DNA of 64,000 nucleotides from Hypanus sabinus. Taxonomy: Eukaryota. The translations under genes were made by a program, and so were the position numbers. Shown one piece after another: positions 1-64,000 of this stretch. The notes under the pieces were generated by a model. The model worked only from the letters and a program-made list of their open reading frames with translations. It ran no database searches and was not told where the DNA came from. How positions within the stretch are numbered: position 1 is the first letter of the stretch; each line of letters begins with the position of its first letter. The stretch covers positions 21,948,001 to 22,012,000 of the forward strand of contig NC_082717.1 in NCBI RefSeq assembly GCF_030144855.1, given 5' to 3'.

Positions 1-229
1 GCAACAAAAAGCCAGGAAAACAGAACCAACGTTTGTATTACCTACAGAGAGAAAACCAAATTCAATTGTCTTTATACTAAAACATTACCCATCTGCCGGG
101 CGATAAGCGCTATGTTTTGTTTTAAGTGAGTTTTCCCAACTTCTAAACTTTATCCTACCTATTTTACCAGTTGCAATTAGCTTCCAAATACCAGATACTC
201 ACTCTTTATGCGAGTTGCTTAAGTTTTTC

Positions 230-780
230 TCGCACCACTTTCTGCACTCTACAATTCTGGTTCATTTCATCCGCAACTGCGTAACCACAGGACTGTCGGA
301 GACTGGGGAGCAGCGGGCGTAGGTTTCGCATTGCATTCCGGGACCTGTAGTAATGTAGGGGAAAGAAAGAACTCCCGTTCCCACACCATCGGGAAACGAG
401 GCGCGGAAAACTTCAACTCCCAGCACGCCTTTCGGCCGCTCACGCAGACGGGCGTAACCAGCGACCCGCCACGGTGCAGATGGAGGGAAAGGGGAAGTGC
501 AACCTCTAACGGTTTAGGACCGGGACCCTGCTCTCGGCGGCGAAAGCGTCTGCTGGCCCATCACTAAAAGAGCTCTAGTCCCACCACATCATGGTCGTTC
601 ACGTTTGTAATCACGGTTGCTAATGATTCGCCGAAGGGGGGGGAGGGGGATTGGAGTCAATTCCGGCCCAATGGTGAGGCTGTTTCCATGGGAACTAAAA
701 CGTAACCGGCCAGTGGAGTTGTCAATCACTGCTCGAGCCCGAATAGCTTGCCCTGGGATTGCAGGAACTTTTACTCGGGA
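230..780. promoter_or_regulatory. CpG-rich promoter of an unidentified neighbouring gene (ZNF143/Staf motifs, RFX X-box, CCAAT boxes)
   Basis: ACTACAGGTCCCGGAATGCAATGCG (minus, 351-327); ACTTCAACTCCCAGCACGC (410-428); weaker copies at 370-390 and 571-590; ATTGG 650, CCAAT 668; GTTTCCATGGGAAC 682-695. Confidence 0.7.
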
Positions 781-1009
781 TGTCTCTTCCACAATTTTTA
801 TATTGTTTAAAAAAAAAAGTTGTTCAGAGTTGAAGGCCTGAAATGTGAATACAACTTAACTTTACAGAGAACCTGTAGAGTATTTCTTTTTGCTCTTTAA
901 AAATGCTCTTCTTTTCTGTGGGGCTTTTCTTTACCTTGCTCTCAGTTTTTCTTCATGGTGCACAGACATGTTGGGTTAGTCTAAGTCCTACTCACTTGAC
1001 TTGGAGCAT

Positions 1010-3572
1010 CAAGCAATCAAATGTCGCCCATTTTATCTGCTGAGTTTTCTGCCATCATTCTAGAAGCAGTGTGCATTCCACCTCAGCCTAACATAATGCA
1101 GCCACTTGAGGAGCTGGGTACGGTAATCAGCAAGCACAAAAGAGTGCACCCTGATGTTTTCCCTATTGTTGCGGGGAAATTCCACCAGGACTGCTTGAAG
1201 AAGTCTCTGAACATCTAACACCAATATATCACCTGCAGAACCAAAAGCCAACATACTTGACCACTGTTATACCACCATCAAGAGTACTTAATCATACCAT
1301 CCCACACCCACCTTGATAAATTAAAGACCACAGCATCAGTGGTGAGGACCAAGAAGGTAAGGTCAAGGAAGGCGAAGGAGCACTTACAGGACTGCTTTGA
1401 GTCAGTGGACTGGACAATGTTCAGGGATTCATCTTCAAATCTGAATGAATACTTAAAAGTTGTCACTGACTTCAAGACCTGTGCAGATGAGAGTGTGCCT
1501 GCACATATCCAAACCAAAAGCCATAGATGAACCAGAAGATTCAGTAGTCTGCTGAGGACTACATCTGTGGCATTGAAGTCCTGTGATCCAGAACTATACC
1601 AGAAATTCAGGTACAACCTATGGAAGGCTATTTTCAGAGGGAAAAACAATTCCATTTGAGGTTGGAGACAGAATTGGATAGATGTCAGCTCCAGCAGGGT
1701 TTGCAGGCCATTATTTCCGACAAAGCAAAATCTTAACTTCATAAATGGCTGTGATACTTCACTCCCAGATGAACAATTCTCTTTTGAAAGGGAGAATAAA
1801 ACTGCACCTGTGCAACTCCCTGCAGTATCTGGTGATACTATGATCTGTCTTGGAAGCTGACACCTGAACCTCTTTCTGGAGGGCGAACCCTCACAAGGTG
1901 TCAACTCCTGATAGTGTACCAGGTAGGGCTCTGAAAACCTGTGCCAACCAACTGGCAGGAGTGTTCAAGGACATCTTCAATCTCTCATTGCTACACTCTG
2001 TGGTGAACTACTTATACCTGTCTGGACATCCCCCGCCCCCCACTGCTGACTGGTCCTGTGGCTCCTCCCACAGACCCCTGTATAAAGGCGATTGGAGGCA
2101 CTGCTCCTCCCTCAGTCTCCAGGATGTTGTGTGATGGTCTCTTGCTGCTGACAGTGCTTTCTTCCAGCTAATAAAAGCCTATCTCGCCTCACATCTCTGA
2201 GAGTTATTGATGGTTCATCACAGTCAGAGGTTCCCACTTGCTTCAAAAAAGCAACAATCATACTAGGCCCCAAGTAAAGCAGGGCGAGCTGTCTAAATGA
2301 CTACTGCTCAAAGCCACTCAAATCTACTGCGATGAAGTGCTCTGAGAGATTGGTCATAGCCAGCAACTCCTGCCTAAGCTAGGGCTAGACCCACAGCAAT
2401 ATGCTCATTACCACAATAGATCAACAGTAAATGCAATCTCACTGGCTCTCCACTCAGCCTTGGATCACCTGGACAATTGTAATATCTGTGTCAGGCTGTA
2501 ACTTATTGATTAAATCTCAGCGTTCAGCACTGTTATACTCTTAAGTTCGAATCAACAAACTCCAAAATCTGGGCTTCTGTAACTGGCTTCCTTATTGGGA
2601 GACCACAGTCTGAGTGGATTAGAAATAACATCTCCTCCTCGCTGACAATCAACAATGGCAAACCTCTTGGCTGCATGCTTAGCCCACTGCTCTACTCCAT
2701 CTACACCCATGACGGTGTGCCCAGGCACAACTCAAAAAGCATCTGTAAACTTGCTGATGACACAACTATTGTTGGCAGAATTTCAGATGGTGAGAAGAAG
2801 GCATAGAGGAGTGAGATAGATCAATCGGTTGAGTGGTTTCACAACAACCTTGCACTCAATGCCAGTAAGACCAAGAAATTGGTTGAGGACTTTAACAAGG
2901 ACAAGTTGATGGAAAACACACTAGTCTTTATCAAATGATCATCAGTAGCAAGGGTGAGTAGTTTCAAGTATTTAGAGTCAACAATTCTTTAGATCTATCC
3001 TGGGCCCAACATATTGATGCAATTACAGTGGCTATATTTCACTAGGATTTTGAGGGAAAATGGTATGTCACTCACAAATATCTACAGATGTACTGTGGAG
3101 AGTTTTCTATCTGGTTGCATTACTGTCTGGTATGAAGGGGTCACTGCACACGATCAGAAAAAGCTGCAAGAAGTTGTAAACTCAGCCAGCTACATCGGTG
3201 CACTAGCCTTCTCAGCGTCAAGGACACCTTCAAAAGATGATGGTATCCATCATTAAGGCATTAAGGACCCCTATCAGCCCTCTTCTCATTGCTACCATCA
3301 AGGAAGAGGTACAGGAGCCTGACGACACACGCTCAACATTTCAGGAAGATATTCTTTCCCCCTCCATCAGATTTCTGAATGGACAATGAATCTATGAACA
3401 CTACCTCACTTATTTTCTTCTCTCCCTTAGCACTACTCATTTAAATTTTTATATACAGTACATTTCTTATTGTAATCTATACTTTTTATTATTATATATT
3501 GCAACAAATTGTTGCTGCAAAACGGCAAATTTCATGGCATGCCTGTAATTTTAAACCTGATTCTGATTGATT
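1010..3572 (+). mobile_element. Degenerate Rex1/Babar-like LINE (RT fragments), interrupted by a solo LTR
   Basis: LQDCFESVDW and KTCANQLAGVFKDIFNLSL fragments; KLADDTT RT motif at about 2747; (GATT/CTGATT)-type 3' tail; many stops and frameshifts. Confidence 0.8.
1999..2220 (+). mobile_element. Solo LTR (family A), TG...CA
   Basis: TGTGGTG...CATCA; TATAAA and AATAAA inside; near-perfect 5-bp TSD CACTC/CAGTC; homologous to 52433-52648. Confidence 0.85.
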
Positions 3573-5589
3573 CTTGTATCCATTATATGTGGATTTCTCA
3601 GTTTCAGCAACTTGCTCAGACTCTGCCTTATTCCACATCGAGTTCCATTGAAATTCCACCCTTCACATTTTGGGTCCACCCACTATAACAGATACTGCAC
3701 TTCGCAGCACTTTCTGCCTGTACTCAATTTCCGTCTTCACTGTCTCACTCCTTCTCAAACTGTTCTGGCCAGCGGTTCAATTTCATCTCTCACATCATTT
3801 TGCATTCTATTTTAAAAATGATATTTCTTCTTTTTACACTAGCAGCCAATGGTCTGAAATAAAAATAACAATCCATTTTCTCTCCACAGAACCTGCCAAC
3901 ATGGTTGATTATTTCCAGCATATTCAGTTTCTATTAAATGACAATCCTTTAGATTGACATTTAATATAAACCATGTTAGTGTAACCTGATCCTGGGGGGG
4001 GGGGGGAATCTTCAGCTGATCACCACAGCGAAAGCAAAATGCAAAGACGTTTACCTATTTGAACAAAGTGTCCAATGGAGAAAGCCCATAAACTAACAAA
4101 CTTCCATTTTTTTGTTATTGTGCTGTCACCATTATGTGACCTTTTGCTATTCATGTTACTGGAGTTTGAAAACAATAGGTATTTGCTGAGCACTTTCATT
4201 TCACTATATTCAAAATACTTGCTCAGAAGATGTGTGCATGTATACACATAATAGACAAGTTATAAGCAAGAATCAACCAAAGTTCAAAGAAAAATGATCA
4301 AAGTACATATATGTCACAGTACAGAACCCTGAGATTCATTCTCCTGTGGGCATTTACTGTGACTACAAGAAACAATAAGAATCAATAAAGACTGCATCCA
4401 ACAAGACAGACACCAATGTGCAAAAGTCAACAAATTTGAAAGAAATAATAAGAAATTTTTAAAAATTAAGCAATAAACACTTAGAAAATAAGATGAAGAG
4501 TCATTGAAACATAGGTTATGGGAATAGTTCAGTATTGGGGTGAGTGAAGTTATCCCCTCTGGTTCAAGAGCCTGATGTCTACAGGATAATGACTGTTCCT
4601 GAATCTGGTAGTGTGGGTCCTGAAGTTCCTGTGTCTTCTTCCTGGTGGCAGCAGCAAGAAGAGAGATGGTGTGGGTTCTTGACAATGGATGTTACTCTCC
4701 TGTGACATCACTTTCTGTAGATTTTACTTATTTATTGAGATACAGCAGAGAATAAGCCCTTCTGGCCCTTTGAGCCAAGCTGTCCAGCAATTCCCCTGTT
4801 TAATCCTAGCCTAAACATGGGACAATTTACAATGGCTAATTAACCTAACAACCGGTATATCTTTGGACCGTGGGAGGAAACTAATGCATTCATGGGGAGA
4901 ACATACAAACTCCTTACAGTCAGCAGCGGGAATCGAACCCGGGTCACCTGTACTATAAAGACTAACCAGCATGCTACCGTGGTGATGTGCTCAGTGATGA
5001 GAAGGGCTTTACCTGTGATCGATTGGGCACCCAAAGTATCTGGACACTGTTTAATAAAATCAAGTCTGATTTGACTGTACAGTACTCAGATCTGCAATCC
5101 TGCCCGTGTCAATAACATTTCATCTACTCTCTTGTATAGAATATATCCACTATATCCACCTCTGTCTTAAAAATATTCAGACTCTGTTTCTGCCAAAATT
5201 TGATAGTTGCAAATGTTTATCCCTGCAGAGAAGGGATAAGTTTCCCCTTTTTTATCTTCCATGTATGACCCCTTAGTTCTATATGCTCCCACAAGAGGAA
5301 GCAAAATCTACATGTTTACTCTGTCAAAACTCATCAGGACTTTATTTCAATGAAATCACTATCCTAAAACACCTAAAGTTACAAGCCCAGCATTTCAAAC
5401 AATTCATCAATTAAGATTAACTGCCCATTCCACGTTTCAGTCTGGTAAAACATCTCTGAATTGCTTCAAACACACTTACATCCTGCCTTGACAGTACTCC
5501 AGCTGCTGTCACCCTAATGGCATATATAATTGAAACTATCTCTGTCCATTTACACTCAGTTCCCTTTACAATAAAATGAAAACATTCTC

Positions 5590-5800
5590 AAAATGATGGA
5601 GGAACTCAGCAGCTCAGACAGCATCTGTGGAGGAAAATGAACAGTCAACATTCAGCTCAAGACCCTTCCACCCAGCCCCAATGAAGGGTCTCAGCCTGAA
5701 AACTTCACTGTTCGTTTCCCTTCATATGTGCTGCCTGACTTGCTGAGTTCATCCAACATGTAAGTATGTGTTGATCCAGATTTCCAGCATCTGCAGTCTC
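5590..5800. repeat. Fold-back (head-to-head) Penelope terminal-repeat element
   Basis: Left arm GGAGGAACTCAGCAG...GACCCTTC is the reverse complement of right arm GAAGGGTC...TGCTGAGTTCATCC. Confidence 0.75.
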
Positions 5801-6399
5801 TGTTGTGTCTCAATGAAAGCACTGTTTGTTTCCTAATTACTTGTCTCTGTGGACTAATCTTTTGCAAATCATGTACTAGGATCAGATTCCTCTGCAAATA
5901 CATTTTACTTACAATTTAGAGCTTTCTTCCCCCTTCAGACAAATGAACAATTTCACATTTAACATTATACTCCATTTGCCATTTGCTTTATGTTTGTCCA
6001 CTTACTTAATCTACCTCATGTCCTCTTCAAAACTTAATTTCATATCTGTTTTTGTATCATCAGAAAAGTTAGCAAACTTGTCTTCTGATCCTTCATCTGT
6101 CATTTACATAAATTGTATGATGTGCCCCTGTGGCACGTTACTCATTACTATGCCAGTCAGGAACTGACACATTCATGCCAACTATCAGTTTCCTGTTCGC
6201 CAGCAAATCTTCTGTCCACAGCTACGACCCCCTACTTAATGAGTTTTCATTTTCCCACAACCATCTTTGATGTGCCATCTATCAAATGCCTTCTGGGAAT
6301 CTAACCACATCTTTATTCCAAAGTTGGAAGTGTGGGCCCCCAACAGACAATTTTAAGAGCATGTTTTCAAACATAATAAATTACCTATAGTCTTGGATA

Positions 6400-6820
6400 T
6401 AATAAGAACCCAACCTGATTGCATGAATGTCAATTTCTCCAGGTTGAAAAAATCACACCCCACCCCCCCCCCCCCCCCCCCCACCGGTCCTCTTTCTCTT
6501 TTCCCCATTCTGGCTTTTTACCTCTTCTCACCTGGCTATCACTTCCACAGGGTCTCATCCTCCATCTCTTTCTCCTATGATCCACCTCTATCAGATTCCT
6601 TCCTCGCAGCCCTTCACCTGGCTTTCCCTATCCCTTTCAGCTATTCTCTTTACCTGCCCACCTTTTTATTCTTCCCCCTTCCTTTTCAGTCCCGAAGGGG
6701 TCTCAGCCCCAAATATCGACAGTTTATTAGTTTCCCTAGATGCTGCCCGATCTGCTGAATTCCTCCAGCATTTTGTGTGTGTTGCTTTTGGATTTCCAGC
6801 ATCTGCAGTCTTTCTCATGT
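6400..6820 (+). mobile_element. Penelope-like 3' fragment with terminal repeat
   Basis: QPDCMNVNF (GIY-YIG C-terminus), pyrimidine-rich spacer, then GGGTCTCAGCCC...GATGCTGCC...CCTCCAGCATTTTGTGTG. Confidence 0.75.
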
Positions 6821-9502
6821 GTATGATTTTATATTTTGCAGAGGACACTAGGCTCGGCAACATGAATAAACATAACAATATGAAATGAGGTCGACAGGCA
6901 GATGCAATTTAATTTAAAGTCATTCACAACATCGAAATGAGTACTTTTTAACTAGAACTATTCATAGGGATTGGGTGCATGCAGGAGCTTATTACATTCT
7001 TTGTCCTATCATGAACAAAGACACTGAGTCATACCTTAGAAAAATGAAAATGATTTTAGTTGTTAGAGATTGATCATCACAGTACCAGAACATTAAAAGT
7101 GGTCCTGTGGACAATGTCTCAGGGCCAACTATATTCAGCTGTTCCATCAAGAGAAAATGATGTAAACATCCAGCAGTAAAAAGCTTGTCTTCCAAACTGT
7201 ATACAGATCAAATTATTATACAGAACATTGAGATGGAATAATGTAGTGTAGAATAAAGTGGAAAAGCTACTGATAAGAGCACAGTGCAGGCAAACAATAA
7301 CGTGCAAAATCAGAATGAGGTAAATTATGAGGCCAAAGTTCCATCTTATGATTCAAGGGGTACTTTCAAGTACCGATTAAGAAGGAAGCTGTCCTTGAGT
7401 CTAATGGTATGTGCTTTCAGGCTTTTGCATCTTCTGCCCAATGGAAGAAGGTATCCTGGGGTCCTTGATTCTGCTGGCTGCTTTACTGAGGCTGCAAGAA
7501 GTATCAATGGAGTCTACTGATGTAGTTAGGAGCATGTGCACAACCTCACCCCTCCCAACTCTTTTTCTGAAGTCAATGACCAGTTTTGATTTTTGTTTTG
7601 CTGACATTTAAGGAAAAGTTGTTACCTTGACACCATGTTACATCACTGTAATTTTTGTAAAGATGTGATAAGCTCAAGACCCAATATTGGTCTTCATGGA
7701 ACTGCATGAAAATTTTGCCAACCTGAAGATACTGTTACTAGTTTGCCTTTCCTCCTGTTTCTGTCCTTCAATGTTATCTTCAGCCATCTAAGCTTTGCAT
7801 GCCATATTTATTGGGTATCCTGATATCTAGTTACACTACATCCAATGGTTCCCTTAATCTACCCTGCTTGTTACCTCTACAACCAAAAACTCTATTTTCT
7901 CCCCCACAAAGTTAACTGTGCATCTTTCTGTTAGGCTGGATCATGCCGATGGCTAGCCAGCAGCATCCATACAGAACTTCTGGTTTGTGGCAGTGTATGT
8001 GTGTCAGCAGATTCTGCATCTATGCTCTGCAGTACATCAGTAGAAGACATGCTAGAGGACAGATGCAGGTGCATCTAAACCCTGTCCTGGATTAAGTTGT
8101 ATTGATTGTACTGATTGATCTGAGCTGAGAAGCTAGATACCTTTCATACTCAATCCCTCAATTGCATTTAGAAATACCCTATTATGTTAACTGGGAGCTG
8201 CTGACCTTCAATTAAATGTTATTTTAATATTAATACTTTAATTTAAAACCATTAACCGTGTTAATTGAATTTGTTGTTTAACTAGAACAATGAATATGAG
8301 ATGTGACGACACCCTTAGGCCTAGTTACTCGTTGCTGCCACTCTTCAGTACAATTGCAATGATGGAGCCTTATTTGTTGGAAGCTATGAGGTCACATAAG
8401 TTTAGTATACGTAATAGTGTAGCCACACATCTTGTGTACCAAGGCATGGGAGGTATAATGAAGGTGACTGTGAAACACAGGCCAGCAGATTCCAGTCCTT
8501 TCCATGTTCTTAATGATGATTTTACATTTTCTCTACAGCTGTCAGCCTGATTTCCATCCCATCAGTAGAGATGTAGCATTTGCTGCTTTTCCAGTTCAAC
8601 TCGGAATGCAGACTACTGTTTAGAAGTAGCAGATTTTAATTCCCTTAGTATTTTCCACTATTTTCCCTTAGGTATTAATTACATATAATTCCTCACAGTC
8701 ATTCACCATTTCTTTTCCTTTTCTACAAATATTATTCCTTTTTCTGCTGTGAAATAAAAATATGAATGTGGTCTAGTCTCTACAATGCTGAGATCCAACA
8801 CAACACCCCAAGCCTGCTGTCAGACTCTACATTCTTGCTTATAAATTCACCTTTTGGTTTGCCTCTCACCATCTGTACAAACTATTCTCAACCTTTACCC
8901 TCACCAGCACTCTGATCCTGATCTTGCTCTCAAATGCAAATCCCCACAAAACTTTGCGTTCCATCTCAAATGGCAGAATATTTAACTTGTCCCTAGGTCA
9001 CTAAAGCTGTAAAACTTTTCTATCTCAGTTCTATAAAACTACCTCTTAGACCATAAAATAATAATCTAAGTATAAATGAGTTATCCAGTTAACTGTCACT
9101 GTTTAACATAGCTGTACATTATCCATGATCTTCACTCCAAGTTGAAACACAGTAATTGTCCGAAGCATTTTAAAATGTAATATTAATAACTGATATCGTA
9201 AGTATGTATAATTTAACCTAATACAGTCGTAGAGCACTGCAGTACAGAAACAGGAACTTTGGTCCATCCGGTTGACTCTGAACTGTTATTCTGCAGTCAA
9301 ACTCACACCTGGACCTTGGTTCTCCCATCCATGTACTTACCCAAACTTTTCCTAAATGTTGCATTCTGCCCTTCCACTGGCAGCTCGTTCCACACCCATG
9401 CCACACTCAAACTGAAGAAGCTCCCCCTCAGGTTCCCCTTAAAATTTTCACTCTTAACCTATGACCTAAAACACTGCAAGTAATCAAGACAATGTAACAA
9501 TA

Positions 9503-10147
9503 ACAGCTGTGCAGGTTGATTCTGTGGTTAAGAAGGCGTATGGTGTATTGGCCCTCATCAATCGTGGAATTGAATTTAGGAGCCGAGAGGTAATGTTGCA
9601 GCTATATAGGACCCTGGTCAGATCCCACTTGGAGTACTGTGCTCGGTTCTGGTTGCCTCACAACAGGAAGGATGTGGAAGCCAAAGAAAGGGTGCAGAGG
9701 AGATTTACAAGGATGTTGCTTGGATTGGAGAGCATGCCTTATGAGAATAGGTTGAGTGAACTCACCCTTTTCTCCTTCGAGCGGCAGAGGATGAGAGGTG
9801 ACCTGATAGAGGTGTATAAGATGATGAGAGGCACTGATCGTGTGGCTAGTCAGAGACTTCTTCCCAGGGCTGAAATGGTTGCCACAAGAGGACACAGGTT
9901 TAAGGTGCTGGGAAGTAGGTACAGAGGAGATGTCAGGGTTAAGTTTTTTACTCAGAGTGATGAACGTGTGGAATGGGCTGCCAGTAACGGTAGATGAGGC
10001 GGATATGATAGGTACTTCTGGATAGGTACATGGAGCTTAGAAAAATAGAGGTAAGCTATAGGTAAACATAGTAATTTCTAAGGTAGGGACATGATCGGCA
10101 CAACTTTGTGGGCTGAAGGACCTGTATTGCACTGTAGGTTTTCTATG
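9503..10147 (+). mobile_element. CR1 LINE 3' fragment
   Basis: ORF LYRTLVRSHLEYC...RGDLIEVYK, typical of the CR1 ORF2 C-terminus, followed by a 3' UTR. Confidence 0.9.
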
Positions 10148-11842
10148 TAATATCAAGTTTCTGGCTCTTGCTTGGAAATTAAACCTCTTGCGAGAAATTT
10201 GGAAACACATGGAAAAAAATTCTGTAGAATTAGAAAATATCAAAAGCATGTTTCAGCATGTTGATTTTCTCTGACTGACAAAGCATAGCTCTGAACAGGT
10301 ACAATCCTTTGAACAATTCATTATACCATTTTACTTGCTGAAACGCAAGGAGATGTGAATTGGTTTACTTCACCCCCCAAAATTAAAACTGTAGCAATTT
10401 TTCATAAAATTCACTGTTTGTGAGATTGCACCGTACAGAGTGTCTACTGGTTTTGTTTAACAAGGAACTACAAAAATATTTCAAACACAAAATCTGAAAT
10501 AGTGTATTGGAAATCTGCAATGTTTGTGGATAATGACAATATCAAAGATGTTGTTTCAGGGTGATGCCCAGAACTGAAAGATCCTTAGGATGGAAAATGA
10601 AGGAAAGAGGCACTTGAAGTACAGCTTCAAGAAAAACTCCAGTACTGTGCTTCAAAACTTAATTTGATCCTTTTCAATTAAAAATATTTAAAAATTAATG
10701 CACACTTTCCTGTAGAAAACTGAAAGCAAAACAATTAAAGACTGATTTTATCTTATGTGGTTAAAGTCTATAATGTTATTTTAATTTCCAAAACCACTAG
10801 TGATAAGACTCATCAAAAATTTGAGTGATAAAATGTAAATTTTATACAGATAATATAAATGGAATTTTTTCCACAAAATGCTAGCATCTTCTGCAGAAGA
10901 TGTGTGTGGGGAAATCATTAGGTGTTGTAAGATAACTTGATAAATTGTGTTACATCAGGCTGCATTCACTATTCGTACCAGAAAAAATGCTACAACTGAT
11001 TTCCAAATGTTATTAATCTGGTGGCAATCATACATAGCAGGAATGAGATCTATGGTCAGCATTAAAAAATACTTTTTTAAAATATACAGTATTTTAACTT
11101 TCAGTGGGTTTCTAAATGATCCCTCCATCATAAAGAGTTGAATGTGCCTTTGAAGTGTGATAAAAATATAGTGGAGATATGATTTCTTCATTTAAATATG
11201 CTAAAAGTGTGCAAATTTAAACAAAAAAGTTATTCAGTGTAACTGGGTAATTGAAACACTGAAAAAAATTGAAAAGATACTAAGTGAATAGTGTCATTCC
11301 TAGCATTAATGATTCAATTATCTTGATTTTACAGGATACGAGAAACAGCACTTAATTATTCACTGAGATAAATAGCCATTAAAATGACCAATTGCTAAAA
11401 TCTGAAAACATATTATTACATTAACTCTCTCAGTATCAGAACTGCCATAAATTTACTCATGATTGCTAAATGCATCAGATAACAAATCTCTCTTGCCAGA
11501 ATATCCACATGGATTATTTATCTCATATGTCCATGATATCATTATCAATTGCCACTCAACAGCGAACCTTTTAGTTTTCATAATATACCATGATTATTAA
11601 TTTAGTAGCGCAGTATCTATAACAAAAGGCACTTAATAAAATGAATCAGCACAATAACCAGAGTTCCCATGTACTTGTATTTAGTTACTAATTGTTTTGT
11701 GCCTTCGGAAGCAGTTCAAATGTATGCAATACAAAATTAGAAGTCATATTACCTAGTCTTGACTGCTAACATTTGCACTTAAATACTGTGTAAGTTCTCT
11801 TTCCAGTCAGAGCTTTCCAAACAGTATACTTTTCCACACGTA

Positions 11843-11848
11843 TTTATT
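11843..11848 (-). terminator. Candidate MOCS3 polyadenylation signal AATAAA
   Basis: TTTATT on the + strand about 100 nt downstream of the stop codon. Confidence 0.5.
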
Positions 11849-11948
11849 GAAATACAACCATTTGCAACACATTGAAAGTTTAGTATACTTTAGGCAATAA
11901 TTTTGAAAAGTTACATGATTTCTTTCACTTTTCCCCCCTTCCCAGCAA

Positions 11949-12106
11949 TCAATACTGTGGGAAGGCTGGATCAATCTTTTGAGACCAGGCCATCAATCCA
12001 CCCTGAATATCCTTCACCGACAATGAGCAAAGCTCGTTGCTTAACATCTCCTGCAGGATTTTGACAGCCTTCTGTGAATCATTTCCTTGTTTACAGATAA
12101 CATAGA
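11949..12106 (-). CDS. MOCS3: MOCS3 exon 13 coding part ([18 protein letters not shown]...[21 protein letters not shown])
   Basis: Rhodanese active-site Cys loop, GGLxAW and terminal FPQY-stop; 158 nt. Confidence 0.98.
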
Positions 12107-15100
12107 CTAGAGGTGGAGAAAAAGAAACAAAATTAGACTGTTTCACCTGTTGTCTCTTTCTTCCAAATGATTAGAGTCACTCGAGTCATTAGTCAAGATT
12201 TAGGATGCATAATTTGAAACAAACCACTATTATTGTCAAGAGCAAAATTGAGCACTGTTACATATACCACAGAATTTGCAGTGAATCAGCAACCCTTTCT
12301 TGGATGAGCAAGTTTCAATAATTTTCTGAAAATATAGTATTGATGTCATATTGTATATTAAGAAAATAATAGATGTTTTCCCCGTTTTACTGTGTTGCTG
12401 GTGTTCCTAGTAGGCTGAAAATCCACCTAAAAGATAAATCAAGAGCCCCCTCTGGTGATGAAAATTCAAAACTGATTTACCCAAGATAGAAAGATTTAAA
12501 GGTTAGATTATTTGTCACATGTACACCAAAAAAACCCCCCCCCAAAACATACAATGAGATGCATCACTTGCATCAACAACCAACAAAACCCGAGTATGTG
12601 TTGGGGGCAGCCTGCAAATATCGCCATGCTTCTGGACCAACGCAGCATGCCCACAATTTAAGAATGCTAACCCACATGTCTCTGAAATGTGAGAGGAAAC
12701 TTGAGAACCAGGAGGAAACCTATGTGGTCATGGGGAAAACAGATAATTTCCTTAAAAACAGCAGTGGGAATTGGACAATGACTGCTGCGGCTGTAATAGT
12801 ATAATAGTAACCACTACACTACTGTGCAACATTTACAAATACCACAGAATTTCATTTAGTACCCCAAGATCTTTTCAATGAATCAACATCAGACAACAGT
12901 TTCTGTGGGGCCACAGGGAAATTCAGACATGGGCAAAAAGCTCAGAGGTAGGTTTCATGGAACAAATTAAAGCAGGAGTGGTTCCTTGCCCAATAGTTTA
13001 ATACTCTGGATATAGGCATAAGGTATTAGATGAGCTAAAGCCAATGTACATGGTGAGCCAACAAGACAAGCATTGGAAAAAGTGAGGCTGGCATTTATGA
13101 GAGGTTTAGCAACTAAGGGCGAGAAAGAGACAGGAGAAAACACGTTGGAAGAAAGGGAAGGGGGAGCAGCACCTGAGGGAGGTAACTGGCCGGTGAGGAG
13201 ATAAGGTGAGAGAGGGGTGGGCAATTACCAGAAGATCAAAAAATTGATAGTGAAAGAGACAGGTAATATTTCAGAGTTGTATGCAGCCAGGTTTACTAAT
13301 GAAAGGGCACTAGATAAAGTGTTCAGCTCAGGTTCATTAAGGCTGCCAAGTTTTCAAATTAAATTGTTCAGCCTCAGATCTTAAGCAACAAAGAAAGTGG
13401 AAAATTCATATTAGGGAAGGACAAAAGGAGCCAAAATATCAAGGGGAGGGCCTGGGAGCTGACAGCTGTGCCACCACTACATGGAGACAAAACCCCCCCA
13501 TTTGCAATATGTGAACAACATTGAGTTATCTCTTGTGAATTTCTTGATCTTTTTCCTGAAATTAGGCCCTCAAGATTTGTAGTCTCAGGGTTAGAGGGAA
13601 CAGCCTTTCAGTATCTACATGTTTCCATGACTTACAACTGAGATTTGGTGATGCGTGGTTGGTAAATGAATAATCACTTGGCAAACATAATGCCCCAATG
13701 TGACAATGTTTCTGATGAATGAAGTAGCTTCCCCTGCGACGTAATCAAATTCCAGAAATATTTGACTCTGCTGTAATATTTTCTGTGCTGTTACGTAGTT
13801 CCACACAATTTTGTAAAATGAGATGTAGCAAATACAGTCCCATGTTTAACACAGTTTCACAATGGGTTTCCTGCACTGCTTAAAGAATGTTACTCTTTGC
13901 TCCAGGTGTGGTGATATGGAATCAGGTTAGCACAGACTAGATGGGCTGAAGTTTCTGTTGCTGTGCTGTGGTACTCTATTAACTATATATTTGCAAGTTA
14001 ATATGGACACTTTTGCCTGTTACAGAAGAGCATTTCATTTCATGAAAATAAAACTTTGGCACTGAGAGATCTGTAGTAAATTAGTACATTATAATTTTGC
14101 TTTCTCTCAGTTCTTTATTTCAGAATTCAAGTTATCAACTAATTCATTCTGATCAAGTAAGAAGAATTTAGCCACAGAGTTTAACATTAATTTAATCAAT
14201 TTTAATGCTCAGGTTACCCATATGCTACTCAACAGAAGTGTTGTTTATTGAAAACCCATTGTATGATAATGTTATACAAAAAGAGCACTTACACTGAAAC
14301 ACCTGTAAATGATTGCACTGACCTCCATGTATAATAGAAATACCCATCTCAGAAAAAAAGCTTTCATGGTTCTGCTATTATTTGTTGAAGTGGGTACTAC
14401 ATACCCAAAGGAGTTCTACTGTCATCAGCTGCAGCATGAATAGCATTTAAATCTTATCTAGCGGACTAAAAACCAGTTCATTTCCCACCGCTGCCTGCAA
14501 AGAGTTTGTACGTTTTCCCCGTGACCACATGGGTTTTCTCCTGGTGCTCTAGTTTCCTCCCACAGTCCAAAGATATACTGGTTGCTTGGTCATTGTAAAT
14601 TGTCCTGTGATTAGGCTAGGGTATCATTGGGGGATTGCTGAGTAGTATGGCACAAAGGGACAGAAGAACCTATTCCACACTGTATCTTAATAAATAAATC
14701 AAATCATTCTTGCACACGGTGTTACAACTGTGCTGTGTGTTACATTTTAAATCAGTTTTCCATTTATATTCTCCGTAGTTCTTGCCGTAAAGCTATGAGA
14801 ATTTTTACTGGCTTATTCATTGAAGTGCTGTTTTCACTCTCAAGTCAGTCATGCTGTCGCCCCTGTCAGTGCTCTAGCAAGTCACTGTAAAATTTTTTTG
14901 AAACAAATGCTTAAACAGTGGATAGGAACTTAACAGGAGACAACTATTTTATAGGCATTTGCACCACTGAATATCAAAAGTACACAATATATATTCATTA
15001 CATTAGTCTTTGCAAAGTGATAATAGAGGTGTAACTATTATGCAAATCTTGCTTTCTAAATGCTTTTATATCATGCTTTTACATGCAATACTATTTCAAA

Positions 15101-15180
15101 TTAGAAAGCATTTCATGTTCTACTGCACTGTAGCAAATGCAACTAATAATGAAAATTCTAAAAGTGTCTGCTTCAACACA

Positions 15181-16154
15181 CATGTCAACGATTTAGATGA
15201 GGGCATTGAAAACTATATCAGCAAGTTTGCTGACGATACTAAACTGGGTGGCAGTGTGACATGCGAAGAGGACATTAGGAGAATACAGGGAGACTTGGAT
15301 AGGCTGGGTGAGTGGGCAGATACTAGGCAGATGTCATTCAATGTGAATAAATGTGAAGTTATCCACTTTGGAAGCAGGAACAAGAGGGCAGAGTATTGTT
15401 TGAACGGTGTAGAGTTAGGTAAGGGAGAAATGCAAAGAGACCTAGGAGTCCTAGTTCATCAGTCAATGAAGATGAATGAGCAAGTGCAACAGGCAGTGAA
15501 GAGGGCAAATGGAATGTTGGCCTTTATTACAAGGGGAATTGAGTACAAGAGCAAGGATGTCCTTTTGCATTTGTACAGGGCCCTGGTGAGACCACACCTG
15601 GAATATTGTGTACAGTTTTGGTCTCCAGGTTTAAGGAAGGACATTCTGGCAATTGAGGAAGTGCAGCGTAGATTCACTAGGTTGATTCCTGGGATGGCAG
15701 GGCTGTCTTACGCAGAGAGATTGGAGAGATTGGGCTTGTACACACTGGAATTGAGGAGATTGAGAGGGGATCTGATTGAAACGTTTAAGATAATTAAAGG
15801 ATTTGATAAGATTGAGGCAGGAAATATATTCCAGATGTTGGGACAGTCCAGTACCAGAGGGCATGGATTGAGAATAAGAGGTCAGTTATTTAAAACAGAG
15901 TTGAGGAAAAACTTCTTCTCCCAGAGAGTTGTGGAGGTGTGGAATGCACTGACTCGGAAGACAGTGGAGGCCAATTCTCTGGATGCTTTCAAGAAGGAGC
16001 TAGATAGATATCTGATGGATAGCGGAATCAAGGGATATGGGGACAAGGCAGGGACTGGGTATTGATAGTGAATGATCAGCCATGATCTCAGAATGGCGGT
16101 GCAGACTCGAGGGGCCGAATGGTCTATTTCTGCACCTATTGTCTATTATCTATT
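15181..16154 (+). mobile_element. Young 5'-truncated CR1 LINE
   Basis: Uninterrupted frame KFADDTKL...LVRPHLEYCVQFW...RGDLIETFK to its stop, then a 3' UTR and CTATT(G/A)T tail. Confidence 0.95.
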
Positions 16155-16921
16155 AACACAATTTTTGCAAATCATTGGAAATAATCTTCACTAGTTCCCC
16201 ACAAAAAAAACCTCATATTTAAAAAATTTCTATAGAATCATCTAATAATACGTTTCAACCTCATAGCAATAATACCTCAATCCTGGTAATAACACTAATT
16301 GAGATTTACTATATCCTTTACAGTTTGTCAGTTAGTTTCCCTGAAATGCCAGTGGTTAATTTTATTTCAATAACAGCACTGCTCTCCACCCTTCACCAAA
16401 TCACCTAGCATATCTGTGAAGCCTTGTCACACAAAAAAAACGATGAATTCACCTACAAAACAGTCACCTCACATCATTAGCAATAAGGCATTTTGTAAAT
16501 GAAAATTATTTTCTTTAACACTGGATAATCAGTTCCTTGAAAAAAATTCAGTATCCTACTTTTTATGTTAATCCATAATCACATTTGCCCAAATGCATAA
16601 ACTCACCTTTAAGAATATTGTCTGCACCTTAGATTCCTCCATTTCACTTGACTTTAAGAAACAAAGGCAGCCTCTGTGCCTATTACACAATGTAATAAGA
16701 TCATTGCTGATCTTTTAACAATGTTACACTAATCATCGCAACAGTCACAGTGAGTACATGCAAACCCCACCCAGACAGAACACGGGGTCATGACTGAATC
16801 TATGTGTCTGGAGCTGTGAGAGAACTTTGCCAAGTGCTTTCAGATCGTTTTTTCCAAAAAAAAATCATAGCTACAAAAGACCATCACAATTTCAACAATG
16901 AGCCATGTGATATAACTGTAC

Positions 16922-17032
16922 CTGGGAATGTGTCTTTGTCAGCATCTGTTTTATGTTTCCTTGCGTTGATGTTATTTTGTAAAACCTTCATGTATTCTAC
17001 ACGCTTTTCCTCTAATCCAGCCAATGGAATAT
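16922..17032 (-). CDS. MOCS3: MOCS3 exon 12 (YIPLAGLEEKRVEYMKVLQNNINARKHKTDADKDTFP)
   Basis: IPL motif continues exon 11 in phase 1; CAG acceptor and GTACAG donor; 111 nt; phase matches exon 13. Confidence 0.9.
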
Positions 17033-18082
17033 CTGACATGGTGGATAAGAAACAATACTGAAGGCCTTCAATCTGAAACAAAATTATGAATTGCTAAACC
17101 AAAATAATTACAAATAAGAGAATACCGTAGTTGTCTAGCTGGGAGGTTAATTTACTGAACCAATAATCCAGACACCTGGGAAATGACCAGGGACATGAGG
17201 GATAGGCAGTAGCAGTAGATTGTTATTATTCCAGACAGAAGTATGACAATGGAGCACTCGGGGTCAATGGAGGGACCACTGCTTTCTTCAATATATACTT
17301 AATGACTCACTTATGAGCATACATGATTAAAATTTCCAAATTTGCTGATGCTATGAAACAAGACAGCATTGCAAAAAGTGAAGAGGAAAGTAATAATCTA
17401 GGAAACAATGAAGGTGGACTGATAAAACAGATGAAAAATCTAAGATGAAAGTGCAAAGAGCAGTGACCCACTTTGACAGAAGCGTTCTAAAGAGAGCGTA
17501 TGAGCCGAGACAACCAAGTGAAGATTTACATAAATACGTAAAGTCACTGAGTCATATTCACAGACTGTTTATTAAAGTTTGGGATTTGGGATACCCATGT
17601 TTCATTACCAGAAGCATAAAATACAAAAGGAGCAATGTTATTTTGAAAATCAATACAACTGCAGATGCTGAAAGAAGAAACTGCTGGAAATACTCAGCAG
17701 TGGAAGAGAAAATGCACCATTGTTTCAAGTCAAAAGATATTTCATCAGAGTGGAGTTGTTTACCTATTCTGATGAGAAGTCATCAACATGATACTGTGAG
17801 GCTAAGCACAGCTCCAATGCCATATTTGAGTTTGTGGTCGCTGGCAGTCAAAGGTGCTGATGAATCAGCATTTAGGAGGGGAACTGAAAATCTGGCTGAG
17901 TGAAACCGCAACAACCACCTCTCACTCAATGTCCGCAAAATCAAAGAGCTGATTATTGACTACAGGAGGAGAAAACCAAAGGTCCATGAGTCAGTCCTCA
18001 TCAGGGGATCAGAAGTGAAACGGGTCAGCAACTTTAAAATCCTTGGTGTTATCATTTCAGAGGGTTTGTCCTGGGTCCAGCA

Positions 18083-19676
18083 CACACGGAAGGCTGCTGG
18101 ACCAGACAATATTCCTGGCAGAGTGCTGAGGATGTGCAGACCAGCTAGCAGGTGTTCTCACTGACATCTTCAACATCTCCCTGAGCAGTGCCACCAGTCC
18201 AACGTGCTTCAAGGCGACCACCATCGTCACTGTGCCAAACAAGTCTTCAGTGTCCTGCCTCAATGACTACCGCCCCATTGCACTCACATCCATCATCATG
18301 AAGTGTTTCCAGAGGCTCATCATTAGGCACATCAAGACCCTGCTGCCCCTCTCACTGGAACCTCTGCAGTTCGCGTACCGTCCCAACTGTCCAACAGACG
18401 ACGCCATTGTTGTCCCCCCTCCACTTGGCCCTAACCCATCTAGACAAAAAAGACAAGTACGTTCAAATGCTATTCATAGACTTCAGTTCCGCATTCAACA
18501 CAATCATTCCTCAGAAACTGATTGGAAAGCTGAGCTGACTGGGCCTGAACACCCCTCTGTAACTGGATCCTAGACTTCCTGACTGGGAGACCCCAGTCAG
18601 TCCAGATCGGAAGCAGCATGTCCAACACCATCACAATGAGCATGGGGGCCCCCCACGGCTGTGTGCTCAGTCCACTGCTGTTCACTCAGCTGACCCACGA
18701 CTGTTTTGCAACACACAGCTCGAACCACATAATCAAGTTCGCCGATGACACGACCAGGATTGGTCTCATCAGCAAGAACAATGAGTCAGCATACAGAGAG
18801 GAGGTGCAGCGGCTAACGGACTGGTGCAGAGCCAACAACCTGTCTCTGAATGTGAACAAAACAAAAGAGATGGTTGTTGACTTCAGCAGGGCCTGGAGCG
18901 ACCACTCCCCACTGAACATCGACTGCTCCTCGGTAGAGATCGTTAAGAGCACCAAATTTCTCGGTGTTCACCTGGTGGAGAATCTCACCTAGTCCCTCAA
19001 CGCCAGCTCCATAACAAAGAAAGCCCAATAATGTCTCTACTTTCTGCGAAGGCTGAGAAAAGTCCATTTCACACCCTCATCACATTCTACAGGGATTGAA
19101 TTGAGAGCATCCTGAGCAGCTGCATCACTGCCTGGTTCGGAAATTGCACCATCTCAGGTCGCAAGACCCTGTAGTGGATAGTGAGGTCAGCTGAGAAGAT
19201 CATTGGGGTCGCTCTTCCAGCCATTACAGACACTTACACCACACGCTGCATCCGCAAAGCAAACAGCATTATGAAAGATCCCAAGCACCCCTCATACAAA
19301 CTCTTCTCCCTCCTGCCACCTGGCAAAAGGCACCAAAGCATTCGGACTCTAACGACCAGACTATGTAACAGTTTCTTCCCCCAAGCCATCAGACTCCTCA
19401 ATACCCAGAGTCTGGACTGACACCAACTTACTGCCCTCTACTGTGCCTACTGTCATGTTTAGTATTTATTGTAATGCCTGCACTGTTTTGTGCATCTTAT
19501 GCAGTCCTGGGTAGGTCTGTAGTCTAGTGTAGTTTTTGTGTTGTTTTATGTAGTTCAGTGTAGTTTTTATGTTGTTTCATGTAGCACCATGGTCCTGAAA
19601 AACACTGTCTCATTTATACTGTGTACTGTACCAGCAGTTATGGTCAAAATGACAATAAAAAGTGACTTGACTTGAC
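18083..19676 (+). mobile_element. Rex1/Babar-like LINE nested inside an older related copy (about 17795-20325)
   Basis: [25 protein letters not shown] and IIKFADDTT fragments; AATAAA plus (GACTT)n tail; the host element resumes after 19677. Confidence 0.85.
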
Positions 19677-22600
19677 AAAGAAAGCAAGGCAGTGCCACTA
19701 ATTTCTTAGTTTACAAAGATTTGGCACACCTAAAATTTTGACAAACGTCTATAAATGGATGGTGGAGAGTCCATTGACTGGTTGCATCACAGCCTGGAAT
19801 GGAATGGAAAAGCCTGCAAAAATGTTTTGCATATAACCCAATTCATCACAGGTAAAACCTACCATTGAGTGCACTTACACAGACTGTTGTCACAGGAAAG
19901 CAGCATCCATCAACAAAGACCCCAACCATCCAGCCCATGCTCTCTTCTCTTTGCTACCGTCAGGAAGAAAGTACAGGAGTCTCATGACTCACACCACCAG
20001 ATTCAGCATCAGTTATTACCCCTCAACTATCAGGATTTTGAACCAGAAGGGATATGTTCCCTCACTCCCTCCAACACTGAACTGTTCCCATAATCTCTTC
20101 ATCTCATGTTCTTGACATTTATTATTTATTTACTATTATTATTTGTCGTTTTTTTCTTTTTGTATTTGTATACTTTGTTGTCTTTTGCCTATTGGCTGTT
20201 TGTCCATGTTATGTGTCCTCATTGATTCTATTGTGTTTCTTTGTATTTACTGTGAATGCCCTCAAGAAGATGAATCTCAGGGTAGTATACATGCTTTGAA
20301 AATAAACTTTACTTTGAACTTGCAACACTAGCTTTTTCTTTTTCTGTGATATGGGCAGACCCGCTAAGCATTCACAGCATTTTCAGATTTTGTACATTCT
20401 GAACCTGAACTCCTGTACTGTTAAGTTCAAGGGTCCTACTACTGACTTCTGGACACCGCACGTGGCGTACCAATCATTCCAACTCTTGGTAACTATTTGC
20501 TTTCTTCCCAGTGAATCCATTATGGCTTCTGTCCCATCCCCACCTCCTCTGCAACTTAAAACTAACAAATTTTTTCTCCTCCTCATTTCTGACAAATGGT
20601 CTTCAACCCAAAAGAATAATTCTGTTGCTCTTTCCGTAGATCTAGCCTGACTGACATGAATTTTTCCAGTATACTGTTTTAAGTCACAGGATAAGTTTCA
20701 ATGCCCGAACTAAGGTCAACTTTATTGTCATTACACTGTATGTATGTATACTGCCAAATAAAACAACATACCTCTGGACTAAGTGAACAACACAATACAT
20801 AACTCACATACACAGGGTAATAATACCACAAATAAATTAACAAATAATAAAAAAAGGAAGATTGACATTTACCATCAGATGCATTTATGACACAAGTTAA
20901 AAAGTAAACAGTATAATGCTACTAGGACTCTGTACATGATGAGGCCTGGGTAGTGGCCTCTCACAACCTGGGAAAGAAGCTTTTTCCCATCCTGACAGTC
21001 CTTGTTCCAATGCTACAGTACTTCCAGCCTGATGGTGAAGTGGGGGGGGGGGGGGGGGTAGTTCCAAAGAGATTGTGGGACAGATGGGAGAGATCTTTGA
21101 CAATGCTAAAAGCCCTGCATATGCAGTGCTCCTGAAAATATCTCAGATAGGTAGAAGACAGACCCCATACACTGAACATGATGGCTTAACCAGGTTTTAA
21201 GTTACTTGCTAGAAGATAAGGCAAATATTTATATTAATAGCTTGTAAAACAATAGGACTGCTCGCTTAGCTAATCCAAGTAGATGAGAAACAATTGTGAA
21301 AGTAAAGCAAAAGCTCTCAAAAGAAATTTGAGAAACAAGTACATGACAACAGGGAAAAGCAATAATACCAAACTTCAATCAAAAGAAACAAGAGTAAATT
21401 CAGCAAATAAAAAGGAATCAGCTGAGTACAGCAGTAAAGCATTTTCTTAGACACTGCAAAGGAGAAGAATTTACAATACACGATGATTGTGTTGCTTTTG
21501 TGCCCAGATGAAGTACAATAGTTTATGTTAAGACACATTTCACAAAAAAAGAACATCCAGCAACTTCATAAATCTTAAGTATACTTTTGACAACATATGG
21601 CAAGTAGTGTTTGGTATTCCTGTGAAACTTGTCAGACTGAAAGAAAACAGCCATGACAACTCCTTTTCAAATGGATTCGTAAATAGAAGAAATGAGTTTG
21701 ATCAGTATTTGAGACGGCAAAGATGTACACTGTCCCGTTCTCTTTAATCTGCTACTGAAAGTAGCAATAAATATTGAATTAGAAGTTGATATTGCTTCAC
21801 ACTCTTTGTTTGACATCACTTGAAGTCCTGAGTTAAACTAGTGTTTCAAGATCAAGTAAATTCTTTCTTCAAGATTAGAATGCTTGCAAGATGTTTGGTT
21901 ATGATAGCAAGCATTACTGGAAAACTAGCTGAAGAATCACTGCAAGATCAAAGGAATATCTATATTTTAAAACATGAAAGTTGCAAAAATGCACATTATG
22001 CTGCTGTATAACTACTTCTATTTTTGTTTATTTTCAATTGCATTAACCTGTACAATCAAACGAATCTTTTATAAAATGGATTACATCAATTATTGAATTC
22101 TCATAACTAATCTCTTGTTCACAACAGCATTGCTGTCCCAACAAATAACAGTTTCCCAAGTCTTAAAATACCTAACATCAGACAGAATTTTTTTAAATTA
22201 GCCTCATTTGCAATATAAAATTGTCAAATAGAATTAATGTGAGTAGCAATAACAGGATGAAACAGAATACAGAGATTTAAAACTGAAAGGATATTTTATT
22301 TAATCATTTAAATCAGCAGTCTGAGAAATGTCTAAAAGTACTGCTAGAGAGCAAAGTTTTGGAAGGAATTATAGAAATGAAATCCAAATTAAATCGATCT
22401 TCTTTTCCTTTTTTCAGTTTTTCCTCTCCCATGTATATATCTACTTTCAACAGAAACTAGAGAAAAAAAAATGACGAAGAGAGAACACTCTGGCCTCAGA
22501 ATTAGGTCTGCAGAAATGAGTTTATAACCTTCAAATGAAAACGTACTCAACATGGAGTAGGATGTGATGAGAAACATTTCCAGGACATTTTGACCGGACA

Positions 22601-22719
22601 CTTGCAGGTTTACATGGGTCAGAAAATGACATCTTACTAACCTGCAAATGACCTAGAATAATTAGGTCTCCAGAGTGTACCACTATAATGAAACCTCACT
22701 AGGGTAAATCATGAGGAAG

Positions 22720-23340
22720 TCCTTGTGCAGGATTCCCTAAAGCTTAATTTGTAGGTTAATTTTGCAGTGAGGAAGGTGAATGCAACATCAGCATTCATTT
22801 CAAGAGGACTAGAATAACAAAGCAAGGACGTAATACTGAGGCTGGAAAAGACCCTGGTGAGGCCTCAAATGGAGCACTGTGAGCAGCTTTGGGCCCCTTA
22901 TTACATTGGAGAGAGTTCAGAGGAGGTTTACGAAGAGGCTTCCAGGAATGCAAGGGTTATCATACGAGCAGCAGTTGAAGGCTCTGGGCAGGTACTCGCT
23001 GGAATTTAGAAGAATGATGGTGGTGGCTGGGGGGGTGGGGGGGGAGGATCTGATTGAATCCTATCGAATGTTGAAAGGCCTAGATAGAGTGGATGGGAAG
23101 AGGATGTTTCCTTGGGTGGGTGAGTCTAGAACCACTCTCAAAATAGAAGTACAGGTGGCTGTGGAAGCCAGGCCAGTGGATGCATTTAAGGTGGAGGTTG
23201 ATAGGTTCTTGATTAGTCAGAGTGTGCAAAGGGAGAAGGCGGGAGAATGGGGTTAAGAGGAAATGGATGAGCATGATGAAACAGCAGAGCAGATTCAATG
23301 AGCTGAATGGCCTAATTCTGCTCCTATGTCATATGATCTT
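22720..23340 (+). mobile_element. CR1 LINE 3' fragment
   Basis: LERVQRRFTK...DLIESYRMLKGLDRVD. Confidence 0.85.
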
Positions 23341-23685
23341 TTCCTCAGCTGTTGTCATTCAGACATCCTGACTCCATATACTAACCCATAAGCTTTCCAC
23401 CTAAAACAAGCCACAAACTTACCATTAGCCTTCCAACACCACCTTCACCACTCAAAGCTCCTTATGTCCAATCACCTTTTTACCACTTCCAACCTCCTCC
23501 TGCTCCCACACAGCCACTTAGTTCATTCCAGGATTTGAATTATTGGGACTCAGTACTGAAAATACTCAGCACCGCCTCTTTTAATACAGAATGAATGCAG
23601 TGGATCCAGATATGCTTACAAAATTATGCTCATTCTCTCTCTCCAGTGTACTAACCATCAAAATGAAAAACAAACTGAAGGATAC

Positions 23686-23782
23686 AAATAGAGTTAGGTA
23701 GATGGCATATGTCAACCTCCACCTGTGGACGAACATCCACCAAAACATGAGGAATATCTTCATCCAAATGACGTTTATATTC
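23686..23782 (-). CDS. MOCS3: MOCS3 exon 11 ([32 protein letters not shown])
   Basis: Rhodanese DVR motif; ends at |GTATCCTT; 97 nt. Confidence 0.96.
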
Positions 23783-24008
23783 CTAAAGTTATGGAGAAGA
23801 AAATTATAACAGGGTTAGCATTCTAAGAAACTTAAGAGTCTTGAGAATAATTTGGATTTACAAACTACACCATTGCTCTGTACAACAATACAAATACACT
23901 CAATTTTCAGGCATATAAAATGCATCCAACAGAGCCATTACACTTCAAGTGAAGTGTACATAAAGCAAAATTTACCCTTGTTATGAAAGTAAGTAGAAAG
24001 CAGCTTAC

Positions 24009-24056
24009 CTGTACGGTTATTCTCTGTTCTCCAGTTAACAAATTAAGCTTCCTACA
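24009..24056 (-). CDS. MOCS3: MOCS3 exon 10 (CRKLNLLTGEQRITVQ), inter-domain linker
   Basis: TTTAG acceptor and GTAAGC donor; 48 nt, phase 0-0; resembles human CRSLQLLSPEERVSV. Confidence 0.92.
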
Positions 24057-25143
24057 CTAAAATCACAATGCATAAATGATGGGAGAGAATTAGACATCAG
24101 AATAATGAACAGCAATTAGATATCTTAAGTAGAAATTATGAAGTGATGACCATTAATCTCAGCTATCTATAAGGGAATACAACTTAATCATTAACAGCAT
24201 ATTAAAAGAAACAATGAAAACTGGGCTTGGTTGCACCCTAATCTACAGAGTGTATTACCTGAGCTGTAACAGTGAACTGGACCCAGTATCTTATCCCAGT
24301 GCTTTAGGATAAAGGTGCCCAAAGTCATCCTTACTTTATCTCCATCACATCTGTTGGGGCAATATCACCTTTAACTCTCAGTATAAACTGAAGATTTCCT
24401 TCTCCTGTAGTTGGGAGAGACTTCAGCTACGCCCGCTCCCATCTCTTATCTATCTGAGAATTAAGGTACGAACCAACTTACCCCACGCCAGCTTTCAGAG
24501 TTAATAGTTCCTGTTGCCCCATTCCTGATACATCCAGATGGATGTCACCATTAAATAGTTCTACCCCTGCTTCCCTTTTCAGAATTTTATGTTTCTTTGT
24601 TCTGTCCACGTGTCTGCTTTTCAGTCACCACCACCCACTCTCAAGCTGCCTTTACATGGAAGTGGAGAAACTGCCCACTATAATAAGCATCGCTGCCCAT
24701 GCCAAGGGCCCCAAACTTTCCCTCCACAGTAAATACCAATCTGCTTCTCTTTCTTTGTGTATACCAGAATCTTTTCTAATTAATATGCCAATCACACTTC
24801 ATAAAACCACAGAAAACTTACAGCACAATACAGGCCTTTTGGCCCACAAAGCTGTGCCGAACATGTCCCAACCTTACAACTACCTAGGCTTTACCCACAG
24901 CCCTCTATTTTTCTAAGCTCCATGTACCTACCCAGGAGTCTCTTAAAAGACCCTATGGTTTCCACCTCCACCACTGTCGCTGGCTGCCCATCCCATGCAT
25001 TCACCACTCTCCTACTCCTGACATCTTCAGGCGAACTTATTATTAAACAAACCACAATTCTGGCAAAGAGCCTTTCTGCAGTCAATGTTTTTTCTTCTGT
25101 TTTTAAACTCAGTTCTATGATCTAACAAAGCAGTGTTCTTGAC

Positions 25144-25307
25144 CTGATCGGTTGCTGCTGAGCCACAGAATATCTCATAATCGATCAAATCCTTCACTGC
25201 TGGATTCTCACTGCATACTGCACATGTCGGCTGTTTTTGTCGAAGCTTAATGGTGCGAAATCGAGATTCCAGAGCATCAAATACCAACATCTGTTGGCTG
25301 TACGATG
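25144..25307 (-). CDS. MOCS3: MOCS3 exon 9 (PSYSQQMLVFDALESRFRTIKLRQKQPTCAVCSENPAVKDLIDYEIFCGSAATDQ)
   Basis: Second CxxC and DYExFCG motif; CAG acceptor; GTCAAG donor; 164 nt. Confidence 0.96.
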
Positions 25308-28144
25308 CTGAAGAGGTTATCATTAAGGACCATAGCAGGAAAACTTATTTCTGTGACAGGAAGTGGGTTAGCGTTGCTAATGAAATGCTCCAGCTGTGCA
25401 AGCAGCTGGTGCCTGATCAAATACATCTCTCAGCTTTTTAAACAGGAAAGCATTTTGATTTAGCAATTCACTCGTGCTCTTATGAGATCAAGTCTTATCT
25501 GCTGGGGAATCTTTTGTCCTCAAAAGAGGATTTTATCATTGTGGGTAACAAGCGAGGACATTTCCTTTCACTCTAGATATGGTTTGTCCAAGCCATTTCA
25601 CTCTAGTTCAATACTAGTGAACAAAGATCACTATCACAAAGCTTAGTATAATTTTACATCAATACACCATCTGGCTCAGATATTCTGGGGTGGCTGCTAA
25701 AAGTACACGATTGTATGATGAAAGCCTCACTGCGTGATATGCTATTCTTAACCTACAGCTTATCAATTTTGAAGGCATTCTCTTCCTTAGCATTAACATC
25801 TTTCATTTTAATCAAATCCACACACAAGAACAGTACCATGCACAGTTGCTGCTAGTTGAGATCTGCAGAGTATAGATTTGGCTCGCAATGCATCCGAACC
25901 ACTTAGCCAGACAATGGCTGTGCCCAAGAGGGTATAAAAGTAGAGAAATACAAAGCATAAATTTTAACTCAATAGACCTCAGCATGTGGAACTGAAAGAT
26001 TTTCAAAGTGTATTCACCCATAGACTTCCTGCATTCTCAGGGAAATCATGGGTTCTCTATGCTAACCACTTTAAAATACTGCATACCTCAATTGTTGTAG
26101 AAATTTATATCTTTCAAAGATCAGAGGCAGAACTTGCATTTTTCATTAGCCTTTATGCCTTACTTGATTTTATCTCATCTTTCTGCATTTATTAATTAAC
26201 CTATAAAAAATACAGGACGATTTGCATTAATGGCCAATTGGTAACATGGTTAATGATTATGTTTATATGGCAGCAATGAATCGGGAGAAATGAGAGATTA
26301 TAAAAATGTTGCTGTTAAAGAATTATACTTTCTTGTCGTCATTCAAGCCTCGCAATTGAAAGATCTATTATGTTCTTGGCTCTACCAGTACAGTACTGCC
26401 TGATCTGTCAAGAGTACTTCTATAACTTAGTTTCTTTTTCATGATTTTTCTTACATCTGTAATATTTTGCTGTTATCGCAATTCCAAAGACTTGACATAA
26501 ATGTAACAAGATAATGATTGACAGCTTTTTTTAAAAAAATTATTAGATCTGGAAAGAGAATAGGAAAAAGTGACAAATTTAAGAAACAAAAATCAGCAAG
26601 TTGTTAAATCCTCCTTCTCAAAGTATTAGTGTTTTAAGCACTTTAATGGACCTTCTGTAAAAAACCCCTGATCTCTCAATCTACCTCATTATCGAATATT
26701 GAAAGGCTGAGTGGACGGAGAGGATGTTCCCTGCAGTGGAGAAATCTAAGAAGAGGGCACAGCCTCAGAATTGAAGGACATCCCTTAAGAACAGAGATGA
26801 GAAGGCATTTCTTCAGCCAGAGGACAGTGAACCTGTGGAATTCATTGCTGCGGATGACTGTGGAGACCAAGTCACAGGGTATATTTAAAGTGGAGATTGT
26901 TGGGTTCTGGTTAGTTGGGGTGTCAAATATTACAGGGAGAAGGCAAGAGAATGGGGTTGAGAGAGATAACAAATAAGCCACGATGGAATAGTAGAGCAGA
27001 CTCAATGGGCCAAATGGTCTAATTCTGCTCCTGTTTTATGGTCCTATTATGGCCCTTATACCTCATCTAACTATCTGTACTGCAGTATCTCTGTAACTGT
27101 CATACAATATCCTACAGCACAAGAACAGGATTTTGGTCCATGATGCAGTGCCAAACTAATTAAGCTAATGCGCCTAATCCCTTTTGCCTGCACATAGTTC
27201 ATACCTTGCATAGCCAGAACCTTTTAAATGTCTCCATCATGACCCCTGGCAACATATTCCAGGCACCCAGCACTCTGTGAGATTAAAAAATGCCACAATC
27301 CTCTCACTTTACATGCATTTCGACCCAGGGAAAAATACTGGCTCTCTACTCTACCAACGCCCTCACAATTTGATATACTGCTATCAGGCCTCCGTGACTC
27401 CAGAGAAAGCAACCCTGGTTTGACCAACCTCTCCCGACATCACCTAGCCTCTGATTCAGGCAGCATCTTGGCAAATCTCTTCTGCACACTCTCCGTGGCT
27501 TCCATATCCTTCCCATAACAGGGTAACCAGAGCTGCATGCAGTATTCTCAGCAGAATGTTACAAAGCTACTCTTGAACTCAGTGCTTCAACGAATAAAGA
27601 CAAGCATGCCATAGAGATCTTTTGCCATCTTATTGAGTTGTGCAGCACTTTCAGGGAGCTATGGACCAGGAGTCCAACATCCCACTATACATCTAGCCTT
27701 TAAGGATTCTGCCATTCTGTCATTGTTTTTCCCTCTGTACTGCCTCGATGTAGTGACGTACTCAATAATCTGTCTAGATAGCATGCATCAAAGCATTTCA
27801 CTGCACCTCAATTCATATGGCAATAATAAACAAATTACCAAAGCAAACCAGAGTGACCGCCAAAAGCTGATAACTGCCACGTTGTGACAGCATTGTCCAA
27901 GCACATCCTCCTGTCGCTCTTGTATTCTCACTGCAATTTAACTTACGATACTAAATCTTCAAACTCAATTAAAATTTATTTGCAATCCATCAAGACTACT
28001 ATCAGCATTTTCAGTTTACCAGCTGTCATTTACTTGAGTCTCCCAATGTACAGAAATACTTTGACTTGCAACTGGGCAGCTAACATTTGGTTCAAGTTTC
28101 TCAATAATAAAATCAAAAAGATAAATAATAATATAAAAAGATAC
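25308..28144 (-). other. MOCS3 intron 8: probable U12-type GT-AG intron (2837 nt)
   Basis: 5' GTATCTTTT; branch-like GTCCTTAAT about 14 nt before the end of the CAG acceptor. Confidence 0.75.
26690..27670. mobile_element. Two CR1 3' fragments in opposite orientations (26690-27050 +, about 27130-27670 -)
   Basis: RGHSLRI...FFSQR-type sequence and CR1 3' UTR, on each strand. Confidence 0.7.
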
Positions 28145-28207
28145 GTCCTATTCCTGATGCAATCTTCAAAACCTCCAGGGCCTGAATACATCCCAGAATT
28201 CCAGGCA
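28145..28207 (-). CDS. MOCS3: MOCS3 exon 8 (VPGILGCIQALEVLKIASGIG)
   Basis: Pyrimidine tract plus CAG acceptor; donor GTATCTTTT; 63 nt. Confidence 0.96.
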
Positions 28208-28268
28208 CTGAAAAAGAAAAAGTAAGTTTACACTTAATTATTCCTAGAAGAAGAGAGATTCACATATA

Positions 28269-28803
28269 CACTCAGTAGCCATTTTACTGGGGACACCTGT
28301 ACTCCTGCTTGTTAAATGCAACCGACTAATCAGCCAATCATATGATAACACCTCAATACATAAATATATTCAAACATAGTCAAGAGGTTCAGTTGTTGTT
28401 CAGACTAAGCAACAAAATAGAGAAGAAATGTGATCTAAGTGACTTTGACCATGGAATGACTGTTGGTGCTAGATGGGGTGGTTTGAATATCTCAGAAATT
28501 ACTGATTTCCTGGGATTTTCACACCTAACAGTCTCTAGAGTTTATAGAGAATAATGTGATATAACAAAAAAAACATCCAGTGGGTGGCAGTTCTGAGGAC
28601 TAAAGCACCTCATTAATGACAGGTCAGAGAAAAATGACCAGACTGGTTTCAGCCGACATGAAGGCAGTAACTCATAACCATGTATTACAACAGTGGTGTG
28701 CAAAGGAGCATCTCTGAATGCAAAACCTTGCAGTGGATGGGCCACAACAGCAGAAGGCCACACAGGGTTCCACCCCTGTACCTAATAATGTGGCCACTGA
28801 GTG
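28269..28803 (+). mobile_element. Internally deleted Tc1/mariner element
   Basis: TIRs CACTCAGTAGCC.../...GGCCACTGAGTG flanked by TA; encodes a Tc1-like HTH fragment KCDLSDFDHGMTVGARWGGLNISEITDFLGFSHLTVSRVYRE. Confidence 0.9.
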
Positions 28804-29644
28804 TACATGGTTCTTTACAATGTATTCAGAGATCTAAATTGTTTACTGCTGATAAGGTATCGTTGAAGTACATATATGAAACTTGATAACCAAATTGGTC
28901 ATCAAATTTCACAAAAACTCGGTCATCAACGTGAAAATGACCAGATAATATTTTGGTGATTCGAGTCAAAGGAGACATATTGAACAGAGCATTGCTAATA
29001 ATTTCTCCACTCTTCAAAACTGCTTCTTGGGATCTTTTATCCTTTGCTCAGAGTTCAAAAGCTGATGTGCCGGCTGAAGGAAAACACCTCCTACATTGGA
29101 GTACTTTCACATTATGCACTTGAAAATTTGATAGGCTGTGGCGAGTTATATTCTTGACCTGTGTAATCCACATATGAAGATGGAATTATGTAAGAAATTA
29201 CAGATTAACACAGTAAACATGAAAGAATACCAGTTAAGAATGGTATGTGTGGGTTTTGATGGGAAATGGTGTTTCTATTTTTGCAGTGAAAGAGACCATC
29301 CATTTGGAGGGTGAGGTTGAAGCCTTGACAAATTCCTACATGATAAATTTCTAACATCTTGCACAAGGCACAGTACAGCAATCCGCAGTCACATTTCAGA
29401 AGTGGTAAAGGATGCTAACATTCAAGATAGAGGATGGATGCCTTGGAGTTTAATTTTGTAAGTATTTTGAAACTGTACTCATCCAGATGAGGGTCAGCCT
29501 CCTGGTAAAACCCAAGTCTATCAAATACAGGCACACATATTTAAAAGACAAGTCAATGTACAATAGGCATGGTAGGTAAGAAACTCAGATATTGTCTCAC
29601 TAAATTGCCATTTTGCAAGATGCGAAACAACTCTTTCTTTGAGG

Positions 29645-30401
29645 TGTTACAAGCCCACGGTCGTTTACTGAGACTGTTTCCTTAAGAGCGCCTGAGTGAG
29701 GCAGGACTATGACATCAGTCACAGGCTGACACTGCTAATTGTGGTCTTAATCACAGAGAAGGAGGGGAGGGAGGGAGAGGAAGAGAGGGAGAGACTGAGG
29801 AAGCCAGTAGCTTCAGCTTGTCGCAGCTGAGGTTTGGAACTCTCCTGTGCCCACAAGGGTGGGTTGACCATTGGCACGCAGAGCATTACAGAAAAGTGAC
29901 TGTCACTTCGTATAATCCATAGGAGTGGATTTTGGAATATCCTGTGGGACCACTTGTGTGTTAACCCTTGCCTGGGTATGTTGTGTGGTAACCACTCGAA
30001 GACAATATTCCTGTGACAATTCATATGTGGATTTGGAATGACACAACAGACTTGATCTACGGCGACTGTTATCCCATTTTACCAGCATGGAACCTGTGGA
30101 ATACTTCATACTTACTTTCTCTCTCCATTACAACGTGGATTACAAAGGCCTCTCTCCCATCATTTATTCCATGGCTGACTGAACTTTCCTACTTTACCAT
30201 CTCAAGACTCTAAGCCTCGTTCCCCCAAGCTCGATAATTTGGGAGCTGTAACTAACACACGTATATAACACTGTTAACTTCTATTTATCTTGGTTAAGTT
30301 ATTATATCATAAGTAGATACTAATAGTGATTTTAATATTAAAACAGGACCGTGTGAGATCTCTGCTGCTGATTTGTTTCTAAAATGTTATAGTTTGTAAC
30401 A
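29645..30401 (+). mobile_element. Probable solo LTR (family C, about 757 bp)
   Basis: Inverted termini TGTTACAA...TTGTAACA; imperfect flanks GAGG/GAGA; interrupts CR1-like sequence. Strand is tentative. Confidence 0.6.
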
Positions 30402-30405
30402 GAGA

Positions 30406-31600
30406 TTACAAGTAGAATAGATAAAGGAGTAGCAGTATATTTGGACTTTCAGAAGGCCTTTGACAAGGTGCCATACATGAGGCTGCTTATCAAGTTGACA
30501 GCCCGTGGTATCACAGTAAAGTTACTAACATGGTCAGAGCATTGGCTGATTGGTAGGAGGCAGCAGGTGGGAATAAAAGGATAAAAGGCTGCCAGTGAAT
30601 CATGGGATTCTGCAGGGGTCGGTGTTGGGAACATTTCTTTTTATGCTGTATATAAATGAATTATAATATGGAATAATTGGCTTTATTGCCAAGTTTGCAG
30701 ATGATACAAAGATTGGTGGAAGGGCAGGTAGTGTTGAGGAAACAGGTAGGATGCAGAAGGACTTAAATAGATTAGGAGAATGGACAAGAAAGTAGCAAAT
30801 GAAATACAATGTTGGAAAATGCATGGTCATACACTTTGGTAGTAGAAATAAATGTGCAGACTATTTTCTAAACAGGGAGAAAGTCCATGAGATGTAGAGG
30901 GACTTGGGAGTCCTTGTGCAGAATACCCTGAAGGTTAACTTGCAGGTTGAGTTGGTGGCGAGGAAAGCAAATGCCATGTTAGCATTAAGTTCAAGAGGTC
31001 TAGAATACAAGAGCAAGGATGTGATGCGGAGGCTTTAAAGGCACTGGTGAGGCCTCACCTTGAGTTTTGTGAGCAGTTTTGGGCCCCTCATCTTAGAAAA
31101 GATGTGCTGACTTTGGACAGGGTCCAGAGGAGGTTCACAAGGATGATTCCAGGAATGAAAGGGTTATCATACGAGGAACGTTTGATGGCTCTGGGTCTGT
31201 ACTCGCTGAATTCAGAAGAATGAGGGGGGTCTCATCGAAACCTTTCGAATGTTGAAAGGCCTAGACAGAGTAGATGTGGAAAGGATGTTTCCATGGTGGG
31301 AGAGTCTAGGACAAGAGGGCACAGCCTCAGGATAGAGGGGTGCTCTTTTGAAACAGAGATGCAGAGAAATTTCTTTAGTCAATGGGTTTTGAATTTGTGG
31401 TATTTGTTGCAACATGTAGCTGTAGAGGCCAGCTCATTGAGTGTATTTAAGCCAGAAATTGATAGTTCTTGATTAGACATGGCATCCAAGGTTACAGGGA
31501 GAAGGCCAGGAACTGGAGTTGATGAGGAGAAAAAAAAAGGATCAGCCATGATTGAATCAGCCAGAAGACCTAATTAGGCTCCTATCTCTGATGGTCTTAT
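30406..31600 (+). mobile_element. Degenerate CR1 LINE
   Basis: [19 protein letters not shown] and ALVRPHL in broken frames. Confidence 0.9.
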
Positions 31601-32039
31601 AATACATTACTGTGAGGCGGGTGCAATTATCTTCCTAAATCGACCTATTCATTAAAGGCATGAGATTCTACTATCTTGGTCGCTGATCTGATGATACTTA
31701 AATCAAGGAAAATACTATTGACAATACTGCTATGCATGAATGCACAAAACTGTTCTTAGTTAACAAAGCCCAGAAAAAAATTTACTCTGATGAGAACAAG
31801 AAGACAATTATAAAATATTAAGTCTTGTATGGAAGGTAGGCTGCACTGGATATACAAGTCACACTTTGCTGATTAATCCTATTGCTAAAAGAACAGCATA
31901 TACTGACTTAGCATTGCATTTGTTATGGTGATCTGCTGGTTTCTGTGTATGTTAAGTAGACCTAATGGAATGTGAAGTATACATACTGTACTAAAAGTCA
32001 GTACGCATTGAACTTCTTATCATTTTTCTGCTTGATAAG

Positions 32040-33600
32040 AACAACAAAGAGATAGATACAGGAGGCAGAGGGGCAGCTAGGGTTTTGCTTTGAGACAGAG
32101 GACTGAGCCTTCTCCAAAGACTCAGATCTGAATGAATTCACCATGGTTGTCACATTCTTTATAAAAAACAGTCGTAGACCAGTGTAGCCCCACAAAAATC
32201 ATTCAGTTTTCCCCAACCAGAAGCCCTGGATGAAACATGAGATCTGCAACCTGCTGAGGGTTAGATCAGTAGCATTCAGGTCTGGCGACCAAGAAAGATA
32301 CAAGAGGTCCAGGGACAATCACTAGAAAGCAATCTCACAGGCCAAGTGGAAATTCCAGACTAAACAAATCAGCTGAAGAATGCTTGACAGCTGTGGAAGA
32401 GCTTGAATGCTATTACCTCTTACAAGGTGAAACAAAGTGGCATAGATAACAACAAGACTTTGCTTCCAGATGAGCTCAATGCCTACTCTGTTCTCGCTTT
32501 GACAGACAAAACAAGGAGGAACTATCATGAACTGCCACAGCCCCCTATGACTGTGATTTTAGACTTTGAGGCCCTCGTGAGAGCATCCTTTAGGAAGGTG
32601 AACACCTGGAAGACATCTGGCCCGGATGCAGAACCTGTCAGAGTACCAAAGACCTGTGCTGATCAACTGGCTGGAGAGTTCACTGATATCCTTCATCCCT
32701 TACTCTGGCAGTCTGAGTACCCACAAGGTTCAAGTAGGTTTCAATTACACTGTTGCCTAGGAACAGTGTGGTAACCTGCCTCAATCACTATCACCCAATA
32801 GCACTGACATCTACTGTTATGAAATGTATTGAGAGGTTGGTGATAAAACATATCAACTTCTGCCTGAGAAGTGACTTGGATCCAACCTAATTTACCTACT
32901 GGCACAACAGGTCCACAGCAGATGCCATTTCATTCGCTCTTCATTCAACCTTGGAACACCTGGACAGCAAAGGTACATACATCAGGATGCTCTTTATCGA
33001 TTGCAGCTCAGCACTGAATACTATTATCCACTCAAAACTAATCAATAAGTTTCAAGACCTTGGCCTCAATACCTCCTTATGCAATTGGATCCTCAATTTC
33101 CTCACTTGCAGACCCCTGTCAGTTCAGATTGGCAACATTTCTTCCACAATCTCCGTCAGCACAGATGTAACACAAGCTATGTGCTTAGTCTCCTGCTCTT
33201 CTTACTTTATACTTATGACTAGGAGGCTAAACACAGCTTCAATGCCATATTTAAGTTTGCTGATGACACCGCTATTTTTGGCTGAATCAAAGGTTGTGAT
33301 GAATCAGTACAAGGAGGGAGAACGTCTGGCTGAACGGTGCCACAACAACAATCACTCATTCAACATCAGCAAGTTGTTGACTTTAGGAGAAGGAAACTGG
33401 AGGTCCACAAGCCAGTCCTCATTGGTTCTTCTGTATTTGCAGTTTGTTGTCTTTTGCACACTGGTCATTTGTCCACCCTGTTGGAAGTGGTCTTCTACTG
33501 TGTTTCTTGGATTTACTGAGAATACTGCAAGTAAACAATTCTCAGGGTTGTACATGGTGACATGTATGTATCTGATAATAAATTTATTTTAACTTTTTAA
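32040..33600 (+). mobile_element. Degenerate Rex1/Babar-like LINE
   Basis: KTCADQLAGEFTDI and YIRMLFIDCSSALNTI fragments; KFADDT at the nucleotide level. Confidence 0.8.
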
Positions 33601-35059
33601 ACTTGGATTTGATGATAGAGGTGGCTTCTTATTTAGAGCAAAAACTCAAAGTGTGTCACACTGAGCAATGTTTAACAACCTTCCAAGAGAGAATTTTTAA
33701 ACAAATCCTAGCATCCTTCAACTGAAAGAACTTCTCTGTATTTCAGTCCAAAATGGTCTACCGCTCATTTTGACTCGCCCCAATTCTAAGTTCTTCAACC
33801 AGGAGAAACACCTTCTCCACATCTACTCTGTTAAGCCCTTTAGGTATTTGTATTTTCAAAGAGGTAAATTCTTATTTTTCGAAAATCTGAAGATTTTACA
33901 AAATGTATTAGAAATCTATTCAACCGTGCACATGATACATTATCACGCCAAGAACCAGTCTGGTGAATTTGCACTGTTCACCCTCTTTATCTGGAGGGCC
34001 ACAGTAGTGTAACAGTTAACACAATGCTATGATATCTCAGGGCATCAGAGTGCAGAATTCAATTCCCGTGTCCTCTGTAAGGACTCTGTACATTCCAGGT
34101 GGAACGCATGTGCTAATTCTGGTTTCCTCCCACAATCCAAAGTAGGCTAATTGTCATTGTAAATTGTCCCATGATTAGGCTAGTGTTGAATCATGACTTA
34201 AAGGGCCAGAACAGCCTACTCTGCACTCTCTCTCTCTTAAATAAAAATAAATAAAATAAAGGAATTTAACAAAGACTAGAACTTATCATTGGCCAGTGCA
34301 GTGTGATTGACTTTTCCCCCCTTAATCGTTGTCACATACAAAAAGACTAAGTATTCAGGGATTGTATTTGACACATTTTACGCAGAAAGAAAAGAGAACA
34401 TGAAAGGAGAGCCGAGAGTTTAAATTAGATGATGGAAACTTAAATTCTGTGTGTTGTCTGAGAATGGGAGTTGGGCAATAGGAATGACTAGAACAAAAAG
34501 GGATCCTTCTAATCAATGATTTGTACACTATTGATGATATCTCATCTAAAATATCAAAATAGTCTTTCAGTATCACAAGATGTAAAGGTATCTGTCCTAG
34601 AGAAGACAACAAAATTATTCCAACCCAAACTATAAAGATCAGCTTAAATTTTCTAGAGATGCATAACCTTAAAAGAAGAACCTAAAAATCTAACTTTAAA
34701 ATTCTAACCTGCATCATTAAAGGCATCAGCAAGATAAGGGGATGAGGAATTTAAAGTTACTGTGAGATTGGATATGTTTCATTCAAGCTGATAACAAGGA
34801 AAAACACCTTGCTTTTCTGCAAACAGATATTAAGGATACTTCTGGAAAACTTTCAGCTCATCATAGAAAGTAATACAGGCAAGACTTTCATAGTACTATA
34901 TATATAGTGCTTATTATTTCTACATAGTACATAACATTTCTATACATGCTACAGGATTTTTTTTTATTTTCCTCCAGTCAGATGCAAAATCAAGGAATGA
35001 TTTTGAATACATAACATTAAATTTATGTAGTTTAAATCAACTGTTAATAAAAGACTCAC

Positions 35060-35168
35060 CTACACCCAACACTCCTCCATCTGAACAATTGGTCACTGTC
35101 TCTGCTGGAGGAGGTTTTGGAAAGAGACATCTATAGCAAGGTCCACCATTGTAATTATACACAGTGAG
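35060..35168 (-). CDS. MOCS3: MOCS3 exon 7 ([36 protein letters not shown])
   Basis: CYRC Zn motif and conserved TNCSDGG Cys; CAG acceptor and GTGAGT donor; 109 nt. Confidence 0.98.
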
Positions 35169-35719
35169 CTGAGAAGCAAACCAAAAATATAGTTTAAAAC
35201 ATCTTTGCAAAAGATAAAAAGAATTAGCATTTTTAATCCCACCATACCCACTACCAATTGAGGCCCCATGTGCCACCTAGGCACTAAGGGTTCAGACGAA
35301 GACGACGACACACAGCCAATAGACAGTATCGTCACTTTTCCCACACATTTCCTTCAAGGTGGTGTTCTGTATCAGTTTCCAAGATTGCTCTGCACCTCAC
35401 TTTCTGTTTTAACAGGTTCTTGGTTTCTCTCAGAAAGAACTGGAGACTGTCCAGTTGTTAACAAACATGTAACTCAATAATGGATCCTTGAGATTTGGCA
35501 CTACTGCAAAATCACTACTACAAAATTTTAACTGTTCTTCTTTAGTCAAATTACATGGAATTTTTTAAATGAATGTCCTATCTGCTCTGAAGGTCATGAA
35601 AGCCATATTTAAAAACAGAAAACAGAATCTCTCAGCCAGCCAAAGTTATCAAATGATTCCTCAGCAAAAAAAATCACTCTCTCATTTCTAATACTAAATG
35701 TCAACACAGTCAGTAGTGT

Positions 35720-36936
35720 CAATAGACAGTAGGTGCAGGAGTAGGCCATTCGGCCCTTCTAGCCAGCACCGCCATTCACTGTGATCATGGCTGAACATAC
35801 ACAATCAGTACCCCGTTCCAGCCCTCTCCCCATATCCCTTGACCCCGCGATCTATAAGAGCTCTATCTAACTCTCTCTTGAATGCATCCAGAGACTTGGC
35901 CTCCACTGCCTTCTGGGGCAGAGCATTCCACATATCCACCACTCTCTGGGTGAAAATGTTTTTCCACATCCCTGTTCTAAATGCCCTACCCCTTATTCTT
36001 AAACTGTGGCCTCTAGCTCTGGACTCACCCATCAGCGAGAACATGCTTCCTGCCTCCAGTGTGTCCAATCCCTTAATAATCTTATATGTTTCAATCAGAT
36101 CCCCTCTCATCCTTCTAAATTCCAGTGTATACAAGCCCAGTCGCTCCAATCTTTCAACATATGACAGTCCCGCCATTCCGGGAATTAACCTTGTGAACCT
36201 ACGCTGCACTCCCTCAATAGCAAGAATGTCCTTCCTCAAATTTGGAGACCAAAACTGCACACAATACTCCAGGTGGGGTCTCACCAGGGCCCTGTACAGC
36301 TGCAGAAGGACCTCTTTACTCCTATACTCAATTCCTCTTGTTATAAAGGCCAGCATGCCATTAGCTTTCTTCACTGCCTGCTGTACCTGCATGCTTGCTT
36401 ACATTGACTAATGTACAAGAACACCTAGATCTCGTTGCACTTCCCCTTTTCCTAACGACTTCATTTAGATAAATAATCTGCCTTCCTGTTCTTGCCACCA
36501 AAGTGGATAACCTCACATTTATCCACATTAAACTGCATCTGCCATACATTTGCCCTGTCCAAGTCACCCTGCATTCTCATAACATCCTCCTGACATTTCA
36601 CACTGCACCCAGCTTTGTGTCATCAGCAAATTTGCTAATGTTACTTTTAATCCCTTCATCTAAATCATTAATGTATATTGTAAACAGCTGCGGTCCCAGC
36701 ACCGAACCTTGCGGTACCCCACTGGTCACAGCCTGCCATTCGGAAAGGGACCCGTTAATCGCTACTCTTTGTTCCCTGTCAGCCAGCCAATTTTCAATCC
36801 ATGTCAGTATTCTGCCCCCAATACCATGTGCCCTAATTTTGCCCACTAATCTCCTATGTGGGATTTTATCAAAAGCTTTCTGGAAGTCCAGGTACACTAC
36901 ATCCACTGGCTCTCCCTTGTCCATTTTCATAGTTAC
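35720..36936 (-). mobile_element. Young 5'-truncated CR1 LINE
   Basis: [46 protein letters not shown]; few frameshifts; 3' UTR and tail. Confidence 0.95.
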
Positions 36937-37240
36937 CTACATCCACTGGCTCTCTCCTTAAGGGAAAAAAAAAACATGCACTTAAAATGACACTTATAAC
37001 ACTGTGATTAAATTCTATATTCCAGATCAGAATGATACAACAGAGAAAGGCCGCTTGCCTGCCACTTTGAAATATCCAATTGTTCACCCTCCTTTGCTTT
37101 TTCCATAACCTGGTAATAATTGTTTTCCTTTCAAATAGTTAACACATTTCCCAAATGATAGTTACAGTTTATCTGCTTCAGACAAAACATTTTATAAGAC
37201 TAAATATGTAAAAGGAAATTCCCTCATGTCACCATCAGTT

Positions 37241-37540
37241 GGTGCCACAGTGGCATAGCCGTTAGTATATGATGCTGTTACAGCGCAGGGGTTGGGGTTC
37301 AGAGTTAAATTCCAGCACCGTCCGTAAGGAGCTTATATGTTCTTGTGAACATGTGGGTTGCCTCCAGGTGAAACAGCTTCTTCCCACATCCAAAGATGTA
37401 CCAGTTAGTAGGTTAATTGCTCATTGTAAATTGTCCTGTGTTTAGGCCAGTGTTAAATAGATGGGTTGCTCGGCCGCATGGTTCATTGGACTGGAAGGGC
37501 CTGATCTGCACAGTATCTCTAAATAAAATAAATTAATTAA
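37241..37540 (+). mobile_element. tRNA-derived V-SINE (HE1-like); further copies at about 4728-4985(-), 14475-14702(+), 33995-34260(+), 47320-47570(+), 50262-50515(-), 50870-51050(+)
   Basis: tRNA-like head; V-domain-like core GGGTTTCCTCC...TTCCTCCCACA(G)TCCAAAG; CR1-like 3' tail with (TAAA)n. Confidence 0.75.
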
Positions 37541-37687
37541 ATTGCTCTTCTGCAATTAGATCAAATCTAACTCCACCTTTTATTGACCCTTCCAGCATTG
37601 GAAATGTCTCCCTTAACCCATTTAAAACTAATTAAGAAATGCTTACTCCCACAATAGTAGCATGAAGTTCTTTGTAATGACTCAAGA

Positions 37688-38125
37688 TCATATGAAGAAA
37701 GACTGGATCGACTAGGCTTATACTCACTGGAATTTAGAAGATTGAGGGGGGATCTTATTGAAACGTATAAAATTCTAAAGGGATTGGACAGGCTAGATGC
37801 AGGAAGATTGTTTCCGATGTTGGGGAAGTACAGAACGAGGGGTCACAGTTTAAGGATAATGGACCGAGATGCGGAAAAACTTCTTCACAAAGAGGGTGAA
37901 TCTGTGGAATTCTCTGCCACAGGAAACAGTTGAGGCCGGTTCATTGGCTATATTTAAGAGGAAGTTAGATATGGCCCTTGTGGCTAAAGGGATCGGGGGT
38001 ATGGAGAGAAAGCAGGCACAGGGTTCTGAGTTGGATGATCAGCCATGATCATACTGAATGGCGGTGCAGGCTTGAAGGGCCGAATGGCCTACTCCTGCAC
38101 CTATTTTCTATGTTTCTATGTTTCC
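37688..38125 (+). mobile_element. CR1 3' fragment
   Basis: RGDLIETYKILKGLDRLD; 3' UTR with (TTTCTATG)n tail. Confidence 0.9.
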
Positions 38126-39040
38126 ATCATCGGTAAACAGCATAGGCAGTGCAATTCTAAGGAAATACTTAGCAGTTTTATTGCATGTTAGTTGTAAACA
38201 TGCACTAAGAGAACAACAATAAAAATTAGGAATCCCTTTAAATTGATCTATTTCTTGATTTCTTTTTCAAATACAATGTGGAAGAGTGCCACTCTGCTTC
38301 TTTTGCAACTTACTAACTGACTCATACCACTGAGGAATGCACTACAGAATTTTTTTTATTTACCACTTTAACACAAGGAAAAATATAGTCATTTGCATAC
38401 AAAATAGACTAACATACAAAGGGTTAAGTCAGTTCAGTAAATGAAACAGATATTCCACAGTATAGTGCTTATCAATGCTGAATAGCTTAACCCATTTTCA
38501 GAGAACAAAATAGTTCAGAGGTATAAATTCTCAGAATCATTCAATGAATCTTGTTATGAGACATGAGTTTTAGCCTCTTGAACCTCTACCTTGCCTAATA
38601 TAGTTGGAGAATTGTGCCGAATATAAAATTGGTGCAGCAGCTTGTCCAGGCAGCTTTGCATCCAGATCAACACTAAGATCTCTCTCAGCTGGGAAAAACG
38701 CTCCAGATATTTTTTATTAGGCAGTTAGATTTCAAAGGTTTCGGAAGTACATTTAATGTCAGAGAAATGTATACAATATATATCCTGAAATGCTTCTTCT
38801 TCACAACCATCCACAAAAATAGAAGTGTCCCCAAAGAATGAATGATAGTTAAATGTTAGAACCCCAAAGCCCCCCCCCCCCAAGCTTCCTTCCCTCCCTC
38901 ACGTAAGCAGAGGCAAAGCAATAACCCCCCCAACCACCAGGTAAAAAACAGCACTCAACCGTGCGGTAAAGCAACAGCAAAGACAGAGACTTGCAGAACC
39001 CCAAAGACTACTCGTTCACCTGGTATTTGGCATACCACCT

Positions 39041-39044
<4 letters not shown>

Positions 39045-39074
<30 letters not shown>
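39045..39074 (+). repeat. (TC)15 microsatellite
   Basis: Direct reading. Confidence 0.9.
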
Positions 39075-39077
<3 letters not shown>

Positions 39078-39129
39078 CCCCCCCCCCAAATAAGGGAGAA
39101 AGAGGTGTCTCCATTTCACAAAGCCATTA

Positions 39130-40995
39130 TATCTTCCAAGTGATTAAGAAGGTAAAGATGGAATACGAAAGTAAGCTAGCCAATAATATTAAACAGGATT
39201 CCAAAAGTTTTTCAGATACATAAAGTGTAAAAGGGAGGCGAGAGTAGATAATCGGACCACTGGAAAATGCTGCTGGAGAGATAGTAATGGGGGACAATGA
39301 AATAGCAGATGAACTGAATCAGTATTTCGCATCCGTCTTCACTGGGGAAGACACTAGCAGTCTGGTGGACATTCCAGGTGTCGGGGGCATGAAGTGCGTA
39401 AAGTTACCATAACTACAGAGAAGGTTCTTGGGAAACTGAAATATCTAAAGGTAGATAAGTCACCTGGACCTGACGGTATACACCCCAGAGATCTGAATGA
39501 GGTGGCTGAAGGGATCGTGGAGCCTTTAGTAATGATCTTTCAAGAATCACTAGATTCTGCAATGGTTCCAGAACACTGGAAAAATGCAAATGTCACTTCA
39601 CTCTTTAAAGAGAGAGGCAATGGAAAGGAGGCTAAAGGCTGTTAATCTGACCTCAGTGGTTGGGAAGATGTTTTGTGAGGTATATTATTAAGGATGAGAT
39701 CTCAGAGTACTCAGAGGCACATGATAAAATAGCCGGTAATCAGCATAGTTTCCTCATGGCAAAATCTTGCCTGACAAATCTGTTGGAATTCTTTGAAGAA
39801 ATATCAGTCAGGATAGACAAAGGAAAATCATTTGATGTTGTGTACTTGGATTTTCAGAAGGCCTTTGACAAGGTGCCATGCATAAGGCTGGTTAACAACA
39901 CTCTAGCATGGATCAAGCAGTGGCTGATTGGCAGGAAGCAAAGGGTGGGTGGAAATAAAGGGAGCTTTTTCTGACAGGCTGTCAGTGACTAGTGATGTCC
40001 CACCGGGGTCTGTGTTCGGTCTTTTTAACGTTAAATGTCAATGATTTGATTGACGGAATTGATGGCTTTTTTGCAAATTTTACAGACGCTATGAAGATAG
40101 GAGGCAGGTAGTTTTGAGGAAATAGAGATGTTACAGGACTAGGACAGATTAGGAGAACTATGCAAAGAAATAGCAGGCGGAATAGTGTCAGGATGTGTAT
40201 GGTCATGCAATTTGGTAGAAGAAATGAAATAGTTGACTGTTTTCTAAATGGAGAGAAAATACAAAAAAAACTGAGGTGGAAGGGGACTTGGGAGTCCTTG
40301 TGAAGGATTCCCTAAAGGTTAATTTGCAGGTCGAATCTGGTGAGGAAGGCAAATACAGTGTTAGCATTCATTTCAAGAGGACTAGAATATAAAAGCAAGG
40401 ATGTAATGTTGAAACTTTATAACGCATTGGTGAGGCCTCACTTAGAGTGTTGTGAGCAAGTTTGGGACCCTTATCTTAGAAAGGATGTCTTGAAACTGGA
40501 AAGGGTTGAAAGGTCATTCACGAAAATTATTCCAGGATTGAATGGCTTGTCATATGAAGGCATCTGATTGCTCTGGGCCTGTATTCACTGGAATTCAGAA
40601 GATTAAGAGTTGATCTCATTGAAACCTATCAAATGGTGATGGGCTTTGATAGAGTGGATGTGGAGAGGATGTTTCCTATGGGTAGAGAGTCTAAGACCAG
40701 AGGACACAGCCTCAGAATGGAGGGGCGTCATCAAAGAAAGGAGATGAGAAGAAATTTCTTTAGCTGGAGAATGGCGAATCTGTGGAATTCTTTGCCGCAG
40801 GCAGCTGTGGAGGTCAAGTCTTTATGTATATTTAAGGCAGAGGCTGACCGATTCTTGATTGGTCAGGACATGAAGGTATACGGGGAGAAGGCAGGAGATT
40901 GGGGCTGGGAGGAAAATTGGATCAGCCATGTTGAAATGGTGGATCAGACTCGATGGGCCAAATGGCTTAATTCTGCTCCTACACGTTATGGTCTA
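39130..40995 (+). mobile_element. Degenerate CR1 LINE
   Basis: [35 protein letters not shown] and LVRPHLE fragments. Confidence 0.9.
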
Positions 40996-41608
40996 AGTAA
41001 AGAGAAAATGATAGAGTTTCACTCCAAATATGTAATTACATGGCTCTCTTAGCAACTGTTTCTGTAGGAATTCCAGGCAGCCATTAAATTCTGGACGACT
41101 TGCAATAGTAGTAAAGCTAAAGGGCCTGTATCTAGGCTGTATGACTTTATGACTCAAAGGTAGCGATTGCATACTGGAAGGGCTACCATAGGTCACGTCA
41201 ACCCTTGAAAAGGCAAACTGTGCAACTGATTTCATAGATTTTGTATTTTTTTCCTCTCACTGCTACATCAAGAAGGGATTATTTCCCAGATGACAAGCAC
41301 TTCTCATCTAACTACATCACTAATATCTGGTGTTCTCTAAATTGTCTGAATTTCAAGGCAATGACAGATGAACACAAAACACAATCTTCTAAACATCTCA
41401 AATACAACCTCATATTCAAAACAATTCTCTCTTACACTGAAGGTTAGTTTGCAGATACAACCTTACATAAAATGATTTGATTCCTCAATCAAAATCTCTT
41501 TTTATAATTTATCTCTGGTATTCACTGTCGAATTTGACTGAAGTGACTTGAGAACTTATACAGGTTTACAGTGGAGAAATTTATTGATGAGGTATCTCAA
41601 TATTTTAC

Positions 41609-41726
41609 CTGCCCCTCCATTCTGAGAGCACTGGCTGATACAAGTGGCTTCCCATTCAGAACACAGGCATCATTGACAAGATATCGCGTTGGAACATTGT
41701 CAGAACAATCTACTACAATATCATAC
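41609..41726 (-). CDS. MOCS3: MOCS3 exon 6 ([39 protein letters not shown])
   Basis: Highly conserved MOCS3 segment; CAG|GTAAAA donor; 118 nt; preceded by TTTTAT rather than AG. Confidence 0.95.
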
Positions 41727-41805
41727 ATAAAATTAGTTAAGAAAAATGTAGTTGATCAAAAGATAGTTCAACTGTTAGTCACTAAATAAAACACAAAAAG
41801 GATAT
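41727..41805 (-). other. MOCS3 intron 5: U12-type (minor) intron, 79 nt, AT-AT termini
   Basis: 5' ATATCCTTTT; branch TTTTTCTTAAC (41746-41736); 3' end TAATTTTAT|; joining restores R-Q-Y-D. Confidence 0.88.
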
Positions 41806-41880
41806 TGTCGAATTAGCTGACTTGCGTTCTTGAAATTCAACTGGAAGTGATACGGCAGACATTCAACATTTGAATTTAAC
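41806..41880 (-). CDS. MOCS3: MOCS3 exon 5 (LNSNVECLPYHFQLNFKNASQLIRQ)
   Basis: CTGCAG acceptor; ends at the U12 donor |ATATCCTTT; 75 nt. Confidence 0.93.
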
Positions 41881-41949
41881 CTGCAGACCAAGAAGAGTTT
41901 CAAGTTAAAACGTGTTGATTAAAAATAAAGTTATTGACCTGACATCTGT

Positions 41950-42880
41950 CAAAACTTGCTGGAGGAACTCACAAGACCAAGCAACATCTATGGAAAAGAG
42001 TAAACAGTCGACAGTTCAGGCCTGCATTGGGATTGGGAAAATGGATGAGAAGTCAGATGAAGAAGGTAGGGTAGGGAAGGAAGAAGTACAAGTTAGTAGT
42101 TGATAGGTTAAATCAGGAGAGGGGCAGGGGTGAAGTAAAGAGCTGGGAAGATGGTTGGTGAAAGAGATAAAAGGCTGGAGAAGAGGGAATCTCATTGGAG
42201 AGGGTAAAAGACCATGGAAGAAAGGGAAGGGGGCAGAGCACCAGGGAGAGGTGTTGGGCAGTAAAGGAGATAAGGCAAGAGAGGGAAACGGGAACTGTGA
42301 AGGAGAGGGATGGGGGCAATTACAAGAAGTTCAAGAAATCAATGTTTATGCCATCTGGTTGGAGGCTCCCCAGACGGAACACTAGTTGCTGCTCCTCCAA
42401 CCCGAGTGTCACCTCATCATAGCAGCAGAGGAAGCCAAAGACAGATGTGTCAGAATGGGAAGTAGAATTGAAATGGGTCGTCACTGGGAGATAGCTTTTT
42501 CTGGCAAGCGAGCCTAGGTGCTCGGCGAAGCAGTCTGTCAATCTATGTCGGGTCTCCCCAATATACAGGAGGCTGTACTGGGAACACCGGATAGACTAGA
42601 TGACCCGCAGCAGCCTCACTGATGAGGTGTTGACTCACCCGGAAGGACTGCCTGCAGCCCTGAAAGGTTGTGAAGGAGGAGGTTAGGGCCAGGTTTGACA
42701 TTTGTTCCGCTTGCAAAGACAAGTACCAGGAGAAAAATCAGTGGGGAGGGACAAATGGACAAGGGAGTCATGTAAGAAGTGATCCCTGCAGAAAGTGGAA
42801 AGTGTGGGGCAGAGAGAATGATGTGCTTGGTGGTGGGATCCCATTGGAGAGGGTGGAAATTACAGAGAATTATGGGCTCT
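41950..42880 (-). mobile_element. Penelope-like retroelement fragment (GIY-YIG endonuclease relic plus terminal repeat)
   Basis: FAEHL...VTTHFNSTSH...LEEQQLVFRLGSLQPDGINIDF; a YIGET-like segment upstream; shares the GCTGCC/CCTCCAGCA terminal sequence with other copies. Confidence 0.85.
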
Positions 42881-44204
42881 ACCATGATAAAAGGAGCACA
42901 TGAATCACAAATAATAAATTTTCAGTTAAATCAATCAAAATCCCTGGCCATAATATTATTTTACATGAGTAAAGAGTTGGGTGCTGAACACTTGATGTAA
43001 ATAAGAAAAAAATATATTTGTAATACTTGCAATTTTCAATTTCTTAGCATCAAAGGGGTTTGGAAGGATGTATACAAAATTGATACAAAGCATAGAATGA
43101 TGAATATGTGAAGTTAAGCAATGGGCCTTAAATAAGAAAATGTCTCAAATGGAATCTCACTTTCACAGGCAAATATTTGAAAAGCTGCAATTGAAAAGTC
43201 TTTATATTCTGTCAGATAAGCAGATAATCCAGTTTTTAAATTGGGAAACTGGATAATCTGGTCAGAGAATATTTGTCTCCTTAAGAGAAAAGTGAGAAGA
43301 TTCACCTCAGGACACATAAAGGAATACCATTGTTCATTAAACCAGGACAAGCATTTCCAAAAGCACACCTCAAGTAAGCATGATTAGTAGCCACAGAATT
43401 CTCAAACAGTAAGTCGTCAACACTAAATGAAAGAGGAGTCGGGGAAAACTGGCAAAGAAACAGGTGGAAGTCCCTCAAGTCAGGGGCTTGATTTTAAAGC
43501 AGATCCATTTAATATTTCAAAGTCCATAATTTTTATTACAATATATCTGAACATAGAGCAAGTTCTAAGTTAGAAATCAGTCTGATAAGATGGAACTAAA
43601 TTATCACATCCTGGACACCTGCTTTGGAAATCATGCACAAAAACTTTCCAGACTTGTCAGCATAAATATGTTTGGAAGAGATTATTTTTAAATACAATTT
43701 ATTCCATGTTAATTAATACCAAATCATTGCAAATTAAGGACTCACAATTTTAGTATTTTAAAGTTACATCTTTAATTAATTCACAAAATCAGTTTATCAT
43801 TACAGCAAAGTCAGTCATTCAGTTCATACCACTGTGTTATCTCTTTGAAAGGAATCCACAGACTATTTCCCTATTCTTTTCCCTTAGACTTGAATTTTTT
43901 TTTCATAATAAAATCCAGGTAATAACAGCAATTACTGCAGATCAATAGAAAGAACTCATGAAAAGCGATGTTGTTTTTGGCTATATTGGTGGACACACTT
44001 CAATTCTAAAGTTGCTCCACTGACGTCTGTTAAGATTGATAATCTAGACTGTATGCTCATTTAATTACTGACATGACTGACATGAGGAAACCACTACAAC
44101 ATAAATCCACTGAGACGTCTTAACGAGATTGTACTGCACTCAAGAAAAACCTCTTTCTTTGGTACTCTCAAAGAAAAACAACAAATTTAAAGAACTTCAC
44201 ATAC

Positions 44205-44325
44205 CGATTTATTGCAGTTGCCGCAGACAATGCTTTTGACATGCCCACCTTATCCTCGGCATGGAGAACCTGTCTCTGTAGGTTACTGAGCTCCACATCA
44301 TCATAATCAAGAAGTCCCAATCGAC
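44205..44325 (-). CDS. MOCS3: MOCS3 exon 4 ([41 protein letters not shown])
   Basis: ThiF/MoeB SNLxRQ motif; TTTAG acceptor and GTATGT donor; 121 nt. Confidence 0.97.
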
Positions 44326-44839
44326 CTAAATCGACATTCAAATATCACTAAACATTCCCACAGATCTTTAGATCTTGTCCCCTATAACACTGATTTATTA
44401 AAATATGCTGCTGAACAAGTTAGCTTTTTACAGAACCAATATTGGAAAGTAAGAGTCAGCCTATTATTGGTTTCCGTAGAACTTTACAAGGTCTTAGAGG
44501 TGCTGTTGCCACTGTTGAAATAAACTATTTACTACTTCGGAAAAACTACGAATACACAGATGTTTCTCTGTGAGACAGAATGTGAAATCCACTCTGAATT
44601 AACCCCACAGCACCAGAGTTTTGAGCATGTTATAAAACTGCTTGTTTTTGTTGCAGTCAGCAAAACAAAAGAGAATAATTTATTAAGAGACATTATGACA
44701 ACTCAGGTAATATACTCCTATTTATTAAAATAGTCTGCAATTCATAATTCAAATGGTCATCCTCCATGGAATGCAGACACAGGAGAAACTATTCAGCTAC
44801 TACAAGGGAAGCTACTCAAGTGCCAGTTGAAATAACTAA

Positions 44840-45289
44840 AGGCTGATTTATACTTGTGCGTATGGGCTACGCTGCTGCCCATGCCATAACCCTGGTTTTC
44901 ACTTCTGCGTTGGTCTGCGCCATAGCGAGCATGCATTGGTGTGTGCCAAAACGCTAGTTGACGGTAGGGTTTCTATGCCACTGTGTTAAGTTTCTTTGTG
45001 AGAGACATGGATAAGGAAATGCATTTCAAACATTTTCGCATGTTGGCAGGTAGATTTGACGATTTGGTTCATCTATTTTGCATCGGTGTACGCACAGCCT
45101 ACAGACATGGCGGAGAAGAAGCAAATCGAAATGCAATGCTACCAAGCGGACCAATTACAGTTGTGGTCTGCATCGCCACGATGCGGGAGTAACTTTTCTG
45201 GAGAGATGCATGTTACCCTACAGCATAGGGTACGGTGTAGGTACGCGTTACCTACGGCATTGATGCGTCACACAAGTATAAATTAGCCT
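44840..45289 (+). mobile_element. Non-autonomous PIF/Harbinger-like DNA transposon (MITE)
   Basis: TIRs AGGCTGATTTATACTTGTG / CACAAGTATAAATTAGCCT; TAA/TTA flanks; relic DKEMHFKHFRMLAGRFDDLV resembles the Harbinger transposase N-terminal FRM motif. Confidence 0.8.
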
Positions 45290-46395
45290 TTAGAGTATCA
45301 GAAGGCAATTAGTGGCAGAGTCAAGAGATAGAAATAGATGGTCTTATTGATGGCATTGAAAACTAGTCAGTAACTCAGCATTACACCAAAACATTTCAAC
45401 ATTCTGTCAATTTTAGAGAGTTACCAGCAGAAGAATGGAGTCAGTGCCTAGAAAATATAGACTGTGACACAGACTGAAGGTAAAGAGTTTTGAGTTGGAT
45501 AAATTTCTGCTCATCCAATAATGGATATCAGACAATTTACTGACAGCTGAGAGGACCGGAAAGGCAAGGGTGAGGTAAAGCTGGCTGTCATTGAGCATCA
45601 CATGGACTGTTATGTGGTTTCAGGTGACACTGTTGAAAGTACATTTATAGGTTTTAAAAAAACTCCGAGGAAGCCCTTGGGAAAGAGCATAATTAGTGAT
45701 GGAGAGCAGGAAGAAAAAAACATTGCCTGCAATTTTATGACAATAATTGGATTGACAAGAAATATACCAAGCAACATGTAAAGTGTTCTACTCATCATTG
45801 CTCCTATTTTTCCACCATTGATTGAACTTCTTAGTTCATCTATAACAGAATGAAATGTTCTTTCCCACAGGTAATTCGATACACCACAGTTTCGCTCTCA
45901 TTTAATCCATGTGGTTTCTTATCTTTCTTTCTCCACCCATACAATATACTATATCTTACAACTAAACTATTCATCCTGAACTTGTGCGTGCAACAACAAA
46001 TTATTAATATCACAATGCTGGAGGAACTATGGAGTACCTATGAAGGGCACCCTGGGTCTCACCTTGAAACACCAACTATTTATTCCTCTCCACAGATGCT
46101 GCCTGACCTGCTGAGTTCATTCAGCATTTTGTGTGTGCTGCTCTGCACTTCCAGCAGAATCTCATGTGTTTAAAATTATTAATAGGTGTGGTTAAAAAAA
46201 AACCTGAAACTCTAGTCTGGTCTCTGCAGAGCTTCACTTGCCTCAGCCAATTAGTCAGGAAATCAAGTATACATAAGCATTATTTATCCTGAGTACAAAA
46301 TAAAGGAAACCTGTGTCAATTTCCTTTAAGACATCTTCAGCAAAGTCTTTTGGAGAAAAAGGGGCCAAAGGAAACAAAATTGACAATGATCTTAC

Positions 46396-46488
46396 CAATG
46401 CCTGCAGCTGCCAGGTATTGCGCAGCGGGACAGCCCAGCCCTCCACATCCTACAATTAGAACAGCTTTCTTGGAGAGGTTGAGTTGAC
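46396..46488 (-). CDS. MOCS3: MOCS3 exon 3 ([31 protein letters not shown])
   Basis: GxGGLG loop; AG acceptor and GTAAG donor; 93 nt. Confidence 0.97.
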
Positions 46489-46971
46489 CTATTAACATTA
46501 AATTTTTAAACAAAGATTAATCTTAAGTAAAATTATACAGTGAAGAATATGGCATCAACAGATTTGTGCAAAGCAACTAACTTCTTTTCACACAGTATGT
46601 GTGAGTGAATAACACTGATAACTAGAAGAGACTGAAAATGTCATCAAATAGATGACAGAATAACAATAAACAAGGTTTGGTTACACCAAATTGCTTTGTT
46701 TTGTGTTCCAATTTATATATAATAAAATTTTGAAATTTTCTATTTGAAGAATTAGGCGTTTCATTGTGATTGTCATCTATAATGCTTGTGGTTTCCCTGA
46801 GGTGTAAAGCACATTATCACATGATATCTGAAAATCCTGTGATCATACAATTGTATGCTTTTCTCAACTTGCTTCAAGTGTAAATACAGAGATCGGCCAC
46901 ATGGTGGAACTGTTGAGAAAACTGAGCATAAGATTAGTACAGGTTATTTTTGTGTCGAGAAAATGGTACAT

Positions 46972-47187
46972 TGTAGCGGTGTGCTACACGCAGCGCTAAA
47001 ATTACGACACGGAGTCGGTAACTGCAGTCGAAGGAAAAAACTTTATTCGAAAACTTCAGCCTCACTTTTAAGCCTCCCTCAACCAGCACCCCCATGACGC
47101 AGAGGCTCCAAAGCTCTGTGCTCGCAAACCCCCGTAGGCTATCTAATTGTGAGTCGGTTCGGATGCGCCAGGAAATGGGTCGCCACA
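46972..47187 (-). mobile_element. Solo LTR (family B), CpG-rich and probably young, in MOCS3 intron 2
   Basis: Ends TGTAGCG/CGCCACA; perfect 4-bp TSD ACAT; AATAAA on the minus strand at 47047-47042. Confidence 0.85.
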
Positions 47188-49583
47188 ACATAAGCTTTAA
47201 AGCTGTCCTCTTTTGACATAGCCAAACAGATTATTTTTCTGCACCTCTAAGCAGATGGGCAAAATGCTTATGCAGACCCAAAACAAGATTGCATTTCAAA
47301 TATTAAATAAAGGAGGCTTGGTAGCATAGTGGTTAGCAGAATGCTTTACATTACTTGTGACCTTGGCGTCTCTAAGGAATTTGTATGTTCTCTTGGTGAC
47401 CGTGTGGGTTTCCTCCGAGTGCTCTGCTTTCCTCCCACAGTCCAAAAACATACCGAACACTAGGTTAATTAGTCAATTGTAAAGTGTCCCAGGATTAAAC
47501 TAGTTTTACAATCGGGAACAGCTCAAAGGTCTGAAAGAGCCTATTCCGCGTTGTATCTCAAATAATAAAACTAAAATAATATGCAAGTTAGTATATCACT
47601 ACCATATAACGGGGTTATTATTGTCACATGTATTAATATACAGTGAAAAAAAACTGATTTTGCATGACAGCCATACTGGTTATTCTAAAAGTATAAGGAG
47701 AATGAAAGGAATTTTGCCTTTGGTAAAAAATTTTAATTGTTTTCTCGTAGGATTAGGTATCATTCACTTGCTTTTGTTTTTCATTGCTTTTTGCCCCAAG
47801 TGGCTTGCTTGGCCACTTGAAATGCAGTTAAGAGTTGCATATAAAGAAACTAAATTCAGTCATCACATTTCCATACACAGAAGACACAAGCTAATCTCAT
47901 GGTTTCTACAAAATTTCAATACATTCATAATCATCCTAAATGATTTTTTTTCTAGATATTTTACTGAGATGTATTTAATTACTTGACTGCAAATTTGCCA
48001 AATGCCATAATGCCATTCAAACGTGTCAGAGTCACAGTTACGCAGCGCTGCAGCAGGGTCCTCATTCTACCATATCGATGATGACCCTCAAGTACGAACT
48101 CTACCACTCCCCCTTACTATCATGTGGCTTCTAACCTTCCATGCTGTGGTGGTTCAAGCATTCGTCCAGATATGATTTAAATTTTCTGAAAGCACCTCCA
48201 TCTCAAATAGTGCTTCTAAACTGCAAACACCCACTGACCGATAATTTTTTTCTTGTTATCCTTTCTAACTCCTCACATGAAACCTTTGATCTGTTTATAA
48301 GCCATCTCTGTTAAGGGGAGAAAAAAAATTCTTATTATCCACTATACCCTTGCAATCATAATTTTTCATACCACTATCAGATTCCCCCTCAGCTTCCTCA
48401 GTTCAAAGGGAAACGAACCCAGACTATATAGTTTCTCCTCATAACTGAGACACTTCATTGCAAGCAACAACCTGAAAAAATCTCATCTGTGCATGCACCA
48501 ATCACATCCTTCCTATAATGCTGCAAGCAGAATTATACATACTGCTCCTGCTGGGACTTCACCAAAATTCTGTAAGATTGTACCAGGAGCTCTTATACAC
48601 TTAAATTAGTCGAGCTGATGAAAATCAACATTCCGTAAGCCTCCTTCTCCACCTCATCTACTTGTGCTGTCACCTATATTCATCTTTGGACTTGTCTACC
48701 AAGGTCACTCGGGTCTTCAATCCAATTATGGTCCCTTCCCTTCACTGTGCATGTTCTCTCTCAATTGCCAGAGTACCAGTTCAAGACATGAGCTGTTGTG
48801 CTTAATATCACAGAATTTGATTAATCATTTGAACTCTGTAACAACAGAAATCGGGCTAAGCAATCAGTCCTGCAGAAGGATATTGGTCATGGCTTCATCA
48901 AAATCTGTAGTCCATCCTCTGTGGTAAAAAGCTTGGTATTTAGGTTTTGACAGAAAGTAAACAACAAATGAAAGCAGCAATACCAGATTTGTCTGTTTTT
49001 CCATTCAGCTAAATCCCTGGCTTGGGCATAAACAAGGAATCGAACCCCAATCAGAAATTCAAACACACTTTCTGAACAAACAAGTTACTTAAACATGCAT
49101 GAAAGCAGGCTAAAGAATTATAACCTGACAGATTTAATAGAATTCTGAGTTCATTAAGACTTGCTACTGTACTTTGCTGTACTATCCACTGTTGAAAATT
49201 AACTGAAACATAATTTCAGCAAGAGAGAAGTGAATTCTTACGACCCAGAGAACACAATTGTTCTAAATCGTAATGAAAAATTTGGCGTGGTTGATTTCAA
49301 TGAATTTAAGTAGTTAACAAATGACAGTAATTCATGAAAAAACAGCAACACACCGTTCCAGTTTCTAGAACAAGGTCACAAAAGCCTGCAGTACTGCCAA
49401 AATTGAACTCCAAATGTGCTGTACAGTCTTGTTTATCTGAACTTAATTTCACAACTCCCATTATGGGATATGAACTTCTGCTCTCTGTGTTTGGTGGCCC
49501 AATTCCATGACCACCACTCCAATGTAGTCTTTACATGTTAATTAAAATCATACAATTTGCATTCTACTTTTTTCTATCAATAC

Positions 49584-49719
49584 CTTTGACTCCAATTTCT
49601 GGAATGATAAGCTGTCTGCTGTACCTCATGATTTCTTCTTTAGAGAGTGATTTATCTTCCAGTGTAGGAATCTCTGTAACTTGTTGAACTAATGTGAACT
49701 TACTTCCAGAATGAGAATT
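49584..49719 (-). CDS. MOCS3: MOCS3 exon 2 (NSHSGSKF...LSKEEIMRYSRQLIIPEIGVK)
   Basis: TTTTTTCAG acceptor; RYSRQL motif; G|GTATTG donor; 136 nt. Confidence 0.95.
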
Positions 49720-51074
49720 CTGAAAAAAAAAGCATGATCAGGCTGAGAGAATGAATACAATCATCTTTAAAATTCCACAGAAATCCATAATACCCGTAAT
49801 AAAATGAGTGACTATACAAATTCTAAATCCACCTGACTCAATGTTTTTTTTGTCATGATAAAAACTGGACACACAAAATTAAAAATTTTCATGAGGCATT
49901 CCTTGGCAATATTTTGCCAAAAACCAAGAGCGAAGCAGAAGATTAAACCATAGAAACAAGAATTCAGAATTCCCAGCAAAATTTAATTATATAAGAACAG
50001 CAAGACCACTTGGGAAATGTTAGTCATGACTTTTATAATGGTGGGGAGAGGGGGGGGGGCAGTGGTGCCAGAAAGAGCTGGGTCACTTAAGATTTAAGGG
50101 CACAGAGTATCCTTACATTTGGGTCCAGCTTCATGGAAGACACAAAGAGACTCACAGATATATGATCAAAGTTCAAAAATCCAGAAGTAAATTAATTATG
50201 TCTAGAGTTGATGAAGCAAATGACAGAATTACACTCAGCAAAGTGTTTGTGCTGGAAAATTTTATTAATTTATTTATTGAGGTGCAGCATGGAATAGGCC
50301 CTCCTGACCCTTTGAACCTTGCAACCCAGCAATCCCACCAATCACAAGACAACTTACAATAACCAAGTGACCTACCAACTGGGACCTCTTTGGATTGTGG
50401 GAGGAAACAGAGGACCCTGAGGAAACCCACACGGTCTTGGATGTACAAATTGATTACAAGGAGCAGCAGGCCGCCTTTACTGTAAAGCATTGTGATAACC
50501 ACTACATTACCATTAACCATTTAAAAGATAATGAACTCCCAGTACCTGACAACCAAAAATTGTAAACAAAATGGCTGCTGGTAGAGTACATGCACATGTT
50601 GACAGCCTGAAAATTCAAATGAGGACAGAACATTTTCCACAGACTGGAAGTTAATACATGCAATCCCACTATGTACCAAAAGAGATAAAACAGGAAACTA
50701 TATAGACCAATCAGCCAGGCGTCAATTATAGAGTAAATACTGGAAATGAATTATCAAGTAATTTCAGTCTGCAGAGTGATCCTCAAATTCGGGTTGCCTG
50801 TACCTATGATTTTCTATACCATTTCCAATCTCAGCTGCATGTTATAAAGTTGAAGAACAACATCTGATGATGGCACAATGCAGGGTAGTGGTTAGCATGA
50901 CACTATTACAGCTTGGGGCCTTGGAGTTCAGAGTTCAATTCCAACGTCATCTGTAAGCAGTCTCCAAGTCCTCCCCGTGGATTGCGAGGGTTTTCTCCAA
51001 ATAGTCTGGTTTCCTCCAAAGGCATACCAATTGGTTGGTTAATTGGTATTTGTCTAAAACACAACAAATAAATA

Positions 51075-51245
51075 CAACACACACAAAATGCTGGAGGAAC
51101 TAAGCAGGCCAGGCAGCATCCACTGAAAAGAGCACAGCCCAAAAAGTCGACTGTACTCTTTTCCGTGGCTGCTACCTGAGCTTGCTGAGTTCCTCCAGCA
51201 TTTTCTGTGTGCTGCTTGGATCTCCAGCATCTGCAGATTTTCTCG
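51075..51245. repeat. Fold-back Penelope terminal-repeat element
   Basis: CACACAAAATGCTGGAGGAACT...AGTTCCTCCAGCATTTTCTGTG inverted arms; related copies at about 46010-46160, 54270-54425 and 17670-17790. Confidence 0.75.
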
Positions 51246-51773
51246 TTTGTCATTAAAATACATCTCTGGGGTCTATTCAAAAGCACTTTTTTAAAGATTT
51301 ACTTGGCCCTGACTGGCCAGTCAAGATTATTTAATATCATATCCAATACATAAGTGTAAAGGACAACGAAATAATTGTTACTCTGGATTTGATGCAGCAC
51401 AAAAAAGATAGAGAACAGGATAATAATAAAAACACACAATATAAATACATTAGATAGCTCATATACATATGTTGATTTAAGTCCATAAAGTGCCAGTAGA
51501 CACAGGAGTCTCATAAGGTGATCAACAGGAAATGATAAAGTAGTGGTGATTAGCGGCATGGCGGGCTGGGTTAGTGGGTGGAGTTGTTGATCAGCCTTAC
51601 TGATTGGAGAAAAGAAGCTCTTTCTGAGTCTGGTGGTCCTGGTATGGATGATGCGTAGCCTCCTCCCTGATATGAGTGGGATAAACAATCCAGGAGCCAG
51701 GGTGGGTGGGATCCTTCATGATATTACTGGCCCTTTTCCAGCATCTTTCTGTATATACGTCCTTGACGGCACT

Positions 51774-51980
51774 GACAGCCAAGTGCAACTCCTGGCCTTT
51801 TTGTGTGGCTGTTTCTACTGACCGGAGAAGGGGCAAAGGTGGGTCCTGGCACCTTAAAACCAGTGCTTCGGGTAGATGGAGTCGTCAGCCTGGGAAGGCA
51901 GTCCATCTAAGAGAGGGAAAACTCTGATTTCAAACCTCCGCTGCCTTGCGGCCAGACCCACTCATGGGAAAGGCTTAGAA
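51774..51980 (+). mobile_element. Probable 5' region of an RTE-type retroelement, abutting a minus-strand Rex-like fragment (51325-51770)
   Basis: GGCAG..CATCTAAGAGAGGGAAAACTCTGATTTCAAACC resembles RTE 5' UTR sequence; this is from recall, not from a search. Confidence 0.45.
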
Positions 51981-52432
51981 AGTAGAGGCATTGTTGAGCT
52001 TTCCTGATTGTGTTGGGTGTGTTCTGGGAACATGAGAGCTTGTGCAAGACGAGCACTTCCAGAAGATTGAAACTATTAGCAGTTTCCGCTGTTGTGCTGC
52101 CAATGTACAGGGGTGTAAGTTCTGAAGTTGATTACTATCTCCATACTCTTGCTAACATTGAGGAAGAGGTAATTTTTGTTTGCTACCTCTTCTCTGTAGG
52201 CCATCTCATTGTGACTGTGTCAGCCTGGAACAATCAATCCTACAAGAAAATACAGTGTGGATAGCTCCAGCACTCAGTTGGGGCTTTGCACGATGATCTG
52301 AAGCAAAAAGAGTTGGGCAAATGGAGAACAAAAACAAAACATTCATGTTAGATTCCAGAAGATGAAAAAAACAAACTACTGGACAAACTGAGAAGTATCT
52401 GTGAAGGCAGCTACATCAGGTGGAAGACCTGT

Positions 52433-52648
52433 TGTGGTGAACTACATATACCTGTCTGGACACGCCCCCCCTGCTGACTGCTCCAGTGGCTCCTCCCACG
52501 GACCCCGGTGTAAAGCTGATCAGGGCCTGAGCCCTGCCTCTCAGTCTCCAGGATGTGGCATGGTGGTCAATTACTGCTTGTTCTTTCTTCCAGTCAATAA
52601 AAGCCAATATCTCGTCTCACATCTCAGAGAGTTATTGATGGTGCATCA
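52433..52648 (+). mobile_element. Solo LTR (family A) in MOCS3 intron 1
   Basis: TGTGGTG...CATCA with perfect 5-bp TSD CCTGT (52428-52432 and 52649-52653); AATAAA inside. Confidence 0.9.
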
Positions 52649-53203
52649 CCTGTATCCACTACTTTTAGCCAGTATAAAGTGGTAACAGGTGCTAGAGGAT
52701 GGTAAGTGGAACCAGATGAGGATGATAACAGGCAAATTGCACCAGGTGATGGAGGGGAAGGAGTTGAGATGGGATCGAGGCAAATTAGAGATAGGTGGAA
52801 ACAAACTGAAGGAAACAAGGGGCAGCTGGAACGAGTGTTGGGGGGGGAGTGGGTGGCGTAGACATATGCTATAGGAGATAAATAAAGACACAAATGGCTG
52901 CAGATGCTGTTATCTGATAAGCAAGGGAGGTGATACTGAGATGAGGAGGGACAATAGGTAAATGGAGCAAGCCAGGACTAGATGGGGCCGCAATGATGCA
53001 GAACTCAATCACACTGCTCTCTGATACACCGAAATGAACACGAAAAGCTCAGGATTTCTCATCTGTGAAGAAAAGACTGTTGTTTACAGAGTAGGGCCTG
53101 TTATCCTCCTGCGAACAACAGAGCAAAGATGGAGTGAGTGTGGATTGGGGTGAACAGTGAATGAACGATGCAAAGGGAGAGTGGGGTCTGCTCCACTTGA
53201 TAC

Positions 53204-53302
53204 CTGATGCAGACATGCGATCGCTGCCCTCAGCCTCTCCACCTCCTGCTCTTTCTTGGCCAATTCATTCCTCAGCCTGGCCGCCTCCGCCTCCACCTCC
53301 AT
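53204..53302 (-). CDS. MOCS3: MOCS3 exon 1 (MEVEAEAARLRNELAKKEQEVERLRAAIACLHQ), coiled-coil-like N-terminus
   Basis: ATG next to the CpG-rich region; 99 nt; CAG|GTATCA donor; phase 0 matches exon 2. Confidence 0.85.
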
Positions 53303-53660
53303 ACTCGACTTCTGCCGCGATCCCTTCCCCCACGATGTCAGCTCAGTTAAATAAACTGAACAAGCAGCGTGTTAGTACCAACAATACATTCAGAGAAGCG
53401 GGGCTCCTGCAGCTTCACTCCACATTCCGCTAACATGGCCGAATTTCGCCGGCAGGACTCCTTTACGAAGATGGCGGAAGGCCGGTCCACTCACGATTCA
53501 CTCTTCCCTTACCAAGGCCCAGGATCCTTTACTAATATGGAACCTTCCGTAGTCCCTTCACAATATGGCCGACATTCCGCACCTTCACAATATGGCTGCT
53601 CCCGGCGTTTTGATCGCTGACCGATGTGGATGGTTTATCGGCACTGAAGACTCCGCATCA
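53303..53660. promoter_or_regulatory. MOCS3 promoter/5' region, CpG-rich, with an array of YY1-like AANATGGC motifs
   Basis: CpG enrichment against an AT-rich background. AACATGGCCG 53432, AAGATGGCGG 53468, AATATGG 53534, AATATGGCCG 53562, AATATGGCTG 53589; GCGGAAG ETS-like core at 53474. Confidence 0.7.
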
Positions 53661-54469
53661 TCTATCGTTTATCACTGTTCAAGTTGCATAATTTCATTTT
53701 GTCCCTTGTGTGCAATGTGCATTAATGTTCTACATCGCAGCGCTGCAAGTGAACTTAAATTGCAAAGTCTGGAAAGACTGCGAGGTGGAAATTTCCTAGT
53801 CGGGATGTTAATCGAAGAATTTGCAAATTCAAATATAATTTCTCGCCTGGTTCTACAAGAGTTAACACGTAATTCTTCAGATGATGCATTTCAGATGAAA
53901 AGTTTTGTTGAGAAATACTGAGATATTTTTGAAAACAATTCTTTAGACCATTATTCCAAAACAGAAGGGAAGGTGAAGGTTGATACTTCATTGTAATTGG
54001 CATACAAAATCACGACAGTGTGGTGCAGGGTATTTTGGCGTGTGATTGTAACCCTTGGAAACAACTGGGTAATTTGGGAAAACCTCTGAGAGTGCTTTCA
54101 ATTGACACATACTACATTGGAGATTTGATAGGCAGAGAGCTGGTATCCATTCTTATACCTGTTAGAGTAGTGGCTTTTGATCTTTATTGTCCCATAGGAG
54201 ATTAGAATAACTTTTCTTTAGAAGTGGTACTGTTTATTAAAACAGAGGCCAAAAAAATGCTGGAAATCAGAAATGAAGGCACAAAATATTGAGAATACTC
54301 AAATGGTCAGGCAGCATCTGTGGAGAAGATTGAAACAGATTTTTAAAAAATACACATCTGATAAAGGCCATTCATCCAAATGTGTTACCTTCATCTCCAC
54401 AGAAGCTGATTGATCTGCTAAGTTAAGGTACAGTATGTATCTAAACATCCAGGATTCAGAAATGCATAA

Positions 54470-57400
54470 CACATAGGAACAGAATGTAGTCATTCCGTCC
54501 ATTGATTCCACTCCACCATTTCATCATAGTTGTTCCTGGATCCCATTCAACCCCATATGCCTGCTCTCTCACCATATCCCTTAATGCCCCAATCAATCAG
54601 GAATCTATCAACTTCTGCTTTATAATATACCCTTGCACTTGAACTCAACCACAGTCTGTGGCAGAGCATTCCACAGATTCACCACTCTTTGGCTGAAAAT
54701 CCAAATGAACAACATCCACTGACTCTCCTTTGTTTCCCCTGCGTATTAGTTCCTAAAAGACTTCCAACAGATATGTCAGGCAAGATTTCCCCTTGAGGAG
54801 ATCACGCTGACTCTGGCCCATTTTGTCATGTGCCTGAAATCTTATCCTTAATATTAGACTACAATGTTTCCCAGGTCAACATTTACCTGTCAACCAAGCC
54901 ATCAAAGGTGATCTAACCACTTGTTATTTGTACACTGAGTGCAATTTGTCCAATTAATCATGTAATAATATTTAACAACTTCAGAAGTAATCTTTTTGGC
55001 TGTGGTTCAGAAATCTCTCAAAGATCTTCAACAGAAGTTCTTTTTCCACATTTCAAGGGGAAACAGCAGCACATCACTTAAAACATACATTTATGCCTCT
55101 CTAGTGGAAAATAAAACAGTAACTCTGAATCAAGGGCTTGATATGTCCTTGACATTTGGAGCATTCAGGGTCAGCACAAGCAGTACTGATTTGTTTCCAG
55201 ACTCGTTACATGCAAAGATGACTTCAAAACTGTACAGTCAATGTATTTATTTTGCATTTATCTTTGTGATGTGAATGAAGCAGAACAAATAACGACCATT
55301 TTTTCCAGTTTTGACAGGTGCTGAATATTAACAGATTAACTGAAATTTTCTGTTTCTTTCTTGAATTCTTTGCCATGACAGAATGTCCCAAAAACTATCA
55401 AATAGTTACAATGCATAAAATTCTGACATCATTGACCATGTTCACAGATTATTTTTCCTATGCACTAGAACCTGATCAATCTGTCCAACAATTACTTAAA
55501 TTTAGAAGTACTCACCTCCCTCCATTATTCTCCCCGATGAGCTTGTCAGGTTTCCTCTCTGTATCCGAGGTGGTGAATTCAATTCAAGTTTAATTGTCAT
55601 TTAACCATTCAGCCCATCGAGTCTGCTCTGCCATTTCACCATGGCTGATCCAATTTTCCTCTTATCCCCAGTCTCTTGCCTTCTCCCTGTATCCCTTCAT
55701 GTCCTCACCAATCAAGAATCTATCAACCTCTGCCTTAAATACACATAAATTCTTGGCTTCCACAGCTGCCTGTGGCAAAGAATTTTCCCTCTGGTCTTAG
55801 ATACACCCACCATCCACTCTATCAAAACCCATCACCATTTGATAGGTTTCAATGAGGTCACCCATCATTCATCTCATTTGTAGTAAATGCAGGCCCAAAG
55901 CCATCAGAGACTCTTCATATGACAAGCTAATCAATCCTGAAATTTAAGATAAGGGGCGCAAACCTGCTCACAATACTCTGAGTGAGACCTCACCAATGCT
56001 TTATAAAGTTTCAATATTACATCCTTGCTTTTATATTCTAGCCCTCTTGAAATGAATGCTAACATTATATATGCATTTCTCACCACAGGCTCAACCTGCA
56101 AGTGAACTTTTACGGAATCCTTTGATATGGTTGTATTAAAGTACGTGACCATACAATTCCCAATACTGTATTCCATCTGCCATTTCTTTGCCCATTCTCC
56201 TAATCTGTCTGTCCTACTATTTCCTCTATCAAAACCTATCTAAGCCCCTTTGTTTCCTCAAACCTATATCCTCCACCTCCCTCCTCTGCTCCTCCACCTA
56301 TCTTCATATCGTCAGCAAACTTTGCAACAAAGCCATCAATTCTATCATCCAAATCATTGACCTATGACATAAAAAGAATCAGTCCCAGCACAAACCCCTC
56401 TGGAACAACTCTAGTCATTGGCAGCCTGTCAGAAAAGGCTCCCTTCATTCCCACTCTTTGTCACCTGCCAATCAGCCACAGCTTTATCCATGCTAGAATC
56501 TTGTTAACCAGCCTCATGCGTGGCACCTTGCCAAAGGCCTTCTGAAAACTCAATTATACAAAATCTGCCAATTCTCCTTTGTCTATCCTGCTTGTTATTT
56601 CTTCAAAGGATTCCAACAGATTTGTCAGGCAATATTTTTCCATGAAGGAATCCATGCTGACTATGGCCTACTTTATCATATGACTCCAAGTACCCTGAGA
56701 CCCCTTCCTTAATAATAGATGCCAACATCTTCCCAACCACTGAGGTCACACTAATTGGCCAAGAGTTTCCTTCCTTCTGCCTCTCTCCCTTCTTAAAGAG
56801 TGTAGTGACATTTGCAATTTTTCAGTCTTCAGGAATCATCCCATAATCTAGTGATTTTTGAAAGATCATTATAGAACATAGAACAATACAGCACAGTACA
56901 GGCCCTTCAGTACACAATGTTGTGCCGACCCTTAAACCCTGCTTCCCATATAACCCCACCTTAAATTCTTCCATATTCTGGTCAAGTGGTCTCTTAAATT
57001 TCATTAGTGTATCTGCCTCCACTACTGACTCAGTCAGTGCATTCCATGCACCAACCACTCTCTGAGTAATAAACCTTCCTCTAATATCCCCCTTGAACTT
57101 TCCACCTCTTACTTTAAAGCCATGTCCTCTTGTATTGAGCAGTGGTGCCCTGGGGAAGAGGTGCTGGCTGTCCACTCTATCTATTCCTCATAATCTCTTG
57201 TATACCTCTACCATGTCTCCTCTCATCCTCCTTCTCTCCAGAGAGTAAAGCCCTAGCTCCCTTAATCTCTAATCATAATTCATACTCTCTAAACCAGGCA
57301 GCATCCTGGTAAATCTCCTCTGTACCCTTTCCAATGCTTCCACATCCTTCCTATAGTGAGGCAACCAGAACTGGCAAAAAAAGATGGCTAAAGTGAACTT

Positions 57401-59110
57401 AGATCCCTTGGAAAAGAAGAAATGGGAATTAATATTGGGTAATGTGAGGCTTTTGAATAAGACTTCACGTTTAATGTGCCAAAGAGAGATGTTATGGATG
57501 CTATGGGAGGTGAAGATCTCAATACAATCATTATCAGTAAAGAGGCAGTGTTGAGCAACTAGTGGGCCTGAAGGTAGACAAGTCCCCTCATCCTGATGGA
57601 ATGCATTCCAGGGTACTGAAAGATATGGCGGAGGTTATAGAATAGGTGCTGTGATAATTTAACAAAATTCACTGGACACTGGGCAGGTCCTGTTGAACTG
57701 GAGGATAGTAAATGTCAAGCCACATTTTTAAAAATGATGTAGGCAAAAGGCAAGTAAATATAGGCTGGTTACCTTAACGTCTGTAATTGGGGAAATGCTT
57801 GAAGCTATCATTAAGGAAGAAATAGCAAAACATTTGGATAGAAGTGGTTCCATCAGCATAGATCCAGGAAGCACAATGGATGAAGAGGAACAGGTGGATG
57901 TTGTACACTTGGATTTCCAGAAGGGGTTCAATAAGATGCCAAATAAAAGATTAATCCATAAGGATGCATGGAGTTGGGAAGAATGTATTAGCAGAGAATT
58001 GGTAAACCCATAAAAGGCAGAGATTTAAGATAAATGGGTGTTTCTCTGCTTGGCAATCAGTAGTGTAGAAAGTGCCACCGGGATCAGTGCGGGCCTGCAT
58101 CTGTTTACAATATACATTAATGATTTGGAAGAGTGTACTGGATATAGTGTATATACATTTGCCAATGACACTAAATAGAGTGGGAAAACAAATTGTGGAG
58201 AGAATATGCTAAGATATAGAAATGTTAAATGAGCGAGCATGGATCTGGCAGATGGGATACAGTTTTGGTAAATATGAGGTCATTAACTTTGGAAAGAAAA
58301 ATAGAAGATCAGATTATATTATTGGTGAAAGATTGCAGCATACTGTTGTGCAGAGGACTTGTGAGTACTTGTGCATGAATTGCAAGAATTTTGTTTGCAG
58401 GTTGTTTATTTTTTTAAGGAGACATTTGGAATGTTGGTTCATTGCTAAAGGGATTTAATTTAAGAGCAATTGTACTGGGCACTGGTTATGCTGCATCTGG
58501 AGTACCATGTGCAGTTTTGTTCTCTTTACTTCAAAAAGGGCATATTGGCTTGAGAGGTACTGCAGAGGAGGTTTATTGAGTTGGTTCCGAAAATAAAAGG
58601 TATTAACCTATGCAACACACACAAAATGCTGGTGGAACGCAGCAGGCCAGGCAGCATCTATAGGAAGAAGCACTGTTGACGTTTTGGGCTGAGACCTGTA
58701 AGGACGGATTGAGTTGCCTGGGGCTATACTTTCTGGAGTTTAAAAGACTGAGGTGGATCTTATAGAAACATGCCGTATATAAAATTACGAAGGGGATAGG
58801 ATAAAGTTAGGAGGCTAGAACTTGGGGACATAGCCTCAGGATTCTGGGGTGGGGTGCAGGAGTGCCAGATTTAGGATGAAGATAAAGAATGACTGTTCCT
58901 CCCAGAGAGTAGTACATCTGGGATTCTCTGCCCAGTGAATCAGCAGAGGCTGCTAAATATACATATTTAAGACACAGTTACATAGATGTTTGAATAGTGA
59001 TGGAATTAAGGGTTTTAGGAGAAAGGCAGGTAGTTGGAACTGAGTCCATAATCAGATCAGACTCAACAGGCCAGACCACCGACTCTGTTCCGATGGCTTA
59101 TGTTCTTTTG
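54470..59110. mobile_element. Cluster of CR1 fragments upstream of MOCS3 (minus: about 54470-54870 and 55600-57375; plus: about 57380-59110, with a Penelope-repeat insert at about 58612-58697)
   Basis: ORF fragments LYKALVRSHSEYC, TRGHGFKVRGGKFK...RVVGAWNAL and VDVVHLDFQK. Confidence 0.8.
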
Positions 59111-62100
59111 TCCAATGGATTCCTGGACAGGCCAGAACTGTGGTTCCCCTTCTGTCATTTCAGAACTGGCTGGTTAAAACTGATAAAGCCCCCTGAGTAT
59201 GAAAGATTTGCTCATTGATGACATGTTCAAAATGCACATCTGGTTTCAATCATACATCTGTAAAACGACTCTATTGTAAACAGTTGGAACAGAATATTGT
59301 AATCATCAGGGAGGTCCAGAGCGGGGCAGCATTTATTAAAGGGGCAGTAACTCTTCCAAAAGGACAGGTTTCACTATTTCTTCAGGACTGAGTAAAAATA
59401 GTCTCCTTTTGGGGAATACCGGTGCAGTAGTCATGTTATTGGGATAGTAATCCAAAGGGTTGCAATAATGATATACAAAATGCATGTTCCAAGTTTGCCC
59501 TGAACTTGAAGTTGATCTTTCAAACATTCAGGAAAGAATAGGCAGTATCCTGAATGTGACCATGAAGCGATCAGATTGTTGGAAGTCCACAAATGGTCCA
59601 TAGATGCCCTTTCAGGATGTCTCCTGTTTGTAACTCCAGATCCACCCAATGCTGTAGGCACTGAAACATTGTCTGGAGGACATTTAAATGAGAACACTGC
59701 AGTTCAAGACCCATCTTCCTCTCTTGCCTGCTGGGGATTAGTAAGAAATGACAACCTCGACTAGAGTGAGTACAAAGAATACTTTTGTTCATGAAAAGAT
59801 TGCACATAATTCAGTTGATGATGCATTTTGTATTACGTTATGTTCTTGCAAACAAATACAAAGTAGATCGACAAAATAGTCTTCCACAAAAATTACTTTT
59901 TAAAAGTCAGATTAGATCACCAGCTCTGGGAGGAACACATTGTCATGCTAATGGGAGAGTTTTGAAAGTAGAAGTCTGCTTTGTTTTCAGAATATGTGAA
60001 ACATCTTAGGATAGGACAACATAGTTGAAAAACCACAAAACTAAAATTTGTACCAAATGTGTGGCTTTGTACTTTTACTATTTGTTGAAAATAATTAGAT
60101 TCCTTTCAACCACAGTTTAAACTTTCCAATTAGATGATCTTAACTTTGATCCAAACATTTTAAATAAGACCTGACAGAAGATGAAAATGTTCGCCCACTG
60201 TTCACCAGAACATTACTCTGCACAGAAAATTATTATAGTGGAAATGTGCATACTGGAATATAAAAACATAAATTGTAGCCCTGAAATTCTATCAAGATGC
60301 AGATGCTTGGAATTTTCTCTTCTGGGATCTTTCAGCTCAGTCATAACTTGATGCCATCAAATATATAATTTTTTCTGTTTCCTTGCCTTATGTTAACTGG
60401 CTTGGTGAATTTCTGCTGCAGCAAAGATGCTAAATAAATGTTGTGGTTAAATGAGGAATGCTTGTCTTGGACAGCACACTGTTTAAAGAGTCCAGTTCCC
60501 TGACAATTTTCTGGACCTTCAAAGAATGAGAATAGCCTTGATTCACAAATGGTCATTTCCCCCTGTATTAGCACTTCCTTCTCAGTAACCTCTGATACTT
60601 CAGTTTGAGTGTACATTGGGAAGCACTATGAAACGCAGTTCCAGCACTGCAACAGGAAAGATAGCTCAAATGCACTGGAGGCTGTGTGTTGGGCATCCAG
60701 ACAGCCAAGTAAGAGAATCAACATCTGTCAGGCATGTGTGAAACCCAAACACGATTATGTGATCTATTGCCAGTGCTAGAAAGGAAATATTAGCCTCAAC
60801 TGTGGCCCCTTCAAGGAGTACCAGTGGTGAAGAAGTGATGATAGAATCAGCTCAGCAATGAGTTCTTCTGTGACCTACTGGCATTTATATTGTCACCATC
60901 ACCATTCACCATGGGGACGGTACCCAATGAGGTTATCAGCAGTTTGATGAGGGGTTATTAGAAAAATATCAGAGAACATTAGCCTTTAGAATGGCACAAA
61001 AATCACTTAGCACAATATGTGCGATAAACATGTTGTGCCACCTTGGCTTGTTGCTGAATGTTCTTAAAATAGCTTCATTTGTTTCAATTCTGAAATAGCA
61101 GCAGCCATTCATAATCTTTCAGTGATCCGCAGAACATTTTCCATTAAAATAATTTAATGCTATGTGTGTTTAACAAACCATATGGAATTCGCTGACGTTA
61201 ACTGTTTTTCCAGGGGAAACTGAAGCAGCTTTAAAATGTCTAAGAGCTCTCTATGTTCAGTTAGGATTGCATTTTTTTAAAAAAAGCCTGAACAGGAGCA
61301 TAGCCAATAAACACAATAGATCTTGGTAAAGATAATCTCATTCTTCATTTGCCAATCAAATGGAGTCTGGAAATGACGTAAGTGCAAATTCAAAGCTTTT
61401 TAAGTGCCCTGAAGGTTCTGATTTGACTCACAAAATTGCTCACTACTCTGTGATGACAGAAAGGGAGAGAGAGAGAGAGCAAGAGGATAAGAAATTGTGT
61501 GTTTGCTTATTTCCACAGTGAGAGATGGCTTGCAACAATATCTTGAATTTTCTTCTATGTGCAATTTTAGTTTATTTGCCAGCAATTTTCTGCCAAGTGG
61601 AAACACAAGGAGAATACAAAGCACCATGGACAGAAGAAAAGGTAGGTTTTACAGATTGAGGTTCCACTGTGAAGCAAATATTGTGCACAAAGGTTATGCT
61701 TTATATTTTAAAATGGAGAAAAAGGCAGGAGTTTTCAGCTGAGCTTCTCTTTCTCAGAGTGTTCTTATTAATAGGATACAAGGTACAGCATCACTAGAAA
61801 AAGAAATCACCTCCTGTATTTTGGTAGTAAGCATGTTTTCCATACAGCCAATTTGCAATTCAGTTTTTTCTATCACCTAACTTCAATAGAATGCATAAAA
61901 AATTTTGAAACTCCTATTTTAAGCTGGTTGTGGGGGGGGGGGGTGGTAGTTCACAACCAGGGATGACATGAAGCTCTGGTAATTTTAAGTCCTGGGTTTC
62001 ATTGCAAACTCAACAGAATGGATTCTCAGTGGAATCTGTCTCCTGACTAGTAGACACAAGAGCGACAGAAATCCATCAATGCCAAACATCAAAGGATGCC

Positions 62101-62779
62101 AATATGGCAACTGGTGAAGGGCATCCAGAGACATGGTGGTGAGGTATAGAATCCAGGAACCAGCTTCCTTGTGTCATCTGGATCTGTGTCACTACTTCAC
62201 CTCATGATTAACCTCATCCCCCTTTGTCCAGGCTTCATGAGCAGATCCAGTAGTAAGCCTGACATAATGTCTCTAATCCATGATGAGTACTAATCAACTC
62301 AACTTTCAAATGCTGTTGACATTTTTCAGTGAATAGCTGCCAAATTCCTGGGCTATTAAACTAACTTGGGATGGTTACAGTAATCAAAATCAGGTTTATT
62401 ATTACTGACTAAAATGTCATGAAATTTGTGGTTTAGTGCCAGCCGTACGGTTCAAAGACATTAAATCCTCTAAATTAAAAAAAAGAATAATGCAAGAGAA
62501 AAAGGCAATGTTAAGAAATCTGATGGGTGAGGGAAAGAAGCTCCTAAATCATTGAATGAGGGTCTTCAGGCTCCTTTACCTCCTCCATGATGGTAGAAAT
62601 GAGAAGAGGTCATGTCCTGGATTGTAAGGGTTGCAATTTCTTGAAGCACTACCTCTTGAAGGTGTCCTCAATGGTAGGAAGGGTTGTACCCATGCTGGAG
62701 ATGTCTCTCTCTACAAACACTTGCGATCCTTGCAGGCTCCGTACCAAGTTGTGATCCATAGAAATCGTTAGGGTGTGTT

Positions 62780-63125
62780 GATCTCCCTCTCGCTTTTGTA
62801 GGAGTGATATCTCTCTTTCCCTCGTTAGTGAGAGAGAGGGCCTGTTGAGATATTGAAGTGTTGGGCTCTAGATCGTGGTCTCTGGGGGCTTTGCTGTTGC
62901 TTACATGGTGGGTGGGGGGAGGGGCTGATGCATTTTAGTGGGGTTAGGGGGAGGGTTAATGCTTTTGTTGCTGGTTCTGAGTGGGGAGGGGGCCTTTTGA
63001 GTTCTAACACTTTTTCTGTCATTACTTTTTTTGTCTTTTCTGTTTTGTGGATGTCTGCGGAGAATAAGAATTTCAGGTTATACAGTATAATGTATACTTC
63101 TCTGACGTAAAATGGAACCATTGAG
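62780..63125 (+). mobile_element. Non-autonomous retroelement with LINE-like 3' tail; related copy at about 38730-39120 (-)
   Basis: Shared TTCTAACA...GTGGATG...AAGAA...TTTCAGG...TGTATAC.TCTCTGAC 3' region in opposite orientations. Confidence 0.6.
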
Positions 63126-64000
63126 TCGTTAATGTCTTCCAAATCTCCTCAAGCTCCTGATGTACTGACATAATAACTCAGACTCCTAAGACAGTTTTCA
63201 TTTGGTGCCTAAAGCATCACATGAAGATGGTTTCATAAATTCAAAGCAATTTCAAAGCATAAATTCAAACCATTTCACCTAATCCAAATATTAAAACTCT
63301 TCCATACACATCCAAGTAAATTTGGTAAGGTTGCTCCTTCTATCATTCCTTAAGGCAGTGGGTTCCAGGTTCTAGCTGAGAAATGTTTTCCTCAACTGCT
63401 TTAAACCCTACTATAATTATTTCAAATCTATCCCATTCATTTTGGGGCCATCCTTCTGATTCAGTCTCTTTAGGTCTATCATAATTTTACACAAGTACAT
63501 TCTGGCCTACCTTCAAATATTGCAATTCTAAAGAAATGCACTACTCTATCGGATATTGTGAAATTCACAACAAAGAGTGAAAATCATGTCACAAATTTGC
63601 ACTCTTATGAATTCCAGCAGCTGTGTGCTGAGGATGTCATCTTGAGTGGTGATGAAATGTTTGAACTCTAATTGCTCCGCGAACGCTGCAACGTCAAATG
63701 GTGTGATATCCTTCAAAGGGACTGTAATTTTGTCCTTTGATGACACAAGTGACTCTCTCCTTACCCCTTTATGTCCTTCATGGGGATTAGTCTCTCCGTG
63801 TCTTCCTGGTTTGACCATCCCTCACTGCCGATCCCTGCCTCACCCTGGTGCTAACCCCCACTGCTCTCAGATCTGATGCAGGTCTTGAACAGAAACATTC
63901 CAATTCCTTTGCCCCATGGCTGCTGTTCAACTTGTTGAATTTCTCCAGCAGTTTGTAATTTTGTCCTTTGATATGAATCCATGATACGAGGTTCTCCTTA

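Follow-up and report, generated by a model that had tools for sequence, protein, structure and literature searches.

A probable minor-spliceosome AT-AT intron in the MOCS3 gene of Hypanus sabinus

AT-AT is an accepted subtype of U12 introns, and its ends are the second commonest of the non-canonical termini found among the minor introns of animals (PMC1557818; PMC10639083; PMC8280824). Six introns of this kind have been catalogued in human and six in mouse (Sheth et al. 2006, PMC1557818), and among conserved minor introns about 3.8% have non-canonical ends (Larue and Roy 2023, PMC10639083). AT-AT introns are grouped with AT-AC, AT-AA, and AT-AG introns as A-type, which are less efficiently spliced and dependent on CENATAC (de Wolf et al. 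2021, PMC8280824), while GT-AT introns are classed as G-type (PMC8280824). U12 introns are defined by their 5′ splice site and branch site, which are recognized together by the U11/U12 di-snRNP; they have no polypyrimidine tract, and selection of their 3′ splice site depends largely on its closeness to the branch, with an optimum of 11-13 nt (PMC3584512). Those with non-canonical termini are spliced, often at lower efficiency (PMC3584512). The original prediction on this locus treated AT-AT as a rare tolerated variant.

We examined a stretch of 64,000 nt from H. sabinus (NC_082717.1, positions 21,948,001 to 22,012,000), referred to here as the window, in whose numbering all positions are given. 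The segment 41805-41727 on the minus strand is, with a probability of about 0.92, intron 5 of a 13-exon MOCS3 (UBA4) gene, a minor-spliceosome intron of the A-type (AT-AN) with AT-AT termini. The intron (41727..41805, minus strand) is 79 nt long and in phase 2. Its first bases are ATATCCTTTTTG and its last bases TTTTTCTTAACTAATTTTAT (...TTTTAT); exon 5 ends ...CAG CTA ATT CGA CA at 41806, and exon 6 begins G TAT GAT ATT GTA GTA GAT TGT from 41726. The original prediction had placed a 79-nt AT...AT intron at 41727-41805 between an exon 5 ending in CGA CA and an exon 6 beginning G TAT GAT ATT, and was exact to the base.

This intron belongs to the class already catalogued and is not a new kind. 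It is like the human and mouse AT-AT introns (ERCC5, IK, Gpaa1, and Slc9a8) in having a ATATCCTT 5′ splice site, a TCCTTAAC-like branch site near the 3′ end, and a terminal T in place of C, one base away from AT-AC, and it differs from them in its host gene. Many of the catalogued AT-AT introns switch termini between human and mouse, whereas the 3′ AT of intron 5 is common to this one cartilaginous fish and teleosts. The conserved GT-AT U12 introns of SLC24A6/SLC8B1 and DEADC1 (PMC1557818) likewise keep the terminal T between species, but they are G-type and lie in other genes. No paper linking MOCS3 with U12 or minor introns was found in the literature searched. Mammalian MOCS3 is not known to contain introns, so that intron 5 would be missing from catalogues built on human and mouse, and the gene is absent as a host from both minor-intron catalogues. 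A mammal-like MOCS3 fragment from Logan (P0275) showed no interruption where introns 5 and 6 would lie (...LVRRYDVVADCSDN...FEGQITVYHY), which fits an intronless mammalian gene, though the source of this fragment could be RNA.

MOCS3 serves molybdenum-cofactor synthesis and tRNA thiolation, and its product is characterized by an N-terminal ThiF/MoeB adenylation domain and a C-terminal rhodanese domain. The gene was modeled by tblastn with fish homologues and by inspection of exon borders. The whole coding region (11949..53302, minus strand), with its ATG at 53302 and its stop at 11949, comprises 13 exons and 12 introns, with a CDS of 1,392 nt, and an intact open reading frame of 463 amino acids was obtained from the 13 exons only with the AT-AT junction. 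The deduced protein shared 65-66% identity along its full length with the MOCS3 proteins of Esox lucius, Labeo rohita, and Alosa sapidissima (titled "adenylyltransferase and sulfurtransferase MOCS3"), the genes of which have the same 12 intron positions; the alignment to the three teleost proteins was gap-free across the junction (teleost side ...ALQLIQQYDIVADCSDN). Exon 5 (41806..41880, minus strand, 75 nt), located by tblastn with E. lucius MOCS3, encodes LNSNVECLPYHFQLNFKNASQLIR and the first two bases of a Gln codon, and exon 6 (41609..41726, minus strand, 118 nt) supplies the G and 39 residues, with 0 mismatches to the RNA contig described below. When compared with the Pfam ThiF profile, exon 3 matched positions 15-44, exon 4 positions 47-83, exon 6 positions 111-149 (E 2.6e-13), and exon 7 positions 151-184; exons 3, 4, and 6 passed the Pfam cutoff and exon 7 fell just under it. 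Between exons 4 and 6 the profile leaves 27 positions free, against 25 residues in exon 5. The last exon had no match to Pfam when searched alone and aligned by tblastn to the rhodanese end of Esox MOCS3. The order of the profile matches, together with the identity to orthologues, indicates that the labels "exon 5" and "MOCS3" are both right.

The signals within the intron are those of the minor class. The 5′ splice site ATATCCTTT (41797..41805, minus strand) agrees at 9/9 positions with the A-type consensus (consensus per PMC3584512), with [A/G]TATCCTT present at +1 to +8. A TCCTTRAC-like branch-point sequence, TTCTTAAC (41736..41743, minus strand), lies near the 3′ splice site and matches TCCTTAAC at 7/8 positions. 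The region of U12 snRNA that pairs with the branch site is known, and on that basis the T-for-C change in the intron 5 branch site would still allow a G-U pair. From the presumed branch A at 41737 to the last intron base the distance is 10 nt, at the low margin of the optimum of 11-13 nt (PMC3584512). Exon 6 follows the branch site after only 9 nt (TAATTTTAT), in which neither AG nor AC occurs, as had been anticipated in the claim that no AC was available at the 3′ end; the intron closes with the non-canonical dinucleotide AT (41727..41728, minus strand), in which the teleost orthologues end too. The specificity of these signals was examined within the window: RTATCCTT alone was not rare (11 matches versus 5.3 expected), while ATATCCTT with TYCTTRAC 35-65 nt downstream of it was found once in the window and in 0/100 shuffles, and this sole match falls exactly on the borders of exons 5 and 6.

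By analogy with known U12 introns, the U11/U12 di-snRNP would recognize the 5′ site ATATCCTTT jointly with the branch site TTCTTAAC, and the 3′ cut would be set mainly by distance, about 10 nt past the branch A, and not by an AG or AC, so that a terminal T would be tolerated. Excision joins CA to G and so completes the codon for the Gln in ...LIRQ, a part of the ThiF adenylation domain. The motifs and the orthology described below thus point to the minor spliceosome as the machinery used. Removal by the major (U2-dependent) spliceosome through non-canonical ends could be proposed, since U2-type introns with AT-AC-like ends exist (PMC1557818) and the last 25 nt of intron 5 are T-rich; however, the perfect agreement of the 5′ site with the U12 A-type consensus, the branch site 10 nt from the intron end, which leaves no room for a separate polypyrimidine tract and AG, and the presence of GTATCC and TCCTTGAC in the orthologues make this very improbable.

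The orthologous intron was next compared in other animals, a check put forward with the original prediction. In E. lucius (L005), L. rohita (L009), and A. sapidissima (L010), it was found to be U12-type, ending in AT but starting with GT, in the form GTATCC...(C)CTTGAC...CAT followed by G TAT GAC. The CCTTGAC element was positioned 13-15 nt before the intron end in these three teleosts and in four fish contigs, all of them GTATCC...AT; contigs L001-L004, the DNA for two of the ORF fragments, read CA, then GTATCCTG...CCTTGAC...CAT, then G or A and TAT GAC. The teleost introns are like that of the window in position and phase (after the CA of the Gln codon before YDIV), in their U12 5′ and branch sites, in their AT end, and in being short (about 100-600 nt). 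They differ in their first base, G (G-type) as opposed to A (A-type) in the window, and in that their cut position is ambiguous by up to 4 nt, owing to a repeated GTAT, whereas the window junction is unambiguous. Many of the best exon 6 matches in the representative library were short ORFs called on genomic contigs, and in 27/27 of the closest ORF fragments that read from the 3′ end of the intron into exon 6, the codon before Tyr was Met or Ile (ATN), which indicates that the last two intron bases are AT. More distant contigs presented other ends at the orthologous position: (i) TTTCCTTAAC...AC in L006 and TTCCTGAAC...AC in L007, both contigs too short to include the 5′ end; and (ii) GTATCCTTA...TTCTTAAC...CAG in L008, a GT-AG orthologue with a branch site identical to that of the window. 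Non-teleost MOCS3 was absent among the best 120 matches to a salmonid query, cartilaginous-fish-like matches were absent among 19 fragments retrieved with a 52-aa ORF spanning the intron end and exon 6, and no deuterostome outgroup was present among ten distant full-length homologues (cluster names nematode, insect, and fungal).

These comparisons bear on whether the terminal T is real. A true AT-AC genome, with the T introduced by assembly or sequencing error, could be argued for in that AT-AC is far commoner than AT-AT and one base apart from it, that no same-species genomic run was present among the sequencing runs searched (best word share 44%), and that spliced RNA is blind to T versus C at the last intron base. 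Against this stand, first, the AT end in the three named teleosts, in the four further fish contigs, and in the 27/27 ORF fragments with an ATN codon and, second, the unspliced genomic contigs from three related species (X15, X16, and X18), which cover 41300-42003 and are about 3% divergent from the window. Inside intron 5 these contigs had differences listed at 41762 and 41774 only, and none was listed at 41727/41728 or 41804/41805; this comparison shows differences only, and 2-13 per contig are not displayed, which are probably in the repeat that begins at 41942 (41942-42003). Since no change was listed at the intron ends in any of the three relatives, an assembly error is unlikely, and we would give it only a few chances in a hundred. 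Within the cartilaginous fishes, AT-AT is thus seen in the window and in the contigs of three close relatives, and we retain AT-AT as the true termini of the H. sabinus intron.

Splicing at 41806/41726 was examined in RNA. Four runs were aligned to 41300-44500, among which X21 (organism A) was the sole RNA run; it consists of assembled contigs and not raw reads, carries the record label "DNA?", and is taken as RNA from its exon-only cover and its depth. In contig record 25 of this run (1,119 nt, depth 23), 41806 was joined directly to 41726 at record positions 665 and 666. Record positions 469-592, 593-665, and 666-783 correspond to 44203-44326, 41806-41878, and 41609-41726, that is, to exons 4, 5, and 6, and the match to these exons was 315/315 identical with 0 mismatches. 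The exon 4/5 joint had a 2-nt GT ambiguity and fits a canonical GT-AG intron at 44204-41881 (44205 joined to 41880). The exon 5/6 joint was unambiguous: the base after exon 5 is A and the first base of exon 6 is G, while the last intron base is T and the last base of exon 5 is A. Because the flanking bases differ at both ends, the segment skipped is 41727-41805 and nothing else. Excision at exactly 41805-41727 is therefore demonstrated by this contig, which uses the predicted junction. X21 had zero depth across intron 5 and across the unique sequence of intron 4, and no contig retaining intron 5 was seen in this one run, in which contigs drop rare forms. A depth of 23, confined to exons, in a run that totals only 185 million letters indicates that X21 behaves as RNA and not as single-copy DNA. 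The share of sampled words did not exceed 44% in any sequencing run, and values of 0.31-0.44 are those expected for a spliced transcript of this stretch. An origin of the joined contig in an intronless, processed retrocopy at another genomic site might be suggested by the "DNA?" label and by the apparently intronless state of mammalian MOCS3, from which it follows that retrocopies of the gene can become fixed, but the full identity over 315 exon bases, the depth of the contig in a run with none over unique intron sequence, which fits mRNA, and the similar exon-sized word share (0.31-0.34) of seven small organism A runs (X1-X4 and X22-X24) make this very improbable. Beyond exon 6, record 25 contains 336 further bases, equal to exons 7, 8, and 9 (109 + 63 + 164); by length arithmetic the contig may end at the exon 9/intron 9 border with intron 8 removed.

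When exon 5 and exon 6 are joined at 41806/41726, CA and G form the Gln codon and a 12-residue stretch is restored. The prediction of a U12-type AT-AT intron in MOCS3, the removal of which restores a conserved stretch, thereby agrees with the RNA contig, the 463-aa open reading frame, the gap-free alignment to orthologues, and the U12-type introns of teleosts. If intron 5 is retained, an in-frame TAA is met at 41775..41777 (minus strand), ten codons past the last full exon 5 codon and as forecast at about ten codons in. Since this TAA is far upstream of the last exon junction, an intron-5-retaining transcript would, as predicted from the sequence, be a formal target of nonsense-mediated decay; the original prediction had suggested that removal of the intron may be a rate-limiting or NMD-coupled step. 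GT-AG alternatives at the exon 5/6 border were also considered. Those that were stop-free and in frame would delete 10-11 conserved residues or insert foreign ones; the donor at 41821 with acceptors at 41713 or 41710 loses 10-11 conserved residues, close to the loss of about 10 that had been estimated for the nearest alternative, and was unused by the X21 contig. The locus thus provides a clean, RNA-supported AT-AT minor intron whose cut site cannot shift.

The comparative data suggest how the ends of this intron have changed. The 3′ T is common to this cartilaginous fish and to bony fishes, and is probably an old, stably inherited end, given that the teleost orthologues end in AT as well. As the nearest comparators are GT-AT, the difference between the lineages lies in the first base, A here and G in teleosts. 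The original prediction had derived the intron from AT-AC by one substitution; a 3′ AC in two distant contigs leaves room for such a step, reasonable as deep history, but with the nearest comparators in the GT-AT state the T is probably old. Intron 5 is an old U12 intron that has had several different terminal dinucleotides over its history. An ancestral AT is most parsimonious and, if AT was ancestral, the C-to-T change would have preceded the split of the two fish lineages and would not be a recent quirk. The more specific proposal, that the 3′ T is older than the divergence of cartilaginous from bony fishes and that the first base has changed between A (H. sabinus) and G (teleosts), is offered tentatively, at slightly less than an even chance. 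If true, minor introns would have, in N-AT ends, a stable and lasting way of switching between A-type and G-type. The intron spans both types, A-type here and G-type in teleosts, which in human cells differ in their dependence on CENATAC. The persistence of the 3′ T across this switch and the presence of three conserved U12-type introns in one gene, described below, add a modest extra interest.

The exon 5/6 junction of MOCS3 was found to be a frequent point of error for gene-prediction pipelines. The orthologous GT-AT intron was misread in 22/119 of the teleost MOCS3 database proteins examined, or about one fifth (P0033, P0151-P0164, P0194, P0213, P0235, and P0242-P0267). Most of the misread entries were automatic UniRef models, and three had NCBI records. 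Two of these three read the whole intron as coding (LIQQYP...LDFTDLIYDIV), while the other misread entries rely on forced alternative sites, with conserved residues lost or replaced. In the UniRef misreadings exon 5 was trimmed or skipped and exon 6 was extended upstream (...LLDIIHLMYDIV). Most NCBI teleost models were correct (LIQQYDIV). The expectation that pipelines would mis-annotate the intron is thus borne out for the teleost orthologue only, and there in the minority of proteins given above.

Two further introns of the gene have U12-like signals. Intron 8 (25308-28144, minus strand, phase 1) has a GTATCTTTT 5′ end and TCCTTAAT 14 nt before its CAG 3′ end; its orthologues in Esox and Labeo have GTATCC with TTCCTTGAC or CTCCTTAAC and AG, and that of Alosa has GTATCCTTC and a weaker branch site. 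Intron 11 (17033-23685, minus strand, phase 1) has a perfect GTATCCTTC 5′ site and TTTCTTATCC about 12 nt before its CAG 3′ end, and its orthologues in Esox, Labeo, and Alosa begin with GTATCCTT or GTATCCTC, with TTTCCTTAT or TTTTCTTAC close to an AG. On these signals, introns 5, 8, and 11 would make up a set of three U12-type introns conserved from the window gene to teleosts, which is unusual for one gene, and we tentatively propose that the output of fish MOCS3 would as a result depend on three minor-spliceosome steps.

Repeated sequences are also present in and around the gene. Inside intron 4, the element at 41942-42950 is repeated to a very high degree, with a summed contig depth of up to 10^4-10^5 in genomic runs and in the thousands in the RNA run, and shows numerous internal joints and loose ends; it is presumably an interspersed repeat of the SINE or LINE type. 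ORFs with reverse-transcriptase-like motifs (FADDTK...) were detected on both strands, in and around the gene, at 35805-36930, 39394-40567, and 55930-57190, and look like LINE fragments in MOCS3 introns and upstream of the gene.
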